Below the pieces are notes generated by a model that made no database searches, was not told the origin of the DNA, and was given only the letters and a program-made list of their open reading frames with translations. Made by a program: the position numbers and the translations under genes. DNA of 64,000 nucleotides from Candidatus Parcubacteria bacterium (GTDB lineage: Bacteria > Patescibacteriota > Minisyncoccia > Phycocordibacterales > Zambryskibacteraceae). Positions 1 through 64,000 of this stretch are shown piece by piece. Numbering within the stretch: position 1 is the stretch's first letter; each line of letters begins with the position of its first letter. The stretch covers positions 31,009 through 95,008 of the forward strand of contig JAIFWP010000003.1 of the NCBI GenBank assembly GCA_019661785.1. The letters run 5' to 3'.

Positions 1-724
1 CGTGCTTCGCCGAGTCTGTGGGCTCGACGTCAACTGCTTGTACTACGCCCATGAGCTCAGGCCTGAGACCAAGGGTGAGCACCTTGTCGCCTGGCTCGAC
101 CGTTATCTCGCGTGGCAAGTCGAGCTTGAAGGTTCCTCCGCCCTTGCCCACAAGCGTCACCTGAACACCGCCCCTCTCAAGGACAGCTTGGGTCTCCTCG
201 CCGCTCCCAGAGTAGAGAGCGACCTTTGACTCGTGGCTCATGGTCTCGCGCACGAGACCAAGTGCCCCACCCAAAGGAAGCGATGCTCTCTGCCCCACCC
301 TTACCCCCTCGCCCTCACCAGCATCTACCACGAGTATGTCGTAGGGAGTCTCGGGCGGATGTACTAGCACTCCAGCGGCAACTCCTGCCACACTCTCATC
401 ACGACCGTATCGTGAGAGGACCTCGTCCCGGCCGCCTTCGAGAGTGCGGTAGGACAGAAGTAAGGTCTCGTAGGATGAGAGCTCCTGCTTTAGAAGCTCG
501 TTCTCTCTTATAAGAGCGTCTTTGCTTCGTACGAGGTCGATAGTGTTGCGCAGCGTCGTTGAGAACACGTTCTCCGCTCGCCAGACTGGCGAGACAGCCG
601 TGACTATATATGAGCGCAGGAGGACAAAAACTATGATGGCAAGCGCGAGAACAGACGCCACCAAGGTGAGGCGCTTCCTCCCTGCTAGCCCGGGATCAGA
701 TCTTCTGCGGAAGTTCGTCTTCAT
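1..724 (-). CDS. mreC: Rod shape-determining protein MreC (partial, C-terminus runs off the window). The start is uncertain and overlaps the mreB stop by about 29 nt if ATG 724 is used.
   Basis: The minus-strand translation downstream of mreB reads MKTNFRRRSDPG..TLVASVLALAIIVF(TM)..coiled-coil ENELLKQEL..VGKGGGTFKLDLPREITVEPGDKVLTLG, which matches the MreC beta-domain. It is missing from the ORF track because no stop falls inside the window. Confidence 0.6.
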   Translation of the reverse strand, partial: MKTNFRRRSDPGLAGRKRLTLVASVLALAIIVFVLLRSYIVTAVSPVWRAENVFSTTLRNTIDLVRSKDALIRENELLKQELSSYETLLLSYRTLEGGRDEVLSRYGRDESVAGVAAGVLVHPPETPYDILVVDAGEGEGVRVGQRASLPLGGALGLVRETMSHESKVALYSGSGEETQAVLERGGVQVTLVGKGGGTFKLDLPREITVEPGDKVLTLGLRPELMGVVQAVDVEPTDSAKH

Positions 725-1757
725 TTTCTATAAGGATATCTCTAAAGCGCTCGACGTCCTCGAGCACCACTCCGGTGCCGCGAGCCACAGCCGAGAGCGG
801 GTCAGAAGCCACATGTATAGGTATGCCTAACTCCTCCTCAAGGAGCTCCGGAAGGCCTCGGAGGAGCGCACCGCCGCCTGAGAGGAAGATGCCTCGGTCT
901 ATGACATCCGCGAGTATCTCTGGCGGCGTGGCCTCGATGACCTCGCGCACGGCATTCACTAAAGCCTCGATAGAGCCTCCCAAAGCCTCGCGTATGTCAG
1001 CGTCGGTGATGATAACCTCTCGAGGCAAGCCGGTAACTAAGTCGCGGCCCTTGACCCTCGCCTCATACAAAGTGTCGCTTGGGATGAGAGCCGTGGCGGA
1101 GAACTTGACTGCTTCGGCGGTCTTCTCACCAATGAGGATTTTAAATTGGTTCCTCACATACGAGATGATGTCTTGGTTGAAGCGGTCGCCTGCAATGCGC
1201 AGATTCTTCGTCCTCACCATGCCGCCAAGCGAGAGCACTGCGATGTCTGATGTGCCGCCGCCGATGTCTAGCACCATGCTCCCTACTGGGTCATGTATAG
1301 GTAGGCGCATGCCGATGGCTGCGGCCATCGGCTCCTCGATGATGTGCACAATACCCGCGCCGGCGCTCCGCGCTGCGTCCCGCACGGCGCGTATCTCAAC
1401 CGAGGTAATGCCTGAGGGCACTCCGACAATCACCCTTGGGGCGAGTATCTTTCTTGAGTGGCCTTGAGCCTTGCCCAAGAGGTATGCGAGCATCTCCTCA
1501 GTGACCTCGAAGTCAGAGATGACTCCGTCGACAAGCGGGCGGATAGCCTTGATGTGGCCGGGCGTGCGCCCGAGCATGGCCTTGGCCTCCGCGCCGACAG
1601 CTACTACCTGACCTGTCTTCTGGTTTACCGCTACTACCGACGGCTCATTCAAAACTATGCCTCTGCCACGCACATAGACCAAGGTGTTGGCTGTGCCTAA
1701 GTCGATGCCAATATCATGGGAGAAGAGTCTCCGCAGTTTTTCCTTAAACCCGGCCAT
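696..1757 (-). CDS. mreB: Rod shape-determining protein MreB (actin-like ATPase)
   Basis: 353 aa. Actin-fold motifs are present: DLGTANTLVYV, LDIGGGTSDIAVLSLGG and GGGALLRGL. Confidence 0.92.
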   Translation of the reverse strand: MAGFKEKLRRLFSHDIGIDLGTANTLVYVRGRGIVLNEPSVVAVNQKTGQVVAVGAEAKAMLGRTPGHIKAIRPLVDGVISDFEVTEEMLAYLLGKAQGHSRKILAPRVIVGVPSGITSVEIRAVRDAARSAGAGIVHIIEEPMAAAIGMRLPIHDPVGSMVLDIGGGTSDIAVLSLGGMVRTKNLRIAGDRFNQDIISYVRNQFKILIGEKTAEAVKFSATALIPSDTLYEARVKGRDLVTGLPREVIITDADIREALGGSIEALVNAVREVIEATPPEILADVIDRGIFLSGGGALLRGLPELLEEELGIPIHVASDPLSAVARGTGVVLEDVERFRDILIENEDELPQKI

Positions 1758-1761
1758 GGCA

Positions 1762-3015
1762 TTAATCCTTAAGCTCCTGAAGCAAATGCTCGAGGCTCAC
1801 CTCGCTAGTCTTGCCAGTCTCTCGGTCAGTAAGTTCGTAGAGCTTCGACTCGAGAGTCTTCTTGCCAACAGTGATGCGGCTAGGGATGCCTATGAGGTCC
1901 GCGTCAGCGAACTTCTCCCCCGCTCTAGCGTCACGGTCGTCAAAGAGGACTTCAATACCTTCCGCAGTGAGGGTCTTGTAGACCTCATGAGCCAATGCCT
2001 TGATATCGGCATCGTCATGCACCGCGAGTATAAGATGCGCGCGGAAAGGAGCGATGGACTTGGGCCAGACTATGCCCTTCTCGTCGCTTAGAGCCTCGAC
2101 TACCACTCCCATGAGGCGAGTGACGCCAATACCGTATGAGCCGAGATGCACAGGCACGCTCTTGCCCCCCTCGTCCTTGTACATGAGTCCAAGCTGCTCT
2201 GACTTAACCCCGCCAAAATCGAATATGTTGCCAACCTCTGCCGCCGTCTCCTCTACGAGGTCAGCGCGATTCACCCCGAGGTCGCTTAGGACTTCGTCAG
2301 TGAGCACTTCTTTATTGATAGCGATACCCTTCTTCGTATCTACATATATAGTATCCTCGCCGGCAGGCAAGATGGTTTGGAACTCGTGGCTAAACTTAGT
2401 GAAGGCCCCTCCAGAGGCAAAGGTGAGGCGGGTCAGCTCTCCTAGCCCTACTCTCTTGAATACATTGAGGTACGCCTCGATAACCGAATCATAGAACTTC
2501 TTGTGCTCCTCAGGATTAGTGGTGTACGAGTACATGTCCTTCATGAGGAACTCTCTGCCTCGCATGATGCCGCTCTTGGCGCGGAGCTCGTTCCTTAGCT
2601 TAGTTTGGAATTGGTACACATACGCAGGTAGGTCGCGGTAGCTACTGACGAAGTTCTTCATCATGTCGGTGATAGGCTCCTCATGCGACCAGCCAAAGCC
2701 AACCTCCGCTCCGCTCTTGAGTGCAGATTTGAACCAAACATCCACCTTCTCGTCACTCCAGCGATCAGTCTTCTCCCAAAGCTCCTTGCGCTGGAGAGTG
2801 GTCATAGATATCTCCTCCCCGCCGAGCCTGTTCATCTCCTCGCGCACAATGTGCTTTATCTTCTCTAGCACTCTGAGGCCGAGAGGCAAGTAGGCATATG
2901 CTCCGGCCATCTCCTTGTGTATGTATCCTCCTCGTATCAAAAGTTCGGCATTCCTAGAGACCTCGTCCTTGGGCGCATCCTTGCGAGTCTTCGTGAAAAG
3001 CCTGCTCTGTAACAT
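1762..3015 (-). CDS. proS: Proline--tRNA ligase (short bacterial type without the editing insertion)
   Basis: 417 aa with class II aaRS motifs (FKSALKSGAEVGFGWSHEEP..RGREFLMKDMYS) and a C-terminal anticodon-binding domain. Confidence 0.88.
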   Translation of the reverse strand: MLQSRLFTKTRKDAPKDEVSRNAELLIRGGYIHKEMAGAYAYLPLGLRVLEKIKHIVREEMNRLGGEEISMTTLQRKELWEKTDRWSDEKVDVWFKSALKSGAEVGFGWSHEEPITDMMKNFVSSYRDLPAYVYQFQTKLRNELRAKSGIMRGREFLMKDMYSYTTNPEEHKKFYDSVIEAYLNVFKRVGLGELTRLTFASGGAFTKFSHEFQTILPAGEDTIYVDTKKGIAINKEVLTDEVLSDLGVNRADLVEETAAEVGNIFDFGGVKSEQLGLMYKDEGGKSVPVHLGSYGIGVTRLMGVVVEALSDEKGIVWPKSIAPFRAHLILAVHDDADIKALAHEVYKTLTAEGIEVLFDDRDARAGEKFADADLIGIPSRITVGKKTLESKLYELTDRETGKTSEVSLEHLLQELKD

Positions 3016-3047
3016 GGCACTATAGTACCCGAAAAACGGAGGTAAAA

Positions 3048-3344
3048 CTAGGCAGCCAGATCTTTCTTGATATCCAAATCGTTTAGCTTCTCATGGAACA
3101 TATTGCATATCATGTCCCGGTCCGAATTCCATAAGTTGAGCACATCTTTATTGTTGGCTATAAAGTCGTTGAAGAATGACTCAAAATCATCATTATGCTT
3201 TTCAAACCAAACCTTCTCGCATTCGCCGTCCTCATCAAAGGCACATACGCCAGCAAGCAGCGCGCCGCGAATCTCCTCTCTGACTATATTGATATCCTCA
3301 ACTGACTCCCGGCTTTCGCTTGATTTTGGTATTTCGAAATTCAT
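3048..3344 (-). CDS. Hypothetical small acidic protein
   Basis: 98 aa ORF lying co-directionally between rseP and proS. No recognisable motif. Confidence 0.35.
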   Translation of the reverse strand: MNFEIPKSSESRESVEDINIVREEIRGALLAGVCAFDEDGECEKVWFEKHNDDFESFFNDFIANNKDVLNLWNSDRDMICNMFHEKLNDLDIKKDLAA

Positions 3345-3351
3345 AGGGATA

Positions 3352-4059
3352 TTATACCAAGTGGGCGATGTCTCGAACAGTGATTAACACCATAAGGATA
3401 ATGAGGAGAGCGAAGCTCACAAGGTTGAGTTTATTGAAGAGCTCCTTAGACAAACGCCTCTTACGCAGGCGCTCGACTATGACGATGAGGAGTCTGCCTC
3501 CATCTAGAGCCGGTATAGGGATGAGGTTAATGATAGCGAGGTTCACCGAGATGAGAGCGGCGAAGTAGAGTATGTATGAAAGGCCGAGCGACTTGGCCAT
3601 GCCGACGATGGATACTAGGCCGACAGGTCCGACTACGTCCTTCACCTCAGAGCTAAATATGGATGTGATGGTGAGCCAAGTAATCTTCCCTGTAGTGAGG
3701 AGACCATGCCATATGCCAGCAAAGAAGCCATGTTGTACAAAGCTCCCTCCGCTCTCTATGCCATGCATGAGCATGATAGAGAAGAGGAGCCAAGCAAGGG
3801 CGAAATTGGCAAGAACACCTGCTAGGAGAACAAAGGGCTTCCTCTCCCCTTCCTCCTCCATGCGCACAAAGCCGCCAAATGGCAGCCAGTTGAGAGTGAA
3901 GTCAGTATCCTTCCACCTGAAGAGCTTCTTTGCCCTGGGCGGGAAACCGACACCAAACTCCTCGACCTTTACCCCAAGCCTCTTGGCTACGACGAAGTGA
4001 CCCAATTCATGGACAATGACTAAGACAGACAGAATGATGAGGAATAATAAAATTGTCAT
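3352..4059 (-). CDS. rseP: Site-2 protease, M50 family zinc metalloprotease (RseP-like, no PDZ domain)
   Basis: 235 aa multi-TM protein with an HELGH zinc motif near the N-terminus and an LDGG motif in a C-terminal TM helix. Confidence 0.8.
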   Translation of the reverse strand: MTILLFLIILSVLVIVHELGHFVVAKRLGVKVEEFGVGFPPRAKKLFRWKDTDFTLNWLPFGGFVRMEEEGERKPFVLLAGVLANFALAWLLFSIMLMHGIESGGSFVQHGFFAGIWHGLLTTGKITWLTITSIFSSEVKDVVGPVGLVSIVGMAKSLGLSYILYFAALISVNLAIINLIPIPALDGGRLLIVIVERLRKRRLSKELFNKLNLVSFALLIILMVLITVRDIAHLV

Positions 4060-4078
4060 ATGCCGAGCCTGCGAGGCA

Positions 4079-4630
4079 TCATTCAGAGATTTCTTTCTCC
4101 TTCTTTGCTAAGAGCTCTTCGAGCTTCTTGTTCGACTCGTCTACGAGCTTCTGCAAATCTTGCTTAGCGCGGAAAGCATCGTCCTTGCCCATCTTGCTAT
4201 CCTTCTCCTGCTTGTCGACGTCGGAGTGTATCTTCTCGCGCTCGGTGCGGACGCGGATGCGGGCTTCCTCGAGCTTCTGCTTCGCCACTTTGGCAAGCTC
4301 GGTGCGTCGCTCAGCCGTGAGCGAGGGGAAGTTCACTCGTATACCTTTATCGTCCATAGACACCGAGAGTCCTAGGCTCGACTGGCCTATGGCTGTCTCT
4401 ATAGCCTTCGACACTGCGGCATCCCAAGGCACTATGCGGATAGACTGCGGGCCTTCGACATTTATATTGGCTACTTGGCTAATGCTCATCTTGCTGCCGT
4501 ATGCATCGACCTGTATGCCATCGAGGATAGCAGGCATAGCTTTGCCAGTACGAAGACCTGAGTACTCCTTCTTGAGCCACTCCACAGCATTGTCCGCCCC
4601 AGCCTTGAATTGAGAAAAGTTATATGCCAT
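4079..4630 (-). CDS. frr: Ribosome recycling factor
   Basis: 183 aa. Conserved RRF segments are present (MPAILDGIQVDAYGS..LTAERRTELAKVAKQKLEEARIRVR) and frr classically lies near rseP. Confidence 0.9.
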   Translation of the reverse strand: MAYNFSQFKAGADNAVEWLKKEYSGLRTGKAMPAILDGIQVDAYGSKMSISQVANINVEGPQSIRIVPWDAAVSKAIETAIGQSSLGLSVSMDDKGIRVNFPSLTAERRTELAKVAKQKLEEARIRVRTEREKIHSDVDKQEKDSKMGKDDAFRAKQDLQKLVDESNKKLEELLAKKEKEISE

Positions 4631-4694
4631 TTCTGTTTATTATCTTTGAATTTTAGCATGAATTCTGCGTATGTTTATAGGCCTATTTTAGAGC

Positions 4695-4723
4695 TTGACA
4701 AATGGCTATATTTATGATAGTAT
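4695..4723 (+). promoter_or_regulatory. Sigma70-type promoter: TTGACA, 17 nt spacer, extended -10 TGA-TAGTAT. Member of a repeated promoter family.
   Basis: Sequence is cTTGACAaatggctatatttaTGATAGTATataagaag. The stretch TATGATAGTATATAAGAAG is identical to the promoter at 52271. Confidence 0.55.
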
Positions 4724-4784
4724 ATAAGAAGATGTACGGTTCGGGGATTTCCCCCGGAACGGAACTCCTGTACTGGAGCTTACA

Positions 4785-5240
4785 ATGCCGAGCAACGAGA
4801 TTAACCTGAGCAGCTCAGTCCTCACTTCCTTCGAGGTTGTGCGCAAGGCGCTGGAGATTCGCTACGGAGCTCAAATCAGCTTCGTAGGTTCGATGAAAAT
4901 CACGCCCGACGATCCGGACAGAACGCCCGGCTCGAAACGCCAGGTCGTTCTACAGACCAAGTTCGACACGATGAAGGGGACCCTTCGTATCATGGTCGAA
5001 CTGGGACTCAGCGCAATCGTGTTCCTCGAGTATATCGACTGCGCATGGCGCTTCGATTACGCCGAGGTGCGGGTGCAGAATCCGAACGACCAATCGGCAC
5101 GCACCGACGGGAGCTACCGGTACACTGTTTGCTATGCGAAGGAGCGCCAGTATGACACCCATCTGTTTGTCGGAGACCCGCTAGACAACATCAGCTATCG
5201 CGGCCATGATATGAGCGATAGGGTCGAAGTGAAGTGGTGA
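4785..5240 (+). CDS. Hypothetical protein (151 aa)
   Basis: ORF with GGAG 6 nt upstream of the ATG. A strong promoter lies upstream and an intrinsic terminator downstream. No recognisable domain. Confidence 0.55.
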   Translation: MPSNEINLSSSVLTSFEVVRKALEIRYGAQISFVGSMKITPDDPDRTPGSKRQVVLQTKFDTMKGTLRIMVELGLSAIVFLEYIDCAWRFDYAEVRVQNPNDQSARTDGSYRYTVCYAKERQYDTHLFVGDPLDNISYRGHDMSDRVEVKW

Positions 5241-5249
5241 GTGGCTCAC

Positions 5250-5298
5250 GCCGCCCGAGAGTTAGAGTCGCCCGACTCAACTCGGGCGGCTTTCTTTT
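5250..5298 (+). terminator. Rho-independent terminator
   Basis: 10 bp GC stem gccgcccgag/ctcgggcggc with a nested inner hairpin, followed by TTTCTTTT. Confidence 0.55.
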
Positions 5299-5932
5299 AT
5301 AAAACCAGTGCTAAGTGTTCGAGGATAAGCCTCGGCATGGCACCGGAGTCGCGGGCATAGGTGCGGAGTTCTAGGACCTTCTTCTGCATTTCAAGCGGGG
5401 CCCCATCGGCGCGGAGCTTGAGGAGGAGTGAGTCGAGGAATAAGGCCAAAGCACCGGCTCCCCTCTCTTCCTTCTCATCGGCGAACTTCTTGGCGAAGTC
5501 GATACGCTGCTTGAGAGTCTTCGTAAGAAATTTCTCCACCTCTTTGTTCTTGCCTAGTTCGCCTCCGACTCTAACTTGATGCAATCGTGACAGAAGCGTG
5601 GGCAGGAAGACGCTCGACTCCCTAGCCGAGATGAAGAAGTGGGTATTCGCTACTGGGTCCTCAAAGGTTTTGAGGAGCGCATTCTGCGCCTCGGAGGTGA
5701 ACTTGTTTGCATGTATGACGAAGACCTTCCGCGCCTTATCTCCTTTGCCAAAAGCCTTCTCTATAGCCCTGTCACTTAGCTCTCTCGCATCATCTACGCC
5801 AAAGACATCTTGAGAGATGACGAAGACATCCGGATTGCCGACAGGGCTAATGCCAGACTCATCAAAAACATCCTTGAGATACTCGTCTGCTTCATCTCGC
5901 TCACCTATTAGTAGATAGGCGTGATGCTGCAT
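5297..5932 (-). CDS. holB: DNA polymerase III delta-prime subunit (short form)
   Basis: 211 aa. Degenerate AAA+ clamp-loader motifs: HAYLLIG, VFVIHANKFTSEAQNALLKTFEDP, and SRL as sensor-1. Confidence 0.7.
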   Translation of the reverse strand: MQHHAYLLIGERDEADEYLKDVFDESGISPVGNPDVFVISQDVFGVDDARELSDRAIEKAFGKGDKARKVFVIHANKFTSEAQNALLKTFEDPVANTHFFISARESSVFLPTLLSRLHQVRVGGELGKNKEVEKFLTKTLKQRIDFAKKFADEKEERGAGALALFLDSLLLKLRADGAPLEMQKKVLELRTYARDSGAMPRLILEHLALVL

Positions 5933-5954
5933 GTTCTACTTGATTACCGAATTT

Positions 5955-6422
5955 TTAGTGTGGCTTCTCGACCTTCAAGAGTTCAACGTCGAAGATGAGG
6001 GTAGAGTTCCCTGGTATAGGACCGACTGCCTGAGCGCCGTAACCGAAGTCAGGAGCGATAGTGAGGCGTCTCTTGCCTCCGACCTTCATACCAACAACAC
6101 CCTGGTCCCAACCCTTGATAACCTGGCCTGTGCCGAGGACGAAAACGATAGGCTGGCCTCTGTCGTGAGAGCTGTCGAAGACCTTGCCATCAGTGAGAGT
6201 GCCTACATAGTGGACGGTAACGGTGTCGCCAGGCGCAGCTATGGCTCCGCTGCCTACTACTGTATCTGTGGTCTTAACTCCGGTTGGTTGGGTATTCACT
6301 TGTGCTGGGTTAGCTTGTGTCTTAGGGGTAAAAAGGCTCATGAACAGGTTCCCGTAGAAGAGGAAGCCGACTGTGCCGAGAGCCGCTGCCACTCCTATGG
6401 CGATATTTGTATTCTTTTTCAT
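5955..6422 (-). CDS. FKBP-type peptidyl-prolyl cis-trans isomerase (membrane-anchored or secreted)
   Basis: FKBP core [47 protein letters not shown]. The N-terminal hydrophobic segment starts at [10 protein letters not shown]. The ORF track extends the start upstream, but the internal ATG at 6422 fits better. Confidence 0.8.
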
Positions 6423-6456
6423 AATAATCTTAAGAGTATATGTTATTATACCGCGT

Positions 6457-7176
6457 ATGGAGAAAGAACAAAACGTCCACACTCTGACCAAAGAGGAGAT
6501 ACAGGGCGTCGCCAGAGAGCGCGTGGAGGAAATAGCCAAGGAGTTCAAGGCCGGATTCAAGTTCCTCGAGGACTACCCTAAGTCAGTAACCTTCTTCGGC
6601 TCATCTCTCATGAAGGAGGACAATCCTTATTGCCTCTCAGCCCGCAAGCTCGCAGGACGCATATCTACTGAACTTGGATACTCAGTGCTCACTGGTGGAG
6701 GTCCGGGCATCATGGAGGCAGCCAATCGAGGCGCGACTGAAGCCGGCGGCACCTCGCTCGCCATCACTATCAAGCTCCCTACGCCTCAGACCATAAACCA
6801 TTTCATAACTAGTGAGATAGACCCTTACTACTTCTTCGTGAGGAAGGTCTGTCTCGGCTTCTCGGCAGAGGCTTTCATCTTCTACCCAGGAGGCTTTGGC
6901 ACTCTCGACGAGTTCTTCGAGATAATCACTCTTATACAGACAAGGAAGATTGTTGGCGTGCCTCTTATCTGCGTCGGTAGCGACTACTGGAAGTCTCTTG
7001 AGCGCTTCATGCAAGCTGAGCTCCTCTCTCGAGGCACGATACTCCCTGAGGACCTCCTCTTATACAACATCACTGACGACCACGACGAAATACTTGAGAT
7101 TATCAAGAAAGCTCCTATAAGAAACGGTCTGGAATTCCACCTTAATGCTGAAGTGCCTACCTCGCCTACAGTCTAA
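6457..7176 (+). CDS. LOG family protein (cytokinin riboside 5'-monophosphate phosphoribohydrolase-like, TIGR00730 type)
   Basis: Contains [14 protein letters not shown] and PGGFGTLDE. Start placed at MEKEQNV, since the upstream extension is hydrophobic junk overlapping the divergent gene. Confidence 0.8.
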
Positions 7177-7178
7177 AT

Positions 7179-7694
7179 TTACTTAAAGAAGATGGGTACT
7201 GCGTAGTATCGCGCGTTGGCCTCAAGGCCTGAAGGATTGTCATTCATGAAGACGACTGCACCCTCGTTTGAAGTATTGCCGGAGAACACAATCGTACCAG
7301 TGAAGGGTACCGTGCCAGTAGCCTGCATCCAATCCCCCTGCGCGGTAATGGTGCCGCGGCCAAGGACCTTACCGTTCGTGTCTATGACCATGACAGGAGC
7401 CGATGCCTCGAAGTACCATCCGCCCTTGGCTCTGCCCGTAACAGTGAGAGGAGAGGTTATCTTGTCGCCGAGCTTGGGCTTAGTTATCACTATGTCCCCT
7501 GCGCTTGCCTGTGTGCCGACTATAGGGAGTATAGGCGTGCCTTTGACAGCGCCATTGTTGCCAGATGATGGGGTCGAGGTAGCTGTCTGGCCATCATCTA
7601 TAGCATCCACAGAATCTCCCCTCTGGCTGTATATAAGCCATCCCAAAAGCACTACCACTACGAGCGCAACAACCCAAACGACGGATTTTTTCAT
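7179..7694 (-). CDS. Secreted or membrane-anchored protein, GerMN/Gmad2-like immunoglobulin-like domain (tentative)
   Basis: N-terminal TM/signal segment (VVWVVALVVVVLLGWLIY), a Thr/Gly-rich linker, then a beta-rich domain. Confidence 0.45.
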   Translation of the reverse strand: MKKSVVWVVALVVVVLLGWLIYSQRGDSVDAIDDGQTATSTPSSGNNGAVKGTPILPIVGTQASAGDIVITKPKLGDKITSPLTVTGRAKGGWYFEASAPVMVIDTNGKVLGRGTITAQGDWMQATGTVPFTGTIVFSGNTSNEGAVVFMNDNPSGLEANARYYAVPIFFK

Positions 7695-7708
7695 ATGTCT
7701 ATAGACGT

Positions 7709-8947
7709 TTACTTGAATAGATTCTTAACTGCGCCGCCCACGAATTCCTCGGCATAGTCACGGAATTTGTATAGGAGGGGTTTGCCGGCGAGACTCCTCT
7801 TGGGGTCATAGAGTTCCTTGTACTTGCTCCCCCTATCCATTATAAGGTCAGTTAGGATTTTCCCCGATATGGCGGAGTAAGTCATGCCGTTCCCTGAGAA
7901 GGCCGCCGCGACGTATTGATGCTCTGCATATTCGCCAATGAGAGGTAAGCCGTCCGAGGGCTCAAGTATCCCGCCCTGCCACTTGTGCGAGACTTTATAT
8001 TTAAGACCGGTGAAGGTGTCATCGATGAACTCCTTCAAAGCCCTGAAGCTCTTGCCCTCCTCGAAGCCGAGCTCGGCCCTGTGGTCCTCCCCGCCGACTA
8101 TCATGGTCTGCTTGTCCTCCTCATCATCAACGCGGAAGTAGTGGTACGGATTGCGATTGTCCTCGTATAGGCCCACTTCGAGAGAGTCTTTGGGTATCTC
8201 GAGAGCGTATACATAGGTCACATACATACCCTTCTTGAAGTGGGTCGGCTTAGGATTGTTGAAGGGTTCATAGGTTGCGACGACCACGTCCTTAGCCTCG
8301 ACAGACCTACCCGACTTCGTGAGTATGTGCACGCCGCCCGCGCTTGGAGTGAGCTCTGCGGCCTCAGCCTTCTCGTGGAATTTAACGCCATTCTTCTCCG
8401 CAGCTTTTATAAGCCCCCTTAGGAACTTCATCGGGTGATATTTGGCTTGGCCGGGCATTTTCATCGCTCCGGCATTAGTGAAGCCCTTGAGCGGACTCTC
8501 TAAGAGTCCAGCATTGAAGCCGAGTCTCCTTACCTCGGACTCTTCATCGCGCAGAGTCTCAAGCTCCTTATCGTCCTTGGCATAAGTGTGTATTGGCACT
8601 CTCATGAAGTCGCAGTCTACCTTCTCCTCTTGTATGACCGCCTCTATCTGGTCGATAGCCTCGCGGCCGGCAAGCCAGGAGAGTTTGGCCTTCTCGTCAC
8701 CAAACATTTTTACAAGGTCAGAAAGGTCGGTATCGATGACTTGTGTGATGAAGGCTGTGGTATAGAGAGTGGCCGCGCGGCCGAGCTTGTCCGCCTCAAG
8801 CAAAATGACCGACTTGCCCGCCTTAGACAGAAGATACGCTGTCCATATGCCAGCTATCCCGCCGCCGACTATGCAGACGTCTGCCTGAGCGTCCTCGCGT
8901 AGAGGCTCGAACTCTGGCATGTCTTCGATTTCCCAAACGCTAGACAT
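7709..8947 (-). CDS. FAD-dependent oxidoreductase (DAO family)
   Basis: 412 aa with an N-terminal dinucleotide-binding motif VCIVGGGIAGIWTAYLLSKAG. Confidence 0.8.
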   Translation of the reverse strand: MSSVWEIEDMPEFEPLREDAQADVCIVGGGIAGIWTAYLLSKAGKSVILLEADKLGRAATLYTTAFITQVIDTDLSDLVKMFGDEKAKLSWLAGREAIDQIEAVIQEEKVDCDFMRVPIHTYAKDDKELETLRDEESEVRRLGFNAGLLESPLKGFTNAGAMKMPGQAKYHPMKFLRGLIKAAEKNGVKFHEKAEAAELTPSAGGVHILTKSGRSVEAKDVVVATYEPFNNPKPTHFKKGMYVTYVYALEIPKDSLEVGLYEDNRNPYHYFRVDDEEDKQTMIVGGEDHRAELGFEEGKSFRALKEFIDDTFTGLKYKVSHKWQGGILEPSDGLPLIGEYAEHQYVAAAFSGNGMTYSAISGKILTDLIMDRGSKYKELYDPKRSLAGKPLLYKFRDYAEEFVGGAVKNLFK

Positions 8948-8963
8948 AAGTTAAGATGTGGTT

Positions 8964-9713
8964 ATGAAGAAAATAATACTCATAGTACTGGCCCTACTTC
9001 TCATAGTCGGACTAGGGATAGGACTCTCTTTACGACGAGCCGGCGCGCCGACCGTGACACAGGATGAGCTCACAGCCACCTCAACTGCGGCTACGACAAC
9101 TACAGTGGTCTCTCCTTTGCCGAAGCCCACTCCGGGAATCCGGAGTGACAAGGACAGGGCTTGGGACCTCTTTCAAAAGTATCTCCAAGCTGCCAAAGAC
9201 CACGACCTAGCTACAGTGAAGTCTCTCTCCTACCAAGTATCGCCAGACTGCTTTGATGCTGCTAAGACAAAGGAGTGCAACGCTCGCATGGACACGGCCT
9301 ACTACTATGGAAGCGCTATAGAGAAGAGCTCGCTCACGCATGTGGTCGGCGATGCTAAGCAGCTCATACTAGTCGGAGATTATAAGGAAAAGATAGATGA
9401 GGAGGCAATAACCCTGACGAGGCGCATTGTCTATTTTACAAAACAAGATGGGGATATAAAATTCCTCTCCCTGAGCCCGTTTGACGGATTCTTCAAGCTC
9501 ATCGTCGCAGGCTCGGCTGACGCCACCTCAACTACTGAAACTAGGCTCAAGGCTCTCATAGTAGACACAGATATGGATATCGCACCTGATGCCATCGAGA
9601 CCTGTACTGACCCAGGCGCGCCAGCAGATTGTGCAAAAACCGACCCAAATAAAAAAGACTCCAACGGGAACGGATGGTGGGACTCCATAGAAGCGCTATT
9701 CTATAAGAAATAA
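8964..9713 (+). CDS. Hypothetical membrane-anchored extracellular protein
   Basis: N-terminal TM (MKKIILIVLALLLIVGLGIGL) followed by a Thr-rich linker. No known domain recognised. Confidence 0.5.
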   Translation: MKKIILIVLALLLIVGLGIGLSLRRAGAPTVTQDELTATSTAATTTTVVSPLPKPTPGIRSDKDRAWDLFQKYLQAAKDHDLATVKSLSYQVSPDCFDAAKTKECNARMDTAYYYGSAIEKSSLTHVVGDAKQLILVGDYKEKIDEEAITLTRRIVYFTKQDGDIKFLSLSPFDGFFKLIVAGSADATSTTETRLKALIVDTDMDIAPDAIETCTDPGAPADCAKTDPNKKDSNGNGWWDSIEALFYKK

Positions 9714-9739
9714 CGGGAGTAACCCTCTGAGAAGGAACT

Positions 9740-9940
9740 CTAGAGCTCTACTGGGAGCTTCACTGCCCTCGGCTTCTTGAAGAAGTTCAAGAATGCTGCC
9801 CACATAGAGAGCTTTACTGGCTTGTGGCTCTCGGCGTAGCGAGAGAGCACGGCGAACATCTCGCCCTTCTGTCGCGAGGTTAAAGAGACCTTCCTAACCT
9901 TATCTAAACTATTTTCGAACTGTGATTTGTGTATTGTCAT
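9740..9940 (-). CDS. Hypothetical 66 aa protein translationally coupled to the ECF sigma factor (possible anti-sigma or partner)
   Basis: Its ATG immediately follows the TAA of the upstream sigma-factor gene. No TM segment or zinc motif. Confidence 0.4.
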   Translation of the reverse strand: MTIHKSQFENSLDKVRKVSLTSRQKGEMFAVLSRYAESHKPVKLSMWAAFLNFFKKPRAVKLPVEL

Positions 9941-10444
9941 TTATTTTACGTCATAGTGCATAGCCTCTCGTAAGATCCTAAGCCCTCTGTTAATGCGCAC
10001 GGACACAACATTGGCAGACTCCCCTATTATCTCTGCTATCTCCTTGGGCTTAAGTCCTTCTACGCAGCGCAGGTATACCGCGTCGCGGTAGGTCTCGTCC
10101 AAAGCGTTTATCTTCCTCACCAGGTTCTTGGCCTCCGCCTCTATCTCTATGCCGGCGGATGAGGAAAGGAGCTCGTTCTTGTCCTCGGAGCCCTCGATGA
10201 GCATGCTCTCTAAGGAGACTGCCTTCTTCTTCCTATACCAGTCAATGATGAGGTTCCTTGCTACAGCGAAGAGGAAGGCTCTGCAGTTCTTTATCTGCTT
10301 GTCCTTGCAGAGCGTATCCCAGAAGCGCATGAAGGTGTCCTGGGTCAAATCAAGGGCCAAATCATGATCAGAAGTGCGCAAAAGGCAAAATCGAAAGACC
10401 GAGTCGGCCTCTGTTCCATATACTTGTTCGAACTGTTGTTGCAC
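9941..10444 (-). CDS. RNA polymerase sigma factor, ECF subfamily (sigma-70 regions 2 and 4)
   Basis: 167 aa. Region 2 (DLTQDTFMRFW..NCRAFLFAVARNLIIDWYRKK) and a region 4 helix-turn-helix (YRDAVYLRCVEGLKPKEIAEIIGESANVVSVRINRGLRIL). Confidence 0.85.
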   Translation of the reverse strand: MQQQFEQVYGTEADSVFRFCLLRTSDHDLALDLTQDTFMRFWDTLCKDKQIKNCRAFLFAVARNLIIDWYRKKKAVSLESMLIEGSEDKNELLSSSAGIEIEAEAKNLVRKINALDETYRDAVYLRCVEGLKPKEIAEIIGESANVVSVRINRGLRILREAMHYDVK

Positions 10445-10625
10445 TTGGTTCTGAATGGCGATTGAGTCCTTAATCCGCCCAAACAGTCTAGACGGTCGAA
10501 GAGGTCTATTATTACAGGTAAGAGCCCCTCTCTACAAGCGTCATTGGTTGTACAGACAGGGTGTGGCAATAGAGAAGCCTCCACTCTGCTGACACAGCAT
10601 TAGCATTAATTAAATAACAGATAAC

Positions 10626-11318
10626 ATGTCTAGAATTACAAACAGATTTATGAGCATTCCGCTCGGCCTCTCGCTCCTAGCAATGGCAGCGACTGCAAAC
10701 GCACAAGTAGCTCAGCCTATGGTTGGCATCCAGCTCTTGAGCTCAGGACTTACTTCGCCATTGGTTGCATCCTCTACTGGTGCCACCATCGCGCGCCTCG
10801 TCCTCGACACCACAGGATCTCCTGAGGCAGTCAGGATCTCGAGCCTCCCATTCGCACTCTCACTCGGCAACGGCGCAGTAGCCTCGACCCTCACCAACTG
10901 TAGAGTTGCGAACGAGTCGAACTCAGGAGTCAACTTGAGCACCCCAACTGGCTCAACTTCAGGCTTGGTCTCCGGTCTCAACACCGTAACCTTGAGCTCG
11001 CCTCTCGTATTGCAGGCAGGCACCGTTACCACTCTTGACCTCGTCTGCGACCCTTCGGCAGGACTCGTCACTGGCGGTACCTTCACTGTAAGCGTGAACA
11101 CAGCTAACGTAGCAGCTACTGGCAACTCTACTGGTCTCCCAGCAGTCGTTACCGTACGCGGAGCTACTCCAGTAGTTATCCCTCCGGTCATCATCCCTAC
11201 TGTTCCTAACACAGGTGCAGGCGGCGATGCTTCCACGAACGTCGCTCTCCTCTTCGGCGCCATCACCTTGGCAGTCGCAGGTATAGCACTTACCAGGAAG
11301 ACAGCACAGGCTCGCTAA
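10626..11318 (+). CDS. Secreted surface protein with a C-terminal cell-wall sorting signal (VPNTG + hydrophobic segment + RK tail); putative sortase substrate
   Basis: Signal peptide ..AMAATANA|Q, a Ser/Thr/Gly/Val-rich body, and the C-terminus VPNTGAGGDAS-NVALLFGAITLAVAGIAL-TRKTAQAR. Confidence 0.7.
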   Translation: MSRITNRFMSIPLGLSLLAMAATANAQVAQPMVGIQLLSSGLTSPLVASSTGATIARLVLDTTGSPEAVRISSLPFALSLGNGAVASTLTNCRVANESNSGVNLSTPTGSTSGLVSGLNTVTLSSPLVLQAGTVTTLDLVCDPSAGLVTGGTFTVSVNTANVAATGNSTGLPAVVTVRGATPVVIPPVIIPTVPNTGAGGDASTNVALLFGAITLAVAGIALTRKTAQAR

Positions 11319-11397
11319 TAGTAGATTAGCTAAAGCAATGAAAGCGGGCGCCCTTGCTACCAAAATAGAAGGCGCCCGCTTTCGTTATACTACTAAA

Positions 11398-12069
11398 ATG
11401 CAAAGCAACCCCCACAAGTCCTTAGGCATCCTCCTCATAGTCCTTGGAGTTGCCCTAGCGAGCTTCATCATAGTGCGCTCCACTCTCTACGCGCCGGATA
11501 CCGAGCTAGAGCCTCCTATAAACGAGCCCGTAGCCTCGGTCGTGATGGCTACAAGCTCGGTCATTGCGAGCGTCGCTACAGGGACTCCCAAGACCACTCC
11601 TGCTGTGACTGCAGTCCCCTCCCACTACCCTGTGAGACTCTCTGTGCCAAGCGCTAATGTGAATGCTGGTGTCCAGTATGTAGGTATAAAAGCTGACGGC
11701 TCTATGGCCAATCCCTCGAACTTTACCGATGTGGCTTGGTACAAGCGCGGTACAACACCAGGCGAGCCCGGTAGCGCGGTCATTGCGGGACATGTCGACA
11801 ACGCTCTCGCTCTCTCCGGAGTCTTCAAGCATCTTGCCGATACCAAAGTCGGCGACGATGTCTACATAACGCGCAAAGATGGGGTGAAGCTCCACTTCAG
11901 AGTGACCAAGGTAGCCTACTACCCGTACAAGGAAGCGCCCAACCGAGAGATATTCCTCTCTAGCGACGGCAAGGCGCACTTGAACCTAGTAACCTGTGCC
12001 GGCACTTGGATATCCTCCGCCCACTCCTACGACAAGAGGTTGGTGGTCTACACCACGTTAGTGGAATAG
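11398..12069 (+). CDS. Sortase (transpeptidase), membrane-anchored
   Basis: N-terminal TM, then the catalytic His (VIAGHVD), Cys (LNLVTCAG) and Arg (RLVVYTTL). The start is placed after the 12 bp hairpin that follows the substrate gene. Confidence 0.8.
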   Translation: MQSNPHKSLGILLIVLGVALASFIIVRSTLYAPDTELEPPINEPVASVVMATSSVIASVATGTPKTTPAVTAVPSHYPVRLSVPSANVNAGVQYVGIKADGSMANPSNFTDVAWYKRGTTPGEPGSAVIAGHVDNALALSGVFKHLADTKVGDDVYITRKDGVKLHFRVTKVAYYPYKEAPNREIFLSSDGKAHLNLVTCAGTWISSAHSYDKRLVVYTTLVE

Positions 12070-12077
12070 ATAGGGAA

Positions 12078-12120
12078 AGATGAAAGCCCCGCTCCGACCT
12101 AGGTCGGAGCGGGGCTTTTT
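12078..12120. terminator. Bidirectional intrinsic terminator between convergent genes
   Basis: aaaGCCCCGCTCCGACctagGTCGGAGCGGGGCttttt is a 13 bp stem with A-run and T-run flanks. A near-identical copy sits at 57258. Confidence 0.65.
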
Positions 12121-12796
12121 AGTACTCGGCGTTGAGCCGTTGCCAGTTCTCTAAGCCCTTTGGCCAGATTGCTTCGGAGTTCTGCTTGCAAAGCGGGCAC
12201 TCCTCCGGTTTCCAGCGCGGCATGGGGTAGTTCACAAGCGAGACTATCTGCTTGCCTCCCACTTCTTCCAAGCCAGAGCGATTGACGAGACTTGCGACGA
12301 AAGGTACGACCAGGGCTCCTGCGCGCGAAACCGCCTCAGCCATCACCTCGACACTTCCGCCTGAAGTGATGACATCCTCGACGATGAGCACGCATTCGCC
12401 TTTGCGAACTGAGCGCCTCTTGAAGGCCATGGCCGGTTCACCATTCACGATCTCTTTTTCGGCGTATACGTTTCGGCATACAGGTAGGCCACGGCGATTG
12501 GTGACGTGTCGAGACAGATCGTGCGCCAGGGAGACAGCGCCCATCGCAGGACCGACAACGCAATCAATCACCCTGTGATCTAGGTCGTGTCCACGCAGCA
12601 GATTGAGAAGCTCCTGAGTTGCCTGACTCACAAGAGTGGCATCCTCGAGCACCTGCTCGGCGTCGAAGAAGCCATTCGAGTGCATGCCCGACGTCGTGAG
12701 TAAGGCATGTGGCCGCTTGGGGTCTCCATCATGAGCCCAGAACGCTGACATCTTCCGGAACTCGTCTATCCAATACTGTTGGTCGCGAACTCGCAT
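12119..12796 (-). CDS. Phosphoribosyltransferase, orotate phosphoribosyltransferase-like
   Basis: PRPP-binding motif VLIVEDVITSGGS in a 225 aa type-I PRTase fold. Confidence 0.7.
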   Translation of the reverse strand: MRVRDQQYWIDEFRKMSAFWAHDGDPKRPHALLTTSGMHSNGFFDAEQVLEDATLVSQATQELLNLLRGHDLDHRVIDCVVGPAMGAVSLAHDLSRHVTNRRGLPVCRNVYAEKEIVNGEPAMAFKRRSVRKGECVLIVEDVITSGGSVEVMAEAVSRAGALVVPFVASLVNRSGLEEVGGKQIVSLVNYPMPRWKPEECPLCKQNSEAIWPKGLENWQRLNAEY

Positions 12797-12876
12797 CTGA
12801 ACCTCCAGGGTTCGTTAAGGTCTGGCGCTACCTTAGCCCAGCCAGATATTTAAATCAAACGGAAACTAAAACAGAT

Positions 12877-14088
12877 TTACTCTATGAAAGTAAGTGCCTT
12901 ACCCTTCTTCTGTGCACGGCCTGTGCGGCCGATGCGGTGAACATAGTCCTCGTAGGTGGCTGGGAGGTCGAAGTTGATGACGTGAGAGACATCATTGATG
13001 TCGAGACCTCTCGCAGCCACGTCGGTAGCTATGAGAGCCTTGGTCTTGCCCGCCTTAAAGTCGGCGAGAGCCTTCTGTCTCGCGTTCTGGAGCTTGTTGC
13101 CGTGGATGGCCTCAACGGAGACGCCGCTCTCACGGAGGAACTTAGTTAGCCTGTCAGCGCCGTGCTTAGTACGGGTAAAGACGAGTACCTTGTCGAAGTC
13201 CTCTTGTATCAAAAGGTCGAGTAGTATCTCTGCCTTGTTCTCGCCCGGAGCCACGCGGATGACATCTTGGTCGATGTTCTTCGAGGTGTCGCGAGTCTTC
13301 ACTGAGATGCGAGCCGGCATAGTGAGGAAGTCCTTGATGAGCCTCTCTATCTCAGGCGAGAGCGTTGCGGAGAAGAAGAGCGTATGCCTGTCCTTAGGCA
13401 TCTTGTCCATCATGAAGCGCATATCGTTTATGAATCCCATGTCGAGCATCCTGTCGGCCTCGTCGAGGACTACAGTATTGAATTTAGACAGGTCTAGGTT
13501 CCTAGACTCTATGTGGTCCTTCAAGCGGCCGGGCGTGCCAATGACAAAGCTGTGCTTGTGGCGAAGCTCTGATATCTGCTTGCCCATGCCTGCGCCGCCG
13601 ATGCAAACTACAGAGAAGAGTCCTGACCCCTTAGCGAAGGCGCGGAGCTCCTCGTCTATCTGGTATGCAAGCTCGCGGGTAGGGACAACGATGAGCACCT
13701 TGGTCATAGGCGCCTTAAGTATCTTGTCGATGAGCGGTATGAGGAAGGCGGCTGTCTTACCGGTACCAGTGTTCGCAATACCTACGATGTCCTCACCGCG
13801 GAGTATGTGAGGGATGGACTTGTCCTGTATGGGAGTCGGGGTTATGTAGCCCTTCTCCTCGATATTGTTTTTCAAGAGCTCGTCTACGGCAAAGTCCCTG
13901 AACTTGTGCTCAGGTATGTAGACCTCAACCTCCTCAGTGATAACCGCCTTGTTGACGAACTTGGTTATGTCGAAAAAGGACTTCTGTGGGCGTTTGCCGG
14001 CAGGTCGTGAGAATCTATTTGTATGTTGCGATCGACCGTGGAAGGGTCTTCCGCTCTGCGGCCTAAAACCGCGGCTTCTTTCTGGCAT
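12877..14088 (-). CDS. DEAD-box ATP-dependent RNA helicase with an N-terminal Arg/Gly-rich extension
   Basis: Q-motif (TPIQ), motif I (ANTGTGKT), PTRELA, DEAD (VLDEAD), SAT, and HRIGRTGR. Confidence 0.9.
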   Translation of the reverse strand: MPERSRGFRPQSGRPFHGRSQHTNRFSRPAGKRPQKSFFDITKFVNKAVITEEVEVYIPEHKFRDFAVDELLKNNIEEKGYITPTPIQDKSIPHILRGEDIVGIANTGTGKTAAFLIPLIDKILKAPMTKVLIVVPTRELAYQIDEELRAFAKGSGLFSVVCIGGAGMGKQISELRHKHSFVIGTPGRLKDHIESRNLDLSKFNTVVLDEADRMLDMGFINDMRFMMDKMPKDRHTLFFSATLSPEIERLIKDFLTMPARISVKTRDTSKNIDQDVIRVAPGENKAEILLDLLIQEDFDKVLVFTRTKHGADRLTKFLRESGVSVEAIHGNKLQNARQKALADFKAGKTKALIATDVAARGLDINDVSHVINFDLPATYEDYVHRIGRTGRAQKKGKALTFIE

Positions 14089-14159
14089 ATGTGTTAAACC
14101 TCGCTCGTGAGGTTTAAGGCGAGTGCCTAACGTAGTAGATGAATCTAAAACGAAACCTT

Positions 14160-14190
14160 ATGAGTGTTAGTTACTTAGTGAGTATATACC
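14160..14190 (-). promoter_or_regulatory. Candidate sigma70 promoter plus structured 5' UTR hairpin for the DEAD-box helicase
   Basis: Minus strand reads cTTGACAagtaactcctgctggTATATAct. A hairpin aaacctcacgagcgaggttt lies immediately before the ATG. Confidence 0.4.
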
Positions 14191-14211
14191 AGCAGGAGTT
14201 ACTTGTCAAGT

Positions 14212-14883
14212 CTAGTTGCTTGAGATGTTCCACTTCACGCTCTCTGCCATCTGCTCGAGGGTGTCCTCAATCTTGCCTTTGTCGAACTCCTTCACACCGA
14301 GCTCTGGAGGATAATTGCCGATATTCGTCGAGTGGATAGTGTACTCGATAGCGTAACAGTCGCCGTCGAAGATGCCGTGATATACGGTCGAGTCATAGCG
14401 GTTCCCTGCCGCAGCATCACTTTGGTTAAACTTTGTGAATTGGTAACCCGAGATGGTCACTGTGCTCTTGTCAGTAAAGTTGTCATGCACTACGGCGCAG
14501 TTCTTTATCTCAGCGGCATCCGCTGACCTCCCTACGGTGAATCGCGCCTCGGAGAAGTTGGTCCCGGGCATGTAGGACTTGGGTATGCGTATGTCTACCA
14601 AGAGAGTACCCTTGGGTGTCGTAGCATCTACTCTCCACTCTTGGGTAAGGCCTGTGGGAGGAGTCTTTATCTCTGCCTCCGTCGGATGCTTTATGCTCAC
14701 GGTGCCAGTAGGGTCAGTGTAGACCTGCCAGCCTTTGACATTGCCCGTGTCCGTATTGGTCACTCCCCCCTCCACTCCCTGTTGCGTGCTCTCATGGGTG
14801 CTCTTGTGCGTAAATCTGAAGCCATAGTAAACGCCAAAGAAGAGCACTATGAGACCCGCAGTTGTGAGGATGACGTATTTCAT
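14212..14883 (-). CDS. Hypothetical membrane-anchored protein
   Basis: 223 aa with an N-terminal TM segment. No recognised domain. Confidence 0.5.
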   Translation of the reverse strand: MKYVILTTAGLIVLFFGVYYGFRFTHKSTHESTQQGVEGGVTNTDTGNVKGWQVYTDPTGTVSIKHPTEAEIKTPPTGLTQEWRVDATTPKGTLLVDIRIPKSYMPGTNFSEARFTVGRSADAAEIKNCAVVHDNFTDKSTVTISGYQFTKFNQSDAAAGNRYDSTVYHGIFDGDCYAIEYTIHSTNIGNYPPELGVKEFDKGKIEDTLEQMAESVKWNISSN

Positions 14884-15135
14884 ATTTATTTATTGTACTC
14901 TATGGCGCGCTTGGGAACAGGTTCTCCTCCACATCGTCAATGTCTTCCGGCAAGGAAGTTGGCGTATCCTCGGCCTCTCCAGGCCTTGGCAAATCCTGGT
15001 CGAGCTGTTTGTCGCCGTAGAGCTTCTCCGTATTCTTTGGAGAGACTATGGCATTGGCATCAACCTCCGGCTTGTCGTCTTCATTGTTCATCATATTTAA
15101 GACGAAGCGCCTCTGGCGTTATGACCATCACCAGT

Positions 15136-15209
15136 TGGCTGGGAGACAGGGATTCGAACCCCGATTAAAGGCTTCAAAGGCCTCTGTCCTACCATTAGAC
15201 GATCTCCCA
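15136..15209 (-). tRNA. tRNA-Gln (anticodon UUG), CCA encoded
   Basis: Hand-folded cloverleaf: 7 bp acceptor stem, D-arm with GG, anticodon loop CUUUGAA, T-loop UUCGAAU, discriminator G. Confidence 0.85.
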
Positions 15210-15257
15210 ATATATCTAACTTATCAGATTTCCAGCCAATTTAATAGAAAAACTCCG

Positions 15258-15297
15258 AGAGGTATTACCTCTCGGAGTTTTGATTTGTTCGACCAAC
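15258..15297. terminator. Bidirectional intrinsic terminator
   Basis: aaaaaCTCCGAGAGGTattaCCTCTCGGAGtttttg. Confidence 0.6.
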
Positions 15298-15300
15298 TGC

Positions 15301-16653
15301 TCAGGCCCACGCCTTGTTCAAAAGCGTTTCCTCGAGCTTGTCGCGAAGGAGCATGTACACGAGCGGGCTGCGGAGAGCCAGGATCTCGAGTGCGGCCATT
15401 GCTGCATTCGATGGTTCGAGGACAGTCATGACCGGCACCCGGGATGGCGTGCGCAGCGACGACCAGACATCGTCTGGAAAGTCCTTGTAACCAGCTGGCA
15501 CGGTAATCACCGGAATGGTGGTCGAGGCCGACAGAGTCGGACCGGCACCATTCGAGCGACCGATGTAGGCGATAACTACCGCATCGGGTATCTCATGCGT
15601 CAGACGCTGGAGCTCGTCGAGCCCCCTGACCGGCTCCTTGTGAATGGAGCAGACCACCCGTCTGACCTTCACATATTCCCCGGAAGAGATTGCGGCGATG
15701 CCGAATTCACGGATACCATCTATCAGTGGAGCCACATCGTCCTTCGAGGAACCGCACCAGATGATGATCTGCTGAACCGGAAGATTGAATCGGTCCGTTG
15801 CATCGGCGACGCGGCGATACTTCTCTGCCACATCGCTCAGATCGCCGCCTTCACGGTAGACCTGCTTGTCGATGTAGGACCCGTTCTCGAGAACTCGCCA
15901 CGAATCGTTGTCGATGACGTCGGCGAGCAGAAGACCTCCATGCTGGTTCAGGCCAAACTCGACCTTAAAGTCGACGAGCACGCGCCCCTCCAGCTGCCAG
16001 GCCTTCTCGAGGATGAGGAAGGTGCGCCGAGCCATATTGATCATCTTCTCGAAGAGTTTCCACTCCTCCGGATAACCGAACACCTCGTCCTCACGAAGCG
16101 TCAGGAAGGGTTCCTGACCTCGCATTGGCTTGGCCGGATCGTAGAGGGCAATGTTGTCACTGCCGACCACAGGACCCATGAACGGATCGTCGCACGGCAG
16201 ATCATGCTGCTTCCACTTCTTGCCGCTCGTCTTCAGGAAGAACTCCCACACGAGCTTCGGGAAGTGATGTCCCTTGCGCAGGTGCGGCTCCCTCTTGAGA
16301 TACGAGCCGTGCGCTTCGCGCCGGATCACCACTTCGTACGGGAGCATCTTGCACAGCGGGGCGCTGAACGTCGTCTCGTTGACCTGCTCGATGAACGCCA
16401 CCGGAATCCCGCAGGCCCTGAGCAGGCGAAACACGTTGCAGGTTGTACGAGTTGCCCAAGCGCCCTTCCCAGGGATGATGTCGTGCTTGGCGCCGTCGCC
16501 TGCGGTGATATCATCCTTGGAAATGATGTTGACGTCGTCGGTGTCACCTTCGCGCTTGGCAATGATCTTCGTCTTGCCTTCGCTTAGGACCAGACCTCCA
16601 GCACGGGCTGAAGCTTCTGGGCCAGTTGCCACAGTAGTCATGTCTTTTCTCAC
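15301..16653 (-). CDS. Bifunctional SAICAR synthetase (PurC) fused to AIR carboxylase or N5-CAIR mutase (PurE), PAICS-like architecture
   Basis: The N-terminal half carries PurC motifs (KTKIIAK..AGDGAKHD..LVDFKVEFGL). The C-terminal roughly 160 aa carries PurE motifs (IIIWCGSSKDDVAP..SIHKEP..GRSNGAGPTLSASTTIPVITVP). Confidence 0.8.
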   Translation of the reverse strand: MRKDMTTVATGPEASARAGGLVLSEGKTKIIAKREGDTDDVNIISKDDITAGDGAKHDIIPGKGAWATRTTCNVFRLLRACGIPVAFIEQVNETTFSAPLCKMLPYEVVIRREAHGSYLKREPHLRKGHHFPKLVWEFFLKTSGKKWKQHDLPCDDPFMGPVVGSDNIALYDPAKPMRGQEPFLTLREDEVFGYPEEWKLFEKMINMARRTFLILEKAWQLEGRVLVDFKVEFGLNQHGGLLLADVIDNDSWRVLENGSYIDKQVYREGGDLSDVAEKYRRVADATDRFNLPVQQIIIWCGSSKDDVAPLIDGIREFGIAAISSGEYVKVRRVVCSIHKEPVRGLDELQRLTHEIPDAVVIAYIGRSNGAGPTLSASTTIPVITVPAGYKDFPDDVWSSLRTPSRVPVMTVLEPSNAAMAALEILALRSPLVYMLLRDKLEETLLNKAWA

Positions 16654-16811
16654 TCAATGTTCAAGATACGGTGAGCCGTATCAGCTTTTGGGATATCCCA
16701 GTACATCTGGTCGCATACTACTGAAAAAGGGCCCGAAAAACAAGAAACTTAACTGGGTTTGATTTATTGATAAAGAGGGTTAGTATTGCCGGCAGGACAA
16801 CTAGGAGGCCT

Positions 16812-17087
16812 ATGGCAGGAGACATGTACATAACAGAGTGCTGGGTCGACAATAAGCTCGACCCAACGGAATTCGCAAAAGCCTTCGAGGCTCACTTCGA
16901 GGGTGGCAAAGCCGAGGAAAAGCCCATGGTAGTGGATGCGGGAGAGGGTTATCGTCTCTTTCAACTATGGGTAGCCATGGAGAGAGGCGGTGAAGTTCTC
17001 CCCTTCATCGACCAGTACGCGGCAACTCACGGAACGGTGAATGAGCAGAAGCCCTCAGGCACCTTCCCCTTCGCGGCGGGCGCATAA
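16812..17087 (+). CDS. Hypothetical small protein
   Basis: ORF with AGGAGG upstream and a terminator downstream. Confidence 0.45.
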   Translation: MAGDMYITECWVDNKLDPTEFAKAFEAHFEGGKAEEKPMVVDAGEGYRLFQLWVAMERGGEVLPFIDQYAATHGTVNEQKPSGTFPFAAGA

Positions 17088-17118
17088 GCCTCGGACCAAC
17101 GGTCCGAGGCTTTCAGTT
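17088..17118 (+). terminator. Intrinsic terminator
   Basis: GCCTCGGACCaacGGTCCGAGGCtttcagtt. Confidence 0.6.
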
Positions 17119-17134
17119 ATGCATACTTCCGAAT

Positions 17135-17392
17135 TTACCCTGTTGCGAGTTTTATCCAGATAAAGGCGAAGACAGCTACGATGGCTATGCCTGCAATGGT
17201 TCTATATGTGCGGTTAGATATTTTGCTCATTACAAACTTAGTAGTGAGGCTCAAGATTACGAAGAACACCCACGCAAATATAAAGTCTCCTAGTCCCCAG
17301 TTCCATCCGTCTACATACATATTTCCAAAAAGCGGGATGAGCAGTGCGACTGCCGCTACTAGCATGGTCTTTATGATGTATATTCGTGTCAT
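17135..17392 (-). CDS. Small membrane protein (85 aa, 2-3 TM)
   Basis: Hydrophobic ORF whose start overlaps the stop of the upstream gene. Confidence 0.4.
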   Translation of the reverse strand: MTRIYIIKTMLVAAVALLIPLFGNMYVDGWNWGLGDFIFAWVFFVILSLTTKFVMSKISNRTYRTIAGIAIVAVFAFIWIKLATG

Positions 17393-18039
17393 TTCTGTCC
17401 GTACCTTTCTAAGAATTTATCTCTAGATATTTCCACCATCGCGGCGATTTGTCCAGTCTGCTTTATTTCGAAGCCCAGCGCTTCAGCTAGCCTGGGGTAC
17501 TGTTTGGCTATCCAAGTCGCGCCAGTGAGCTTCTCGACATTGGCTAACTTCTCATTGCTCTGCAACTCTTCCGCCAACTTCTTCAGGCCTTGGAAGACAA
17601 GCGTGCGCAGTTCCATAGGATTGTCTGTAATAACCGTCGGGATATGCAACTCAAGATGTGATCCATGTTCCCCGCTTAGTTTATACGCAATAGCCTGATT
17701 AATAGGTTCCAGGTTCAGAGAATCGACGAATCTCTCGCCCACCCTCTGGCCGAAGTCCTCTGCCTCAAAGTGCGATGCTAAGAATTTAATCGTAGTATCT
17801 ACTATAAGGTCCAGTGCATCGCTTTCATCGACTTCCAGAGATTCTAGTTCAGTAGTGAGCTCTGCATAGTCTTTTCCTGCTGGCAATATACCCATAAGCG
17901 AGGAGATGAGGAAGCTCTTGATACTCTCCTCATCCTGTTTCAAGTTGAGTGTCTCCGCTAGCTGTCTGCTTATGATTTTGGCATACAAAGCAAATTTTCT
18001 CTCGTTCTCTTCGTTTAGATTTAATCGTTCTGGATTCAT
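17389..18039 (-). CDS. Hypothetical protein in the dnaX operon (start/stop overlap with dnaX)
   Basis: 216 aa with an ATGA overlap with dnaX. It does not look like YbaB or RecR. Confidence 0.5.
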   Translation of the reverse strand: MNPERLNLNEENERKFALYAKIISRQLAETLNLKQDEESIKSFLISSLMGILPAGKDYAELTTELESLEVDESDALDLIVDTTIKFLASHFEAEDFGQRVGERFVDSLNLEPINQAIAYKLSGEHGSHLELHIPTVITDNPMELRTLVFQGLKKLAEELQSNEKLANVEKLTGATWIAKQYPRLAEALGFEIKQTGQIAAMVEISRDKFLERYGQK

Positions 18040-19061
18040 GGATTAATACTCTCACTTAGAGCTATCTCAAGCGGGAGTTCGGGGATAGTGCTGCGGCCGG
18101 AGGCCTCGGCAGCGTCGATAAACTTGAGCAGGATGTCAGCGGTGAGGCTCTTGTCCGCTTTCCCTGCTAAGTCCTTCATAAAGTTGAAGTCATCTTCAGA
18201 CGTCTCGCCGAGGATGTAGTCGTCGAGCCCAGCCTTGAGTCGGATAAGGAAGAGGTAGCGCAAGTTCTCAAGTATGAGCCGAGCAAAGATCTTCATGTCG
18301 GCATTGCTCTCCCGCGCCATTGCAAGAGCCTGCATGCCCCTCTTCAAGTCGTGCTCGACGATGGATGCCAATACATCGCGGACTAGGCCCGCGCGCGGAG
18401 CGCCAGTGACTCTCTCAACTTCTTCTCTACTTACCTGCTTCTCTTGTGAACTCGAGAAGATTTTATCGAGGATGCCGGCAGTATCGCGGAAGGAGCCATC
18501 CCCTAGCAAGGAGACGAGCTCGGCCGACTCTGGGTCTAGCTTCCTCCCCTCTTCCTTAGATATATGCAGAGCGAACTCTCTTAGGATTTTCTGGTTTGGC
18601 CGCTTGAAGACGAAGGCCTGGCACCTGCTCTGCACTGTATCAGGGACCTTCTCTAGCTCGGTTGTAGCGAGTATGAATATGACATGCGCTGGCGGCTCCT
18701 CAAGGGTTTTGAGGAAGGCGTTCCAAGCGCCCTTCGAAAGCATGTGAGCCTCGTCGAGGATGTAGACCTTATACTTCGACTCGAAGGGCAGTGTGTGCAC
18801 GGCCTCGTTCAAAGCCCTTATCTCATCCACGCCGTTCTGCGAGGCGGCGTCTATCTCATAAATGTCTGAAGCCGAGGTACCGAGCTCAGAGGCAAAAATC
18901 CTCGCCACCGAGGTCTTGCCTGTACCGCGCGAACCAGCAAAGAGGTATGCGTGCGCCATAGTACCGAGCTTGACCTCATTGCTCAAGACCGAGACGATGG
19001 ACTCTTGGCCCACGACATCCTTCCACGCCTTGGGGCGATACTTGCGATATAGGACCGACAT
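18036..19061 (-). CDS. dnaX: DNA polymerase III subunit gamma/tau (short form)
   Basis: Walker A (GSRGTGKTS), Walker B (ILDEAHML) and sensor/Arg finger (SRCQ). Confidence 0.9.
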   Translation of the reverse strand: MSVLYRKYRPKAWKDVVGQESIVSVLSNEVKLGTMAHAYLFAGSRGTGKTSVARIFASELGTSASDIYEIDAASQNGVDEIRALNEAVHTLPFESKYKVYILDEAHMLSKGAWNAFLKTLEEPPAHVIFILATTELEKVPDTVQSRCQAFVFKRPNQKILREFALHISKEEGRKLDPESAELVSLLGDGSFRDTAGILDKIFSSSQEKQVSREEVERVTGAPRAGLVRDVLASIVEHDLKRGMQALAMARESNADMKIFARLILENLRYLFLIRLKAGLDDYILGETSEDDFNFMKDLAGKADKSLTADILLKFIDAAEASGRSTIPELPLEIALSESINP

Positions 19062-19128
19062 GGCAAAAGTATATAAGAAAAAACCCCACGAGACGAATCT
19101 CGCAGGGCCTTTGTTTTCCTCCGCCTTG

Positions 19129-20427
19129 TCAGGGCGTTACCCAAGCCCAGGTGGCCTTGAGTGTGGCGTTGGTGAGCGAAGCCTGGACGCTAATGAGAGA
19201 CGTCCCGGATGCTATCGACACCACCTTGCCGTGCGGTCCGACTGGCCAGTTGAAGCCGCTCACGTTCTGGAATCCATCCGTCGCGTTGACGTCGTGGATC
19301 TCAGGGTGAGTGCTCGACCAGAACTCCTTGTCACCGCAGGTTGCCCCGCCGGACAGGTTGCACGTTGCGAGCGTTGTAACGGTCGCATTGAGCGCGATGT
19401 TACCCCCATGCGGCGTGTAGTCGATGGAAGGTCCGCCAGTAGTGCACGGCGTGTTGGTAACGACTATCGGCACCTGCACCGAGATGCCCCCGGCCGAGAC
19501 TGTAGCTGTCGCGTTTCCTACTGCGACTCCTGTAAACGTCCAGCTCCCGCCGGAACCACTCACCGTAGCCACTGTCGTTGGAGATATGGTTACAGTTACC
19601 GGTATCGTTGGTGCCGCGCCGTTGACAGAGACCGCGAAGGTCTGCGTGTTCGTGCACCCTGTCCCGATATTGATGTTGATACTCGTCGGGAGTGTCTGTA
19701 TCTGGATGCCGGATGTGACATTTACGGCCTGCACCGTGCAAACCGTGGTACTGCCTGTAGCGCAGAAGGTGACATTGACTGTCCCTACTCCTACTCCGCT
19801 TTCCTGGCACGTGCTCGTGTTGACGATAGCCACGATGCCCGAGTTAGCACTCGTACAGGTGAAGCTGCCCGCCGCCGTACTCGTCGTATTGTCCGAGTAG
19901 TGGACTGTCACCGTCGGAGTCTTCACCGTGCCGACTGGATACGTATCCGGATTCGGCTGAACGGTGATGCTCGTCGGGGTCTTGCCCGTGGGGACAATCC
20001 CATTCACCTGAACAGTGAAGCAGAACATGATGGTCGGCGCGGCATCGATGATGTCGCAGACCTGAGCCGTACCCGCACGGATAGCCGTGACGAGTCCAGT
20101 GGTCGTGCCGACCATCACCACCGTGGTGTCCGAGGACGTCCAGTGGTGCGCCGTCGAGACGCAGCCCCTCGGGTTCGTTGTGATGGAGTCCGAGAGCTGG
20201 GCCGTCTCCCCCACGTTGAGGATGAGTATCCCGCCCGAGAGCGCCTTCGAGGAGTTCTCGAAGATGGTGGCCGAACAGTTGCCGTTCGTGGTCTGGCTGG
20301 TGATCTGGCCCACCGGCACACCGATAGAGCCCTGCGAATCGCTATCTGAGATAGCCGTTATCTGACAGCCCACGAGTGTGAGCACGGTAGCGGCCAAGGC
20401 CGCTCCGAAACACAGCTTTGCCCGCAT
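19129..20427 (-). CDS. Cys/Thr-rich surface lipoprotein with repeated bacterial Ig-like (Big_2-like) domains
   Basis: Signal peptide with lipobox LTLVGC, then roughly 400 aa of Thr/Val/Ser/Cys-rich beta repeats. The ORF is visibly GC-richer than its neighbours. Confidence 0.65.
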   Translation of the reverse strand: MRAKLCFGAALAATVLTLVGCQITAISDSDSQGSIGVPVGQITSQTTNGNCSATIFENSSKALSGGILILNVGETAQLSDSITTNPRGCVSTAHHWTSSDTTVVMVGTTTGLVTAIRAGTAQVCDIIDAAPTIMFCFTVQVNGIVPTGKTPTSITVQPNPDTYPVGTVKTPTVTVHYSDNTTSTAAGSFTCTSANSGIVAIVNTSTCQESGVGVGTVNVTFCATGSTTVCTVQAVNVTSGIQIQTLPTSININIGTGCTNTQTFAVSVNGAAPTIPVTVTISPTTVATVSGSGGSWTFTGVAVGNATATVSAGGISVQVPIVVTNTPCTTGGPSIDYTPHGGNIALNATVTTLATCNLSGGATCGDKEFWSSTHPEIHDVNATDGFQNVSGFNWPVGPHGKVVSIASGTSLISVQASLTNATLKATWAWVTP

Positions 20428-20533
20428 AGTTTCTGCCTCTGAATCTGGGTTGACCTACATTAACTGACGAGGAACATGGGTTTCCTTACCCATTCCTAGC
20501 ACAGGAGACGCACCGTGTCAAAACTCCTTACAG

Positions 20534-21472
20534 CTAAGCTCGGCCCAAGTAGTGGTCTATTATTTGAGCCACATTTTCGGCATTTGGAGCTTCCATAAGC
20601 CTCACGCGGAGTTCGACTGCCCCGTCAAAGCCGTTCACATAAGCCTTGTAGTGCTTCTTCATGATGTTGAAGCTCTTAGTATCCCCAAGCAGTTCCTCGA
20701 ATAGCTTGGTATGCTCGACCATAACATTTAACTTCTCCTCTAAGGTCGGTGTACGCTCGCTAAAGAGCCAAGGATTGCCAAAGATTGCCCGGCCTATCAT
20801 GACGCCGTCCGCTCCTGTCTCTGCCGCCTTATCCCTTGCCTCGGCTAAGCTCCTAATGTCGCCATTGCCCAGTATCAAAGTCTTAGAGCCAAGCCCATTG
20901 CGTATCTCTACAGCACGCTTAACTCTCTCCCATCTGGCGGGGACCTTTGACATATCCTTCTTGGTCCTTGCATGTATGGTGATGTGGGCCAAGTCCTCCT
21001 TCAAGAGCTCAGGCAGCCACTCCTCAAGCTCATCCTTATTGAAACCGAGACGCGTCTTCACCGACACAGGTAGACCGCCCGCTCCCTCTATAGCCGCGTG
21101 GATAACCTCTCTCGCAAGCTCGGGTGTTTTGATGAGGCATGCACCGGCGCCTTGGTGGACCACGTTGTCCTGCGGACAGCCCATGTTGATATCCACTCCG
21201 TCAAATCCTAAGCTCTTCGCGAGCTCGGCGGCCTTCCGCATGTTCTCAGGACTTGAGGTGAAAAACTGCGCGATTATTGGGCGTTCCGCTTCTGCGAACA
21301 CGAGATCTTTCAAAAGTTTTTGCCTCCCCTCTTCAGGCGCGAGCGCCAAGCCATCTGCCGAGACGAACTCTGTGTACATCAAATCAGGCTTGCCATACTT
21401 GGCAATAATCCTTCTATAAGCCGCGTCGGTGACATCGGCCATGGGTGCAAGGACAAATATCGGCTTGGTCAT
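20534..21472 (-). CDS. dus: tRNA-dihydrouridine synthase
   Basis: TIM-barrel FMN motifs LAPMADVTD, INMGCP and catalytic K (VSVKTRLG). Confidence 0.9.
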   Translation of the reverse strand: MTKPIFVLAPMADVTDAAYRRIIAKYGKPDLMYTEFVSADGLALAPEEGRQKLLKDLVFAEAERPIIAQFFTSSPENMRKAAELAKSLGFDGVDINMGCPQDNVVHQGAGACLIKTPELAREVIHAAIEGAGGLPVSVKTRLGFNKDELEEWLPELLKEDLAHITIHARTKKDMSKVPARWERVKRAVEIRNGLGSKTLILGNGDIRSLAEARDKAAETGADGVMIGRAIFGNPWLFSERTPTLEEKLNVMVEHTKLFEELLGDTKSFNIMKKHYKAYVNGFDGAVELRVRLMEAPNAENVAQIIDHYLGRA

Positions 21473-22281
21473 CTGTAGAAGACTTTGTTATCGAAACGCA
21501 GGTCAATATACTGCATAGCTCGGATATCCGCCATCTTGAGACCAGAGTTCCTTATGAAAGACTCCAAATTTACGAGTATCGGCTCTAAGTCTTTGGCCGA
21601 TCTCCACTTCACGACTGGACCTAATTTCTGAGTGAGTTCGTACTCATCTCCGCTCCTATTTAAGACTTCGGGCTCAATCCCAAGACTCTTCATGCCTGAC
21701 AGGAACTGCTCAATAGAATTTAAATCTTCTGGCTTGAAGAGCTCTGTCCCTATGGGCGAGTTTAAGGCCGGAGAAGTCGTATAAGTCATATATACGTCAG
21801 GCGAGAAACCGGGCGCCAGGGCAAAGATGTATCCACTCTCGTCTAAGAAGTAGCACTTGTCCACTCCCTCTATCTCGCAATATAGAGCATGAGGCTGTCT
21901 CTCGGTAACAGAGACTTTCAAAGAGTGTGGATTGGCAAGAGAGACATCGACGCTCAAGAGTCTAGGCACAGCACTCAAGAGATCGTTCTTCATCTTGGTC
22001 TTGGCATAGAGGAGTGCGCTATCCTTAGGTATCACCGTGAAGTAATAGCCAGAGAGATCGTTATAGATGACAGTCTCCAAATCCTCGCTCTTCGTGACCT
22101 CGTTGCCCATGATGTTCACTTGGCTTATGCGGACTTGGGGACTCCGCAGGAGGAGCACTGGCCCGACAAATATCACCAATATGACTGCGACTATGGCTAT
22201 GGCCCAAAGCCACCTCATCACCATCTTCTGCTTGTGGAACTCAGGAGAGCGTATGGCCTCTCTGCTGCCGACTAATTTCAT
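21469..22281 (-). CDS. ftsQ: Cell division protein FtsQ/DivIB (POTRA domain)
   Basis: N-terminal TM, then POTRA and beta domains. ATGA overlap with dus. Confidence 0.65.
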   Translation of the reverse strand: MKLVGSREAIRSPEFHKQKMVMRWLWAIAIVAVILVIFVGPVLLLRSPQVRISQVNIMGNEVTKSEDLETVIYNDLSGYYFTVIPKDSALLYAKTKMKNDLLSAVPRLLSVDVSLANPHSLKVSVTERQPHALYCEIEGVDKCYFLDESGYIFALAPGFSPDVYMTYTTSPALNSPIGTELFKPEDLNSIEQFLSGMKSLGIEPEVLNRSGDEYELTQKLGPVVKWRSAKDLEPILVNLESFIRNSGLKMADIRAMQYIDLRFDNKVFYR

Positions 22282-22309
22282 CTTGGAAGTATATCAAAAC
22301 AAACTCCCC

Positions 22310-22699
22310 CTACGACTGCGTAGGGGGATCGGGTGCCTCTGAGAGTGACGGCTCTGGCGATGGCGATGTCTTACTCCGCTTCTGCTTCGGCTTCCTCGCC
22401 TGGTCGATGAAAGTGAGGGCTATCACTACCACCCACCCAATGACCGAGAAGAAGAGCGCCAAATTCAGAAAGTCGGGGAACGCCGTGAAGAGCCCTGCGG
22501 CAAGGACGAGAGCAACCATAATGCTGACCCATCTTGCCACTCTAGACTGGCTCGACAGCAAGGCGACGAACACGAAGGCCAATGCCTGAACGGAGAGCCA
22601 GCGAGCCTTCACAAACGGGTCGTCAGGGAGCGTGAGAGTCATGGCGAAGGACAAAATGGCCACGAGATACACAACCCAGCGGTATATCCGATTTTTCAC
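22310..22699 (-). CDS. Hypothetical membrane protein
   Basis: 129 aa, 3-4 TM helices, Pro/Ser-rich tail. Confidence 0.45.
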   Translation of the reverse strand: MKNRIYRWVVYLVAILSFAMTLTLPDDPFVKARWLSVQALAFVFVALLSSQSRVARWVSIMVALVLAAGLFTAFPDFLNLALFFSVIGWVVVIALTFIDQARKPKQKRSKTSPSPEPSLSEAPDPPTQS

Positions 22700-22762
22700 A
22701 TGAGTCTCCCGATGAGGTGGACGTGCGCGTAAGTGTCTATGCCCACTATGCCGAAAACTGAC

Positions 22763-24028
22763 CTACTTTGTCAAACGAGTTTTGCCTCCCATATAAGGCA
22801 CCAATGCATCGGGGATCTTAATAGAGCCGTCAGCCTGCTGGAAGTTCTCTATGATAGCTATGAGCGGCCTGCCTGAGAGAGCTGTGTTGTTTAAAGAGTG
22901 GGCATACTTCAACTTGCCGTCGGCATCCTTGTATCTAATGCCTAGGCGCCTGGTCTGGAAGTCGTGGAAGTATGATGACGAGTGCGTCTCACGGTAGGTC
23001 TTCTCTGACGGCACCCAAGCCTCGATGTCGTACTTCTTGACCTGACCGAGGCCTAGGTCGGCGCCGCAGTTGACCACGACTCTATAAGGTATGCCGAGAG
23101 CCTGCATCATCTCCTCCGAGTTGAGCGTTATCTCCTCATGGAGACGCACAGACTCCTCATGCGAGGCCTCGCACAGAAGGACCTGCTCGAATTTATAAAA
23201 CTCGTGGACTCTTATGAGGCCCTTAACATCCTTGCCATGACTCCCTGCCTCGCGCCTAAAGCATGGTGAGAAGGAGAAGAACTTCTTGGGCAAATCTTTT
23301 TTATCTAAAGTCTCGTTCATGTAGTAGCCCATAGTCGCAACTTCGGCCGTGCCAGCTAAGTACTCTCCGTCTTGCGTCTTGTATAGGTCTTCCTCGCTCT
23401 GGGGTATCATGCCTGTGCCAAGGAGCGACTCCTTGCGCACCAAGGATGGCACCATCATAGTAGTAAAGCCTCCCTTCTTCCTGAAGAAATCATTTACGAA
23501 ATTCCAAAGAGCGAACTCGAGCTCGACGCCAGCGTTCTTCAAGAAGTAGCCACGGAAGCCCGCGACCTTAGCGCCGCGCTCAAAGTCGACCATGTCTAGG
23601 TCGAGCATTAGGTCCGAGTGCGATTTGGGCTCGAAGTCGAACTTGGGTATCTCTCCCCACTGCCTAATCTCCATATTGTCCGCATCGCTCTCGCCCTCAG
23701 GCACAGAGATGTCGGGAACATTGGGCACTTGGAGCATGAGGGCTTGCCACTCCTTCATCACTTCCTTGAGCTCTTCCTCACTCTTAGACAAATCCTCTTT
23801 GACGAATTTCATCTTTTCGAGAATCTGCGACTTCTCCGGTCCTGTGGCGCGGACTATCTCTTGGCTCGCTTGGTTCTGCTCGGCCCGCTTCTCCTCTACC
23901 TTGGTCTGGAGAGCGCGGCGCTTGTCGTCAATAGCAATGAGGGTCTCGACGTCGAAGTTGATGCGCTTCTTCTTCGCAGCCATCTGTACAAGCTCCTTCT
24001 GCTCTCTTATGAATTTAATATCTAACAT
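22763..24028 (-). CDS. serS: Serine--tRNA ligase
   Basis: N-terminal coiled-coil arm plus class II core (FRREAGSHGKDVKGLIRVHEF..). Confidence 0.9.
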   Translation of the reverse strand: MLDIKFIREQKELVQMAAKKKRINFDVETLIAIDDKRRALQTKVEEKRAEQNQASQEIVRATGPEKSQILEKMKFVKEDLSKSEEELKEVMKEWQALMLQVPNVPDISVPEGESDADNMEIRQWGEIPKFDFEPKSHSDLMLDLDMVDFERGAKVAGFRGYFLKNAGVELEFALWNFVNDFFRKKGGFTTMMVPSLVRKESLLGTGMIPQSEEDLYKTQDGEYLAGTAEVATMGYYMNETLDKKDLPKKFFSFSPCFRREAGSHGKDVKGLIRVHEFYKFEQVLLCEASHEESVRLHEEITLNSEEMMQALGIPYRVVVNCGADLGLGQVKKYDIEAWVPSEKTYRETHSSSYFHDFQTRRLGIRYKDADGKLKYAHSLNNTALSGRPLIAIIENFQQADGSIKIPDALVPYMGGKTRLTK

Positions 24029-24050
24029 TCCCTAATAGTATAATACAGGG

Positions 24051-24911
24051 ATGCAGGATATTCGAACTTTGAAAAAAACCGACTGGCCGGAACTCCTGCA
24101 GGAGATTAATGACCCGCCGGAGAAGCTCCGCCTCTGGGGCAATCCTCCTATAGAAGGCAACAAGCTCCTTGCTGTGGTCGGCTCGCGCAAGTACACCTCG
24201 TATGGCTCAGAGGTTTGCGACTCTCTTATACAAGGGCTCGTTGGTTACCCTATTACCATAGTCAGCGGCCTTGCTCTCGGCATAGACGCCATCGCGCATC
24301 GTGCCGCGCTCCGCGCCGGCCTCCAGACCATAGCCATCCCAGGCTCTGGTCTCTCGACTACAGTCCTCCACCCTCACTCACACAGAGACTTGGCTGGAGA
24401 GATTGTCGATGCTGGCGGCGGACTTATGACTGAGTACGACGATGAGATGCCCTCAGGCGCATGGGCCTTCCCCCGCCGCAACAGGATTATGGCCGGCATG
24501 TGCCACGCTACACTCGTCATCGAAGCGGAGAAGAAGTCCGGCACCCTCATCACCTCTCGCCTAGCTACCGAATATAATAGAGAGGTTGGCGCTGTCCCTG
24601 GCCCTATCACATCCTCAACCTCCGAGGGCCCGCACATGCTTATACGCCTTGGCGCGGCGCTCATACGCGACTCTCACGACCTGCTAGAGCTCCTAGGACT
24701 CCGCAGTGAGGGTCATGACACTCTATTTAATACCGACGACCTCACAGATGAGGAAAGGGTCTTTATTAAGATACTCGACAACCCCTGCGAGCGGGATGTC
24801 CTCATCCGCACCTCGAAGTTTGATATCTCCAGGGCAAATGCAGTCCTATCACTACTAGAAATCAAAGGCCTGATTGTTGAACAACTCGGCGAAGTACGAA
24901 AGACATTTTGA
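24051..24911 (+). CDS. dprA: DNA processing protein DprA (Smf)
   Basis: Rossmann-like DprA motifs VVGSRKYTSYG and GLALGIDAIAH. Confidence 0.85.
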   Translation: MQDIRTLKKTDWPELLQEINDPPEKLRLWGNPPIEGNKLLAVVGSRKYTSYGSEVCDSLIQGLVGYPITIVSGLALGIDAIAHRAALRAGLQTIAIPGSGLSTTVLHPHSHRDLAGEIVDAGGGLMTEYDDEMPSGAWAFPRRNRIMAGMCHATLVIEAEKKSGTLITSRLATEYNREVGAVPGPITSSTSEGPHMLIRLGAALIRDSHDLLELLGLRSEGHDTLFNTDDLTDEERVFIKILDNPCERDVLIRTSKFDISRANAVLSLLEIKGLIVEQLGEVRKTF

Positions 24912-24968
24912 GCACTTAGTCTGCGTTTAAATTTGCAATAAAAACGTATCCATAGTATTTGTTACGTG

Positions 24969-27137
24969 ATGCGATTAGTTATTGTTGAGTCTCCGTCGAA
25001 AGCGAAGACGATAGAAAAATATCTTGGTAAGGACTTCCGCGTGGTCGCCTCTGTGGGCCATGTGCGCGACTTGCCTAAGTCTCAGAAGGCCGCCATCGAC
25101 ATTGAGGCTGGCTTCGTGCCGCACTATGAGGTGAGCAAGGGCAAGGAGGCTGTCATAGCCGAGATAAAGAAGCTCGCAGCCAAAGCTGAGGAAGTAATAC
25201 TCGCTACCGACCCCGACCGCGAGGGCGAGGCCATAGCTTGGCATATAGCCCAAGCTGTGGGGTTGAAAAATCCTAAGCGGAGCACCTTCCACGAGATCAC
25301 CAAGGAGGCCGTGGAGGAGGCCATAGCTCATCCAAGACAGATTGATGAAAACTTGAAAGAGGCTCAGGAGGCTCGCCGAGTCCTCGACCGCCTCGTAGGC
25401 TACGACCTCTCGGGCCTCATATGGAAGAAGGTGCGCTACGGCCTCTCTGCTGGACGCGTGCAGTCCCCGGCTCTCCGCATATTAGTAGAGCGCGAGCGCG
25501 AGATACGTGCCTTCAAGCCGGAGACCTTCTGGAAGATAGTGGCCATTTTGAATAAGTTGGGTTTCGAATGCTCCATAGAACCGCGAGACAAGAAGGAGGT
25601 GGACAGAATACTCTCTGAGGGCAAGAGCGGCGACTGGCGTATCACAGATGTTAAGGAGAGTGAGGTCAAACGCGCTCCCCGACCGCCCTTCATCACCTCA
25701 ACTCTCCAACAGGCGGCATCGTCACGACTTGGCTTCGCACCATCACGCACTATGGGTGTGGCGCAGAAGCTCTATGAGGCAGGACACATCACCTACATGC
25801 GTACAGACTCCTTCAACCTCGGAGCACAAGCCAAGGCCGACATAGCAGGAGTCATTAAGAATAAGTTTGGTGAGCAATACTACGAGTCACATGCCTTCGC
25901 CAATAAGTCGAAGAACGCTCAAGAGGCTCACGAAGCTATCCGCCCTACACACATGAGCACGCTGAGTGCCGGCTCAACAGACGAGCAGAAAAGTTTGTAC
26001 AAACTAATCTGGAGCCGCACCCTCGCCACACAGATGAAGGATGCTATCGTCATGCGCACCAAGGTTGTAGCGAATATAGATGGCTCTTCAATACCAGACT
26101 TTTGGTTGAATGGTTCCAGGATACTCTTTGACGGTTGGACCAAGGCCGACCCTGCTGCACAAGGCGAGGATGTCATCCTCCCAGCCCTGAAGATTGGTGA
26201 GAAGCTCAAACTAAGCGACATCGTCGCTGAGGAGAAGCAGACCGAGCCGCCTCCACGCTACTCCGAGGCAGGGCTAGTGAAGGAGCTTGAGAAGCGCGGT
26301 ATAGGCCGCCCATCGACGTACGCATCCATCATCAAAACCGTGGTCGACCGCGGCTATGTGGAGAAGTTGCAAAAGGCCTTGAAGCCGACCGACGTAGGTG
26401 AGGTGGTCTCCGGATTCCTCGAGGAGAATTTTGATAAGTACATCTCGGACTCCTTCACCGCTGAGATGGAGGACGAGCTCGACGAGATAGCCGAGGGCAA
26501 ACGCACATATCTCAAAACCCTGACAGACTTTTATAAACCTTTCCACGCAGATGTGAAGAGCAAGGACAAGCTCGCCAAAGCTACTGACCTCGGCGCGGCT
26601 CCCGCAGAGTTCAAGTGCCCTGTCTGCGGCTCGGACATGATAGTAAAGCTCGGACGTGGAGGACGCTTCCTCTCCTGCTCGCGCTTCCCCGACTGCACAG
26701 GCGCTCTTACTATTAATGGCGAGGAGATTAAGCAAGACACTCCTATAGGCACTGACCCTGAGTCTGGACTGCCTGTGTATCTTAAGACCGGCCGCTTCGG
26801 CCCATATGTGCAAATAGGCGCAGATGACAAGAAGAAGAAACTTAAGGCCAAGAAAGCCAGCGTACCAAAAACTAAGGATCTCGGCAGCCTCACACTCGAG
26901 GATGCTCTTGTCTATCTAACTTTGCCGAGGAAACTTGGCAAACACCCTGAAACAGGAGAGGACATCTCCGCCAATGTAGGACGCTTCGGCCCATACATCG
27001 CACTTGCCTCCAAGCCCAAACCCGACTTCCGCTCTCTTAAAACAGATGATGTATACAAGATTACTCTCGAACGTGCGCTAGAGATTTTGAAAGAGCCCAA
27101 GAAACAGCGCGGTTTCGCACGGAAAGCGAAAAAATAG
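24969..27137 (+). CDS. topA: DNA topoisomerase I with C-terminal zinc ribbon
   Basis: Toprim (VIVESPSKAKTI), active-site region and C-terminal CPVCGSDM..CSRFPDC. dprA-topA linkage is common. Confidence 0.9.
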   Translation: MRLVIVESPSKAKTIEKYLGKDFRVVASVGHVRDLPKSQKAAIDIEAGFVPHYEVSKGKEAVIAEIKKLAAKAEEVILATDPDREGEAIAWHIAQAVGLKNPKRSTFHEITKEAVEEAIAHPRQIDENLKEAQEARRVLDRLVGYDLSGLIWKKVRYGLSAGRVQSPALRILVEREREIRAFKPETFWKIVAILNKLGFECSIEPRDKKEVDRILSEGKSGDWRITDVKESEVKRAPRPPFITSTLQQAASSRLGFAPSRTMGVAQKLYEAGHITYMRTDSFNLGAQAKADIAGVIKNKFGEQYYESHAFANKSKNAQEAHEAIRPTHMSTLSAGSTDEQKSLYKLIWSRTLATQMKDAIVMRTKVVANIDGSSIPDFWLNGSRILFDGWTKADPAAQGEDVILPALKIGEKLKLSDIVAEEKQTEPPPRYSEAGLVKELEKRGIGRPSTYASIIKTVVDRGYVEKLQKALKPTDVGEVVSGFLEENFDKYISDSFTAEMEDELDEIAEGKRTYLKTLTDFYKPFHADVKSKDKLAKATDLGAAPAEFKCPVCGSDMIVKLGRGGRFLSCSRFPDCTGALTINGEEIKQDTPIGTDPESGLPVYLKTGRFGPYVQIGADDKKKKLKAKKASVPKTKDLGSLTLEDALVYLTLPRKLGKHPETGEDISANVGRFGPYIALASKPKPDFRSLKTDDVYKITLERALEILKEPKKQRGFARKAKK

Positions 27138-28091
27138 TTATATAGAAAAGTTTTTGACGGAGTAGAGGTCTTCTTCTGGCGCTTCCATAGCCTCTTTAGA
27201 GCCCTCGGCCATGTCGACCTTCTCCTCCTCGGTTGGCGGTACTATGTCGGCAACTTTCTTCGGCATTGTGAGCTCGTGCTTAGAGAGCTTCTCTAACAGA
27301 GTCAGGAGGTCTCCCTTGGAGAAGAAGTCTATGGTAATCTTGCCGCCATCATCCTTCTTCTCTATCCTCACGCGGGTGCCAAGAGTGTCCTTGAACTTCT
27401 CCTCCAAGTCGACAAGGTCTGGGTCCATGAGCTTGCGCGCCTTCTCGAAGGCGATGCGACGAGCGATGCCCTCGGCCTCGCGGACGTTAACTTTTTTGAA
27501 TAAAATCTCCTTGAAGAGGGTCATCTGCTCCTCTGGCCTGTCGACAAGCATCATAAGCGGACGTGTGTGGCCCTCCGTCATCTTGCCCTCAGCGAGAGCA
27601 TTCAGCATCTCGTCCGGGAGCATGAGGATGCGGAGAGTGTTAGAGACATACTCACGGCTCTTGCCCACCTTCTTGCCAATCTCCGCATGCTTGAAGCCGA
27701 ATTCTTTAGCCAACTTCTCGAAGGCCCTTGCTCTGTCAACTGGATTCAAGTCCTCTCGTTGGATGTTCTCTATGATGGCTAGCTCGAGCTTCATGAGGTC
27801 GGTCTCCTCTCCTGAGCGCACTTGGGCTGGCACCTGAGTGAGACCCGCGAGCCTTGCCGCTCTGAGACGCCTCTCGCCGGCTATGAGCTCATACTGGACA
27901 TCTATGCCGCCCTCTGGCTTCTCCGTCTCCTTGCGGGTCACCACAAGGGCCTGGAGGACTCCGTACTGGCGGATAGAGTCAGCGAGCGAGCGGAGAGCAA
28001 GCTCATCAAATTCCCTCCTCGGCTGGTATGGGTTTGGATGTATCTTCTCGACCTCTATCCAGAAGATGGCATCGTTGTAGATCTGAGACAT
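27138..28091 (-). CDS. parB: ParB/Spo0J-like partition protein (no parA partner in the window)
   Basis: ParB box GERRLRAARLAGL plus HTH. Its stop abuts the topA stop with no gap. Confidence 0.8.
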   Translation of the reverse strand: MSQIYNDAIFWIEVEKIHPNPYQPRREFDELALRSLADSIRQYGVLQALVVTRKETEKPEGGIDVQYELIAGERRLRAARLAGLTQVPAQVRSGEETDLMKLELAIIENIQREDLNPVDRARAFEKLAKEFGFKHAEIGKKVGKSREYVSNTLRILMLPDEMLNALAEGKMTEGHTRPLMMLVDRPEEQMTLFKEILFKKVNVREAEGIARRIAFEKARKLMDPDLVDLEEKFKDTLGTRVRIEKKDDGGKITIDFFSKGDLLTLLEKLSKHELTMPKKVADIVPPTEEEKVDMAEGSKEAMEAPEEDLYSVKNFSI

Positions 28092-28134
28092 GCATAGATT
28101 TTAACACTGTTTTAATGTAAGTTGGTAGGTACAA

Positions 28135-28215
28135 GCCGGAGTGGCGGAATGGTAGACGCGCACGACTCAAAATCGTGTATCGCAAGGTGTGAGAGTTCGA
28201 GTCTCTCCTCCGGCA
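28135..28215 (+). tRNA. tRNA-Leu (anticodon CAA), long variable arm, CCA not encoded
   Basis: Acceptor GCCGGAG/CTCCGGC, anticodon loop CUCAAAA, T-loop TTCGAGT. Confidence 0.85.
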
Positions 28216-28218
28216 CAG

Positions 28219-28815
28219 ATGTTAAATAACGCTATGCATAATTGGCACTCCATCCTAGGAGCTATCTCGGGTATCATGGCCATGCTGGCTGTAATTCCTT
28301 ATATAAGAGATATCTTCAAAGGACAAACTAGGCCGAACATATTTTCCTGGGCGCTCTGGGTACTCTTGTTATCAATTTCTATAGCAGCACAAGTAAGTGC
28401 TGGCGCCTCTTGGTCTCTATATCTCCTTATTGGAGACTTGATTGGTACCTCTACGATATTCTTCCTGTGCATTAGTGGTTATGGCTACAAAGAATACGGC
28501 CGTGTTGAGTGGATATGCACAGCTCTGGCTATTATCGCTATCGTGTCATGGCAGATTACCAGCCAGCCAGTGTTGGCCATTATCTTTTCAGTAATTGCAG
28601 ACTCCTTGGCCTCAGTCCCAACTATCATTAAGGCTTACAAAGACCCTTCGTCTGAGCATTCTGCGCAATGGCTCATCATCGCAAGCGCGGCTGTCTTGGC
28701 TGTAATCTCCACTACCATATGGGATGCATCTAACCTCATCTTTCCTATCTACTTATTCTTAGTGAATGGATCTATAGGATTAATTTCTCTTATTAGAGGG
28801 AAATCTACTACATGA
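28219..28815 (+). CDS. Hypothetical polytopic membrane protein (start uncertain; the track's upstream start overlaps tRNA-Leu)
   Basis: 5-6 TM helices. ATGA overlap with miaA. Confidence 0.45.
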   Translation: MLNNAMHNWHSILGAISGIMAMLAVIPYIRDIFKGQTRPNIFSWALWVLLLSISIAAQVSAGASWSLYLLIGDLIGTSTIFFLCISGYGYKEYGRVEWICTALAIIAIVSWQITSQPVLAIIFSVIADSLASVPTIIKAYKDPSSEHSAQWLIIASAAVLAVISTTIWDASNLIFPIYLFLVNGSIGLISLIRGKSTT

Positions 28816-29672
28816 AAAAGGTTTTAGTCATAGTTGGACCTACCGCAAGCGGCAAAAGTGACTTGGCTGTGAAGCTGGCTCAGAAGCTCAATGGCGAGGT
28901 TATCTCTGCTGACTCACGCCAGGTCTACAAAGGCCTCAATGTTGGCACGGGCAAGATTACGAAGAAGGAAATGCGGGGCATTCCCCACCATATGCTTGAT
29001 GTGGCTGACCCAAAGAAACCATTTGCGGTATCCGAGTACAAGATCCTAGCCCTGAAAAAGATTGAGGAAATCTTGGGTAGAAATAAATTGCCGATAATAG
29101 TCGGCGGTACCGGCTTCTACATAGATGCACTCAGGATGAGCCTGCCTGAAGTCCCGCCTAATCCAAAACTGAGGAAGAAGCTCGCTCTAAAATCAGTTGA
29201 GGAGCTCTCCCTTATACTCGGCGAGCACAAGGTTGCGGATAGGAACAATAAAGTTAGGCTCATAAGGGCTATCGAGATAGTAGAGGCCTTAGGCCATATC
29301 CCTAAGATTAAAGCTGAAAACAAATATGACTTCGTATTTGTTGGATTGAATCCCAAAGACTTATACAAGAGGATACTTGAGCGCTTGGCCAAACGACTTA
29401 CTCCCATGGTTAAGGAAGCCCGGAAGCTTCACAAACAAGGCCTCACCTACGAGCGCATGGAGGAGCTTGGGCTCGAGTACCGATACCTAGCAAGACTTTT
29501 GCAAAAGAAGATTACCCAAAAGCAATTTGTGGACGAGCTCTATGCAGAAACTAAAAAATACTCGAAGCGCCAGATGACCTGGTTTAAGAAGAACAAAAAT
29601 ATTACTTGGTTCGGCTCCTCGAAGAGCGCTCTCGCCACCACTCCAAAGCTATTGGCAAGAGTGAGACGATAA
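28812..29672 (+). CDS. miaA: tRNA dimethylallyltransferase
   Basis: P-loop GPTASGKS and ADSRQVY. Confidence 0.9.
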   Translation: MKKVLVIVGPTASGKSDLAVKLAQKLNGEVISADSRQVYKGLNVGTGKITKKEMRGIPHHMLDVADPKKPFAVSEYKILALKKIEEILGRNKLPIIVGGTGFYIDALRMSLPEVPPNPKLRKKLALKSVEELSLILGEHKVADRNNKVRLIRAIEIVEALGHIPKIKAENKYDFVFVGLNPKDLYKRILERLAKRLTPMVKEARKLHKQGLTYERMEELGLEYRYLARLLQKKITQKQFVDELYAETKKYSKRQMTWFKKNKNITWFGSSKSALATTPKLLARVRR

Positions 29673-30204
29673 CAATACCGACCACAAAGTACGACAAGTA
29701 GTCCTTTATCTGCGGGAAAGCTTGTCCTAGGTAGTAGCCGAGGAGAGTTACGATAGTCGACCAGAGCAAGCTCGATATGAGGCTGTAACGGAGGAAACGG
29801 CTCATATTCATCCTTGCTACACCGGCTGCGATAGGCGCGAAGGTGCGTATGATGGGCACGAAGCGGCCAAGGATAATAGCGAGCGCGCCATGCTTATCGA
29901 AGAAGGCTTCAGTCCTCTGCATATGCTCCTCTTTAAGGATTCTCCGGAAGAGCGTGTAACGGCTCAGCCGCTCGATGTATACGCCAATGAAGTATCCTGC
30001 GACGCCGCCCAGGAACCCAGCTACAAATATGAGCGGTATAAGCAAGTATAAATTGAAGCCAACTGTGGCCGCTAGGAGACCCGCGGTAAAGAGGAGTGAG
30101 TCCCCCGGCAGAGCGAAGAAGATGCCCGACTCAAGGAAGACTATGATGAAAACACCGATATATCCGTAGGTCGTAAGGAGATGTGTGGGGTCAAAGAGTG
30201 ACAT
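29602..30204 (-). CDS. DedA family (SNARE-associated/TVP38) membrane protein
   Basis: DedA signature FLESGIFFALPGDSLLFTAG..ILGRFVPIIRTF. It overlaps miaA convergently by 71 nt. Confidence 0.8.
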   Translation of the reverse strand: MSLFDPTHLLTTYGYIGVFIIVFLESGIFFALPGDSLLFTAGLLAATVGFNLYLLIPLIFVAGFLGGVAGYFIGVYIERLSRYTLFRRILKEEHMQRTEAFFDKHGALAIILGRFVPIIRTFAPIAAGVARMNMSRFLRYSLISSLLWSTIVTLLGYYLGQAFPQIKDYLSYFVVGIVIVSLLPIALEWWRERSSRSRTK

Positions 30205-30351
30205 GGGTGATGAAGGAATCGGTCACAGGTCCTCGCGTACTGCGAGGCCTGCGACCCCGCCTCGCGCCGTCGCGCTCCGGCTTTCGATTCCTTATCGCCG
30301 CGCGCTGATGTTCCACTCATAAGCCGTTATAGGCTTCTTCGTGGATCATTG
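30205..30351 (-). repeat. tRNA-Trp-associated element: spacer, conserved core (GAAAGCCGGAGCGCGACGGCGCGAGGCGGGGUCGCAGG), hairpin, ACCUGUGACC, then a duplicated 3' end of tRNA-Trp
   Basis: Coordinates 30205-30227 repeat the last ~18 nt of tRNA-Trp (CGATTCCTTCATCACCCA versus the tRNA's CGATTCCTTCATCGCCCG). The core is shared with the elements at 62899-63014 and 40416-40503. Confidence 0.6.
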
Positions 30352-30422
30352 CGGGCGATGAAGGAATCGAACCCTCGCCAGCGGTTTTGGAGACCGCTGT
30401 TCTACCACTAAACTAATCGCCC
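30352..30422 (-). tRNA. tRNA-Trp (anticodon CCA)
   Basis: Acceptor GGGCGAT/ATCGCCC, anticodon loop CUCCAAA, discriminator G. Confidence 0.85.
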
Positions 30423-30467
30423 TTACGAGGCATATTAACACAAAAGCGCCTTTCGGCGCCTTTGGAC

Positions 30468-30641
30468 TTAAGCCTTCTTTTCTTTATAGATCGTGTGCTT
30501 GCGAGCTACCGGATTGTATTTCTTGAGCTCGATCTTCCTCTCGACGGACTTCTTGTTCTTGGTCGAATAGTAGGTGTGGCCCTTGCCCACTCCCTTCTCA
30601 TCTCCGACGGAGACCAGCTTTATGAGGTGTAACTGTGACAT
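30468..30641 (-). CDS. rpmG: 50S ribosomal protein L33
   Basis: 57 aa ending [34 protein letters not shown], which matches the L33 consensus. It is below the ORF-track size cutoff. A terminator GGCGCCgaaaGGCGCtttt follows it. Confidence 0.8.
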
Positions 30642-30692
30642 AGGGTATTAGAATAACTTACTTTACGAATTTTGCAAGTGGGCCCAAATGCG

Positions 30693-33407
30693 CTAAGATG
30701 ACCCCATTGCGTCGGTGGTAGAGTGGTCAAATACAACAGACTGTAAATCTGTCGCCCATTGGGCTTCGTTGGTTCGAATCCAACCCGGCGCACTCACATC
30801 GAAGGTAAATTCCCCACCCTTCACATCCACGACGACTGTGCCTCCGGAGAGAACCTTGTTGCCTATCATCATAGTGGCCACAGGGTTCAAAATCTTCGTC
30901 TGTATCAAGCGCTTGAGCGGCCTTGCTCCGTATTGCGGATTGTAGCCCTCCTTGCTCAAGGCCTCTAGCACGGCAGGGCTCACTATGAGCTCAATCTCCT
31001 TCTCTGCCAAGCGCTTCTTGATAGAGTCTATCTGGATGTTCACTATCTCCTTGATAGTATCTTGGCGCAGCACGTCGAAGACCGCTATCTCGTCGAGACG
31101 GTTTAGGAACTCCGGTCGGAACTGGTCTTTGAGCGCGTCGAGGACCTTCTCCTTTATGTTTTCATAATTCTCCCTCTCTCCACCCTTAGAGAAGCCGATG
31201 GACTGCATCTTGTCTATATAATTGGCGCCGACGTTCGACGTGAGGATGATGATAGTGTTCTTGAAGTTCACTACTCTGCCCTTGGCATCGGTAAGCCTGC
31301 CGTTGTCGAGCACTTGGAGGAGGATGTTGAAGACCTCTGGGTGCGCCTTCTCTATCTCATCGAAGAGGATAACCGAGTATGGCCTGTGGCGCACAAGCTC
31401 GGTGAAGTTGCCCGCATCCTCGAAGCCTACATAGCCAGGTGGCGCGCCAATGAGCTTCGACACAGAGTGCTTCTCCATGAACTCGCTCATATCTACGCGG
31501 AGGAGCGCCTTCTCGTCGTCGAACATGAACTCGGCCAAGGCTTTGGTGAGCTCTGTCTTGCCCACTCCGGTAGGACCAAGGAACATGAAGGAGCCGATAG
31601 GACGGTTGGGGTCTGAGATGCCAGCACGGCTCCTCTTCACCGTATCAGCAATCTTCTGCACAGCCTCGTCTTGGCCGACGATGCGGCGTCTTAGGAACTC
31701 TTCCATCCTGCCGAGCTTCTCTGCCTCTTCCTCAAGCATTCTTGATACTGGTATGCCGGTCCAGCGCGAGACCACATCGGCTATGTCTTGCTCGGTTATC
31801 TCTTCCTTCAATATGCGGCGCGAGCTTTGGAGCTTCTTCAGGCGCTTGCTCTTAGTGTCGAGGTCGCGCTCGAGCGCTGGTAGGCGCCCGTAACGAAGCT
31901 CGGCCGCTCGCGAGAGATCGGCTCGCGCCTCGGCTGCCTCGGCCTCTAGCCTCGTGGCTTCGAGAGCTTTCTTTATCTCCTTGATCTCGCCTACGGTCTC
32001 CTTTTCGTTCTTCCACTTCAGGTCTATCTCGGAGGTCTTCTCCTTGAGGTCGGCGATATCCTTCTCTATGACTTTAAGTCTTGCTGCGACTTTGGCACTC
32101 TTCGACTCCTTGCGCAGAGCCTCGCGCTCAATCTCCAATTTAACAACCTTAGAGTGAGTCTCCTGGAGCACAGGGGGCATGTTCTCAAGTGAGATTTTGA
32201 GGAAGGAAGCTGCCTCGTCGATGAGGTCTACAGCCTTGTCTGGGAGGAAGCGGTCTGTAATGTAGCGCGAAGAGAGGTTCACTGCGGCCTTGATAGCATC
32301 ATCGGTGATGTGCACGCCGTGGTAGAGCTCGTAGCGCTCTTTGAGTCCTCGGAGGATAGTCATGGCATCCTCGACGCTTGGCTCGTTGACGTAGACTGGC
32401 TGGAAGCGGCGTGTAAGGGCAGGATCCTTCTCTATGTGCTTCTGATACTCGCGTATGGTAGTGGCGCCGATAGCTCTCAGCTCGCCGCGAGCGAGAGGCG
32501 GCTTTAACATGTTTGACGCGTCGACAGAGCCCTCAGCTGCACCAGCGCCGACTATGGTGTGTATCTCGTCGATGAAAAGGATTATCTTGCCCTCGCTCTT
32601 CTCTATCTCTTTAATAATATTCTTCAAGCGCTCCTCGAACTCGCCTCGGTACTTGGTGCCGGCTATGAGGAGCCCCAAGTCGAGAGAGACCAGCTCTTTG
32701 TCGCGGAGTGACTCGGGCACATTGCCATTCGCCATCCTGAGAGCGAGACCCTCGGCAATAGCAGTCTTACCTACTCCAGCCTCGCCAATGAGTATTGGGT
32801 TGTTCTTCGTCCTTCTAGAGAGTATCTGTATGATGCGTGAAATCTCTTGGTCGCGTCCTATAACAGGGTCGAGCTTGTTAGCCTTAGCGAGCTTAGTGAG
32901 TGAGCGAGTGTATTTGGAAAGGGATTTGAACTTCTTCTCCTGCTTGGGCTCGGCTGGGCCAGCGTGCTTCAACTCCTCGACGAGCTTCACCACAGTCTGT
33001 CTATCAATCTTGAACTTAGTCAGGAGCTCGCGCGACTCACCTTGTACCTCAAGGACTGAGAGGAAGAGATGCTCTGTAGAAACAAATTCGTCTCCAAGTC
33101 CCTGAGCCACCTTGGAAGAAGACTCTATGATATGAGCTAGCTCTGGAGTGAGATATATCTGATATGAGGGCGAGAGGGTTTGGCTGGCTTCAGGATTCTC
33201 TATAGCCTCAAGCACTGAGTCAGTAAGTAGCAGAGTATCGACATCCATCTTGTCGAGTATGGAAATGACCATGCTCTCCTCTTGGAGGATAAGCGCTGCG
33301 AGGAGATGCATCGGGTTTACATGGTTCTGCCCACGCTCAATAGCGAGCTCATGAGCTCGGCGTATGGCCTCCTTGGCTTTGGTCGTGAAATTGCTGAAAG
33401 GTTGCAT
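30693..33407 (-). CDS. clpB: Chaperone ClpB (AAA+ disaggregase with M-domain). The annotated 3' end reads antisense through tRNA-Tyr, so the true stop is uncertain.
   Basis: Two Walker A/B modules ([10 protein letters not shown].., [10 protein letters not shown]..), a long coiled-coil insertion and Clp N repeats. The last ~30 residues are the reverse complement of the tRNA. Confidence 0.85.
30709..30792 (+). tRNA. tRNA-Tyr (anticodon GUA), long variable arm
   Basis: Acceptor GCGTCGG/CCGGCGC, anticodon loop CUGUAAA, T-loop TTCGAAT. Confidence 0.85.
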
Positions 33408-33430
33408 GGCTTTGTAGTTATGTATGAGCT

Positions 33431-34213
33431 CTACTGATGAGCCGAGATGAAGCGCGTGAGCGACGAGACCACAGTGTAGGTCCCCGCAGGCAAAGTGAGA
33501 TCAGTGTTTGAAGTCTTCAACCCGACGAGCTCGCCTGAGAGGTTCAAGAGCGCGCCGCCCTGGAGCTCACTGCCAGCAGAGATGTCTGTCGAGGCAAGTC
33601 CAGTCGAGGCGTCGAGTGAGAGAGTCCTACCTACAGCCACCGCAGTCCTGTCTTGGCCTTCTACCGCTATGACTGTCTGGCCAAGTTTAGGATCTGCCTT
33701 AGAGAAGACGGCTGGGACGAGGTCTTTTAGTTTGGCATCATCGGTAATCTTGAAGAGTACTAGGCTCCCTGTATCGCTTACGGCTGAGAGATTAGCTCCC
33801 GCTGTCGTGCCGTCTGAGAAGACTACTGTATATGTGCCGGCATTGCTCAAGTCGCGCTTGTCGGAGAGTATGAGGCCTAGCTTGCTGACCACTACACCGA
33901 GAGCGTAGAAGGAACCTGCCGGAGACTTGATGCGGACTACGGACTTAGTGCTTGAGTCCACGGCTCCGACGATGGCATCGCCTTCCTTGACTATGGTCAC
34001 CTCGCGCACAGTAGCAGGAGCGTTAGTGCCCGTGCTTGGGGCCACTCTCTCTACCGTACGCTCGACAACCCTGTCGATAGTCTGGGTGATGTTCTGCGGC
34101 GCCTGAGCCAGGAGAGAAGTCGTGATGATACCAGTCGCTATAGACGTGATGAAGCTCACTAAGAGCGTCAGGAGAACGATTTGGGTCTTTGTGAGATCTT
34201 CCATCGTCGTCAT
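33431..34213 (-). CDS. Membrane-anchored trypsin/HtrA-like domain protein, probably catalytically inactive (Ser replaced by Gln)
   Basis: N-terminal [19 protein letters not shown] aligns to GNSGGPLvNlnGEvIGI of HtrA but has no serine nucleophile. Confidence 0.45.
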
Positions 34214-34218
34214 AAAAT

Positions 34219-35214
34219 CTATTTTATCACGATTTTTTGCAAAATACTAATCACCTCCCTCACCTCAATTTCGCTCGTCTTTGGGCCAAAGGAGAACCGT
34301 AAAGCCTCCTTGTCAGGCTCATCCTTAGAGCTCGCGCATGAGCTCCCTGTTGAGACAGCGACACCCTTCTCATCAAGCTTAACGGCTAGGAACTCGTGAA
34401 GCTCGCCGGGGAAACTAACACTCACTATCGAGGGCAGGCTCTCGGCTGTAGAGTTCACCACTGCGCTTGGTAACTTCTCAACCTCCTCGATGAAGACTCT
34501 TTTAAGATCTGCGAGCCGCTCATACTCAGCCTCACGCACTCTCACTGAGGCCTCAAGGTCATTAACAAATTCGAGAATTGCCGAAACATTTTCTGTCCCA
34601 GCGCGCAGTCCTCTCTCCTGTCCGCCGCCGAAAATCAGAGGACGTATCTCTACTCTCGGCCTTACTACTAGTACCTTGTCGAGAGTTAGGAGGTCGACTG
34701 GGAGCTTGTTTATGTTTATCTCAAGGAGCCCGAAGCCCGCAGTCGCATCGGTGTGTATATAAGGATACTGACTTCCGCGCTTGTTGCGTAAAGCGGCTAT
34801 CTGTCTAGCGATCTTTGGTACAGGGTTAACTCTCCCTGTCTCGTTGTTAGCATATATAAGAGAGACAAGCACCGTATCGTCTTTTATCGTCTCAATAATT
34901 TTGTCGACAGGGACAATGCTCAATGTAGAGCCCCTGCGCTCGGCCTCCCTAGCAGCTTCGTACACTGCTGGGTGCTCCTCGTCAGAGATGATGATATGGC
35001 CCTGCTTTACTCCAAGGATTGCTAAGTTGTCGGACTCTGTGCCGCCTGATGTAAATATGATATCTCTAGTCTGGCACTCTAAAATGCGAGCGACTTTCTG
35101 CCTCGCATCCTCGAGCGACTTACGCGCCTCGACACCCTCCTTGTGTATGCCAGACGGATTCCCTACCCCACCAGCATAGTCGAGGAAAATCCGTTTCTTC
35201 TTGAAGAGATTCAT
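34219..35214 (-). CDS. Cysteine desulfurase / class V aminotransferase (IscS/NifS-like, short)
   Basis: PLP-fold motifs IFTSGGTESDN, HTDATAGFG and TLDKV (Lys). Confidence 0.75.
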   Translation of the reverse strand: MNLFKKKRIFLDYAGGVGNPSGIHKEGVEARKSLEDARQKVARILECQTRDIIFTSGGTESDNLAILGVKQGHIIISDEEHPAVYEAAREAERRGSTLSIVPVDKIIETIKDDTVLVSLIYANNETGRVNPVPKIARQIAALRNKRGSQYPYIHTDATAGFGLLEININKLPVDLLTLDKVLVVRPRVEIRPLIFGGGQERGLRAGTENVSAILEFVNDLEASVRVREAEYERLADLKRVFIEEVEKLPSAVVNSTAESLPSIVSVSFPGELHEFLAVKLDEKGVAVSTGSSCASSKDEPDKEALRFSFGPKTSEIEVREVISILQKIVIK

Positions 35215-35279
35215 GAAGACAATCTATCATGTTGAGCTGATTAGATATAGAGCCATATTTGTGATAAAGTACCCACACT

Positions 35280-36776
35280 ATGAAGGTAGCTCGTCCTCCG
35301 GTAGTAAGTCTTTTGGGCCACGTCGACCACGGCAAGTCGACGCTTCTTGACTATCTCCGCCAGGTCAACACTGTCGACAATGAAGCTGGGGGCATCACCC
35401 AACACGTTGCTGCATACGAAGTCAGGCACAAGCGCGACGATGGCACCGAGGCGAAAATCACTTTCCTCGACACTCCGGGCCACGAAGCCTTCCACGCTAT
35501 CCGCGCTCGCGGAGCTCGCGCGGCTGATATTGCTATCCTTGTCGTATCTGCCGAGGACGGAGTGAAGCCGCAAACCATAGAGGCGGTTAAGTGGATACGC
35601 GCGGAGAAGATACCCATGCTCGTTGCCATGACCAAGGTCGACAAGCCGAGTGCCGACATAGAGCGCGTGAAGCAGTCTCTCGCGGAGAACGATGTCTACG
35701 TCGAGGGATACGGCGGTGATGTGCCCTTCGTGCCAGTGTCAGCCAAGACCGGCGCAGGCGTGAAGGATCTCCTCGACATGATCCTCCTCCTCTCAGAGCT
35801 CGAACATTGTACCGGCGAGACAGACAGATGGGGCTCAGGAGTCATTATTGAGAGCAGACTTGATGCGAAGAAAGGCATTACCGCAGTGGCTGTGGTAAAA
35901 GATGGCACCGTGAAGGTGGGCCAAGTAGCTGCCTCTATAGGTGCCGTAGCGCCACTGCGCTTCATACTCGATGCTGAGGACAAGCAAGTGGACGAGCTCA
36001 CCTTCTCCTCCCCAATACAGATCATCGGCTGGGACAATCCACCACTCTCCGGAGCAACCTTTGAGATATTCGACGACAAGAAAGCAGCTCAGTTCTATGC
36101 CGACTCTGAAGCTGCCAAGTACGCTGTGGCCCCGAGACAGACTCGTGAGACGCCTATAGACGAGAACATGGCAACGCTCCCTATCATCATCAAGGCCGAT
36201 GCAGCAGGCAGCCTTGAGGCAATTGAGCACGAGCTAAAGAAGCTTAGCCACGAGCGCATTGCTATTAAGATAGTGAACTCCGCTGTCGGCACCATATCTG
36301 AGGGAGATGTGAAGACCTCTATGACGACTCCTGGCACTATCATCTTCGGCTTCAATACTAAGATAGACCCGCAGGCCGGAGCCTTGGCTGAGCGCACTCT
36401 CGGAGTGACGATAGAACTCTACGAGATTATCTACAAGCTCACCGAGAGAGTGGAGGAGCTGCTTAAGGAACAGGAACCTAAGGTAGAAACCGAAGAGGTG
36501 ATGGGCCGAGCCAAGGTGCTGAAGGTCTTCTCTAAGACGAAGGACAAGCAAGTCCTCGGCGCACGAGCCGAGAGCGGCATGCTTGAGAAGGGCTCAACAC
36601 TTAAGATTATGCGCCGCGATGAGGAAGTCGGCCGCGGCAAAGTGAAGGAGCTCCAGCAGTCTAAGGTGGATGTCGAGACCGTCTCTGAGGGCAACGAGTT
36701 CGGCGCCCTTGTAGAGTCGAAGGTCGACATAGCACCGGGAGACTACCTTGAGCGCATCGTCACTGTCACTAAATAA
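35280..36776 (+). CDS. infB: Translation initiation factor IF-2 (G-domain to C-terminus; no long N-terminal region)
   Basis: G1 [10 protein letters not shown]3 DTPGH, G4 TKVD. Confidence 0.9.
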
Positions 36777-36779
36777 ATT

Positions 36780-37109
36780 ATGAACGGAGTAAAACGAGAG
36801 AAGATAGAGGAGATACTGCGCCACTTGGCGGCGGAGTTCATATTGCGCGAGGCCACCTCCGCCTCGCTCATAACCGTTACAAGAGTTGCACTCTCTGACA
36901 CAGCCAAAGTCGCCAATATATACTTCACCACTCTCCCCGACTCCGAGGAGGATACAGCGCTCAAATTTTTACAAAGGAAAGCCCCTGAGTTTAAGGACTA
37001 CGCTCGTGACAACTCACGCGTAGGCATGCTCCCAGAGCTCCGCTTCCAGATAGACTACGGCGAGAGGAACAGGCAAAAGCTAGACGACCTTAGCCGAGGC
37101 CTTGAGTAG
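36780..37109 (+). CDS. rbfA: Ribosome-binding factor A
   Basis: 109 aa KH-like RbfA fold (ITVTRVALSDTAKVANIYFT). It sits immediately after infB, as is typical. Confidence 0.85.
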   Translation: MNGVKREKIEEILRHLAAEFILREATSASLITVTRVALSDTAKVANIYFTTLPDSEEDTALKFLQRKAPEFKDYARDNSRVGMLPELRFQIDYGERNRQKLDDLSRGLE

Positions 37110-37883
37110 ATTCTCAAACAGAGAGTAAACCGTCATCGGCCCGACTCCACCGGGTACAGGGGTGATAGCCCTTACAAGGCCTTTGACCTTTTTATAATCC
37201 ACGTCGCCGACAACCTTCTTGCCAAGGACGGTGATGCCGACATCGATGACTACCTGGTTTTTATTAACATGTGCCGGACCTATGAGACCAGGCTTCCCCA
37301 CCGCGACTATCAAGATGTCGGCAGTCTTCGTCTTCTTAGCCAAATCCTTGGTTTTATCGCTAAGTAGGGTGGCATGAGCTCCAAGGTCCTTAAGAGCCTT
37401 GTGCGTTGGTCTGCCCACGAGCTCTGAGTCTCCCACTATGACAACCTTCTTTCCAGTAACAGCGATTTTATAATACTTGAGCAAAGTAAGGATGCCCTGA
37501 GTGGTAGCCGGGGTAAAGCTCTTCCCAGTCAGGCCGTCCACATCTTTGCTTGGGTCTATGGCGCGGACGATCTTGAAGGAATCAAGCCTGGCCGGTATAG
37601 GCAGCTGGACCATGATGCCATTTATACTTTTGTCTGAATTATATCTGCGGATATCGGCCACAATCTCCTTCTGCGAAATGTTTTCTGGATACTTTTTGTG
37701 CAGTGCTACCGCACCAACTTTTTTGGCAAATAACATCTTCTTCTTTATATATGAGTTCGACTCCTTCAAGTCCCCCACTTGCACGATAACAATCTTCGGC
37801 ATGAGTCGTGACTTGCGTATCTGCTTTATGAGATCAAGGGAGAGCTTGTCTCGGAGTTTCTTGCCATCTAACGTTACTGACAT
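37080..37883 (-). CDS. folD: Bifunctional methylenetetrahydrofolate dehydrogenase/cyclohydrolase
   Basis: Contains YIKKK, VQLPIP, DVDGL and VIVGDSELVGRP. It overlaps rbfA convergently by 30 nt. Confidence 0.9.
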   Translation of the reverse strand: MSVTLDGKKLRDKLSLDLIKQIRKSRLMPKIVIVQVGDLKESNSYIKKKMLFAKKVGAVALHKKYPENISQKEIVADIRRYNSDKSINGIMVQLPIPARLDSFKIVRAIDPSKDVDGLTGKSFTPATTQGILTLLKYYKIAVTGKKVVIVGDSELVGRPTHKALKDLGAHATLLSDKTKDLAKKTKTADILIVAVGKPGLIGPAHVNKNQVVIDVGITVLGKKVVGDVDYKKVKGLVRAITPVPGGVGPMTVYSLFENLLKASAKVV

Positions 37884-38009
37884 AGGGGTTTTAGATTGGA
37901 CAAGAATGTAGCATATCTTTTGACAAAATGCTATAAAAGTTCTACTTTTGGATCAGACGGAGCTGAACCTTCAGCCAGAGACATCCACCATAAGCCCTAG
38001 GGCAAACTC

Positions 38010-39029
38010 ATGAAAAAGAAACATGCATCAAAGGAGTCCTGGGGGCTCGGACGGCTACTCAGGAAGATCGCCCCGAAGATTGGCGCGACGGTTGTCCTCG
38101 AACCTGAGTGGGAGGTCGTAGGCCAGATTGCCTTCAAGAACGGTCGGCGTTCGTACTTCCGCTACAACACGCTCGACTTAAACCCGATGGGCAGCTCGGA
38201 GATAGCCAAGGACAAGGACTATGCCAACTTCTTCATGAACGGCATGGGCTACCCTACAGTGCCAGGGAGCAAGGCCTTCTACTCCGAGGAGTGGGCCAAG
38301 GCCATCGGCTCTCCTAGCCGCAGCATCGACGCAGCATATCATCATGCACAGAAGCTCGGCTTCCCTGTCATCGTGAAGCCGAACAGTGGTAGCCAAGGTG
38401 CTGGAGTCATGCTCGTCCACAACAAGCATGAGTTCTACAAAGCCGCGCGAGCCGTCTTCAAGCGCGACAGAGTCATGCTGGTGCAGGAACAACTCCATGG
38501 CAAAGATTATCGACTGGTCGTACTCGACAAGAAGGTCATCTCGGTCTACGAGCGCATCCCGCTCTCGGTCGAAGGCAACGGCAAGTCTACAATCGGACAG
38601 CTCTTGAAGAAGAAACAGGCGCTTTTCATTGAGCTCGGCCGCGATACGAAGATCAAGGCTAAAGATCCGCGCATAGCCGCGAAGTTGAAGCACCAAGGTC
38701 TGGGACTACGTTCCGTATTGCGGAAGGGCCAGAAGATTTTCCTCCTCGACAATGCCAACCTGTCTACTGGAGGAGACTCCGTGGATGTTACCGACAAGGT
38801 GCATCCTGGGTTCAAGAAGCTCGCAGTCGAGATTACTCGCAACATGGGTCTGCGGCTTTGCGGAGTGGACTTCATGGTTGATGGAGACATCAGTGAGAAG
38901 CCGGGCGCGTACTGGGTGCTTGAGATTAACTCTGCCCCTGGTCTCGACCACTACTCAAGGATGGGCAAGGCCCAGGAGAAGATTGTCGAAGGCCTCTACC
39001 TCGAGGTCCTGAAGCACATGGAGCGCTAG
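38010..39029 (+). CDS. ATP-grasp ligase (RimK / cyanophycin-synthetase / MptN-CofF-like)
   Basis: ATP-grasp motifs FPVIVKPNSGSQGAGV, VEGNGKSTIGQL and VLEINSAPGL. Confidence 0.7.
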   Translation: MKKKHASKESWGLGRLLRKIAPKIGATVVLEPEWEVVGQIAFKNGRRSYFRYNTLDLNPMGSSEIAKDKDYANFFMNGMGYPTVPGSKAFYSEEWAKAIGSPSRSIDAAYHHAQKLGFPVIVKPNSGSQGAGVMLVHNKHEFYKAARAVFKRDRVMLVQEQLHGKDYRLVVLDKKVISVYERIPLSVEGNGKSTIGQLLKKKQALFIELGRDTKIKAKDPRIAAKLKHQGLGLRSVLRKGQKIFLLDNANLSTGGDSVDVTDKVHPGFKKLAVEITRNMGLRLCGVDFMVDGDISEKPGAYWVLEINSAPGLDHYSRMGKAQEKIVEGLYLEVLKHMER

Positions 39030-39096
39030 CCTTTGGCAAGGCCAGCCTCGATGCCGGAGTGTTCCAACACTCCGGCATTTTCTATATACTGGTCGC

Positions 39097-39585
39097 ATGG
39101 TAGAGAAACAATACTCATGCGTTATCTCATATCTGCCGCTAGAGAACGAGCCCGACTATACGCACACGGCTTTCCCGCTATCCATTGGTCCAAACTACTT
39201 GGAACTCTCTAGCGACAAAGGGAGCGACCCTTATGCATGGGCGGAAAAGTGCGTATCCACTTTTAGCAAAGACGTGCCTTGCGTGCTTGTGCCTGGTACC
39301 CGCTTCGACATGAGTGGCACTCGACACGGCAAAGGCGGTGGCTGGTATGACCGCTTCCTATCTAAAATACCTTCTCATTGGACTCGCATAGGCATCGCTC
39401 ATAAGCGTCAGCTCTCAGACCAGAAACTCCTAAGACAAGCATGGGACCAACCCGTAGACTTGTTAGCTATATATGATGGTTCATACTGGAGCTTGATCGA
39501 AACGCACGCACGCACGGATGTGCGAGATGCGAGAATCGAACTCGCGCCCGATGCTTGGGAAGCACCAGTTCTACCACTAAACTAA
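39097..39585 (+). CDS. 5-formyltetrahydrofolate cyclo-ligase family protein
   Basis: Signature GKGGGWYDR. The stop overlaps the 5' end of tRNA-Gly on the opposite strand by 9 nt. Confidence 0.65.
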
Positions 39586-39591
39586 TCTCGC
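39521..39591 (-). tRNA. tRNA-Gly (anticodon CCC)
   Basis: Acceptor GCGAGAT/ATCTCGC, anticodon loop UUCCCAA, T-loop TTCGATT. Confidence 0.8.
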
Positions 39592-39593
39592 AG

Positions 39594-39676
39594 TGCCCGG
39601 GGTGAGACTCGAACTCACAAGGCCTTGCGGCCAAAGGATTTTAAGTCCTTCGTGTATACCATTCCACCACCCGGGC
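39594..39676 (-). tRNA. tRNA-Leu (anticodon UAA), long variable arm
   Basis: Acceptor GCCCGGG/CCCGGGC, anticodon loop CUUAAAA, T-loop TTCGAGT. Confidence 0.8.
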
Positions 39677-39678
39677 AG

Positions 39679-39750
39679 AGGCCTAGGGCGGAATCGCACC
39701 GCCGTATAACTCTTTTGCAGAGAGTTGCCTTACTACTTGGCGACTAGGCC
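39679..39750 (-). tRNA. tRNA-Cys (anticodon GCA)
   Basis: Acceptor GGCCTAG/CTAGGCC, discriminator U, anticodon loop CUGCAAA. Confidence 0.75.
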
Positions 39751-39834
39751 GTCCGCTCTACATTATCACAATTTCTTTTGATTACCTGAGCTTAATCTGT
39801 TACCCTCAACAGAGACTTCTTTCAGGAGACATTT

Positions 39835-40260
39835 GTGTCGCATACTCAATCGAGGGGCATCTACCGCCCCAAGCATTGGCACGCTGCTGCTGTGGCTGTA
39901 GAAGCGGGGCTCCATGCTCGCTATGGCAAGACATGGGAAGCTACCAAGTATCCCATCGGCGCTCTGGCCTCCATAGGACGCCTCTTCTACTGGGCGCTCG
40001 AAGGTCTGAAGCAGGCTGCCGGCGAGGAGACTCACTCCAAGATGCCAAGCATGGCTGGCACAGCGTGCGTCAGAACTGTGACAGCAGTGATGGAAGGGAT
40101 GGGACGCAAGGCCACTTCGAGGAATATCGGCAAGCTAGCCCTCGGCCATCATGACCTTATCCGGCGGATACAGCAGAACTACCTCATCACGGGGTCTGAC
40201 GCCGAGCGCCGGAGGTTGAGACAGTTCCTGCAAAAGCTCATAGAGCTTGGTGAATCGTAG
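39835..40260 (+). CDS. Hypothetical protein (GTG start; low confidence)
   Basis: 141 aa GC-rich ORF with no recognisable motif. Confidence 0.3.
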   Translation: MSHTQSRGIYRPKHWHAAAVAVEAGLHARYGKTWEATKYPIGALASIGRLFYWALEGLKQAAGEETHSKMPSMAGTACVRTVTAVMEGMGRKATSRNIGKLALGHHDLIRRIQQNYLITGSDAERRRLRQFLQKLIELGES

Positions 40261-40342
40261 CCGCGAGCAATCGCGGCTTCATCATTCACTTTTCATAATT
40301 TGTATTGAAAAAAAGCCAGTTTCTTGAGATACTCAACTGCAC

Positions 40343-40415
40343 GCACCCTTAGCTCAGCTGGTAGAGCAGATCCCTCTTAAGGATAAGGTCGTTGGTTCGA
40401 TCCCAACAGGGTGCA
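40343..40415 (+). tRNA. tRNA-Lys (anticodon CUU)
   Basis: Acceptor GCACCCT/AGGGTGC, anticodon loop CUCUUAA, T-loop TTCGATC. Confidence 0.8.
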
Positions 40416-40503
40416 CAAGTGCGGGGCACTTGTGCAAGCCGGAGGCCGACGGGCCGAGGCGGGGTCGCACAAATCCCGAGCACGGGATTATGTGTGACCA
40501 CAT
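40416..40503 (+). repeat. Third copy of the tRNA-associated conserved element, here filling the tRNA-Lys to tRNA-Leu spacer
   Basis: AAGCCGGAG-GCCGACGGGCC-GAGGCGGGGUCGCA-caaAUCCCGagcaCGGGAUua-UGUGUGACC. The core is conserved and both hairpins are maintained by compensatory changes relative to the other two copies. Confidence 0.55.
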
Positions 40504-40587
40504 GGGCGGGTGGTGAAATGGTAGACACGCCAGTTTTAGGAACTGGTTCCGCAAGGAGTGGAGGTTCAAGTCCTCTCCCGCCCACCA
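40504..40587 (+). tRNA. tRNA-Leu (anticodon UAG), CCA encoded
   Basis: Acceptor GGGCGGG/CCCGCCC-A-CCA, anticodon loop UUUAGGA, long variable arm. Confidence 0.85.
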
Positions 40588-40690
40588 CATAGTTTGTATT
40601 TGACTTTTTTATATTTCGTGATACAGTCGAGCTAGTACCGGTCTTTAACACTGCTACACACTTATATGCGGCTCGTCCGCGGAGGGAGGG

Positions 40691-41977
40691 ATGGGAACCA
40701 TCGTATTGTTTCTGATTCTGCTCGGTATCTCCTACTTTGCCGTAGGATGGTTCGTGCGGAGATGCGCAAGAAGGATGCTGCCATCGGGCAAGAAGGATGC
40801 GGAAGGCAACGAAATTATGGTGCCGAAGCCTCTCTTCTGGTACTTCCAGCCGGCCAACACCACTGCTTACCAGCAGAAGGCAGGCAACGATGCCGACTCA
40901 ATCGGCAAAGGCTCGAAGGCCACACCAGGAAAAGGGAGCGGCATCCTGCATGTCACCCACGAAGTGCCGGGCAAAATCCTCGACAGGAGCGACCCCGACA
41001 ACACCAAGTGGACATTCGTTGACCGCGCGGCAGGCCAGTTTGAGACAGGCCACAGGAGTCGCAGAGGGCTCTTCTACTACCTCTACGGCGTGCACAGCCT
41101 GGGTCCGTGGAACGAGCTCCGCACCGTGAAGGTGCGCGAAGTCCGCCTCACTATCGACGAGGACGAGCTCAAGGCCTATCGCAAAGACATGGCGAAGTGG
41201 GAAGAAGGCGGCAAAGAAGGCCCAAAGCCCAAAGAGCCGACCTACCAGGAGCATGTCAAGGACTACGAAACCCTCTTCCCCTACTACTCACGCGAGCATG
41301 GGGTTGCGGTTCGGAAGTCCGAGACGACGGGCGCTTACCCGCTCGATGTCTACAACAATGTCATCTACGAGGAGACCCACCCAGTCAAGGCCCGGCTCGA
41401 AGTGGCCGACCCCAACGCTACGCTCGCCGAGTTCGTCGAGCAAAGCGTCAACACTGAGACGGGTGGTCACGTACCAGAGTACTTCGTCTCCGAGAAGCTC
41501 GTGAACGAGACTACCACTCTCACTTTGAGGGAGCGGAAGGCGGCGTTCATCGATACTGTTACGGCAGAAGTCGCCAAACAGGCTCTCGAAGGCATCGGAC
41601 TCAAGGTGAAGAAGTTCATCCTCTACTCCATCGACATGGACGAGGAGATGCGGAGGCTCCTCGAGCTTCAGCAGACGACGGAGCGAGAGGAGCAGGCACG
41701 GATACTCACCGCCAGACGCGAGGTCACGGTCGCAATCCAAACAGCTCGCAAAAGAGCCGTTGAGGCTGCAGGCGAGCGGCGAGCGGAAATCGAGTTGAAC
41801 ACGGCCGAAGCTGACCGTGTGGCGAGAGTCATCCTGCCTATCGCGCGTGAACCCCGGGCAGCCGCTGTACGATTCTTCGAGGCTTACGAGAACAACAAGA
41901 CAGTAACCTCATTCGCCATGGGTGGGGACTTGTCCAAGATGATGCCTGACAACATTATCGTTCCAGTGAGCAAGTAG
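40691..41977 (+). CDS. Membrane-anchored protein with a C-terminal coiled coil; SPFH/band-7-like (tentative)
   Basis: N-terminal TM and a C-terminal Ala/Arg/Glu-rich coiled coil. GC-richer than the window average. Confidence 0.4.
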   Translation: MGTIVLFLILLGISYFAVGWFVRRCARRMLPSGKKDAEGNEIMVPKPLFWYFQPANTTAYQQKAGNDADSIGKGSKATPGKGSGILHVTHEVPGKILDRSDPDNTKWTFVDRAAGQFETGHRSRRGLFYYLYGVHSLGPWNELRTVKVREVRLTIDEDELKAYRKDMAKWEEGGKEGPKPKEPTYQEHVKDYETLFPYYSREHGVAVRKSETTGAYPLDVYNNVIYEETHPVKARLEVADPNATLAEFVEQSVNTETGGHVPEYFVSEKLVNETTTLTLRERKAAFIDTVTAEVAKQALEGIGLKVKKFILYSIDMDEEMRRLLELQQTTEREEQARILTARREVTVAIQTARKRAVEAAGERRAEIELNTAEADRVARVILPIAREPRAAAVRFFEAYENNKTVTSFAMGGDLSKMMPDNIIVPVSK

Positions 41978-41993
41978 CAGTTTGCATTACTAG

Positions 41994-42024
41994 GGCCGGG
42001 AGACCTCGTCTCCCGGCCCTTTTG
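41994..42024 (+). terminator. Intrinsic terminator
   Basis: GGGCCGGGAGAcctcgTCTCCCGGCCCtttt. Confidence 0.65.
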
Positions 42025-42025
42025 C

Positions 42026-42053
42026 TTGACAATACATTTTATAATGATATAAT
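42026..42053 (+). promoter_or_regulatory. Sigma70 promoter TTGACA-N16-TGa-TATAAT
   Basis: cTTGACAatacattttataaTGATATAATccc. Confidence 0.55.
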
Positions 42054-42100
42054 CCCAAAAGACTTTCAACCAACCGTTCATCTCATCTGTGGAGGTTCCT

Positions 42101-43063
42101 ATGTGGTTCAGAAAAAAGGATGCGGGGCCCAAAAGGCTCATGCCGAGGGGGCCCAAAGCCAAAAAGCCGAAAAGCCGCTTTAGGCTCTGGATGTCCGACC
42201 TTCCCTCGCGTGCAAGCACGAGGCTCGGGAAGAGCGCTGCATCGGCGAAGATCTTCTTCGCCGCTCGGTGGGCAAAGCTCGTGCCTTGGCTCAAGAGCAA
42301 GGCTCGCGTGCCAGACACAGGCCTGCCTGTCGGGATTATCGTGCAAGGCGTAGTAGCCATTGTAGTCGTCGCTATCCTGTGCTGGAAGGCGAGCGCGGCA
42401 ACCACGCACACGTGGGATAGCCTCAAGGCAATTCGCTGGCCCGTTCTGTCCCTGGCTTGGATTAGCGGAGTCGCCGTCGTACTCATGGCCTTGCTACTTA
42501 TCACTCTTGTCGTCATGAGACGCCGAGAGGCTAAGACAGCCCCAGCGCCGGAAGGACGTCCGTCTGCATCTACGTCAGGAACTCCCCCGCCGAAAAAGAA
42601 GAACGCGGGCAACGCACTCATTAACTTGGCGTTCAGCCTCGCAATCGTGGCGGCGCTCGTCTTCTTCGGTGTCCGCTTCTGGCAGATTTATCCAGAAGAG
42701 AAGCAGAAGGACAGGGAGTCGAAGGAGCGAATCGCCATTGCAGAGAGAGACCGAGTGGTCGGCTGCAAGACGAACGCCTGGGTAGACGGCTGCTCTACCC
42801 GTCCGAGGAAGTTCACCCGCATGATTTATGCGAGCGAACCGACCGAGGTCATCATGAATCCGGGTGACAAGCTCGTGTGGGTGGTCGACATCGGCCGCTG
42901 CAATGACTTGCTGACCTCGGCGCGCATGGAGGGCGAGTACAAGATCAGATCTTTCCGTACCAGACCGGGTGTCGACTCGCTGCAGGTGACCTTCCTCCTG
43001 CAGAAGACCGATGAACCTGAGAACCGCAAATGCGGCAAAACACCTACGACAGACATGTCGTAG
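42101..43063 (+). CDS. Hypothetical membrane protein (3 TM), Lys/Arg-rich N-terminus
   Basis: Start at MWFRKK with GGAGG upstream. No known domain. Confidence 0.45.
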   Translation: MWFRKKDAGPKRLMPRGPKAKKPKSRFRLWMSDLPSRASTRLGKSAASAKIFFAARWAKLVPWLKSKARVPDTGLPVGIIVQGVVAIVVVAILCWKASAATTHTWDSLKAIRWPVLSLAWISGVAVVLMALLLITLVVMRRREAKTAPAPEGRPSASTSGTPPPKKKNAGNALINLAFSLAIVAALVFFGVRFWQIYPEEKQKDRESKERIAIAERDRVVGCKTNAWVDGCSTRPRKFTRMIYASEPTEVIMNPGDKLVWVVDIGRCNDLLTSARMEGEYKIRSFRTRPGVDSLQVTFLLQKTDEPENRKCGKTPTTDMS

Positions 43064-43095
43064 GTGTTTTTCTTTCCATTTATCTCCTTGTCAGC

Positions 43096-43362
43096 TTACT
43101 GGCTTAGGTATGCAGGATCTTTGAGGCCGAAGGTGCCAAGGACAACGTGGATGAGACCGTAGGCGCTAAACATGATGAGCATGCCGATGAGGCCGTAGAC
43201 TATTTTCTTTTTGCCCGTGTCTCTCTCTGCACCATCTCCGGCAGAGCGGATGAACTGGAAGAGCCCAATGAAGAAGACGACGAAGGCTATGCCAAACAGG
43301 AGAAGGATTATCGGGTTAAGGATAGCGTCGTTGAACTTGTTCAGGAATGGAGTTATATCCAT
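43096..43362 (-). CDS. Small two-helix membrane protein, paralog family member 1 (TrbC/VirB2 pilin-like; no signal peptide)
   Basis: Shared core FIGLFQFIRSAGDGAERDTGKKKIVYGLIGMLIMFSAYGL. Confidence 0.55.
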   Translation of the reverse strand: MDITPFLNKFNDAILNPIILLLFGIAFVVFFIGLFQFIRSAGDGAERDTGKKKIVYGLIGMLIMFSAYGLIHVVLGTFGLKDPAYLSQ

Positions 43363-43373
43363 CTCCCAGTAGA

Positions 43374-43751
43374 CTAGTTAACTGTAGGGTTGATGCCAGG
43401 AACAGTAGGAAGCGAGCCGGATGAACCGCCAGTGCCGATACCAAGCGAGCTAGCTACGAACTTGACGAGGCCCCAGACTGCGACCATCACGAAGAGGGTG
43501 ACGATGCCGTAAATCATAATCTTCTTGCCCTCTTCCTTAGCCTCTTCGTTGCCTGCATTGAAGATGAACTTCATGAGACCCCAGAAGAATCCGAGGAGCG
43601 CAAGACCTACTACTATAGGAAGTGCTGTACCTACCCATCCAGCGACCGTGGTCATGAATGCGCTAAGGCCGGTCGTAGTGTTGGTAGTGGTTATCTGTGC
43701 CATGGCCAAACCCGGAGCGAGAGCGGCAAGAGCGATAATAATCTTTTTCAT
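43374..43751 (-). CDS. Small secreted/membrane protein, paralog 2 (signal peptide plus two hydrophobic helices; TrbC/VirB2 pilin-like)
   Basis: Signal peptide ..GLAMA|Q, core LLGFFWGLMKFIFNAGNEEAKEEGKKIMIYGIVTLFVMVAVWGLVKFV. Confidence 0.6.
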   Translation of the reverse strand: MKKIIIALAALAPGLAMAQITTTNTTTGLSAFMTTVAGWVGTALPIVVGLALLGFFWGLMKFIFNAGNEEAKEEGKKIMIYGIVTLFVMVAVWGLVKFVASSLGIGTGGSSGSLPTVPGINPTVN

Positions 43752-43872
43752 TAACTCTGTACTTGTTATTTGTAATATACCCTGTGGTATCCCTCAATGA
43801 TACGCCCTTTTGGGCCAAATGCTACGCCTGAGCTGGCTGACCTGTGGACTATTAAGCTTGGCTTTAGACCAC

Positions 43873-44181
43873 CTACTTCGAAATAGGCACCTGGATAATA
43901 CCCGACACAGTGCCGCCAGTGCCGATGCCAAGCGACTCGGCTACGAACTTGACGAGGCCCCAGACTGCGACCATCACGAAGAGAGCGATGATACCCCAGA
44001 GCATGACACGCTTGCCCTCCTCCTGCGCCGACTCATCGCCCGCCTTGAAGACAAACTTCATGAGTCCAAAGAGGAAGGCTAGAAGCGCCAAAGCTACTGT
44101 AAGCGGTATAGCTCGGCTGATTATGGTATTGGTTGCCTGTATGGCTTGGAGTATGCCGGTTGCTGCTAGTTGGTTGAACAT
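43873..44181 (-). CDS. Small membrane protein, paralog 3
   Basis: Core LLAFLFGLMKFVFKAGDESAQEEGKRVMLWGIIALFVMVAVWGLVKFV, about 75% identical to paralog 2 over this stretch. Confidence 0.6.
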   Translation of the reverse strand: MFNQLAATGILQAIQATNTIISRAIPLTVALALLAFLFGLMKFVFKAGDESAQEEGKRVMLWGIIALFVMVAVWGLVKFVAESLGIGTGGTVSGIIQVPISK

Positions 44182-44468
44182 TATTTTGAATGAGGTAATA
44201 AAGGTATCCCTAGTGACTTAGGCAAAGCAAGGCTCGTGTAAGCAAAGCTCAATATCCCCCACAGTGAGACCATGACGAAGAGTCCTACAAGGCCCCAAGT
44301 CATGAGACCCTTACCTTCCTCAAGGGCCTTCTCATCCCCACTTTTGAATATAAATGCCGCCAAGCCCTTGAAAAAGATGAGGAGCGACGCTCCGGCGATG
44401 AGCAGAAGCAAGGGGTTAATGATACCTATGAACAGGTTCACAAGCTCCTTCACGTTCGTGGGTGTCAT
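44181..44468 (-). CDS. Small membrane protein, paralog 4
   Basis: Core LLIFFKGLAAFIFKSGDEKALEEGKGLMTWGLVGLFVMVSLWGIL. Confidence 0.55.
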   Translation of the reverse strand: MTPTNVKELVNLFIGIINPLLLLIAGASLLIFFKGLAAFIFKSGDEKALEEGKGLMTWGLVGLFVMVSLWGILSFAYTSLALPKSLGIPLLPHSK

Positions 44469-44469
44469 C

Positions 44470-44850
44470 TTATTTTAGAGAGTTAATGGTGTTCTGCAGT
44501 ACAGTCGTGATAGCGGCCGCACCCAAGAGCACCGCCGTGCCTATGGCCGCGTATAGGAGAGCGGCCTTGGCAGTCTTTATCTGGCCCTCATCGCCGCCAG
44601 CCGTAACGAAGAGGAAGCCGGCCCAGATAAAGGCGACCACGGCGAGGACCGAGCCGATAGGAATGATGATTTTGTTTATGATAGCAGTGAAGAGGTCTGT
44701 CAGAGTGTTGCCTGCTCCCTTGAATGGATTCTCTAGCTTAGCTCCCACGTTTGAGTCAGAGCCTGAGTCAGCATGCACGGATACGAAGGACAAGAGCGAG
44801 AAGCAGATGAGGATGCCGAAGAGATATTTTTTCATCTGTTTTTGCATCAT
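44470..44850 (-). CDS. Small secreted/membrane protein, paralog 5 (signal peptide)
   Basis: Signal peptide ..VSVHA|D, core VVAFIWAGFLFVTAGGDEGQIKTAKAALLYAAIGTAVLLGAAAI. Confidence 0.55.
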   Translation of the reverse strand: MMQKQMKKYLFGILICFSLLSFVSVHADSGSDSNVGAKLENPFKGAGNTLTDLFTAIINKIIIPIGSVLAVVAFIWAGFLFVTAGGDEGQIKTAKAALLYAAIGTAVLLGAAAITTVLQNTINSLK

Positions 44851-45179
44851 GGAGCGCCAAGGATAGAGTATCCCTTATTCAAAAGCGCGTTGGTAATAGT
44901 ATATACGATGAGCCAGGCCGCCAGTATCCACACATAGCCGATAACCACCTTCATGAATATGCTCTTGGCCTCCTTTAGAGCTCCCGGGTCCCCGCCCGAA
45001 GTAAGGAGCTTGAAACCCGCATAGGCGAAAACTGCTGTCGCAAGGAGAGTAGAGATAATGACTAGGTCTTGTATCAGATTCTGCGACAGGAGAATGAGCT
45101 TCGCGTATGTACACGGATCTGCTTTCGTCCCATTGCACACTATGAGGTTAGCCCAGCCTGCAGCAAGATTGTTAATCAT
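44847..45179 (-). CDS. Small membrane protein, paralog 6
   Basis: Core AVFAYAGFKLLTSGGDPGALKEAKSIFMKVVIGYVWILAAWLIV. Confidence 0.55.
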   Translation of the reverse strand: MINNLAAGWANLIVCNGTKADPCTYAKLILLSQNLIQDLVIISTLLATAVFAYAGFKLLTSGGDPGALKEAKSIFMKVVIGYVWILAAWLIVYTITNALLNKGYSILGAP

Positions 45180-46456
45180 TTTATAAGAGCGCTAAGAGCA
45201 CTGTTCGCTACATTCACTGCCTCCTCGACTCTCGCGCGACCCGAGGTCACAGACTCAGCCATGGTACCGAATATGGCCTTAGACTTGGCCGGGTTTGGGT
45301 CGAGCCAACCTCTCGCTTGGAGACCAGCGCCGTAGAAGACGAACCCAGCCTGGTCAACAGGTTTAGCAGAGAGAAGGTCTCGTCGAGCAGGTACATATGA
45401 GGACCCGGTAGTGAGGCCCGCTACACCCGACTTGCTTACGAGAGACAATGCGCCTTGCAGTGCTGTAGCAGGATCCTTGCTGCCACGAGAGATAGCTACT
45501 CCGTAGAGCCTGCCGAATGTGATGGCCTTGCCAGAGACTCTCGACTGCGGCACTGGAGCGATAGAGAGATTCAAGGTCGGGTTCTTGGCCTTGAGCACAG
45601 GCAGCTCGCTTGCGAAGCCGAGATACATGGCGGACTTGCCAGAGGCGAAGCTAGTATCAGCTGCGAGGAGAGAGCGGTTCCAAGTATTGAAGGATTTGGT
45701 CGGGTCAGAGAATTGGGTATAGAAACTAAGTGCCGACTGAGCCGGGCTCTCTACGGTGTTGGCGCCTTGGTTCATGACAGCGACTAGAGACTGTCCCGAG
45801 TACGCAGTTATAGGCGTACCCGCCTGGAGCATAAGGAGAGAGAGTATCTCCTTCTCATGGGGGATGTTCTTGACCTCACCGAGCGCTATGGCTGAAGAAG
45901 TAATGTTGCCCGCTCCATCCTTAGCGGTAAGCTTATTTATATATTCATATATCTCGTCCCAATACACGAGAGGCTTGGCGAGAGAAGCCTTGGAGAAGAG
46001 GTCTCTGTTCCAATACAAGACCATAGGGTCCACATATAAAGGGAGAGCGTAAGTGCCGCTCCCTGCTTGGAAGAGCTCTCCCTCCTCTATGAAGGTCGAG
46101 ACAAAGTCAGAAGGCGTCACGCTCGAGCTCGGTATAAGTAGAATCCTGCTCTTCTCTGTAAGCAGGCTCTCGACAGGGATGATGACGAGGTCTGGACCTC
46201 TGCCTTCAGCCAAGGCCTCAACGAAGTCAGTGTCGAGAGAGTCGGCGGACTTCTCTGTATAGTTGAAGGTAACTGTCTCGCTCTTGTCGAGCCCAGTGCC
46301 GGCAAGGAGATTGTCGAAGTCATAACTAGAGAGCGAACCCCAGACCGAAAGGTTGATCTGTGCGGTACTGCTCCCCTTCGAACGCGAGAAGAGGATAACA
46401 GCCAATATGATGAAGGCGCCGAAGACGATAAGGAGCCCTACTTGGAACTTACTCAT
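45176..46456 (-). CDS. Extracellular solute-binding protein (ABC transporter substrate-binding, family 1-like), membrane-anchored
   Basis: N-terminal TM anchor, roughly 400 aa periplasmic-binding-protein fold. Confidence 0.6.
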   Translation of the reverse strand: MSKFQVGLLIVFGAFIILAVILFSRSKGSSTAQINLSVWGSLSSYDFDNLLAGTGLDKSETVTFNYTEKSADSLDTDFVEALAEGRGPDLVIIPVESLLTEKSRILLIPSSSVTPSDFVSTFIEEGELFQAGSGTYALPLYVDPMVLYWNRDLFSKASLAKPLVYWDEIYEYINKLTAKDGAGNITSSAIALGEVKNIPHEKEILSLLMLQAGTPITAYSGQSLVAVMNQGANTVESPAQSALSFYTQFSDPTKSFNTWNRSLLAADTSFASGKSAMYLGFASELPVLKAKNPTLNLSIAPVPQSRVSGKAITFGRLYGVAISRGSKDPATALQGALSLVSKSGVAGLTTGSSYVPARRDLLSAKPVDQAGFVFYGAGLQARGWLDPNPAKSKAIFGTMAESVTSGRARVEEAVNVANSALSALIK

Positions 46457-46461
46457 TAACT

Positions 46462-47004
46462 CTATTGTAGAGGCTTTTTGAAAATGAGGCCATAGTGGTG
46501 TTCCCCAGCCTCGAACTTCCTCTCGAAGTTGAGCCCGAGAGTGATAAAGAGCTCTTTGGCCTCTGTCTCGCTTGTAGGCTTCCTGTCACTTGCCTTTAAG
46601 GTGTCCGCGAGGAACGACAAGTCAGCCCACTCAACCACGCAGACCTTGCCTCCAGGGCGCAAAATGCGCACAGCCTCTCTTACCGCGCCCAGCTTGTCGC
46701 CTAGCTGGAAGAGGATATTGGAGAATATCACTCCATCGACGGCTCCATCTCGGAGCTTAGTGCCATGCGGCTTCTCTATGTCGCCATGGACGACCTCTAT
46801 GTTGCCGCGACCGCTCTTAAGAGCCTCACTTTTGAGCTTAACGAGCATATCCTCGCTTAGGTCTATGGCATATACGGCGCCGCTCTCGCCAAGAGACTTC
46901 GAGAGAGCGACAGCATAGTGCCCCGCCCCGCTGCCGAAGTCGGCCACCTTCTGCCCCGGCGTAAAGCCGAATTCCAAAACATTTCTCTCCGGATCAGTGA
47001 ACAT
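46462..47004 (-). CDS. Class I SAM-dependent methyltransferase
   Basis: Motif I VADFGSGAGHYA, post-I acidic residue (AIDLSE), motif II/III. Confidence 0.8.
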   Translation of the reverse strand: MFTDPERNVLEFGFTPGQKVADFGSGAGHYAVALSKSLGESGAVYAIDLSEDMLVKLKSEALKSGRGNIEVVHGDIEKPHGTKLRDGAVDGVIFSNILFQLGDKLGAVREAVRILRPGGKVCVVEWADLSFLADTLKASDRKPTSETEAKELFITLGLNFERKFEAGEHHYGLIFKKPLQ

Positions 47005-47153
47005 ATATTAATTGTATCCTACTTCGCTCTCGCTACGCAGAACAAGTCAGATATTTGACAAGCATAGATAATAAGGATACAGTGAGCTGAGTAAGCACAA
47101 GCGTGGACACACGTCTTCACTTGGAGTCACCCGAACCTTTAGGAGATTTGCAG

Positions 47154-47618
47154 ATGAGAATGATACGCATTAGCGCAGTGCTCGGCTGCTTGGCAGCTCT
47201 CTCGCTCGCGGCACCCGCCGTGGCGCAGCAGAAGGTCTCCATGACGCTCCAGGCGCGCGAAGCCAGCAGTCAGGGCCTCGGAGGCCCCTCGGCCCTCATG
47301 TCGCTCTACGCGACGCCGGATAGCGCAAGCGGCGTCACCCGCGTGGTGAGCGTCGCGAAGGGCAAACCCTACACCCTCGACATGCGGCCGACCGGCGCGA
47401 ACCTGTGCCAGGTCTGGAATCCTGACCCCAGGGTTCAGAACTGGAGCAACATCGCGCTCGAGAACGGCGCCTACCACTCGAGGCAGATCGATAAGACGCA
47501 TTCATGGTATGGGAAGGACATCAACATGCGGTGCGGCGTCGCCCATGAGAACGAGCTCACTCACGCAATCGAGTTCTCTCAAGTCGCCGTCGCGAAGCTC
47601 ACCTTCGTAGCCAAGTAG
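47154..47618 (+). CDS. Hypothetical secreted protein (start at MRMIRIS; GC-rich)
   Basis: Signal peptide MRMIRISAVLGCLAALSLAAPAVAQQ and a strong downstream terminator. Confidence 0.5.
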   Translation: MRMIRISAVLGCLAALSLAAPAVAQQKVSMTLQAREASSQGLGGPSALMSLYATPDSASGVTRVVSVAKGKPYTLDMRPTGANLCQVWNPDPRVQNWSNIALENGAYHSRQIDKTHSWYGKDINMRCGVAHENELTHAIEFSQVAVAKLTFVAK

Positions 47619-47649
47619 CGGAGCGAAGAAGGCGGAGAGCGGAGCTGTC

Positions 47650-47690
47650 CCCGGCACACACTTGTGTGTGCCGGGGATTTTCTATATTAC
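47650..47690 (+). terminator. Intrinsic terminator
   Basis: CCCCGGCACACACttgtGTGTGTGCCGGGGattttct. Confidence 0.7.
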
Positions 47691-47830
47691 TAAAAGAAAC
47701 TGAAGAATTATCTTGCGTCACGGAAAGAGCCGAAAGGATTTTCGAGCCTCTCGCAGCGCGACTGGCGCGAGAGAGCGAAATTTTCACCAGAAAATTATCG
47801 CGAGGCTAAGAAAATCTTTTCGGCTCTGAA

Positions 47831-50290
47831 CTACAAGCAGATAAGCGAAGCCAAACTATCCCCTTCTCTCAATTTCATAATCCTGACTCCCTGAGTCGAG
47901 CGGCCGAGCACTGGCACTTCATTCAAATCCACTCGGACCACTTGAGACTTCTTCGATATAGCTATGACCTCAGACTCTTCCTCAGTCACTAGCTGCGAGG
48001 CCATCACCGGACCGGTCTTGGCTGTAACCTTCGAGGTCAGTATCCCTGAGCCTCCCCTGCCCTGTGTCTTATATTCGCCAAGATCAGTGCGCTTGCCGTA
48101 GCCGTTGCCAGAGATGACGAGGAGGCAAGCACCCTTCCACTTAGGCTTTATGATATGCGCTCCAACTACCTCATCCTTCTTATCGAGCTTAATAGCTCTA
48201 ACACCGCCAGCAGCACGACCCATCTCGCGGATGTCCGAATCCTTGAAGCGTATAGACATGCCCTCCTTGGTTACTATAGATATGTCGTCCCCCTTCTCCG
48301 CATGTCCGACAGCCATGAGCTTATCTCCGGCATCTAGGCGGATAGCGATGATGCCGCTAGCCCTTACATCGTGGAAGCTCTTGGCCGAGACGCGCTTGCC
48401 TGTGCCGTTCTTAGTCACAAGCACTAGCGAGCCCTCAATGTTCTTAAGCTCCTTCGGCATGGCGAGGATAGACGTCACCTTCTCGTCATCTGAGAGCGAG
48501 ATGAAGTTCATAATGGACTTACCCCTCGTAGCGCGCTTACCCTCCGGTATGTCATACATCTTTATCTGATAGGCCTTGCCCTTGTCGGTGAAGAAGAGAA
48601 GGTCCGAGTGCGTCGAAGCCGTGAGGAATATGGTGACGAAGTCCTCTTCCTTAGTATCGAGGTCGATGACGCCCACGCCTCCGCGCTTCTGTCTCTTGTA
48701 CTCATGAGGGTCTGTGCGCTTCACATATCCACCGCTCGTGAGGACGAGTGCTTGCTCCTCGTCAGGTATTAGGTCCTCGACTGATATAACCTTGGCTCCG
48801 CCCTTCACCACCTTGGTCCTGCGCTCGTCACCATACTTAGTCTGGATGTTTACTAGTTCGTCTTTCACCACGCTGCGAATCTTTTTTTGCGAGCCGAGCA
48901 AGTCCTTGAGTTCTGCAATGAGAGCTTGGACCTCCTTTAACTCGTCTTCTATCTTCTTCCTCTCAAGGCCGGCAAGCTTCTGCAAGCGCATCTCAAGAAT
49001 GGCGTTGGCCTGTAGCTCGCTAAACTTAAACTCCTTCATGAGCGCAGCTCTCGCATCGTCAACGGTCTTCGAGGCGCGTATGAGCTTAACAATGGCATCG
49101 ATATGGTCGAGGGCCTTCTTGAGTCCAAGGAGTATATGTTCGCGAGCCTCGGCTTGCGCAAGGTCGAAGGCCGAGCGGCGTCGCACCACCTCCTCTCGGT
49201 GCTTTATGAATTCGACAAGCATCGACTTCAAGCTCATGGTCTGCGGCACGCCGTCGACGAGGGCAACCAAGTTCACATGGAAGGTCTCTTCAAGCTGAGT
49301 ATGTTTATATAGAGCGTTCAAGACCTTCTGCGGCTGGCTGCCCTGCTTTAAGTCTATGGCGATGCGGATATCCTTGGTCGACTCGTCCCGGAGACCCTTC
49401 ACGCCTTCGATCTTCTTCTCTCTCACGAGGTCGGCAATCTTGCCTATGAGGTCGGCTTTGTTCACCCTATAAGGAATCTCGGTGATGATAATCTGATTGC
49501 CGCCCTTAGTCTCCTCCACAATCTCCGCCACTCCACGCATGAGGATGCCTCCGCGGCCAGTAGCATACGCGTGAGCAATGTCCTTCTGATTGAAAATGAT
49601 TCCGCCTGTTGGGAAGTCAGGACCCTTCACAAACTCCAAGAGGTCCTCAGTAGTAGCCTCAGGATCATTAATAAGCATGATGGTCGCGTCTATGACCTCG
49701 TTCATGTTGTGCGGAGGGATGTTCGTAGCCATACCAACGGCAATACCAAGAGTGCCGTTTAGGAGCAGGTTCGGCGCTGCTGAAGGCAAGACGACGGGCT
49801 CCTTCTTCGTCCCGTCGTAGTTGGGTCGGAAGTTCACCGTATCCTTCTCTATATCCGCAAGGAGCTCGCCCGCAACGCGAGACATCTTGGCCTCGGTGTA
49901 ACGATATGCGGCTGCGCCGTCGCCGTCTATGGAGCCAAAGTTACCCTGGCCGATGACAAGCGGATAGCGCGTAGCAAAGTCCTGCGCGAGCTTGACCATG
50001 GCGTCATATACAGACGCGTCGCCGTGCGGGTGGTACGAGCCGAGCACCTCTCCGACTACCGTAGCGCTCTTACGAGTCTTAGCCGAGGCCGAGAGGCCTA
50101 TCTGGTTCATGGCAAAGAGGATGCGGCGATGCACCGGCTTCAACCCATCTCGCACGTCAGGCAAGGCGCGGTCGGTGATGACCGACATAGCATAGTCGAT
50201 GAAGGACTCCTTCATCTCTGTCACGATGGACCTCGAGACGACCTTGTCCTGCCTGCCGGCAGGGATGTTTGTATCTTTAGTTTCCGCCAT
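47831..50290 (-). CDS. gyrA: DNA gyrase subunit A (type IIA topoisomerase A subunit)
   Basis: Catalytic Tyr region [13 protein letters not shown] region, and C-terminal beta-pinwheel repeats. Confidence 0.88.
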
Positions 50291-50549
50291 TGGTGAGTAT
50301 CTTGGTTAAGGAGAGCCAGCTAGACTCAATGCCGTGGAAGATGTTCTGGAAAGGAGTGACGCCTGAAGTTGGCACTGCGGCGAGATTCACTGCAGTGTCG
50401 GCGCTCTCTACAACCTTCGAAGGAGCAGCAAACATGATAGCCGACCAGAAAGCGAAGATAACCAAGGTCGTGCTACCTGCTGTGAGCAGAGCAAAGCGCT
50501 TCTTGTGGTGAAGGGGCTTCTTGTGCAACTCCATTATATATTTCTTCAT
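50277..50549 (-). CDS. Small membrane protein (90 aa)
   Basis: Single TM ORF overlapping the gyrA start by 14 nt. Confidence 0.35.
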
Positions 50550-51100
50550 TCCTCTTTTAGCACTACTATATCACCCTCCTTGCCCTCAAGATCCTTCTTC
50601 TTCACTACGAGTTTGTCGAGATGCTCGCCGTCCTCGCCAGCTTCCTTCAAGAACTTCTTTAGGCTCTCGGGCGAGTAGCTTATAGGTATGATGAGCGACG
50701 GCTCAAGAGAGACAGCGAGCTTGTATGCAGGAGCCGCCTCTAGCGTATCGACTGGCACGAAGAGGATATCGATGTCCTCTAAATTTTCTATTGTCTCTGC
50801 ATTTAAAGCAGGATTTGAGAGCGAACCAAGAAAACACAAATTCAATCCTTCAAAATTTATAAGATAGACAGTATTTATCTTCCCATCCTTGCCCTCAGAG
50901 AGAAAACCTTTAACCGAGATGTCCTTAACCTCGTACTCGCCAGGACCCGAAATGACGAAGCCCTTGCCCTCGACTGCAGAACCCCCAGTGCTCATGAGAG
51001 TGAGGTCGGCGTTGCCTCGGTTCGAGGTAGGGTTCACCGCAAGAGACAGGTCTCCTTGGGAAATCTTCACAGATTCCCCGCCCTGATAGCTGATTATCAT
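50546..51100 (-). CDS. MBL-fold metallo-hydrolase-like protein (degenerate)
   Basis: Beta-lactamase-fold-like pattern of short beta strands with Asp/His positions. Weak call. Confidence 0.4.
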   Translation of the reverse strand: MIISYQGGESVKISQGDLSLAVNPTSNRGNADLTLMSTGGSAVEGKGFVISGPGEYEVKDISVKGFLSEGKDGKINTVYLINFEGLNLCFLGSLSNPALNAETIENLEDIDILFVPVDTLEAAPAYKLAVSLEPSLIIPISYSPESLKKFLKEAGEDGEHLDKLVVKKKDLEGKEGDIVVLKEE

Positions 51101-51171
51101 GGCCCTATTTTAGCATATTTCCCGAGTTTCCGCCACCACAAATAACCTTATTCTTAGGCTTGATTTAATCC

Positions 51172-51200
51172 TTGACAAATAGGCTTAATTATGATAGTAT
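51172..51200 (+). promoter_or_regulatory. Sigma70 promoter of the TTGACA-N17-TGATAGTAT family
   Basis: cTTGACAaataggcttaattaTGATAGTATagaaggag. Confidence 0.55.
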
Positions 51201-51257
51201 AGAAGGAGAATCGGAGATGTGCGCAGTTCCCCACAACCAAGCTACAAGGAGGACGGG

Positions 51258-51692
51258 ATGCCCGCAAACAACAAAGGTTGGGCCCAGGCGATTGGCTACC
51301 TCATCGCCTTTGTGATGATGATGATCGGAGCTGGAGCCCTAGGCAGATACATGCATGGCCGCGAACGCGACCAGGCAGAGCGGGACAGCGCGCGAAAGTC
51401 CGCTGCCACCGACTCAGTCGTCGGTATCCGCGTCATCTGCGGGAAAGTGAAGAGCTTCGAGCGCATCACCTCCCACGAGTTCCCTGTCGTGCACATTATG
51501 ATGGAGAACGGCGATACGTACCGCCTCCTCGGCGATGTCGGGACGAACATGCCTCCCGTGCTCAGCCCGAGCGTCATCAGGTACATGGTGCCTGAGTGGG
51601 TGGAGGAGCATTCCTTACTGCACGCAGGCACCGGCGGGGTAATCCTCACCATGATGCCAGTTCGGAACTGCGACCAGCACAAAAAGAAGTAG
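51258..51692 (+). CDS. Hypothetical small membrane protein (144 aa, one TM)
   Basis: Start at MPANNKGW with AAGGAGGA 5 nt upstream. The track's GTG start at 51219 is an over-extension. Confidence 0.5.
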   Translation: MPANNKGWAQAIGYLIAFVMMMIGAGALGRYMHGRERDQAERDSARKSAATDSVVGIRVICGKVKSFERITSHEFPVVHIMMENGDTYRLLGDVGTNMPPVLSPSVIRYMVPEWVEEHSLLHAGTGGVILTMMPVRNCDQHKKK

Positions 51693-51706
51693 ACACGCAG
51701 CTTTAC

Positions 51707-51736
51707 GCCCCACTCTCACCGGTGGGGCTGCTTTTT
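51707..51736 (+). terminator. Intrinsic terminator
   Basis: GCCCCACtctcaccGGTGGGGCtgctttttt. Confidence 0.7.
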
Positions 51737-51752
51737 TATAACTTTTATCTCT

Positions 51753-51781
51753 ATTGACAATAGATAGATACTATGATAATC
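51753..51781 (+). promoter_or_regulatory. Sigma70 promoter (same family; -10 is TGATAAT)
   Basis: aTTGACAatagatagatactaTGATAATct. Confidence 0.5.
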
Positions 51782-51840
51782 TGGTCCCAGAACCAATGTA
51801 GTCCTAGTCTCACGCAGTCCCCCATCCGCACGGAGGATTC

Positions 51841-52165
51841 AATGATTCGCAAGTTCGCCACATCGATCGCACTCGCAGTTCTCTTTCTCGTCGCCGGCCT
51901 GTCTTATTTGAAGGCGCAGGGCGTCGAGCCGGAACCCTGCCTGAAGGCCATCAAGGTCTCAGAACTCCAGAAGAATGGCAAGCGCACGATCACCATGGCT
52001 TGGCCATCCGATACGACGAAGACCAGAACAATCGAGCGCAAGAATCGCCGCCCGACCATCGTCGTCGGCAAGTTCTACTGGCTGACCTACGACGGCGACC
52101 GTATCCAGGATATCTACCAGGGCAAGGGCTGTCCGGCGACGAAGTCTGGCAGCGTGAAGAAGTAG
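51841..52165 (+). CDS. Hypothetical small secreted protein (108 aa)
   Basis: Start at MIRKFATSIALAVLFLVAGLSYLKA with GGAGG upstream and a signal peptide. Confidence 0.55.
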
Positions 52166-52229
52166 CTTGCGGTTCCCCCACCGCGTGAACCCCTGATCCC
52201 GACATGAATCGTCGTCGGGACGGGGCATA

Positions 52230-52255
52230 AACCCAGGAAACTCCTGTGGTTTTTT
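52230..52255 (+). terminator. Intrinsic terminator
   Basis: CCAGGAaactCCTGTGGttttttt. Confidence 0.55.
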
Positions 52256-52270
52256 TCATCTTTAAAATCC

Positions 52271-52299
52271 TTGACAAAAAATATATAGTATGATAGTAT
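52271..52299 (+). promoter_or_regulatory. Sigma70 promoter (family member; 19 nt identical to the 4695 copy)
   Basis: cTTGACAaaaaatatatagtaTGATAGTATataagaag. Confidence 0.6.
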
Positions 52300-52305
52300 A
52301 TAAGA

Positions 52306-52839
52306 AGGTTGATAAATCACTTGGCAAAGCCTTGCGGCTGAGCTAGTGTAGTCATAGGCAAGATGTACCCTGAATTTGTCCCCTCTCGTACGATCGGAGG
52401 AGCTCTAGGGGCCGTGATTGTGCCGACGTAAGGGTCCTCGCACGAGGAACCAAGCAAGGCGCTAATGGCTTACTTATAGCTCAAGTTCGATACAGAGCGG
52501 ACCGTTCGTCCCTGCTTTGCTCGATGTGCAAGGCAGCGCCTTCGTTCACCCCCACTGCGAGGCCTCACGGCAACATGCAGACAAGACGATGGTGAAGCAT
52601 CGATAGGTTAAGGGCAATACCTTAAGCCCCAGCGCATGAGTGGTGAGACAGAGGGATTAAAACCCCTGCCGCGTAACCACACCCTGAGCTGAAGGCCGTC
52701 GGATCGCTAAAAACGCCGGCCACCGATTGAGAAGACGAATAGTCAGTAGCACGGGTCTGTCCCGCGGCCGCCATCCTCATGGTGGACGGCCGCGGGACAG
52801 AACCCCAGCAGTTACGCATGTTGCGTAGCTGTTTTTTTT
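52306..52839 (+). ncRNA. Candidate structured non-coding RNA, about 535 nt, family unassigned
   Basis: A consensus promoter lies 7 nt upstream. No plus-strand ORF longer than 35 codons in any frame. Multiple GC-rich hairpins, including a perfect 14 bp stem CUGUCCCGCGGCCG/CGGCCGCGGGACAG. It ends in an intrinsic terminator GUUACGCAugUUGCGUAGC followed by U8. Confidence 0.55.
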
Positions 52840-52944
52840 ATGTTAATTTACGCAGGTTCCTTACTAGAACCCGCTCTCCGATATCCCCTCTCGCCTAGGC
52901 AAACACTCTGAGGCTCGAGGACCGGAAGCGGCTTTAAACTCAAA

Positions 52945-54120
52945 ATGGCATTATTCGGCAGGAAAAAGGCTCCCGTCGCAGAGGCGTCGGACGAGCAGGT
53001 AGAGGTTAAGCAAGCAGTCAAAGAGAAGGTAAAGAAAGAGATCGCGGCGCCTGAGGCAGACAACTCCCTCATGGGCTCGCTTGTGGCCAAGTCTCCTAAT
53101 CCTCCCAAGGTGGACGATGTGGTCGAGGGTCCAGTGCTCTCTATAGACAAGGGTGCTCTATACATTGACCTTCCTCCCTTCGGCACAGGTATCATCTACG
53201 GACGCGAGTTCATGAACGCGCGCGACATTGTGAAGCGCGTCAATGTGGGCGACACCGTCGCGGGCAAGGTGGTCGGCATGGGCGGCAAGGATGGATACAT
53301 AGAGATATCTCTCAAGGAAGCTCGCCAGGCTCTCATCTGGAGCGAGGCTGAAGAGGCTATCCGCGACAAGCGCATATACGAGCTTGCTATCACCGACGCC
53401 AACAAGGGCGGACTCATACTTAACTGGCAAGGCATACCTGGCTTCCTCCCCGCTTCTCAACTCAAGCCAGAGCACTATCCTCGCGTTTCTGACGGCGACA
53501 AGGACAAGATACTCGACGAGTTGCGCAAGCTCGTAGGAGAGAAGCTGTCCGTCACTATCATCGGTGCTACTCCTAAGGAGGGCAAGCTCATCTTCAGCGA
53601 GAAGAGCCCAGAGTCGAAGAATAAGGAGAACATCATCGCCAAGTACTCTCTCGGCGACGAGCTCACTGGCGAGGTCACTGGACTCGTAGACTTCGGAGTC
53701 TTCGTTAAACTCGAAGAGGGACTCGAAGGCCTCGTGCACATCTCGGAAATTGACTGGGGCCTTGTAGAGAACCCTAAGGCCATGTTCAAAATCGGCGAGA
53801 AGGTGAAGGTCAAGATTATCGAGATTAAGGACGACAAGATATCTCTCTCCATCAAGGCCTTGAAGGAGAACCCATGGAAGGAGGCTTCGGAGAAGTATCA
53901 CAAGGACGAGGTAGTGGACGGCGTCATCATCAAGTACAACAAGCATGGAGCTCTCGCCTCACTCGAGGAGGGCGTCGCGGGTCTCGTGCACGTCTCTGAG
54001 TTCGGCTCTGAGGATAAACTAAGGGAGAAGCTAGAGATGGGCAAGACCTACAGCTTCAAGATAACCCTCTTCGACCCTAAGGAGCAGAAGATGGCACTCT
54101 CGTTCGTAGATAAAAAGTAA
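52945..54120 (+). CDS. rpsA: 30S ribosomal protein S1 (four S1 domains)
   Basis: Repeated S1 OB-fold motifs (G.V.G.V..G.FV). Confidence 0.88.
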   Translation: MALFGRKKAPVAEASDEQVEVKQAVKEKVKKEIAAPEADNSLMGSLVAKSPNPPKVDDVVEGPVLSIDKGALYIDLPPFGTGIIYGREFMNARDIVKRVNVGDTVAGKVVGMGGKDGYIEISLKEARQALIWSEAEEAIRDKRIYELAITDANKGGLILNWQGIPGFLPASQLKPEHYPRVSDGDKDKILDELRKLVGEKLSVTIIGATPKEGKLIFSEKSPESKNKENIIAKYSLGDELTGEVTGLVDFGVFVKLEEGLEGLVHISEIDWGLVENPKAMFKIGEKVKVKIIEIKDDKISLSIKALKENPWKEASEKYHKDEVVDGVIIKYNKHGALASLEEGVAGLVHVSEFGSEDKLREKLEMGKTYSFKITLFDPKEQKMALSFVDKK

Positions 54121-54133
54121 ATCGATCTTTGAA

Positions 54134-54170
54134 AAGCCCCGCAACTAAGTAGTTGCGGGGCTTTTCGTTT
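54134..54170 (+). terminator. Intrinsic terminator
   Basis: aaAGCCCCGCAACTaagTAGTTGCGGGGCTtttcgttt. Confidence 0.7.
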
Positions 54171-54226
54171 TATGTCTATATATAGACAGAACAAGCTCAC
54201 ATACACCACCCTTGCTAGGAGAGGCC

Positions 54227-54661
54227 ATGCCGTCAGCCACCAATATCCGACATGCGGATATGGAGCGCGTGACCCTGGCGCTCCTCTTACTACTCACGTT
54301 CAACCGAGAGAAACCGGGTTGCTACCCAGAACTCGACCTCGAAGGGTTCCTCGAGGCTTTGGACCAGGCGCTCGTCATCCTTGAGCGCAGCAACCCAGGC
54401 ACCGCTTCACGCATCAAGCTCGACAAGCCCGATCGGGAGACCTTCATCCAAGGCATCCTCGAGCACTACAGCAATGTGGTGAGCATCGGCAAGTGGCGAG
54501 GACAGCTCCTCATCCGCTTCAAGGCTCAGTCCGGACAGAACATCCGCAAGATACTGGGATATATCCAACTGGACCAAGCTTGGAAGATCGAGATAGAGCA
54601 CGCTTGCGAAGGAGGCCTGCGCATCTATCGCGGTCTCGTGAATCCGCCAGACACTGGGTAG
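54227..54661 (+). CDS. Hypothetical protein
   Basis: ORF with GGAG upstream. No known domain. Confidence 0.4.
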   Translation: MPSATNIRHADMERVTLALLLLLTFNREKPGCYPELDLEGFLEALDQALVILERSNPGTASRIKLDKPDRETFIQGILEHYSNVVSIGKWRGQLLIRFKAQSGQNIRKILGYIQLDQAWKIEIEHACEGGLRIYRGLVNPPDTG

Positions 54662-54716
54662 AGCACTCTTCCGGAAGACGGCTAACGCCTCGACTAATCC
54701 TCGGGGCGTTTCCTTT

Positions 54717-55208
54717 TTAATTATTGAACTCTGTCATCCCCTTTTCATAGCCTTGGGCCACTATGACCTCGACGGCATCGGCTACTTTTTTGAATATTTT
54801 CTTCAGTTCGAGCATTTCCTTCGGGGTGAACTTGCCGAGGATGTGCTTATCTACATCTGTTTTCTTCCCTATGCCTATGCGGATGCGGATGAAGGCCTTG
54901 GTCTTCACCGCATTTATTATAGACTCGACGCCCTTGTGCCCGCCTGAGCCTCTGTCGTATGAAATCTTCATGGTGCCTAGCGGCAAGTCGAGGTCGTCGT
55001 AGATGACTATGAGCTTTTCTGCTGCCTTCTTGCTCTTTATCGCCTTGGCTACGCCAGAGCCTGACTTGTTCATGAAAGTATCCAGATGAACTACCTTCAA
55101 CTTTGGTATTTCGCGCTTTTCCACCACCTCTAGAGCCAGCCGGCCCGTGTTGTGGCGGGTCTCGGCATACTCAGCACCCGGATTTCCGAGTCCGACAATT
55201 GTGTACAT
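54717..55208 (-). CDS. pth: Peptidyl-tRNA hydrolase
   Basis: Start at MYTIVGLGNPG. Contains HN.G and D..LP.G motifs. Confidence 0.9.
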   Translation of the reverse strand: MYTIVGLGNPGAEYAETRHNTGRLALEVVEKREIPKLKVVHLDTFMNKSGSGVAKAIKSKKAAEKLIVIYDDLDLPLGTMKISYDRGSGGHKGVESIINAVKTKAFIRIRIGIGKKTDVDKHILGKFTPKEMLELKKIFKKVADAVEVIVAQGYEKGMTEFNN

Positions 55209-55238
55209 GTGGGAAGTATAATACAATGTCCGAAAATT

Positions 55239-55793
55239 ATGCAGCAAGAAACGAGCTTCTGGAGGGAATTAGTCAAGCTCGCCGTCATAACGGCGGTAGT
55301 TGTCATCCCCTTCAGGCTCTTCGTGGCTCAGCCCTTCGTCGTAGATGGAGCATCCATGGATCCGACCTTCGCCTCGGGCCAATATCTCATCGTTGACGAG
55401 CTCTCGTACCACTTTGAGACCCCTCCCAGAGGCTCGGTCATCATCTTCCGCTACCCTAAGGACGAGTCCAAGTACTTCATAAAGCGCATCATCGGCTTGC
55501 CGAACGAAACGGTGAAGCTCGAGCACGGCAAAGTGACTATAGTGAACAAAGAGCATCCCGAAGGTTTCGCTCTCGACGAGCCTTATGTAGAGCTCACTAA
55601 GGACGATACATCAAGCTACAACCTCTCTGATGGCGAGTACTTCGTCATGGGCGACAACCGCGCAGGCAGCGCCGACTCGCGCTACTGGGGACCGGTGCCA
55701 ACGAGGGATATCATCGGCCGGCCAATACTACGCCTCTGGCCGCCAAGTCTCTGGCCGGGCAAATTTACCGAACCAACAAATGCGCAAAACTGA
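55239..55793 (+). CDS. lepB: Signal peptidase I
   Basis: S26 boxes: VDGASMDPTF, KRIIGLP, GDNRAGSADSRYWG. Confidence 0.85.
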   Translation: MQQETSFWRELVKLAVITAVVVIPFRLFVAQPFVVDGASMDPTFASGQYLIVDELSYHFETPPRGSVIIFRYPKDESKYFIKRIIGLPNETVKLEHGKVTIVNKEHPEGFALDEPYVELTKDDTSSYNLSDGEYFVMGDNRAGSADSRYWGPVPTRDIIGRPILRLWPPSLWPGKFTEPTNAQN

Positions 55794-56874
55794 GTTCGAC
55801 AAGCCTCTATGGATTGCGGCGCACTTCGGCTTCACGCCGATAGAGGCTCCTATAGTCGGAGATCTTGACCTGCGCATGACTGCCGACTGCGAGGAAAATA
55901 CAAAGAGCTTCTGCAATGCGCCTGAGAAAGCCGCCTTCCTCCGCACATATCTAGAGAAGAAATATTCAGACCTCCCCCATCCCTTGGCCCTCTCTTGGCG
56001 CAAGGCTCGTGACTACTCTCTTGAGCTCATAGGTTATCCGACGGGAGTAGCCGAGGCCAAGCTCATACGCACCTCTCTCTCGATCCTCTCCGAAGATCAC
56101 AAAGAAGGCATGACCGTCGAGATAAACTCTATAGGAGACAAGGACTCTGTGGCATCCTACGAACGCGAGCTCCACAACTTCGTCAGGAAAATTGCCGGCA
56201 ACCTCTCCGCCGAGATGAAGAAATTATTTAAAGAAGACATCTTCGCCGTGGCCAAAGTGAAGGACGAGGTAGTGAAAGGCGCTCCGCAGTCCATATCCTT
56301 CCTCTCGGGAGGGAGCCGAGAGCGTTTCAAGGACGTGCTCGAGTACCTTGAGGCGCTTGGGGTAGAGTACCGCTTCGCTCCAGACCTCGTGGGAGTCAAG
56401 AACCTCTGCTCAGAGACTCTCTTTGCCATCCGAGACAGCGAAGGCAGGCTCCTCGCCGCCGGATACCACTACTCGAGGCTCGGCAAAAGATTTGGCATCA
56501 AGAAGGAGGTCTCGCTCATTGGCGCAACTATATATGGCGAGAAGAAGCCCAAAGACCCTACTGCGAAGATTTACAAAGAGGCGCCGAAGCCTAAGTTCTA
56601 TCTCCTCCATCTTGGCCGCGAGGCCCGCATGAAGGCCCTCTCTCTCATCGAACTCCTGCGCGAGAACAAGGTCCCCATATACCACTTCCTCGGACGAGAG
56701 AAGCTCGGTGCCCAGATGGAGCTCGCCGACAAGCTCCGCACCCCATACCTTATGATTGTCGGACAGAAGGAGGCTCTCGACCACACTGTCACTATCAGGA
56801 ATGTTGCCAGCCGTGCCCAGGAGACAGTCCCCTTCGCCACCCTGCCTCAATACTTGAAGCACTTGCCTTTTTAG
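55780..56874 (+). CDS. Histidyl-tRNA synthetase-like protein with degenerate catalytic motifs (HisZ-like paralog)
   Basis: It aligns to HisRS along the catalytic core (MTVEINSIGDKDSV versus VTLELNSIGSLEAR) and has a class IIa anticodon-binding domain (KFYLLHLGREARMKALSLIELLRENKVPIY..). It lacks motif 2 FRYERPQ/GRYRQF. Confidence 0.65.
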   Translation: MRKTEFDKPLWIAAHFGFTPIEAPIVGDLDLRMTADCEENTKSFCNAPEKAAFLRTYLEKKYSDLPHPLALSWRKARDYSLELIGYPTGVAEAKLIRTSLSILSEDHKEGMTVEINSIGDKDSVASYERELHNFVRKIAGNLSAEMKKLFKEDIFAVAKVKDEVVKGAPQSISFLSGGSRERFKDVLEYLEALGVEYRFAPDLVGVKNLCSETLFAIRDSEGRLLAAGYHYSRLGKRFGIKKEVSLIGATIYGEKKPKDPTAKIYKEAPKPKFYLLHLGREARMKALSLIELLRENKVPIYHFLGREKLGAQMELADKLRTPYLMIVGQKEALDHTVTIRNVASRAQETVPFATLPQYLKHLPF

Positions 56875-56921
56875 CCAACTTGTGTTAATGTTGAGCTAGA
56901 ACCCCAGCGGAGAAATCCCAG

Positions 56922-57239
56922 ATGGCAGATAGGCTCGACTTCGTGATGAACGACAGGCTCGGCTATGGCCGTCTCCTGACGCCGGACGGCAAGTCTCGCA
57001 TCGTGCTTTCAAAATGCATGGGCAGGGAGATGGTGAGATACTTGCTCGAGAGGAAGGAAGCGGGCGATGCAGAAGCTCGTAGCACGCTCGACAAAATCGA
57101 CGCCGCGACGAATCTCGACGAGAGAATCGCACTGGGCAAGAGTCTCATCGGGGTGAAAGGTCCCATGGGCCGTGCCGAAGTCGTGTCCGGACTCATGAGC
57201 CTCAACACGATGGACAGCCCTCGCCTGTTGCCAAACTAG
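56922..57239 (+). CDS. Hypothetical small protein
   Basis: 105 aa ORF followed by a strong terminator. Confidence 0.4.
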   Translation: MADRLDFVMNDRLGYGRLLTPDGKSRIVLSKCMGREMVRYLLERKEAGDAEARSTLDKIDAATNLDERIALGKSLIGVKGPMGRAEVVSGLMSLNTMDSPRLLPN

Positions 57240-57257
57240 CGCTCCTCGCCTCCCCCA

Positions 57258-57295
57258 GAGCCCCGTTCCGACCTAAGTCGGAACGGGGCTTTTTG
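57258..57295 (+). terminator. Intrinsic terminator, twin of the one at 12078
   Basis: gaGCCCCGTTCCGACctaaGTCGGAACGGGGCttttt. Confidence 0.7.
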
Positions 57296-57353
57296 ATTTA
57301 CTGGCCCTTGCCACAGCGACAATGATGTGCTAGATTATCCACTCATGTTAGGA

Positions 57354-57605
57354 ATGACAAACGTCGAAGTGGTCAAAGGACCCAACGAGAACAACTTAAG
57401 CGTCCTTAGACGCTTTCAAAAGCGCGTCCAGGGTTCCGGAGTCCTTATGAAGGTCCGCTCCAAGCGCTACAGCGAGCGCGTCAAGAGCGAGAATGTGAAG
57501 CGAGCCAAGACCCTCGCCTACCTGAAAAAGAAGGACGAGATGAACGAGCTCGTGAAGCTCGGCAAGGTCAATGAACTCCAAAAGTTTGGCCGCAAAAGGA
57601 GATAA
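57354..57605 (+). CDS. rpsU: 30S ribosomal protein S21
   Basis: LRRFQKRVQGSGVLMKVRSKRYSE..KRAK matches the S21 consensus (LRRFKR..GVL.E.RRR.YEKP...RKR). Confidence 0.7.
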   Translation: MTNVEVVKGPNENNLSVLRRFQKRVQGSGVLMKVRSKRYSERVKSENVKRAKTLAYLKKKDEMNELVKLGKVNELQKFGRKRR

Positions 57606-57987
57606 CAGAGACGATAACAAGGGCGCCAAGATAAGCGACGAGTTAGTCGGGCTAGCCAAAGATGCTGTCCTCGGCAACGCGTACGAGCTCTCTCTCGTCT
57701 TCTGCGGCAACAACCTCTCTCAAGAACTGAATCGTACCTACAGAGGCAAGGACAAGCCGACTAACGTACTCGCCTTCCCGCTATCGAAGACCTCAGGCGA
57801 GATATTCATAAACACCGAGCATTTGGACGGATTCAGAGTCGAGGAACTGCTTGTCCACGCACTCCTCCATTTGAAAGGAATGCTCCACGGCGCTAAAATG
57901 GAGAGCGAGGAAAAACGATTTTTAAAATTACTCTTTAATGGCACGACCACTCTCAGTCGGGATAGACATAGGCAGCCAAAACGTTAA
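57571..57987 (+). CDS. ybeY: Endoribonuclease YbeY
   Basis: Zinc-binding H..H.LHL.G..H motif (VHALLHLKGMLHG). Confidence 0.75.
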   Translation: MNSKSLAAKGDNRDDNKGAKISDELVGLAKDAVLGNAYELSLVFCGNNLSQELNRTYRGKDKPTNVLAFPLSKTSGEIFINTEHLDGFRVEELLVHALLHLKGMLHGAKMESEEKRFLKLLFNGTTTLSRDRHRQPKR

Positions 57988-59140
57988 GGTCGTCATCGCC
58001 CATGAGATAGAGGAGAACGGGCGCATAGTGCCAAAGGTCATCGGTCAGGCCACTGCTGAGACCAAGGGCCTCCACAGGGGCTATATATTGAATCCCTCTG
58101 AGGCCTCTAGGAGCGTCCGCTTAGCCATAGACAAGGCGGAGAAGGCCGCAGGGGTCACTGTGAAGCGCGCCTTCGTCTCAGTAGGCGGAGTAGGCCTAGG
58201 GAGCGCCGTAGCCTCTGGCTCGGTAGCTATAGCAAGGGCTGACCTCGAGGTCACCAACCTCGACCTGGAGAGCGCCCAGGAGGCTGCCGAGGCCGCCATC
58301 CCCGAGGCGCTCATTTTAAACAGGAAGGTCATCAACACTATCCCCCTCCTCACGCTCCTAGACGGCAAGCCTGCTCTTGGGCGCATTGAGGGCATGAAGG
58401 CTGGCAAGCTAGAGGTTAAAGTGCTTTTCATAACATGCCTCGAGCATCACTTGGAGGACCTTATACGCGTAGTAGAGGGAGCCGGAGTCGAGGTGGTCGA
58501 CGTTGTAGCCGCACCCATAGCTGCCTCCTTCGTGACTCTGTCTAAGAAGCAGAAGCGCGCCGGCTGCGCACTCATAAATATTGGAGCCGAGACACTCTCA
58601 CTCGTTGTCTTCGAGAACTCGAACCCCATCTCGCTCGAGGTCTTCGAGATGGGCGGAGCCGACGTGACGAACGACATGGCTCTCGGCTTGAAGATATCCC
58701 TTGAGGAAGCTGAGTCCGTTAAACTCGGCTCCTGGACTCGGAGCGACTATCCGAAGAAGAAGATTGAGGACCTTATCGGACGCAGATTGTCTGACATGTT
58801 CGACCTCGTGGCCGCACACTTGAAGAGGATAGGCCGACACTCTCTCCTCCCCGCCGGTATCGTCATCACTGGCGGCAGCGCCGGACTTGCCGGACTGCGC
58901 GACTTCGCCGTTGAGGTGCTGAAGCTCCCTGCTAAAGTGGGCGAGATCCACTTCGGCGAGGAGGAGAAGTATGCTACCAAAGACCTCCCTTGGTCGGTCG
59001 CCTACGGGCTAGCTATAGTGGGCTTCAACTCCGACAATGAGCAGGGTCTCGTGGGCCAGAGAGGTATGGACAAGCTCGCCGAAGGCGGCAAGAAGGGTCT
59101 CCGCACCCTCACCCACTGGTTCAACAAGTTCATACCCTAG
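57938..59140 (+). CDS. ftsA: Cell division protein FtsA
   Basis: Actin-like ATPase (VGIDIGSQNVKVV, INIGAETLSLVVF, ITGGSAGLAGL). Confidence 0.9.
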   Translation: MARPLSVGIDIGSQNVKVVIAHEIEENGRIVPKVIGQATAETKGLHRGYILNPSEASRSVRLAIDKAEKAAGVTVKRAFVSVGGVGLGSAVASGSVAIARADLEVTNLDLESAQEAAEAAIPEALILNRKVINTIPLLTLLDGKPALGRIEGMKAGKLEVKVLFITCLEHHLEDLIRVVEGAGVEVVDVVAAPIAASFVTLSKKQKRAGCALINIGAETLSLVVFENSNPISLEVFEMGGADVTNDMALGLKISLEEAESVKLGSWTRSDYPKKKIEDLIGRRLSDMFDLVAAHLKRIGRHSLLPAGIVITGGSAGLAGLRDFAVEVLKLPAKVGEIHFGEEEKYATKDLPWSVAYGLAIVGFNSDNEQGLVGQRGMDKLAEGGKKGLRTLTHWFNKFIP

Positions 59141-59269
59141 GCCGTCTTACGAGACCCCGCTTTCCAAAAACCGATTTGACTCTGTTGTCAACGGTTTCTT
59201 TTTTATTTGCGTTTGTGTACTATGTTTGCACCTCAAATTTAGAGGCGACATTCTCACTAAATCATACTT

Positions 59270-60448
59270 ATGCCACAAGTCAAACCTGATATAGAATCCT
59301 TCGCCCGCATCAAGGTCATCGGTGTCGGAGGCTCCGGCGGCAATACGGTAAACCACATGATCAACTCCAAGGTCCGCGGAGTCGACTTCATTGCTGTGAA
59401 CACGGATGCTCAGGATCTCCATAAATCCCTAGCTAAAAGAAAGGTTCATGTAGGCAAGAACCTCACACGAGGCCTCGGTGCTGGCATGAATCCAGAGCTC
59501 GGCAAGCGCGCTGTTGAAGAGACCAAGGAAGAAATACAGGAAGCTATCAAGGGTGCGGACATGGTCTTCGTCGCTTGCGGCATGGGTGGAGGCACCGGCT
59601 CCGGAGCTGCTCCCGTCATCGCCCGCACCGCGAAAGAAAATGGCATTCTCACAGTGGCTGTTGTGACAAAACCATTCTTCTTCGAGGGTGTCCAGCGCAT
59701 GAAAATCGCCGAGCAGGCCATCGAGGAATTGAAGGGCGCCGTCGATGCCATCATCATCATCCCTAACGACCGCCTGATGGCGACTATCAATAAGGATACG
59801 AGCGCCAAGAACGCCTTTGCCATCTGCGACAACATCTTGAAGGAGGCTGTCGAGGGCATCTCGGACCTCATCACTATGCCGGGCATCATCAACATCGACT
59901 TCGCTGACATCAGAGCCGTCATGGAGAATGCGGGTGCCGCACTCATGGGCATCGGTACCGGCCAAGGCGACAAGCGTGCCGAGGAAGCCGCCCGCGCTGC
60001 CATCTCCTCCCCTCTCCTTGAGATATCAATTAACGGCGCTAAGGGTGTACTCTTCTCCATCGCCGGCGGAGACGACCTCACCATGTTCGAGATACAGGAT
60101 GCTGCCAAGGTCATCACTGAGTCGGTGGATCCTAATGCCAAGATTATCTTCGGCACAGTCCACGACGAGAAGCTCAAAAAGGGCGAGGTCAAGGTCACGG
60201 TCATAGCAGCCTCCTTCCCTGAGAACGCTCAGCGCAAGGTCACAACCCTCTTCGGCAAGGATGCAGCGAATGAAGCTGAGAAGTCGAAGATGTTCAGCTC
60301 CTTCAGCACCTCTAAAAACGAGAAAGGCGAGAAGTCAGAAGAACTCCCCCTACCACCAAAGAAGGAAGTTGTGGTAGCTAAGATAGATAATGAAGAAGAC
60401 GACTGGGGCGCAGTTCCCTCTTTCCTACGCCGTTCAAAGTTGAAGTAA
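59270..60448 (+). CDS. ftsZ: Cell division protein FtsZ
   Basis: Tubulin signature GGGTGSG, T7 loop NIDFADI. Confidence 0.95.
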   Translation: MPQVKPDIESFARIKVIGVGGSGGNTVNHMINSKVRGVDFIAVNTDAQDLHKSLAKRKVHVGKNLTRGLGAGMNPELGKRAVEETKEEIQEAIKGADMVFVACGMGGGTGSGAAPVIARTAKENGILTVAVVTKPFFFEGVQRMKIAEQAIEELKGAVDAIIIIPNDRLMATINKDTSAKNAFAICDNILKEAVEGISDLITMPGIINIDFADIRAVMENAGAALMGIGTGQGDKRAEEAARAAISSPLLEISINGAKGVLFSIAGGDDLTMFEIQDAAKVITESVDPNAKIIFGTVHDEKLKKGEVKVTVIAASFPENAQRKVTTLFGKDAANEAEKSKMFSSFSTSKNEKGEKSEELPLPPKKEVVVAKIDNEEDDWGAVPSFLRRSKLK

Positions 60449-60470
60449 GCTGCCAGCTTCTTTCTACTAC

Positions 60471-60510
60471 GGCACAAAAAAGCTCCATTCTTTGGAGCTT
60501 TTTTGTGCTT
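60471..60510. terminator. Bidirectional intrinsic terminator (15 bp perfect palindrome)
   Basis: GCACAAAAAAGCTCCattctttGGAGCTTTTTTGTGC. Confidence 0.7.
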
Positions 60511-60563
60511 TGACAAATGCTCACAGAGGAGTAGGGTTGAGTCAGACCCCACAGGAGCAAAGC

Positions 60564-60992
60564 ATGATAATCGACCGTGCGATACGGTACTTCCTCGCTG
60601 GACCGTTCCTCATCTGCGCACTCGGCATACTCTTGCCGAGAGAGGCTATGGGCACCGTGATCTACGCGGCTATCATCCTCTCGTGCTCCATGTTTGTCGT
60701 CTGCGGCTTCGGACTCGTGAGCCTGGGCTCGGAGAAGAAGAAACTCCTGAGCCTGCGCGCGACGGCAAGCATCCTTGGCACGACCTTGTCCATGGGCATC
60801 ATGCTCATGATTGGGCTCGGCACTGCCTGGGCGGGAGCGGCTCGCGTGCTGGACTCAAGGATGGAGCAGACGTTCTACATCTCTCCGTTCGTCTCCTGGC
60901 CCATGCTCTGGGCAGGCACGCTGCTCTACGGCATAACCCTGTTCAAGCTGTACCTGGACAAGCCCCCGCGGCTGACGATTGAGCACCGCTAA
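60564..60992 (+). CDS. Hypothetical membrane protein (4 TM)
   Basis: Start at MIIDRAIRYF with GGAG upstream. Confidence 0.45.
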   Translation: MIIDRAIRYFLAGPFLICALGILLPREAMGTVIYAAIILSCSMFVVCGFGLVSLGSEKKKLLSLRATASILGTTLSMGIMLMIGLGTAWAGAARVLDSRMEQTFYISPFVSWPMLWAGTLLYGITLFKLYLDKPPRLTIEHR

Positions 60993-60993
60993 G

Positions 60994-61038
60994 ACGGCGC
61001 TCCGACACATTACATAGTGTCGGAGCGCTTTTCGTTTT
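60994..61038 (+). terminator. Intrinsic terminator
   Basis: GGCGCTCCGACACattacataGTGTCGGAGCGCttttcgtttt. Confidence 0.65.
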
Positions 61039-61067
61039 CCAAATAGCCTGTGGTATCCTTATGTCCT

Positions 61068-61988
61068 ATGTATGAACTCATTATCGTTGGAGGAGGCCCA
61101 GCCGGAGTAGCTGCCGGAGTTTACGCCGCTAGGAAGCGCCTTCGCACCCTGCTCATCACAGAGAGCTTCGGCGGACAGTCCATAGACTCTATGGGTATAG
61201 AGAACTGGATAGGCACAGTGAACATCTCCGGCCCAGACTTAGCCAAGTCGCTAGAGACTCATATAAGGACTTATGCCGAGAGCACAGTGGATATCAAGAC
61301 CGGCATAAGGGCATCAAAGATAGAGAAGACTGAAGGAGGCTTCAAGGTAGAGGTCGGCGGCGAGACCCTTGAGACTAAGACCATCCTCATAGCCACAGGC
61401 TCCTCAAGGAGGAAGCTCGAGGTGCCTGGCGGCAAGGAGTATGAGAACAAGGGTATAACCTACTGTGCTTCATGCGATGGACCGCTCTTCTCCGGGGCTG
61501 ATGTGGCTGTGGTCGGCGGGGGCAATGCTGGCTTCGAGACGGCGGCGCAGCTCTTGGCCTATGCCAAGTCAGTCACTCTATTGAACCGCTCGGACAAATA
61601 CAAAGCCGACGAGATGACCGTGGAGAAGGTCCTCGCCCACCCCAACATGCGCGCGATACCAAACGCCATTCCTAAAGAAGTCCGCGGGGATAAGTTCGTG
61701 AACTCTCTTATATATACTGATGCCGTAACTAATGAAAAGCACTCACTCCCTGTGACAGGCATCTTCGTGGAGATTGGACTCATGCCAGCTACTGAGGTGG
61801 TGAAGGGTATCGTTGAGTTGAATGAGCGCAACCAAATTGTGATAGACCCGCGCACTCAGAGCACTCGCACAAATGGCATATGGGCCGCCGGGGATGTCAC
61901 TGACACTCTGTATCATCAGAACAACATCGCCGCCGGAGACGCCGTGCGTGCTCTCGAAGATATATATCTGCACTTGCGAGCTAGGTAG
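61068..61988 (+). CDS. trxB: Thioredoxin-disulfide reductase
   Basis: FAD motif IIVGGGPAG, redox CASCDG, NADPH motif VVGGGNAGFE, and C-terminal GDV. Confidence 0.85.
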   Translation: MYELIIVGGGPAGVAAGVYAARKRLRTLLITESFGGQSIDSMGIENWIGTVNISGPDLAKSLETHIRTYAESTVDIKTGIRASKIEKTEGGFKVEVGGETLETKTILIATGSSRRKLEVPGGKEYENKGITYCASCDGPLFSGADVAVVGGGNAGFETAAQLLAYAKSVTLLNRSDKYKADEMTVEKVLAHPNMRAIPNAIPKEVRGDKFVNSLIYTDAVTNEKHSLPVTGIFVEIGLMPATEVVKGIVELNERNQIVIDPRTQSTRTNGIWAAGDVTDTLYHQNNIAAGDAVRALEDIYLHLRAR

Positions 61989-62005
61989 CTTATAGAAAAT
62001 GCAAT

Positions 62006-62042
62006 AAAAAAAGAAAGGGCGGGCATCTCACGATGCCCGCCC
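62006..62042 (-). terminator. Intrinsic terminator for the minus-strand gene
   Basis: GGGCGGGCATCgtgaGATGCCCGCCC followed on the minus strand by TTTCTTTTTTT. Confidence 0.6.
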
Positions 62043-62060
62043 GTTGCCGCGTTAGCGGCC

Positions 62061-62762
62061 CTACTTGCCAGTGCCGCTGCTGCTGCTGCTCTTTACCCTG
62101 ATGTTGATGCAATACGGCTGCCGCCAGTCCCTGTTGACGAACATGCCTTCAGCCATGCAGGCTGCTCCAGCCAGGGCTCCCCACTTGGCCAAGCCCTTCC
62201 AGTGAATACCGCCGCGGTCCGTGAGAGTCTTCGTCACGTACACCGTGTCGTAGTGGGTCTGCCATACGATAGTGGTATCGTGGACGAAAACCGGGAACGG
62301 CACGCTGTCGATGCGCGCTATCTGTCTCTCCGTTTTCACGACAGGCACGTTCTGTGACGGCTGAGCAACTCGAGTAACGGCCGACTTGGTGCCCACCGGT
62401 CGAGGTGTTGGCCTTGGCGTCGAGACTACAGGCAACTTTGCCGGCCCTTGCGTGAGATTCTGCTGAGCAAGCTGGAGCGCAACGATCTTCTTTTTGAGCG
62501 AGTCAGCCATGGTCTTGCAGGCCACCGCGCAGGCCGAGCCATTCTCATATGCCGTGACCTTCTGTCGAAGCGAGTCTGCAACCCTCTGGAGTGCTCGCTC
62601 CTGCTTGCACTGAGCCCCGAAGACGGCGCAGTAAGCAGAAGTATGTTTCTCCTCTTCGGCCTGCTGTGCCTTCTTGCTTGTGTCCTGAGCCCAGGTGTTG
62701 CTCGCTCCGATCACCGAAGCGAGGCACATGACGGCCGCCCAAACGTGAGTTCGGAGTCGCAT
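62061..62762 (-). CDS. Hypothetical secreted protein (signal peptide, Cys pairs, Pro-rich linker)
   Basis: Signal peptide MRLRTHVWAAVMCLASVIGASNTWA|Q. GC-rich. Confidence 0.5.
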   Translation of the reverse strand: MRLRTHVWAAVMCLASVIGASNTWAQDTSKKAQQAEEEKHTSAYCAVFGAQCKQERALQRVADSLRQKVTAYENGSACAVACKTMADSLKKKIVALQLAQQNLTQGPAKLPVVSTPRPTPRPVGTKSAVTRVAQPSQNVPVVKTERQIARIDSVPFPVFVHDTTIVWQTHYDTVYVTKTLTDRGGIHWKGLAKWGALAGAACMAEGMFVNRDWRQPYCINIRVKSSSSSGTGK

Positions 62763-62898
62763 TTCGATACCTCTGGTTGAGTTCCTATACTAGTGAGAAG
62801 ACCTTTCCGGGGCTCACCTTATCACGCCAAATGGCATGTGTAAATAGCCCTAGATTCCTTGTATATAAACGTATCGATGAGGTGCGACTTACCTACAA

Positions 62899-63014
62899 AT
62901 TGGCGGAAGAGGTGAGATTTGGTCACAGGTCTCGGCTTGCTAGCCAAGCCTGCGACCCCGCCTCGCGCCGCCGCGCTCCGGCTTTCAAATCGTCCTCGCA
63001 AACGGGTTTTGCTG
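62899..63014 (-). repeat. tRNA-Ser-associated element: conserved core plus hairpin plus ACCUGUGACC plus a duplicated tRNA-Ser 3' end including CCA
   Basis: 62901-62923 = CAAATCTCACCTCTTCCGCCA repeats the last 18 nt of tRNA-Ser. The core GAAAGCCGGAGCGCGGCGGCGCGAGGCGGGGTCGCAGG is about 95% identical to the copy at 30205-30351. Confidence 0.6.
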
Positions 63015-63101
63015 CGGAAGAGGTGAGATTTGAACTCACGGTAAGGTTGCCCCTACGCTGGTTTTCGAAACCAGTGCCTTAAACCACTCAGCCACTCTTC
63101 C
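63015..63101 (-). tRNA. tRNA-Ser (anticodon CGA), long variable arm
   Basis: Acceptor GGAAGAG/CTCTTCC, anticodon loop UUCGAAA, T-loop TTCAAAT, discriminator G. Confidence 0.85.
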
Positions 63102-63155
63102 AAGGCCATAACTCTAGCATTTTCGGCGAAAAATGTTAATATTTGCCCTGCTTAA

Positions 63156-63227
63156 GGCCCTATCGTCTATCGGTTAGGACACGAGCTTTTCAAGCTTGGA
63201 AGCCGGGTTCGACTCCCGGTAGGGTCA
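63156..63227 (+). tRNA. tRNA-Glu (anticodon UUC)
   Basis: Acceptor GGCCCTA/TAGGGTC, anticodon loop UUUUCAA, T-loop TTCGACT. Confidence 0.8.
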
Positions 63228-63236
63228 TCGCAACAT

Positions 63237-63848
63237 ATGAAGAAGCTTACGATTGCAGTTGATATTGATGATGTCATTGCGGCAAGTGCGCCGGCCTTTA
63301 TTGCATATAGTAATGAGAAATTTGGTACGCATTTAACGGTTGATGATTATCACGAACGATGGGGTGATGTTTGGAAAGTTGAACAGGAAGAACTCATTAA
63401 GCGGGCACACGAATATCATGAATCTGGAGACCATGCGAAATACGGAGTCATAGATGGAGCCAAAGATTCTCTTAAAGAACTCAGGAGGAATTTTAGACTA
63501 ATAGTATTGACTACTAGGCGCAATTCTATCAATCAATTGACAAGGGATTGGATAAATAAATTTTATCCAGATATTTTTGACGACTTTGTCTTTACTGGAT
63601 TTTATGATGACCCAACCGTTGGCGGCGCGCACATGACTAAGGCCGAATTGGCCCGAGGAGTAGGCGCACAGTACTTAATTGATGACCAGCTCAAGCACAT
63701 TTTAGCTTCTGCTGAGATTGGCATAAAAGGGTTGCTGTTTGGAGATTATTTTTGGAATAAAGCTGACCATCTTCCGACTAATGTGGAAAGAGTGAGAAAT
63801 TGGACCGAGGTTCTTGAGTATTTTGGAAGAGAAATTAACCCACTTTAA
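63237..63848 (+). CDS. HAD-superfamily 5'(3')-deoxyribonucleotidase-like protein
   Basis: Motif I DIDDV at the N-terminus and a NT5C-like fold. The ORF is noticeably AT-richer than the rest of the window. Confidence 0.65.
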   Translation: MKKLTIAVDIDDVIAASAPAFIAYSNEKFGTHLTVDDYHERWGDVWKVEQEELIKRAHEYHESGDHAKYGVIDGAKDSLKELRRNFRLIVLTTRRNSINQLTRDWINKFYPDIFDDFVFTGFYDDPTVGGAHMTKAELARGVGAQYLIDDQLKHILASAEIGIKGLLFGDYFWNKADHLPTNVERVRNWTEVLEYFGREINPL

Positions 63849-63880
63849 TCTCGGTCAATTTTGTTGTAAAGTAGTCAAAC

Positions 63881-63953
63881 GCGCGGTTAGCTCAGTTGGT
63901 AGAGCATCCCCTTGACGTGGGGAGGGTCAGAGGTTCGAATCCTCTATCGCGCA
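63881..63953 (+). tRNA. tRNA-Val (anticodon GAC)
   Basis: Acceptor GCGCGGT/ATCGCGC, anticodon loop UUGACGU, T-loop TTCGAAT. Confidence 0.85.
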
Positions 63954-64000
63954 CAGATGAGACATGTTCTAGCAAGATGGGAATGGTTTCTAGTATTAAT

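Follow-up and report, generated by a model that had tools for sequence, protein, structure and literature searches.

A candidate lineage-restricted non-coding RNA unit beside rpsA in an accessory island of Parcubacteria

The OLE, GOLLD, ROOL, HEARO and raiA families of large bacterial non-coding RNAs (ncRNAs) show extensive covariation and a wide distribution, while RsaE/RoxS and RNAIII typify the C-rich-motif regulatory small RNAs of Firmicutes. Bacteria of the candidate phyla radiation have tiny genomes and few described regulatory RNAs, so that in one of them a unit of ∼0.5 kb with a strong promoter and no open reading frame (ORF) accounts for a noticeable part of the DNA. The unit considered here lies within a 64-kb stretch of DNA that was analysed as a whole (the window, to which all positions refer). 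It resembles OLE, GOLLD, ROOL, HEARO and raiA in being several hundred nt long, intergenic, ORF-free, hairpin-rich, closed by its own terminator and placed in a variable genome region. Unlike in those families, conservation is limited to a core of ∼110 nt, the body being replaced completely from one close species to the next, and there are four clear members among 172 loci. With the Firmicutes C-rich RNAs it shares a stand-alone organization, a strong promoter, an intrinsic terminator and a CCCUC string that, by analogy, could pair with G-rich ribosome-binding sites; however, it is several times longer, has a single C-rich block that is predicted to be no more accessible than average, bears no sequence relationship to them and shows no target enrichment in the window. 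Our literature search found no description of such an RNA, or of the ribosomal protein S1 leader discussed below, in Parcubacteria, and the unit would be among the first lineage-specific ncRNAs proposed for this group.

The gene downstream of the unit is rpsA, which encodes ribosomal protein S1, and the relatives of this S1 all come from metagenome-assembled genomes of Parcubacteria/Paceibacteria, many of them labelled Zambryskibacteria. A set of 160 related rpsA loci was gathered first, with synteny tabulated for the first 80, and 172 Parcubacteria rpsA loci were compared in all. The gene order conserved in relatives begins with gyrA, a small ORF and an MBL-fold gene, all three on the minus strand, and continues with a spacer and rpsA, with pth further on. 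The spacer between the MBL-fold gene and rpsA ranges from ∼170 nt to 2.2 kb among relatives and measures 1845 nt in the window, where it holds two orphan signal-peptide proteins, orfA (∼51219 to 51692) and orfB (51842-52165), together with the ORF-less unit. The proteins encoded here in relatives are likewise small, secreted or membrane-bound, and faintly related to one another. The unit is thus the last cassette, at the rpsA-proximal end, of a hypervariable accessory island between the MBL-fold gene and rpsA. Its placement among orphan secreted proteins suggests a link to host interaction or defence, two poorly understood sides of these bacteria. When the island proteins were searched with Pfam and PADLOC, no significant match appeared, and a defence or toxin-antitoxin context was rejected on this basis. 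A diversity-generating retroelement template, a retron and a CRISPR-like RNA were rejected as well, given that the 64-kb window holds no repeat of the unit and the neighbouring proteins have no significant Pfam or PADLOC match; the lack of a second copy of the whole unit in the window also speaks against a repeat or MITE.

The original prediction placed a near-perfect sigma-70 promoter upstream of the unit, and the promoter scan agreed. On the plus strand at 52271-52299 it reads TTGACA-17-(TG)nTAGTAT, with the -35 element TTGACA at 52271-52276, a 17-nt spacer, the -10 element TAGTAT at 52294-52299, an extended -10 TG and a score of 10/12. Transcription is predicted to start at ∼52305 and to run to ∼52841, giving a transcript of ∼535 nt. 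At the 3' end the predicted rho-independent terminator was also recovered (52807-52841, plus strand; terminator scan), with 12 pairs in its stem (52807-52833) and a run of eight U residues (T8 in the DNA) directly after it. The stretch between, 52300-52806, is poor in ORFs, and 52278-52847 is the longest part of the window without any ORF of at least 90 aa. Plus-strand frames with a start codon amount to just two, of 33 aa (52727-52828) and 39 aa (52779-52898). The earlier statement that no plus-strand ORF exceeds 35 codons thus holds for the first and is exceeded by the second, although trivially, since the 39-aa frame extends across the terminator. The promoter by itself is not diagnostic of an ncRNA unit: the same type, TTGACA-17-TGATAGTAT-ATAAGAAG, drives the orphan ORF at 4785-5240 (promoter at 4695) and orfA (promoter at 51172), and a perfect consensus promoter at 42026, found in a scan of the window, drives an ordinary gene.

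Searches against described RNA families were negative throughout. With Rfam 15 (4227 families), cmscan at the gathering threshold found only 12 tRNAs in the whole window, and 11 related loci were just as empty at this threshold. ARAGORN likewise reported 12 tRNAs in the window, with no tmRNA and no tag frame. When region 52150-52950 was scanned at E ≤ 10, the only matches were chance alignments of miRNA hairpin models to a long stem, and no riboswitch model matched; the permissive scans also gave one sub-threshold NsiR1 match, which fell on a terminator. In E-value mode, the four homologous loci matched no family either, and no housekeeping-RNA model reached E ≤ 1 in them. The unit had been described as unassigned, with an Rfam scan proposed as the check, and that scan left it so: nothing appeared at any threshold beyond the matches just named. 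Among individual candidates, OLE, GOLLD, ROOL, HEARO, raiA and the other Rfam large ncRNAs were rejected because no covariance model matches, and type A and type B bacterial RNase P RNA because no model scores at E ≤ 10 and the string that had suggested it is unconserved. SRP RNA, marked by its domain IV motif, and 6S RNA, a rod of ∼185 nt with a central bubble, were set aside for want of an Rfam match at E ≤ 10 and in view of homologue lengths of 232-613 nt.

Recognizable homologues occur at the same place in three other loci among the 172: L164 (375 nt), L290 (∼583 nt) and L291 (∼613 nt). Two more, L001 (∼264 nt) and L163 (∼232 nt), carry shorter positional analogues that run from promoter to terminator and lack the 5' hairpin, so that unit length spans 232-613 nt across homologues and analogues. 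A gene-free gap of 794 nt at the P0012 locus is known by its size alone. Single-sequence nhmmer and blastn searches against the 160 loci yielded just a weak match to L001, and L164, L290 and L291 came from the loci of the closest S1 proteins. No further members were detected among the 172 loci with nhmmer profiles, regular expressions or a covariance model of the 5' stem-loop (R3, described below), and three pattern scans of viral contigs gave chance matches only. Gene callers placed no gene in any of the five homologous or analogous units. All six units, including that of the window, have a near-consensus promoter with a -35 of TTGACA or TTGACT (in L164 from ∼2495, -35 TTGACA, to ∼2521, -10 TAATAT; in L290 from ∼2251; in L291 from ∼2247). 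All six likewise end in a strong terminator, and in each the -35 element from which rpsA itself is served lies within reach of, and overlaps, the terminator's descending arm. Units with this promoter type, the 5' stem-loop and short internal motifs thus recur at one and the same place in at least three other species. The existence of homologues at the same locus in other genomes makes "lineage-specific large ncRNA", as the original prediction had it, a fair description.

Presence of the unit varies among relatives. Many close relatives are without the RNA: in L161, L162, L165 and L081 the MBL-fold gene directly abuts rpsA, with neither island nor RNA, and the S1 of L081 is 92% identical to that of L290, yet L081 is without the RNA. 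Island genes are present and the RNA absent in L289 and L166, where a protein gene with a terminator of this kind fills the cassette next to rpsA; in L289 this terminator is equivalent to those of the units but lies 3' of the protein gene.

Four things are common to the homologues, namely the promoter, a 5' stem-loop (P1), a C-rich block (YGUCYCCUC) and a CAAnAG..GAC motif; a stretch AYAGA..AGUUCC is common to them as well. The promoter and the first 55 nt, which contain P1, are 79.6% identical between the window and L164 over 93 nt, compared with 78% for rpsA and 66% for the MBL-fold gene. This part is hence as conserved as rpsA and more so than the adjacent MBL-fold gene. The 13-pair P1 (52310-52354, plus strand; 45 nt) appeared in every fold of the transcript and consists of outer (UGAU/GUCA), middle (CUnGC/GCUAG) and apical (AGCC/GGCU) stems. 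The four long RNAs were aligned by hand after the removal of four single-nucleotide indels; in this alignment (A4), 94% of cells are paired and 3 of the 13 pairs show compensatory double changes. As good a result was reached by 3 of 500 shuffles, and controls with slid pairing collapsed. The covariance model R3, built on P1, scored 46-61 bits in the window, L164, L290 and L291, and nothing else was found in 1.43 Mb of related loci.

The C-rich block AUUUGUCCCCUC (52374-52385, plus strand; consensus N4-GUCYCCUC) is alignable in five RNAs (window, L164, L290, L291 and L001). It is the proposed 5' strand of a second helix, P2, and is followed by an unpaired CC(C). Its GUC is predicted to be paired and its central CC unpaired in three of the RNAs. 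The predicted accessibility of the block as a whole does not exceed the average, and the ribosome-binding sites of the window show no enrichment of sequences complementary to it. The motif UACAGAGCGGACCGUU (52491-52506, plus strand; consensus CAAnAG-n-GAC-N4), which was recognized from the helix lists of the folds in these same five RNAs, may pair with the C-rich block as the 3' strand of P2. The proposed helix, N4-GUC with GAC-N4, forms 6-7 of 7 pairs in L290, L164, L291 and L001, and 4 of 7 in the window. In the corresponding alignment (A6), 88.6% of cells pair, three positions covary and 8 of 500 shuffles are as good. Since A6 was put together manually, with segments chosen from the minimum-free-energy folds, this result is no more than suggestive. 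The alignments behind P1 and P2 hold 4-5 sequences each and were hand-fitted or edited.

Beyond this core, conservation is patchy. Between the window and L164, the unit bodies are matched by nhmmer (E = 3e-5) through a few blocks, of which GACAAGACGAUGGUGAAGC (52580-52598), CCCCAGCGCAUGAGUGGUGAGACA (52627-52650) and CCUGAGCUGA (52683-52692) were delimited by pairwise alignment and nhmmer on the plus strand; within 52580-52692 the two RNAs have hairpins at equivalent places whose sequences differ. The body match to L290 is marginal (nhmmer E ∼0.1-0.5). With that locus the window shares GACGUAAGG, followed by a UCCUC..GAGGA hairpin and AACC (52425-52451, plus strand; pairwise alignment), and the L290 counterpart of the hairpin is UCCUG..CAGGA, a C-G to G-C swap with the same weak statistics. 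Between L290 and L291 nothing is detectable beyond P1 and the core despite S1 proteins 95% identical and rpsA DNA 83% identical; outside the shared blocks the body can hardly be aligned, if at all, even where S1 is 95% identical. At the protein level, neither tblastx among the units nor tblastn of the island proteins against them gave any significant similarity. The ORFs in the L290 and L291 units are Arg/Pro/Ser-rich and extend through the terminator.

Hairpins predicted in the body of the window RNA were found, with less weight than they had been given. The perfect 14-bp stem, said to span 52757-52800, is present as 52757-52770/52787-52800, within inverted-repeat arms (52753-52770 and 52787-52804) that are 94% complementary over 18 nt. 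It grows in the minimum-free-energy fold into a GC-rich hairpin of 23 pairs (52753-52805, plus strand) that is unique within the window. Long, GC-rich and sequence-unrelated hairpins hold the equivalent place before the terminator in L290, L291 and L163. The UUAAGG/CCUUAA pair was located as well, at 52608-52613/52620-52625. Compared with shuffles, the full transcript folds with z = -6.6 and the opposite strand with z = -4.9, and most of the former is due to the pair of perfect hairpins near the 3' end; taken alone, the interior (52305-52750) gives z = -2.05, and 1 of 100 shuffles folds as well. To call the region full of GC-rich hairpins, as the hallmark of an abundant stable RNA, was thus an overstatement, the transcript without its two terminal hairpins being ∼2 standard deviations better than shuffles. 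Sequence alignments of the body disclosed no conserved structure (RNAalifold structure conservation index 0.2-0.3, 0.28 for the window against L164, with z ∼0), and RNAalifold returned no consensus for MAFFT-aligned 5' ends. As to the search for covariation in relatives that the original prediction had proposed, homologous units exist at rpsA in L164, L290 and L291, and the covariation is that of hand-fitted P1 and P2. Overall, support for RNA structure is weak, with an interior z of about -2 and apparent covariation that comes from the hand-fitted helices.

Taken together, the unit has what stand-alone bacterial ncRNA genes generally have: it is bounded by a promoter and a terminator of its own, contains no ORF, and shares conserved elements with its orthologues. 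We consider it probably a real non-coding RNA, as judged from sequence comparison, and an orphan candidate that is lineage-restricted, fast-evolving and accessory. The reading to which we incline, tentatively, is a predicted stand-alone and strongly transcribed ncRNA gene that forms the rpsA-proximal cassette of an accessory island in some Zambryskibacteria-like Parcubacteria. It is a small 5' core that appears to be under selection; the long body is almost free to change.

The main rival is that the unit is a relic cassette, in which an ORF has decayed and nothing is left but promoter, 5' UTR hairpin and terminator, so that a transcript is made but has no function of its own. The island would then be a series of cassettes, each with promoter, 5' UTR, small ORF and terminator, and the last terminator would be needed anyway to insulate rpsA. 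Several observations fit this scenario. At 4695 and 51172, orphan protein genes are driven by this promoter type together with a 5' hairpin, and the rpsA-adjacent cassette in L289 and L166 is a protein gene with the same kind of terminator. In addition, the body changes at roughly the rate of unconstrained sequence, its length varies 2.6-fold, close relatives have lost the unit, and the interior fold is weak. However, the ORF-less state is common to 4-6 species whose synonymous sites are heavily diverged, and the loss would therefore have to be old or repeatedly reached. No residual protein similarity remains in any frame, either among homologues or to island proteins; indeed, a decayed protein gene or pseudogene was rejected as a direct identification, tblastx and tblastn being negative and plus-strand ORFs no longer than 39 aa. 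Moreover, internal blocks are conserved (nhmmer E = 3e-5) and P2 may covary, and a useless strong promoter just upstream of rpsA should decay, yet it remains near consensus in six of six genomes. On balance a relic seems rather unlikely, though it deserves to be taken seriously.

A second possibility is that the unit is a long distal leader of rpsA, in which transcription from the upstream promoter is attenuated at the terminator and regulated read-through adds to rpsA expression. The unit does lie on the same strand as rpsA and immediately upstream of it, and GCGUAAC (52670-52676) can pair with GUUACGC in the 5' arm of the terminator (52811-52817), with an analogous 7-mer in L164 (GUUGCGG against CCGCAAC). 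Inspection of L290 and L291 by eye, however, revealed no such antiterminator, and the 7-mers of the window and L164 occupy non-homologous positions. The terminator is also strong (12 pairs, U8), and the same one follows a protein gene in L289; downstream of it, rpsA is equipped with a separate promoter and, in 40 of 86 related loci, including loci without the RNA, with a conserved structured leader. These points weaken the distal-leader reading, which we consider very unlikely.

We find it still harder to credit that the unit encodes a micro-protein, as might be proposed from the conserved block, which can be read as GUC CCC UCN CGN (Val-Pro-Ser-Arg). A 22-codon AUG ORF (52362-52430) spans this block in the window, the block lies within ORFs of 20-31 codons that start with AUG or GUG in the window, L291 and L164, and the changes among five homologues are wobble-like (UCU/UCG/UCA/UCG and CGU/CGA/AGA/CGG/CGG). 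Against this, start codon, Shine-Dalgarno sequence and length are all unconserved, the peptides share just four residues, in L290 the frame is broken, with no start codon and with UAG and UAA immediately before the block, tblastx finds nothing, and the other 450 nt would be left unexplained.

Finally, the proposal that the unit is a highly divergent tmRNA, RNase P RNA, SRP RNA or 6S RNA is close to refuted. It drew on short resemblances only. A 20-nt string that recalls a tmRNA 5' end (GGGGCCGUGAUUGUGCCGACG, present from 52408 and beginning as GGGGCCGUGAUU...) gives way to unrelated sequence in L290 and is deleted in L164, and the RNase P CR-V-like ACAGAACCC, present at 52796-52804 as part of the descending arm of the long hairpin, is absent from L164, L290 and L291. 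For tmRNA in particular, the tRNA-like domain, T-arm and tag frame are missing in the window RNA (ARAGORN; Rfam at E ≤ 10). More generally, no tmRNA, RNase P, SRP or 6S model matched at E ≤ 10 in 52150-52950 or at E ≤ 1 in the homologues, and the body is unalignable at distances where housekeeping RNAs stay alignable. Since the strings are unconserved and the locus is empty in close relatives, we treat a housekeeping RNA as excluded, which clears the region of its reading as the site of a missing one.

Returning to a stand-alone ncRNA gene, its functional part would be the small 5' core made up of P1 and P2. P1 would protect the 5' end of the RNA, and P2 (N4-GUC/GAC-N4) would expose CCCUC as a C-rich bulge and close off a variable domain. 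The long 3' body with its big hairpin would be a fast-evolving scaffold. Protection of the 3' end would fall to the terminator hairpin, which would also keep read-through away from the rpsA promoter. As to the mode of action, a trans-acting riboregulator or a protein-binding RNA that works through the conserved C-rich core is the likeliest we can suggest, although as a specific proposal it is improbable; the core would pair with G-rich (Shine-Dalgarno-like) sequences or bind a protein, and the RNA would serve the accessory island rather than core housekeeping. A broader and conjectural reading, which we think possible but doubtful, is that the unit represents an undescribed family of large accessory ncRNAs in Parcubacteria. 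Its members would combine a 5' core (P1, P2 and the C-rich bulge) with a hypervariable 3' domain of 150-500 nt that diversifies along with the neighbouring orphan secreted proteins, for example in host-interaction or phage-resistance functions of episymbionts. With four clear members, the practical value of the unit is limited for now.

A by-product of this work is a well-supported structured leader of rpsA itself. The gene has its own promoter, TTGCGT-17-TAATTT (52822-52849, plus strand), a neighbouring element outside the RNA that overlaps the descending arm of the terminator. Strings of the UCCCCUC type are shared by this leader and the RNA core, and a leader model was therefore built and paralogy tested. 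The two are alike in strand and neighbourhood, both contain a UCCCCUC-type block, and the window copies share UCCCCUCUCG; they differ in that the ncRNA ends at its terminator before the rpsA promoter and that the leader model (R2) finds nothing in the RNA bodies. A paralogous origin, which the AGUUCC, UCCCCUC and GGCAA strings had suggested, was rejected, as R2 run with filters off on the window, L164, L290, L291, L001 and L163 recovered true leaders only. An nhmmer profile of the leader likewise had no match in any RNA body, and local (Smith-Waterman) alignment of RNA against leader was no better than shuffles in five of six genomes, the exception being a 10-mer in the window. As a structured motif, the leader is better supported than the ncRNA, and it is likewise absent from Rfam. 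R2 describes a GGCAAMCAC loop in a covarying hairpin followed by an CCGGAAACGG element, and it identified 40 leaders in 86 related loci, among them loci without the upstream RNA. The rpsA -10 element and the leader downstream of it align across 49 loci, and in L006 the promoter at the same place reads TTGATT-17-TATTGT.

Structured and conserved, the 5' leader of rpsA itself spans approximately 105 nt on the plus strand (window 52841-52944), and the support for it is greater than that for the ORF-less RNA lying immediately upstream. Equivalent leaders occur at other rpsA loci of related Parcubacteria (L001, 5901-6004; L006, 2412-2516; and 37 further loci), and R2, a covariance model of the leader built in the present analysis, matched 40 of 86 related loci. 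The leader hairpin is capped by an invariant loop, GGCAAMCAC; in the unfitted alignment, covariation was found in seven of its eight pairs, and none of 500 shuffles was equally good. RNAalifold added an outer helix (CCGUUUYYG / CYGGAAACGG), whose 3' end lies ∼12 nt upstream of the start codon, and with this predicted structure compensatory changes were found at 14 of 16 pairs. No match to the leader was found in Rfam, nor was it found among the published r-leader candidates compared. We regard it as a candidate S1 autoregulatory leader.

Insertions are tolerated by the leader at more than one position. The L291 leader carries an extra 38-nt hairpin (2915-2952) close to its 5' end and preceding the UUAUUAG element, and four other loci (L010, L018, L023 and L034) have an insertion of ∼30 nt within the covarying hairpin. 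The promoter belonging to rpsA (window 52822-52849; TTGCGT-17-TAATTT) shares sequence with both the descending arm and the U-tract of the terminator that precedes it, and the same nesting was observed in L001, L164, L289 and L290.

Within the RNA under review, GCGUAAC (window 52670-52676) is the exact complement of GUUACGC (52811-52817) in the 5' arm of the RNA's own terminator. The homologous RNA of L164 has a comparable pair, GUUGCGG (∼2697-2703) and CCGCAAC (∼2863-2869), at a position that is not homologous to that in the window, and no such 7-nt complement was found by eye in the L290 and L291 RNAs. These complements are possibly due to chance, at ∼3% per RNA.

The spacer between rpsA and the minus-strand MBL-fold gene (window 50546-51100) is a hypervariable island (window 51100-52945), ranging in length from 170 nt to 2.2 kb among relatives and absent from some close ones. 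Its content consists of small orphan signal-peptide proteins that can hardly be aligned across species and that had no significant Pfam or PADLOC match. The gene for one of them, orfA (window 51172-51692 with its promoter), is preceded by a promoter of the type TTGACA-17-TGATAGTAT, which was also found upstream of a second orphan gene (window 4695-5295); at 4695, this promoter is followed by ATAAGAAG. The ORF of the latter (4785-5240) has its own 5' hairpin and terminator, and is inserted between a gene resembling frr and one encoded on the opposite strand. Both units resemble self-contained expression cassettes. Promoters that match the consensus are common in the source genome; at window 42026-42105, a perfect one (TTGACA-16-TGnTATAAT), located immediately after a terminator, drives an ordinary protein gene whose ribosome-binding site is GGAGG.

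Lastly, the 64 kb contain 12 tRNA genes, with clusters at window 39520-39750 (three in tandem on the minus strand), 40343-40587 and 63014-63954.

What the first reader, a model, noticed from the sequence alone, without database searches (positions are those of the whole stretch)
55780..56874. Catalytically degenerate histidyl-tRNA synthetase paralog (HisZ-like) in a genome unlikely to make histidine
Seen in sequence: the protein aligns to HisRS through the class II core and the HGPT-type anticodon-binding domain. It lacks the motif 2 arginine cluster (FRYERPQ / GRYRQF) needed for histidyl-adenylate formation. Established knowledge: HisZ is such a paralog and regulates HisG in histidine biosynthesis. 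Reduced-genome bacteria usually lack that pathway. This may therefore be a divergent but functional HisRS (which matters for recoding or tRNA-His identity), or a HisRS-like protein with a new role. Its start overlaps lepB by 14 nt.
Basis: partly seen in the sequence, partly recalled or inferred. Interest (0 to 1): 0.5.

Follow-up and report, generated by a model that had tools for sequence, protein, structure and literature searches.

The report
Housekeeping hisS gene turned non-catalytic
In this Parcubacteria (CPR) genome the gene sitting exactly where related bacteria keep their histidyl-tRNA synthetase encodes a well-folded, selectively maintained copy that has lost the residues needed to activate histidine, which leaves open how these cells charge tRNA-His.

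Summary
Window 55780-56874 (+) encodes a 364-aa, three-domain HisRS homologue with an intact HGTP anticodon-binding domain. It lacks the motif 2 arginine and loop, the HisA arginine and a conserved motif 3 arginine. It scores 96 bits on TIGR00442 against a cutoff of 286.75.

The interpretation needs correcting. This is not HisZ and not an extra paralogue. Canonical Parcubacteria hisS genes (TIGR00442 about 397 bits) occupy the same locus: gyrA, S1, pth, lepB, hisS, rpsU, ybeY, ftsA, ftsZ, trxB. All canonical loci with readable upstream sequence carry lepB directly upstream, so the window gene is the positional orthologue of hisS.

The degenerate form defines a large family of 257 sampled sequences with 0-1 of 7 HisRS motifs. 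Graded intermediates exist, and catalytic decay happened at least four times independently. The gene is under purifying selection (dN/dS about 0.02-0.14). Constraint is kept on the anticodon-binding domain, insertion domain and dimer motif 1, and lost at the ATP/adenylate site.

Best reading: a non-catalytic, tRNA-His-binding pseudo-synthetase. No second HisRS was found in the window or within 10 kb in 58 related genomes. Whole genomes could not be scanned, so the source of His-tRNA-His is unresolved.

The parts
55780..56874 (+). CDS of the hisS-derived, catalytically degenerate HisRS homologue (364 aa)
55816..55857 (+). Motif 1 / dimer-interface remnant (residues 13-26, AAHFGFTPIEAPIV). G17, F18 and P24 are conserved in the family.
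55975..56034 (+). Motif 2 remnant (residues 66-85, PHPLALSWRKARDYSLELIG). The loop is deleted and there is no FRxExPQxGRxR.
56140..56367 (+). Helical insertion domain (about residues 121-196), conserved (NSIGDKDS...YERELxxY; SRxxFKEVLEYLE)
56386..56481 (+). HisA/HisB remnants (residues 203-234). LVGVKNLC replaces LVRGLDYY and AAGYHYS replaces GGRYD. Elsewhere in the family G-x-R-Y is conserved.
56515..56547 (+). Motif 3 remnant (residues 246-256, LIGATIYGEKK). The arginine is not conserved across the family.
56599..56859 (+). HGTP-type anticodon-binding domain (residues 274-360). It is as conserved as in canonical HisRS.
55239..55793 (+). lepB (signal peptidase I). The ORF opens at 55152 and the likely ATG is at 55239. 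Its stop overlaps the start of the hisS-like gene by 14 nt. lepB lies directly upstream of both degenerate and canonical hisS in relatives.
54717..55247 (-). pth (peptidyl-tRNA hydrolase), a conserved neighbour
52945..54120 (+). S1-domain protein, a conserved neighbour
56922..57239 (+). orf105, a lineage-specific ORF with no counterpart in related loci; possibly not a gene
57257..57292 (+). Terminator-like hairpin (16-pair stem plus T run) that closes the lepB / hisS-like unit
57327..57605 (+). rpsU (S21) ORF, a conserved downstream neighbour
57571..57987 (+). ybeY ORF, a conserved downstream neighbour. Its HxxxHxxxxxH motif is encoded by CAC/CAT/CAC.
57938..60448 (+). ftsA (57938-59140) and ftsZ (59270-60448), conserved downstream neighbours
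47831..50290 (-). gyrA, part of the wider collinear block shared with genomes that carry canonical hisS

Best explanation
The gene is the ancestral housekeeping hisS of this Parcubacteria lineage. It has been converted in place into a non-catalytic pseudo-synthetase.

It keeps the HisRS fold, the class II dimer motif 1, the helical insertion domain and a fully constrained anticodon-binding domain. It has lost the residues that bind ATP and stabilise histidyl-adenylate formation: the motif 2 Arg and loop, HisA Arg259 and the motif 3 Arg.

The most likely mode of action (inferred, not shown) is that it still binds tRNA-His as a dimer through the anticodon-binding and insertion domains without charging it. 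It would then act as a tRNA-His-binding, handling or regulatory factor, co-expressed with lepB. His-tRNA-His would be made by another enzyme that has not been located.

Shown: homology, fold, loss of catalytic residues, positional orthology, purifying selection, and the pattern of retained and lost constraint.

Inferred: loss of activity, tRNA binding, and the existence of another HisRS.
For: Fold and architecture:
- AF2 pLDDT 94.
- The family profile aligns full length to HisRS 1qe0, E 1.5e-55.

Catalytic residues are absent in the window protein and in all 252 family members examined.

TIGR00442 scores (cutoff 286.75) fall stepwise from canonical to window:
- P0305 397
- P0290 376
- P0265 267
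- P0235 237
- P0132 158
- P0077 123
- P0002 103
- window 96

Same locus as canonical hisS:
- Direct look-ups of P0305, P0265, P0235, P0278, P0276 and P0272.
- In 80 metagenome loci of canonical type, lepB lies directly upstream wherever upstream sequence exists.
- 58 degenerate loci have the same gene order down to 31% identity.

Motif census: 108 sequences have 6-7 of 7 motifs, 257 have 0-1, and 9 are intermediate.

Purifying selection: dN/dS is 0.02-0.14 in both the catalytic-like part and the anticodon-binding domain.

Conservation by segment, given as all-degenerate/close-degenerate group against the canonical group:
- Retained: anticodon-binding domain 0.63/0.76 against 0.78; insertion domain 0.53/0.64 against 0.70; motif 1 0.67/0.80 against 0.93.
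- Lost: motif 2 0.43/0.59 against 0.85; motif 3 0.41/0.50 against 0.78.

Other points:
- The protein stays basic (pI 9.1), like canonical HisRS (8.75).
- Other aaRS genes in the window pass their model cutoffs.
- His codons are used normally, so charged tRNA-His is still needed.
Against: - No other HisRS gene was found. There is none in the 64-kb window and none within +-10 kb in 58 related genomes.
- No Parcubacteria-type hisS was seen at any second locus; every canonical-type locus with readable upstream sequence (more than 70) has lepB upstream. The enzyme assumed to do the charging is therefore hypothetical.
- tRNA binding was not tested, and no tRNA-His gene was available for comparison.
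- Loss of activity is inferred from residue roles known in E. coli and T. thermophilus HisRS (my own knowledge of that literature), not measured.
- dS is saturated for most pairs, so the dN/dS values are approximate.
- The conservation comparison uses groups of unequal diversity.
Confidence: 0.6

Rival explanations
1. It is the non-catalytic, tRNA-binding subunit of a heteromeric HisRS. A separately encoded catalytic HisRS-like protein would pair with it, in the way PheRS beta or GlyRS beta subunits serve their catalytic partners.
For: - The dimer motif 1 and all tRNA-contacting modules except the motif 2 loop are retained.
- Repeated loss of catalytic residues with retention of the protein fits a division of labour.
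Against: - No candidate catalytic partner was found in the window or within +-10 kb in 58 genomes, even with a lineage-specific catalytic-domain profile.
- No gene family is specifically linked to the degenerate loci.
Confidence: 0.12
2. It is still the cell's working HisRS and uses a radically altered active site.
For: - It is the positional orthologue of hisS.
- It is the only HisRS homologue seen in any examined stretch.
- It is under strong purifying selection.
- G-x-R-Y (the HisB remnant) and an acidic or His residue at the E131 position are fairly conserved.
Against: - The motif 2 arginine, the motif 2 loop, HisA R259 and the motif 3 arginine are all missing.
- The positions that replace them are not conserved within the family (motif 2 and motif 3 conservation 0.43 and 0.41). 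A relocated active site should show conserved residues.
- To my knowledge no active class II synthetase lacks the motif 2 arginine.
- About 30 residues between motif 1 and the RPEGT strand are also deleted.
Confidence: 0.07
3. It is a HisZ-type regulatory subunit of ATP phosphoribosyltransferase (HisG).
For: - It is a HisRS homologue without catalytic residues, as HisZ is.
- There is a weak NF008942 hit, E 0.008.
Against: - No TIGR00443 hit.
- HisRS structures and profiles score better than HisZ.
- The anticodon-binding domain is intact and highly constrained.
- It has a housekeeping lepB/rpsU/ybeY context, not a his operon.
- No hisG, hisD, hisC, hisB, hisH, hisA, hisF or hisI in about 2.0 Mb of window plus related loci.
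- It descends from the local hisS, not from HisZ.
Confidence: 0.02
4. It is a decaying pseudogene remnant with no function.
For: - The catalytic motifs are lost.
- One relative (L042) has the gene split into two ORFs.
Against: - The ORF is intact in 55 or more species-level genomes.
- dN/dS is 0.02-0.14.
- The fold is confidently predicted.
- The family is large, with 292 clusters at 50% identity at E<=1e-30.
- The overlap with lepB is conserved.
Confidence: 0.03

Closest known systems
Canonical bacterial HisRS, specifically the Parcubacteria/Paceibacterota type (e.g. P0305, P0304; TIGR00442)
   Same: - Same fold and three-domain architecture.
- Same genomic locus (lepB-hisS-rpsU-ybeY-ftsA-ftsZ).
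- Shared lineage-specific sequence features: NSIGDK, EVLEYLE, LGxKKxxP, KPKxYxIQLGxEAKxKSL, GQKEAxxxTVxxRN...RxQxT.
   Different: - Lacks the N-terminal GxxD motif, the RPEGT context, the motif 2 Arg and loop, HisA Arg and motif 3 Arg.
- About 50-80 residues shorter.
- TIGR00442 score 96 bits against about 397.
HisZ (regulatory subunit of short-form ATP phosphoribosyltransferase)
   Different: - No TIGR00443 match.
- Keeps a constrained anticodon-binding domain.
- No his-operon or hisG context.
- Independent origin from the local hisS.
HisRS-like domain of the eIF2-alpha kinase GCN2
   Different: The GCN2 domain is eukaryotic and fused to a kinase. The window protein is a stand-alone 364-aa bacterial protein with no effector domain.
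Non-catalytic class II synthetase-like subunits (PheRS beta catalytic-like domain; DNA polymerase gamma accessory subunit)
   Different: They belong to different families and have known partner subunits. No partner has been identified here.
Degenerate or truncated aaRS genes of extremely reduced insect endosymbionts (own knowledge, not tested here)
   Same: Erosion of synthetase genes in tiny, host-dependent genomes.
   Different: Here the erosion is confined to the catalytic site. The rest of the protein is under strong purifying selection across a large, free-ranging environmental clade.

Membership tests
Histidine--tRNA ligase (HisRS; TIGR00442) | Class II catalytic core plus helical insertion domain plus HGTP anticodon-binding domain | tested here: met
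Histidine--tRNA ligase (HisRS; TIGR00442) | Score at or above the curated TIGR00442 cutoff (286.75 bits) | tested here: not met
   96 bits, profile positions 124-405 only. Canonical relatives score 397-399.
Histidine--tRNA ligase (HisRS; TIGR00442) | Motif 2 arginine and loop (E. coli FRHERPQKGRYRQF, R113/R121) | tested here: not met
   Deleted in the window protein. Absent in all 252 family members.
Histidine--tRNA ligase (HisRS; TIGR00442) | HisA arginine (E. coli R259) and Y264 in LVRGLDYY | tested here: not met
   R259 is Gly in 203 of 252 members. Y264 is Cys, Ser or Ala.
Histidine--tRNA ligase (HisRS; TIGR00442) | Motif 3 arginine (E. coli R311, GxxxGxER) | tested here: not met
   Lys in the window protein. 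The column is not conserved: K59, R26, E26, P24.
Histidine--tRNA ligase (HisRS; TIGR00442) | Genomic position orthologous to hisS of related genomes | tested here: met
Histidine--tRNA ligase (HisRS; TIGR00442) | Histidine activation and tRNA-His charging activity | not testable with these tools
   Requires biochemistry or genetic complementation.
HisZ (ATP phosphoribosyltransferase regulatory subunit; TIGR00443) | Match to the HisZ models | tested here: not met
   No TIGR00443 hit at E<=1. NF008942 scores 14.8 bits against a cutoff of 643.
HisZ (ATP phosphoribosyltransferase regulatory subunit; TIGR00443) | Co-occurrence with short-form hisG or a his operon | tested here: not met
   No his genes in the window plus 146 related loci, about 2.0 Mb. 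The context is lepB/rpsU/ybeY. Whole genomes were not scanned.
HisZ (ATP phosphoribosyltransferase regulatory subunit; TIGR00443) | HisRS-like core without aminoacylation residues | tested here: met
GCN2-type HisRS-like tRNA-sensing pseudo-enzyme | HisRS-like fold lacking catalytic residues | tested here: met
GCN2-type HisRS-like tRNA-sensing pseudo-enzyme | Fusion to a protein kinase effector domain | tested here: not met
   A 364-aa stand-alone protein. HGTP_anticodon is the only Pfam domain.
GCN2-type HisRS-like tRNA-sensing pseudo-enzyme | Binding of (uncharged) tRNA | not testable with these tools
   Inferred only from the retained anticodon-binding domain and basic pI.

The most novel reading that the evidence does not exclude
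A large clade of Parcubacteria has no catalytically competent histidyl-tRNA synthetase at all. Its only hisS homologue is this pseudo-enzyme. His-tRNA-His is then either made by an unknown route, possibly one that uses this protein as the tRNA-His-binding scaffold, or depends on the host. This would be the first such gap in the core translation apparatus of a free-ranging bacterial lineage.
Probability: 0.15. Interest if true: 0.95.

Novelty: new variant of a known kind. Interest (0 to 1): 0.66.

Why it matters
HisRS is a universal, essential, normally single-copy enzyme and a standard phylogenetic and completeness marker (TIGR00442). Here the syntenic hisS of a large CPR clade has repeatedly lost its catalytic residues while remaining under purifying selection.

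- It is a natural series, from canonical through intermediates to fully degenerate forms, for studying how an essential enzyme becomes a pseudo-enzyme.
- It poses a directly testable question: which protein charges tRNA-His in these cells?
- Marker-based completeness and phylogeny pipelines will either miss or misannotate this gene. JGI calls it histidyl-tRNA synthetase, and NCBI calls it a hypothetical or anticodon-binding-domain protein.

I found no description of it in the searchable literature.

Tried and rejected
- **Second hisS in the window.** tblastn with E. coli HisRS and hmmsearch with a canonical Parcubacteria catalytic-domain profile hit only the target gene.
- **Second hisS near the gene in relatives.** 58 GTDB genomes at +-10 kb gave none.
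- **Second-locus copy of the Parcubacteria-type hisS.** All canonical loci read are at the lepB locus, so this was rejected as unlikely.
- **Contig-length matching.** I compared contig lengths between degenerate and canonical hit lists to find both genes on one contig. The only match was one coincidental 3,951-bp value from different sources.
- **IMG/VR scan for canonical motif 2 to seed CPR HisRS.** It returned one phage-like truncated HisRS (L063) and one match outside any ORF of 150 aa or more (L062).
- **Extending the window.** The look-up of encoding contigs on the window protein failed because the protein is not in that index.
- **GenBank phage and PLSDB plasmid collections as a route to a whole CPR record.** They returned only ordinary host hisS at 21-25% identity.
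- **afdb50 fold library.** Not available.
- **tRNA-His genes for identity elements.** None in the window or in the related loci scanned.
- **Gene families enriched next to degenerate versus canonical hisS.** Only rearrangement effects and spurious antisense ORFs appeared.
- **His depletion in neighbouring proteins of degenerate lineages.** None found.
- **Literature searches for a prior description.** Nothing relevant.
- **Third homologous-protein search.** I left it unused because no query could be designed that would rank an unknown xenologous HisRS within the 120 hits that are listed.
Full report
**1. Observation.**

The ORF lister shows an ORF at 55630-56874 (+). The internal ATG at 55780 gives a 364-aa product whose N-terminus (MRKTEFDKPLWIAAHFGFTPIEAP) matches the starts of its homologues. 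This ATG lies 14 nt before the end of the lepB reading frame, which stops with TGA at 55791-55793. The protein is identical to NCBI 'hypothetical protein KW800_02670 [Candidatus Parcubacteria bacterium]' on a 114,758-bp contig.

Pfam sees only the HGTP anticodon-binding domain, residues 274-360. NCBIfam TIGR00442 (hisS) matches only its C-terminal two thirds, at 96 bits against a curated cutoff of 286.75. TIGR00443 (HisZ) does not match. The best PDB sequence hit is S. aureus HisRS, E 5.8e-13.

**2. Fold.**

An AlphaFold2 model built on a 96-sequence family alignment is confident, with pLDDT 94 and pTM 0.93.
- By Foldseek the best matches are bacterial HisRS structures (4e51, 4rdx, 1adj; E about 1e-24), and no HisZ appears in the top 50.
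- The family profile aligns full length to HisRS 1qe0 (profile 25-396 against residues 28-420, E 1.5e-55). HisZ 3od1 reaches only 1.3e-5.

It is therefore a complete three-domain HisRS homologue. It is not N-terminally truncated, but it is shortened by internal deletions.

**3. Catalytic residues.**

I aligned 252 family members with E. coli HisRS and then with canonical Parcubacteria HisRS. The roles of the E. coli residues come from my own knowledge of the HisRS structural and kinetic literature: the motif 2 R113 and motif 3 R311 bind ATP phosphates, HisA R259 is catalytic, and E83/T85/Q127/E131/Y264 line the histidine pocket.

In the window protein:
- the motif 2 stretch FRHxxPQRGRxRE is replaced by a 19-residue gap (LALSW----RKARDYSLELIG);
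- LVRGLDYY has become LVGVKNLC;
- GGRYD has become AGYHYS;
- GxGVDRV has become GATIYGEKK.

Across the family:
- R113 is a gap in 66% of members and otherwise P, K or S;
- R259 is Gly in 203 of 252;
- the R311 column is unconserved (K59, R26, E26, P24);
- Y264 is C, S or A.

No member has the motif 2 arginine context.

As an internal control, ProRS (1762-3015, minus strand) and SerRS (22763-24028, minus strand) in the same window pass their NCBIfam cutoffs. The genome's synthetases are therefore not generally too divergent to be recognised.

**4. It is the orthologue of hisS, not an extra paralogue.**

The family is large. There are 945 clusters at 90% identity. Against the 1.84-billion-protein library, 292, 746 and 1696 representatives at 50% identity reach E<=1e-30, 1e-10 and 1e-3. 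Source names are Parcubacteria, Zambryskibacteria and Minisyncoccota.

In 58 species-representative genomes the gene sits in one conserved block: S1-domain protein, pth (minus strand), lepB, hisS-like, rpsU, ybeY, ftsA, ftsZ. This order holds down to 31% protein identity.

The most HisRS-like sequence among the remote hits was P0265. Used as a query, it retrieved canonical 'histidine--tRNA ligase' proteins of Paceibacterota (Yonath-, Nomura- and Vogelbacteria), which carry Pfam tRNA-synt_His. These have every HisRS motif and score 397-399 bits on TIGR00442.

Their genomic context is the same block: gyrA, S1, pth, lepB, hisS, rpsU, ybeY, ftsA, ftsZ, trxB. The window is collinear with this block from the solute-binding protein and gyrA (45176-50290) to trxB (61050-61988).

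A metagenome scan with a canonical catalytic-domain alignment returned 80 loci. Every one with readable upstream sequence has lepB directly upstream, and none shows a second HisRS hit.

Canonical and degenerate proteins also share lineage-specific sequence outside the catalytic residues.

**5. A graded series and repeated decay.**

In a census of seven HisRS motifs over 373 full-length sequences, 108 have 6-7 motifs, 257 have 0-1 and only 9 are intermediate.

TIGR00442 scores fall stepwise:

| Sequence | TIGR00442 bits |
|---|---|
| P0305 | 397 |
| P0290 | 376 |
| P0265 | 267 |
| P0235 | 237 |
| P0132 | 158 |
| P0077 | 123 |
| P0002 | 103 |
| window | 96 |

P0265, P0235 and P0276 were confirmed to lie at the same lepB locus.

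Three sequences are 70-74% identical to a canonical relative yet have substitutions concentrated on catalytic positions. Examples are FRHENPQRGRYREF changed to FRHGKTQHEKYREF with GFDRV changed to GVDQV, and LVRGLDYY changed to LSKTFNYY.

On a neighbour-joining tree rooted with E. coli, the root state is canonical. One clade holds 87 of the 98 non-canonical sequences sampled, including the window protein. Parsimony needs at least four losses. This is a rough tree, and long-branch attraction would make the count a lower bound.

**6. Selection.**

Codon-level comparison of ten related gene pairs, nine among the fetched genomes plus window versus L002, gives dN/dS of 0.02-0.14, wherever dS could be estimated. 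This holds for both the catalytic-like plus insertion part and the anticodon-binding domain. The least saturated pair, L029/L021, has dS 0.54 and omega 0.12.

Column conservation by segment:

| Segment | Canonical | All degenerate | Close degenerate |
|---|---|---|---|
| N-terminus | 0.77 | 0.33 | 0.43 |
| E. coli residues 49-77 | 0.86 | 0.37 | 0.54 |
| RPEGT helix | 0.84 | 0.44 | 0.62 |
| Motif 2 | 0.85 | 0.43 | 0.59 |
| Motif 3 | 0.78 | 0.41 | 0.50 |
| Anticodon-binding domain | 0.78 | 0.63 | 0.76 |
| Segment after motif 2 | 0.72 | 0.60 | 0.72 |
| Insertion domain | 0.70 | 0.53 | 0.64 |
| HisB | 0.85 | 0.66 | 0.84 |
| Motif 1 | 0.93 | 0.67 | 0.80 |

The degenerate group has lost constraint in the first five segments and keeps near-canonical constraint in the last five.

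Nearly all of the invariant or near-invariant polar residues of the family lie in the anticodon-binding domain (R294, Q312, E331, R340, Q347). Both groups are basic, with pI 8.75 and 9.06.

This is not a pseudogene. What is preserved are the dimer interface and the tRNA-contacting modules, and what is lost is the ATP/adenylate site.

**7. Is there another HisRS?**

I could not scan whole genomes. The evidence I could gather is as follows.
- There is no other HisRS-like ORF in the 64-kb window.
- There is none within +-10 kb in 58 relatives.
- No Parcubacteria-type hisS was seen away from the lepB locus in any of the canonical-type loci with readable upstream sequence (more than 70).
- No contig is shared between the degenerate and canonical hit lists.

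Histidine is still decoded. The YbeY zinc motif HxxxHxxxxxH is written CAC/CAT/CAC. The His content of six neighbouring proteins is the same in degenerate and canonical lineages.

Either a HisRS of another type lies elsewhere in these genomes, or they have none.

**8. HisZ and histidine synthesis.**

The evidence against the HisZ reading:
- No HisZ model matches.
- No his-operon context.
- tblastn with E. coli HisG, D, C, B, H, A, F and I gave no hit in about 2.0 Mb, comprising the window and 146 related loci.
- The anticodon-binding domain is intact.
- The protein descends from the local hisS.

**9. Mechanism and rivals.**

My best-supported reading (confidence 0.6) is a non-catalytic descendant of hisS. 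It would still dimerise and bind tRNA-His through the anticodon-binding and insertion domains, and it is co-expressed with lepB. The start overlaps lepB by 14 nt. A strong terminator-like hairpin at 57257-57292 and a promoter-like site at 57308-57336 separate it from rpsU. What it does with the bound tRNA is unknown.

Repeated loss of catalysis with retention of the protein suggests that the non-catalytic role already existed in the canonical enzyme.

Rival readings:
- tRNA-binding subunit of a heteromeric HisRS (0.12);
- still-active HisRS (0.07), which conflicts with the lack of any conserved replacement residues;
- decaying pseudogene (0.03);
- HisZ (0.02).

**10. Comparison with known systems, and novelty.**

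It works most like other HisRS-derived pseudo-enzymes, namely HisZ and the GCN2 HisRS-like domain. It is a member of neither family. By descent and position it is hisS, but it fails the defining catalytic features of HisRS.

Literature searches found no description of it.

I rate it a new variant of a known kind. The unexcluded radical reading, that there is no HisRS at all in this clade (probability about 0.15), would be of very high interest.

**Limits.**
- Loss of activity and tRNA binding are inferred.
- dS is saturated for most pairs.
- The conservation groups differ in diversity.
- The tree is neighbour-joining only.

Noticed in passing
window 1762-3015 (-): ProRS of only 417 aa. It matches the bacterial proS profiles in two stretches, so the INS editing domain appears to be missing. 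It still passes the TIGR00409 cutoff at 386 bits against 307.
   Followed up: partly
window 15301-16653 (-): A single 450-aa ORF combines SAICAR synthetase (PurC) and AIR carboxylase (PurE) domains.
   Followed up: no
window 18862-20349 (+), 40691-41977 (+), 42089-43063 (+): Three long ORFs (495, 428 and 324 aa) have no Pfam match at E<=1e-5.
   Followed up: no
window 39520-39750 (-): tRNA-Gly(CCC), tRNA-Leu(UAA) and tRNA-Cys(GCA) are packed with 1-nt spacers. The window holds 12 tRNA genes and no tRNA-His.
   Followed up: no
window 56922-57239 (+) and 57257-57336: orf105 lies between the hisS-like gene and rpsU. It has no counterpart in 58 related loci and no Pfam hit. It is followed by a 16-pair terminator-like hairpin and a promoter-like site ahead of rpsU.
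   Followed up: partly
window 35280-36776 (+): Translation initiation factor IF-2 is only 498 aa, so it lacks the long N-terminal region of typical bacterial IF-2.
   Followed up: no
P0290, P0279, P0276 (L154/L155 10001-11335 for P0276): These hisS genes are 70-74% identical to canonical relatives, and their substitutions are concentrated on catalytic residues (E115, motif 2 loop arginines, R259 or R311). P0290 still passes the TIGR00442 cutoff at 376 bits, so annotation pipelines would call it a normal HisRS.
   Followed up: partly
L042 4036-5335: In one related MAG the degenerate hisS gene is split into two adjacent ORFs. This is either a frameshift or an assembly error.
   Followed up: no
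P0229 (576 aa): This family member has an insert of about 150 residues, low-complexity and rich in Ser, Glu and Gln, inside the catalytic-like domain.
   Followed up: no
L063 2799-3551 (IMG/VR contig IMGVR_UViG_3300020577_006613, 100 kb): A phage-like contig encodes a 250-aa HisRS catalytic-core fragment with an intact FRYERPQAGRYREF motif 2 and no anticodon-binding domain.
   Followed up: no
L064 3640-7121: In the Parcubacteria genome that carries canonical hisS P0305, a run of five ankyrin-repeat genes lies just upstream of the S1-pth-lepB-hisS block.
   Followed up: no

Follow-up and report, generated by a model that had tools for sequence, protein, structure and literature searches.

Results

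A structured element follows an intact tRNA-Ser gene

Near one end of the window, i.e. the whole 64,000-nucleotide stretch analysed, the minus strand carries an intact tRNA-Ser(CGA) gene, which is placed at 63015-63101 by Rfam (tRNA model, 57.5 bits) and at 63014-63101 by ARAGORN. The 3' part of the gene from C56 onward forms the first of two direct repeats (DR1, 63014-63032), and the gene encodes no CCA, reading G73-CAGC. Reading on along the same strand, the tRNA end is followed by a spacer, AGCAAAACCCGUUUGC (62998-63013), and a left arm, GAGGACGAUUUG (62986-62997), both delimited from the sequence. The spacer is short; at the equivalent position the tRNA-Trp copy described below has a 65-nt conserved hairpin (the S module). 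Within the left arm GAUUUG is the Watson-Crick complement of the T-loop/T-stem sequence CAAAUC and GAGG is the complement of CCUC, and the arm has two pairing options, either with the second repeat to give closing stem A or with DR1 inside the tRNA.

Beyond the left arm lies a GC-rich, 64-nt conserved core (62922-62985, minus strand), a three-way junction that is supported by a covariance model (88 bits, E=3.6e-29), by covariation and by a fold z-score of -5.1. It reads AAAGCC-GGA-(GCGC GGCG GCGC)-GA-GGC-GG-GGUCGCAGG-(CUUGGCU AGCA AGCCGAG)-A-CCUGUGAC; stem B contains a 3x2 purine internal loop, while stem C is marked by an invariant G.U pair, a bulged A and an AGCA loop. The second repeat (DR2, 62903-62921, minus strand) supplies the 3' strand of closing stem A, and repeat comparison identifies it as an exact 19-nt copy of tRNA positions 56-74. 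DR1 and DR2 match at 19/19 positions over an interval of 111 nt without an ORF, and span C56 of the T-loop, the T-stem 3' strand, the acceptor 3' strand, the discriminator G73 and C74. At the end of the repeat the downstream copy reads GCCA and the gene reads GCAG, i.e. a CCA is encoded after the DR2 discriminator (62901-62903, minus strand) that is absent from the functional gene and present in the insert-free tRNA-Ser genes of relatives.

All four segments quoted in a preliminary description of this locus were found, on the minus strand at 62991-62901. The duplication of the tRNA 3' part that it reported is indeed an exact direct repeat, but of 19 nt and not 21, and it was right to place the encoded CCA in the downstream copy alone. 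The distal hairpin was drawn incorrectly as CUUGGC-uag-CAAGCC; the register common to all copies is CUUGGCU-AGCA-AGCCGAG, with 7 bp and an AGCA loop, followed by the bulged A.

Further copies in the window

The locus had been described as a second copy of a tRNA-associated element, which holds: the window contains three strong copies, at tRNA-Ser, tRNA-Trp and tRNA-Lys, as well as one divergent copy, and further members of the family are found in other CPR genomes. The element is present at three of the window's 12 tRNA genes. The Trp copy (30205-30352, minus strand) lies 3' of tRNA-Trp and comprises DR2 (30205-30221), a core (30222-30285), a left arm (30285-30299) and the S hairpin (about 30300-30350). 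Its repeat matches at 16 of 17 positions (30205-30221 versus 30353-30369), the downstream repeat having one mutation that would break the acceptor stem. The earlier idea that the pseudo-3'-end might serve as an alternative tRNA 3' half finds no support in this mutated repeat, nor is such a role needed, because the upstream tRNA gene is intact.

The Lys copy (40417-40503, plus strand; core 40434-40498) occupies the entire 87-nt spacer between tRNA-Lys and tRNA-Leu. Its closing helix is built from the tRNA 3' terminus (GCACAAGUGC/GCACUUGUGC), the repeat consists of CACA only without T-arm duplication, and the core hairpin is GGCC-GACG-GGCC. The divergent fourth copy (47734-47819, plus strand; covariance model score 27.8 bits, E=1.6e-7) has the same two hairpin modules and a different closing stem, and is located between convergent genes with no tRNA link.

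The core defines a covarying family in CPR bacteria

A scan with the core pattern, using one genome per species, matched at least 119 stretches, and nearly all of the matches listed come from CPR bacteria. Covariation was assessed on 111 distinct copies, which were drawn from over 100 assemblies of CPR/Patescibacteria. Two actinobacterial matches (L024 and L074) were rejected as chance, the rest of the motif being missing. The covariance model gave 134 hits at 100 loci with scores that are continuous from 101 to 20 bits. The core is near-identical across very deep CPR lineages, and many seemingly unoccupied tRNAs carry divergent variants. The outcome named beforehand as refuting the element, no further copies and no conservation in relatives, was clearly not what was observed.

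Stems B and C are 96-99% paired in the 111 distinct copies, and over these homologues 90.6% of cells are paired, compared with 73% after shuffling and about 40% after sliding. Double-sided changes number 608 against 189 in shuffles, and none of 500 shuffles attained the observed value, which excludes a chance origin of the covariation and supports the earlier proposal that compensatory change here reflects selection on structure, at the RNA or the DNA level. The bulged A and the AGCA loop are conserved and one G.U pair is invariant in 111/111 copies, therefore it is one specific strand, the tRNA-sense strand, that folds. The closing helix also has variants in which tandem G.A replaces Watson-Crick pairing. 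A chance or trivial local duplication without wider significance has only the small size of the repeat in its favour, and is already refuted by the exact 19/19 match within 111 nt, by the three strong copies and one divergent copy in the window, by the at least 119 stretches in the genome scan and by the covariation controls; we see practically no prospect of its being correct.

Rfam 15, which covers small self-cleaving ribozymes, the tRNA clan and introns, was run over the whole window at gathering thresholds and reported tRNA genes only, and at E<=10 on positions 62700-63140 it placed nothing over the core and matched no ribozyme family or intron model. Comparison by eye with the hammerhead, twister, HDV-like and hairpin ribozyme cores revealed no conserved core that fits. 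A K-turn was likewise rejected, since the tandem G.A pairs of the stem B internal loop are accompanied by a bulge of just 1 nt. A literature search found no description of the element. It is a candidate for a new RNA family that Rfam 15 lacks.

Most copies sit at U55|C56 of tRNA and tmRNA genes

In 92 of 111 copies the element is of a T-loop type, the repeat starting at C56 directly after GUGAC, i.e. at U55|C56 of a tRNA or tmRNA gene, and a further seven copies use the acceptor 3' end. About 70 of 128 copies are found 11-90 nt 3' of a same-strand tRNA, with many different anticodons represented, and five lie 3' of tmRNA ends; the interval is usually 100-150 bp. All copies have (G)GTT before them, replaced by GGTG where the acceptor end is used. 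However, the TT is present even where the intact gene copy has other bases, and the 19-nt repeat is compatible with insertion both with and without target duplication. The dinucleotide CA after the discriminator was considered as the left end of the element and rejected, given that CA or CCA also comes next in unoccupied CPR tRNA genes.

Insert-free tRNA-Ser genes with the same T-arm and acceptor were observed on 15 metagenome contigs, with the CCA encoded. Furthermore, the CCA is confined to DR2 at six loci and the reverse pattern occurs at none. DR2 is accordingly interpreted as the gene's own original 3' end, displaced by the insert, and the extra downstream CCA would be present because that end came from a gene that once encoded it. 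Presence and absence between related genomes is observed directly at L120, an orthologous empty locus reached via homologues, which retains the order tRNA-Glu/tRNA-Ser(CGA)/NT5C and lacks the element, although its far flank differs. No empty allele with matching flanks was recovered, and an exact-sequence lookup of the neighbouring protein gave no record. Without a closely related, same-flank empty allele the insert boundaries can be placed anywhere in the 19-nt repeat, and a target duplication cannot be distinguished from an attP/attB-type identity segment.

Islands and prophages that integrate into tRNA and tmRNA genes by means of tyrosine integrases, with a T-loop sublocation, are documented in the Islander database (PMC4383910) and for mycobacteriophage Ms6 (PMC1762012). 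The CPR element resembles them in that it targets a tRNA or tmRNA gene in its 3' part and regenerates that gene, a 3' fragment from the T-loop is displaced as a direct repeat, the displaced fragment retains native features (here the encoded CCA) and the sublocation of the repeat start is canonical (C56 in 92/111, the acceptor 3' end in seven). It differs in being about 110-150 bp and not kilobases long, in lacking an integrase or any other gene, in having one core behind many tRNAs where an integrase normally serves one, in carrying the complement of its target and in having as its core a covarying single-strand fold. It is conceivable that the locus is the scar of a conventional island or prophage, DR1 and DR2 being attL and attR and the 111 bp what remained after cargo deletion; islands of tyrosine integrases are classically recognised by a regenerated tRNA together with a displaced 3' fragment that starts in the T-loop (PMC4383910; PMC1762012), and at L010 a matching repeat about 1 kb upstream encloses two tRNA genes. 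However, in 92 of the 111 distinct copies, found behind many different tRNAs, it is the same 64-nt core that borders the repeat, usually at an interval of only 100-150 bp, and independent deletions would not be expected to give this result. No integrase was found in the window or the loci, viral contigs scanned with the core pattern gave 0 hits, and the core covaries structurally, unlike integrase arm sites. A scar of this kind is therefore considered highly improbable.

Each left arm is complementary to its own tRNA, at up to 13-14 of 14 nt. Pairing is better with DR1 at six loci and with DR2 at three and is tied at seven, i.e. there is no preference. The arm is not a copy of the tRNA 5' strands, an origin that was rejected because at tRNA-Ser, where the T-loop is non-palindromic, the arm has the complement GAUUUG; the Trp arm bears an A at the G.U position of the T-stem, which is again the plain complement. 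How each copy came by an arm complementary to its own tRNA is not explained by insertion, and this counts against the insertion reading.

Genomic context, mobility and transcription

No enzyme gene is linked to the element. The window has 63 ORFs of 110 aa or more, and a Pfam scan of 60 of these detected no recombinase, transposase or reverse transcriptase, no HUH (Y1) transposase or RAYT was seen in the 64-kb window (the carriers' whole genomes being outside its scope), and ORF clustering over 117 loci yielded no cluster in more than nine loci and housekeeping families only. Neither a mobilising enzyme nor an excised form nor a recent transposition event was found. Some copies interrupt pseudo-copies of genes for tRNA-Ser, tRNA-Glu and 5S rRNA, and three of these copies run antisense to the 5S sequence; such sites suggest that insertion took place at the DNA level. 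Relatives also carry tandem arrays (L109, L100 and L087), that of L109 consisting of five units of 149 nt.

Copies are observed inside tRNA transcription units, promoter-like sites being located upstream of the tRNAs only and no terminators having been found. Co-transcription as a tRNA 3' trailer is inferred from this arrangement and was not observed. The GC skew profile carried no information on the orientation of the element relative to replication. Four copies linked to tRNA-Trp, of which those of the window and L103 share downstream sequence, have double-sided changes in 17 of 54 pairs, and compensatory change in orthologous copies points to selection in place; sequence comparison thus indicates that the fold is maintained by selection where the element sits. 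At L040 the repeat has decayed and the core is kept.

Such observations could also be those of a structured RNA module with a host function in CPR tRNA 3' trailers, not mobile today, whose repeat and complementary arm, required to form a closing helix, arose by local duplication. Such a module might serve polycistronic tRNA precursors as a signal for processing or spacing, or it might be a stable small RNA, capped by a tRNA minihelix, that binds a conserved CPR protein. A near-identical core and compensatory evolution of orthologous copies, as at tRNA-Trp, are what would be expected of a host-functional RNA, whereas a purely selfish repeat should decay, and to this extent they argue against insertion. 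The extreme conservation of the core across CPR classes, the strand-specific fold with its invariant G.U pair, AGCA loop and bulged A, the substitution of Watson-Crick pairs in the closing helix by tandem G.A, the core at L040 that outlasted its repeat, the divergent variants at many seemingly unoccupied tRNAs and the lack of a linked enzyme all speak for the same possibility. It is harder to reconcile with intact copies in pseudo-tRNA fragments or antisense in pseudo-5S genes, where a trailer role makes no sense, with the absence of the element at the orthologous L120 locus, at many tRNA genes of the same kind and at all but three of the 12 tRNA genes in the window, or with tandem arrays; moreover, a displaced native CCA end is the signature of insertion and not of a trailer evolving in place. 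A host-functional trailer is thus thought unlikely, but it remains a possibility of real weight.

Discussion

Here, a miniature, protein-less insertion element of about 110-150 bp that restores the tRNA gene it enters is put forward, with moderate confidence, as the best explanation of the locus; it would belong to CPR/Patescibacteria and be co-transcribed as a structured tRNA trailer, the transcription being an inference. According to this model, the element would insert between U55 and C56 of the T-loop of a tRNA or tmRNA. Insertion would leave the gene in working order, since positions 56-74 flank the insert on either side: the copy continuous with the tRNA body would complete the gene and the original 3' end, with its encoded CCA, would move to the far side as DR2. 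In the closing helix of this model, DR2 pairs with a sequence, carried by the element, that is complementary to the T-loop, T-stem and acceptor 3' strand, and the three-way junction folds on the tRNA-sense strand only. Entry is inferred to be a strand-specific event at the DNA level that probably takes place on single-stranded DNA or a hairpin, with an enzyme not linked to the element as the catalyst. Once transcribed, the element would probably be excised as a small stable RNA by tRNA-processing enzymes, because the closing helix mimics an acceptor/T-arm minihelix, although this excision is likewise inferred and has not been observed.

Alternatively, the core could act at the RNA level, as a novel small ribozyme or an intron-like RNA with cleavage or ligation activity at GUGAC|C56; it might, for instance, connect the tRNA body (through U55) with the 3' half downstream or reverse-insert into T-loops. 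The two junctions, U55|C56 and GUGAC|C56, are precise to a single nucleotide, the left arm is guide-like in pairing with the sequence 3' of the junction, a type 2 form has an upstream capped hairpin in place of the closing helix with the backbone open exactly at the junction, and the GACC at the core end could, as inferred from sequence, pair with the T-arm GGUU via U.G wobble. Yet no Rfam ribozyme family was matched even at E<=10, core sequences of the hammerhead, twister, hairpin and HDV-like ribozymes are absent, splicing is not needed since the upstream tRNA is already complete, and insertions antisense to 5S oppose an RNA-level target. Furthermore, no group II introns were detected in complete Patescibacteria genomes (PMC13011429), and a common source of reverse transcriptase is therefore missing. 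Overall, an RNA-level agent appears improbable.

A bolder version of the insertion model is offered as speculation that is unlikely to hold. The core may be the active part of a new kind of protein-less mobile element, as RNA or single-stranded DNA, in which a self-made acceptor/T-arm mimic is processed and tagged by RNase P, RNase Z and the CCA-adding enzyme and a programmable arm guides insertion at U55|C56. This would amount to guide-directed integration without an enzyme of its own, or to a new small ribozyme.

Much of bacterial diversity belongs to CPR/Patescibacteria, whose genomes are tiny and most of whose members have not been cultivated. The element is present at roughly one in four tRNA genes of the window and recurs in more than 100 species among the matches listed, and to our knowledge is the smallest example of the strategy of restoring a tRNA while displacing its 3' end, with no linked integrase. 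It accounts for the pseudo-3'-ends and stray CCA motifs by which tRNA annotation in CPR genomes can be misled, provides a sequence by which CPR DNA can be specifically recognised in metagenomes and may offer a handle on tRNA precursor processing in these reduced cells. If it is true that a programmable arm directs insertion, the element would also be of biotechnological interest.

REP/REPIN sequences with RAYT and the palindromic elements derived from IS200/IS605 are structured repeats mobilised in trans on single-stranded DNA. They are short, protein-less and multicopy, have strand-specific hairpins with conserved mismatches and bulges, and insert beside a short fixed sequence without classical duplication, the enzyme being encoded elsewhere. 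The CPR element is likewise short, protein-less and multicopy, its enzyme, if it has one, would be encoded elsewhere, and its hairpins are similarly strand-specific with conserved irregularities (the G.U pair in 111/111, the bulged A and AGCA), but the two hairpins are dissimilar to each other, the core is conserved across the superphylum and not within species, and the target is inside essential RNA genes that are restored. Introns in tRNA genes of the same host group are also RNA-structured insertions associated with tRNA genes; they interrupt the anticodon loop at 35/36 and self-splice, whereas the CPR element follows an intact tRNA. Group I introns are far longer than 64 nt, and the Ser locus does not qualify as one, with a complete tRNA-Ser (57.5 bits), an element of 64 nt and no match to an Rfam intron model.

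A similar position is taken by the distal repeats of Escherichia coli tyrT-tyrV, where the rtT transcript (RttR) is released by tRNA processing. In that control three units are spaced 178 nt apart, the last extending 19 nt into tyrV, with RttR annotated inside. As in the CPR element, the tRNA gene is followed directly by a unit of similar size, each unit ends with the last ~19 nt of the tRNA from the T-loop, and arrays are also present in the CPR relatives L109, L100 and L087. There is no similarity in sequence or structure, and Rfam, which includes an RtT family, found only tRNA in the region. The E. coli repeats are, as far as we know, confined to one enterobacterial locus, whereas the CPR element, with its strongly covarying three-way junction, is found behind many tRNAs in more than 100 species among the matches listed.

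Displacement of a former gene end behind tRNA-Ser

On the minus strand, 16 nt of spacer (62998-63013) separate tRNA-Ser(CGA) (63015-63101) from a left arm of 12 nt (GAGGACGAUUUG; 62986-62997). A GC-rich core of 64 nt (62922-62985) comes next, and then a direct repeat, DR2 (62903-62921). All of the sequence strings named in the preliminary description were found here, and the duplication of the tRNA 3' segment that it reported is real, although not over 21 nt: the exact identity covers 19 nt, tRNA positions 56-74 (63014-63032), with the two bases CA directly after it. The end of DR2 reads ...CCGCCA and that of the gene ...CCGCAG, so the downstream copy does contain a CCA that the tRNA-Ser gene lacks.

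Among loci from other genomes (L001-L119, recovered by a scan for the core), CCA is encoded by 9/76 occupied tRNA genes, 9/40 downstream repeats and 38/133 unoccupied tRNA genes; six loci have it in the repeat but not in the gene, and none shows the reverse. A metagenome scan with the 5' side of the T-arm linked to ...CCGCCA recovered 15 contigs, each with a complete tRNA-Ser, an encoded CCA and no element, and three of these genes are tRNA-Ser(CGA) almost identical to that of the window. At the orthologous locus L120, the same divergent tRNA-Glu/tRNA-Ser(CGA) pair lies beside a 75%-identical NT5C gene, the element is absent and the next gene starts 19 nt after tRNA-Ser. Together, these data indicate that the element is an insertion, present or absent by lineage, and that DR2 with its CCA is the former end of the gene, which explains a CCA without counterpart in tRNA-Ser itself. 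In the tRNA genes of these genomes (L001-L119 and the window), occupied or not, the discriminator is mostly followed by CA or CCA; in 120 unoccupied genes the triplets include CAA (35), CCA (34), CAG (13) and CAT (11). This may represent a partial encoded CCA, and it may be relevant to 3'-end maturation in CPR.

Copies within the window

A pattern search followed by a covariance model of the core (R1) located three strong copies in the window (88-90 bits, E about 1e-29), all on the tRNA-sense strand and directly 3' of tRNA-Ser, tRNA-Trp (core 30222-30285, repeat 16/17) and tRNA-Lys (core 40434-40498), in agreement with the preliminary description as to the tRNA-Trp copy. The Lys copy fills the 87-nt tRNA-Lys/tRNA-Leu spacer entirely, ending 4 nt before tRNA-Leu, and its closing helix is built from the extreme 3' end of the tRNA, not from the T-arm. 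A divergent fourth copy (47734-47819, plus strand; 27.8 bits, E=1.6e-7) is flanked by convergent genes and has gyrA downstream and no tRNA next to it. It retains the GCGC-GACU-GGCGC hairpin and a second, AU-rich one that has a bulged A and whose loop is ACCA, both enclosed by a different, long closing stem.

A covarying three-way junction

Each copy folds as a three-way junction. In stem A the two flanks pair with each other, the left arm with the sequence directly after GUGAC. Stem B combines GCC/GGC with a 3x2 internal loop of purines and a hairpin of 4 bp capped by a GNCG loop. Stem C has GGUCGCNNN/NNNGUGAC(C), then a single bulged A and a variable stem of 7 bp that ends in an AGCA loop. 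The distal hairpin of the tRNA-Ser copy had been drawn in another register and is corrected here to CUUGGCU-AGCA-AGCCGAG with a bulged A, a register common to every other copy.

Across 111 distinct copies aligned (A2), pairing in the named structure stands at 90.6%, against 73% when shuffled and about 40% when slid, and reaches 96-99% in inner stem B and stem C. Double-sided changes number 608, compared with 189 in shuffles, none of 500 of which reaches the observed value, bearing out the suggestion that compensatory change reflects selection on structure. Outer stem B also covaries in divergent members, where GCC/GGC becomes GGC/GCC, GAC/GUC or ACC/GGU. One G.U pair of stem C is invariant (111/111 copies) even though the extraction permitted G-C there. 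It follows that only the tRNA-sense strand, whether RNA or single-stranded DNA, adopts the fold.

The left arm matches its own tRNA

The left arm is the Watson-Crick complement of the 56-6x/7x segment of its own tRNA. An origin as a copy of the tRNA 5' strands is ruled out by two of the window arms: GAUUUG of the Ser arm complements the non-palindromic T-loop sequence CAAAUC, and the Trp arm places an A opposite T-stem U63, a G.U-pair base in the tRNA. About 70-87% of copies have the first 7-8 arm positions paired, and T-loop position 59 shows specific covariation (0.78 in own pairs against 0.42 in permuted ones). In some copies, L107, L114, L088 and L044 among them, the match extends to 12-14 of 14 nt. 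Some copies have tandem G.A pairs in place of two Watson-Crick pairs, as in GGACGAG/CGAGUCC. With the acceptor part, complementarity is greater for a copy's own tRNA than for permuted tRNAs, by a modest yet significant margin (44% against 23% reach -8 kcal/mol or below; p=0.007). Since the real tRNA segment and the displaced copy are equally good partners for the arm, and the left arm with the AA of GAAA makes an 11-nt match to the Trp T-arm, two mutually exclusive hairpins are possible. How an arm matched to its own tRNA arises is unexplained by any test run; snap-back synthesis or quasi-palindrome template switching can only be offered as speculation.

In some copies the stretch from the tRNA end to the left arm contains a conserved hairpin, the S module (CAAUGAUCC...GAAGA-stem-loop-stem-UNUGA...AUCAUUG). 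It lies at 30300-30350 (minus strand) in the window and recurs in L103, L078, L022, L001, L031, L036, L042, L055, L081, L087 and L088, marking a subfamily behind Trp, Ser and Val tRNAs.

Family and insertion sites

Scanning one genome per species with the pattern AAGCCGGAG-N10-14-GAGGCGGGGTCGC matched at least 119 stretches. The matches listed are nearly all from Patescibacteria/CPR, including Saccharibacteria, Paceibacterota, Kaiser-, Nomura-, Taylor- and Berkelbacteria; two actinobacterial matches were rejected as chance. Carriers L005 and L070 are labelled Elusimicrobiales and Nanoarchaeia instead, which could reflect mis-binning or horizontal transfer. R1 gave 134 matches in 100 loci (each up to 8 kb) with scores continuous from 101 to 20 bits. 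Divergent versions lie behind several tRNAs first taken as unoccupied. No Rfam 15 family matches the element, nor is it described in the literature searched. The initial observation is thus confirmed, and the family is larger than was then known: a CPR-wide family, new to Rfam 15 and the literature searched, of miniature tRNA-restoring insertions around a strongly covarying 64-nt three-way junction.

Among the matches listed, about 70 of 128 strict-pattern copies have a tRNA 11-90 nt upstream on the same strand, and these tRNAs have many different anticodons and represent 15 amino-acid types. Five copies (L033, L063, L072, L077 and L079) follow the tRNA-like 3' end of tmRNA (...GGGGGUUCGAUUCCCCCCAUCUCCACA); in L072 and L077 an extra hairpin divides the left arm, and arm and repeat mimic the acceptor stem and T-stem separately. 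In 92/111 distinct copies the sequence after GUGAC begins at C56 of the T-loop, and the repeat comprises 17-24 nt of the upstream gene, to the discriminator plus CA, or to CCA where the gene encodes it. The acceptor 3' end is used by 7/111, including the window Lys copy.

The remaining pattern, in 12/111 copies, is a local hairpin just upstream of AAGCC in place of the closing helix. These copies lie inside pseudo-copies of the tRNA-Ser 5' part, in the T-loop of a pseudo-tRNA-Glu and, once sense and three times antisense, in partial 5S rRNA pseudo-copies immediately downstream of the real 5S gene (L021 565-760; L105 about 7100-7300; L069 about 4650-4900; L091 about 2500-2700). The antisense insertions show target choice to operate on DNA and not on host RNA. 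(G)GTT always precedes these copies, even where the intact gene has other bases, and by inference from sequence the TT seems to belong to the element.

Other small insertions also occur. A conserved mini-hairpin, GAAAGYGUACUCRC, separates C56 from G57 in the downstream repeat, right after GUGAC-C, in at least nine species (L022, L054, L056, L064, L073, L084, L101, L106 and L117). Pseudo-copies beside intact tRNA-Glu and tRNA-Leu genes in L037 (about 2290-2750, minus) and L019 (about 2300-2720, minus) bear several further small hairpins, only in the D-loop, variable loop and T-loop, and L019 has serial partial tRNA 3' copies, each with a different T-loop hairpin; other small palindromic elements appear to use the same sites. 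In L010 (440-1660) the repeat matches tRNA-Arg(TCT) about 1 kb away, the interval before the core holding about 850 nt without a convincing ORF, tRNA-His and tRNA-Arg(TCG), and the whole may be a larger composite insertion.

Mobility, selection and expression

Presence or absence among related genomes, pseudo-gene insertions in both orientations and tandem arrays are signs of mobility. The arrays, in L109 (3551-4290; five units of 149 nt), L100 (935-1160; two of 131 nt) and L087 (3313-3540; two of 149 nt), consist of units that each end with a tRNA 3' segment. No integrase, transposase or reverse transcriptase was found among the 60 of 63 window ORFs of at least 110 aa that were scanned, those identifiable all being housekeeping (MreB, aminoacyl-tRNA synthetases, DprA, topoisomerase I, GyrA, FtsZ and ClpB, for example). 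Across 117 loci no protein is widely shared, the commonest clusters, also housekeeping, occurring in only nine, and the core is absent from 2.9 million viral contigs.

Four tRNA-Trp-linked copies (window, L103, L078 and L022) all keep the core and the S module, here a hairpin of 65 nt, and L103 has the window's downstream sequence. In these copies 17/54 predicted pairs are altered on both sides and the S module covaries; in L040 the repeat has decayed (5/20 positions) and the core is nearly intact. Both the compensatory change and the retained L040 core are signs of selection in place.

Promoter-like hexamers were found upstream of tRNA-Lys and tRNA-Ser only, no terminator-like site was found between a tRNA and its element, and the Lys copy fills its spacer. 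On these grounds the element almost certainly belongs to the tRNA precursor, an inference from sequence features, transcription not having been observed. The acceptor/T-arm minihelix is recognised by RNase P, RNase Z and the CCA-adding enzyme, and since the closing helix of the element resembles this minihelix, tRNA-processing enzymes would be expected to release the element as a small RNA.

Relation to known systems

Three known systems follow a similar logic. Islands that integrate into tRNA genes interrupt the gene, make it whole again with sequence of their own and leave the displaced 3' fragment behind as a marker (PMC4383910), and attB of phage Ms6 lies in the T-loop (PMC1762012). The element is alike in its repeat and T-loop boundary but lacks the integrase and kilobase size that define such islands. 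The same architecture, without homology, is found in the distal repeats of E. coli tyrT-tyrV, where three units are spaced 178 nt apart, the last extends 19 nt into tyrV and the RttR small RNA is annotated inside; the tandem arrays of L109, L100 and L087 recall these 178-nt repeats. To our knowledge, these E. coli repeats do not occur outside a single enterobacterial locus. REP/REPIN and IS200/IS605-derived elements, which are mobilised in trans and consist of short hairpins specific to one strand, resemble the element in kind only. The recently described group I introns of Patescibacteria tRNAs are different, being located in the anticodon loop (PMC13011429). The element is filed with tRNA-gene-targeting insertions and structured bacterial repeats, as a variant not described before; a less likely possibility is that it is something new in kind, for example a guide-directed mobile RNA/DNA without a protein, or a small ribozyme of a new type.

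The window also encodes DprA (24051-24911, plus), a type IV secretion-system pilin-like protein (43374-43751, minus) and a PilM/FtsA-like protein (57938-59140, plus). These fit the DNA-uptake lifestyle proposed for CPR and are relevant to a possible spread of filled tRNA alleles through transformation.
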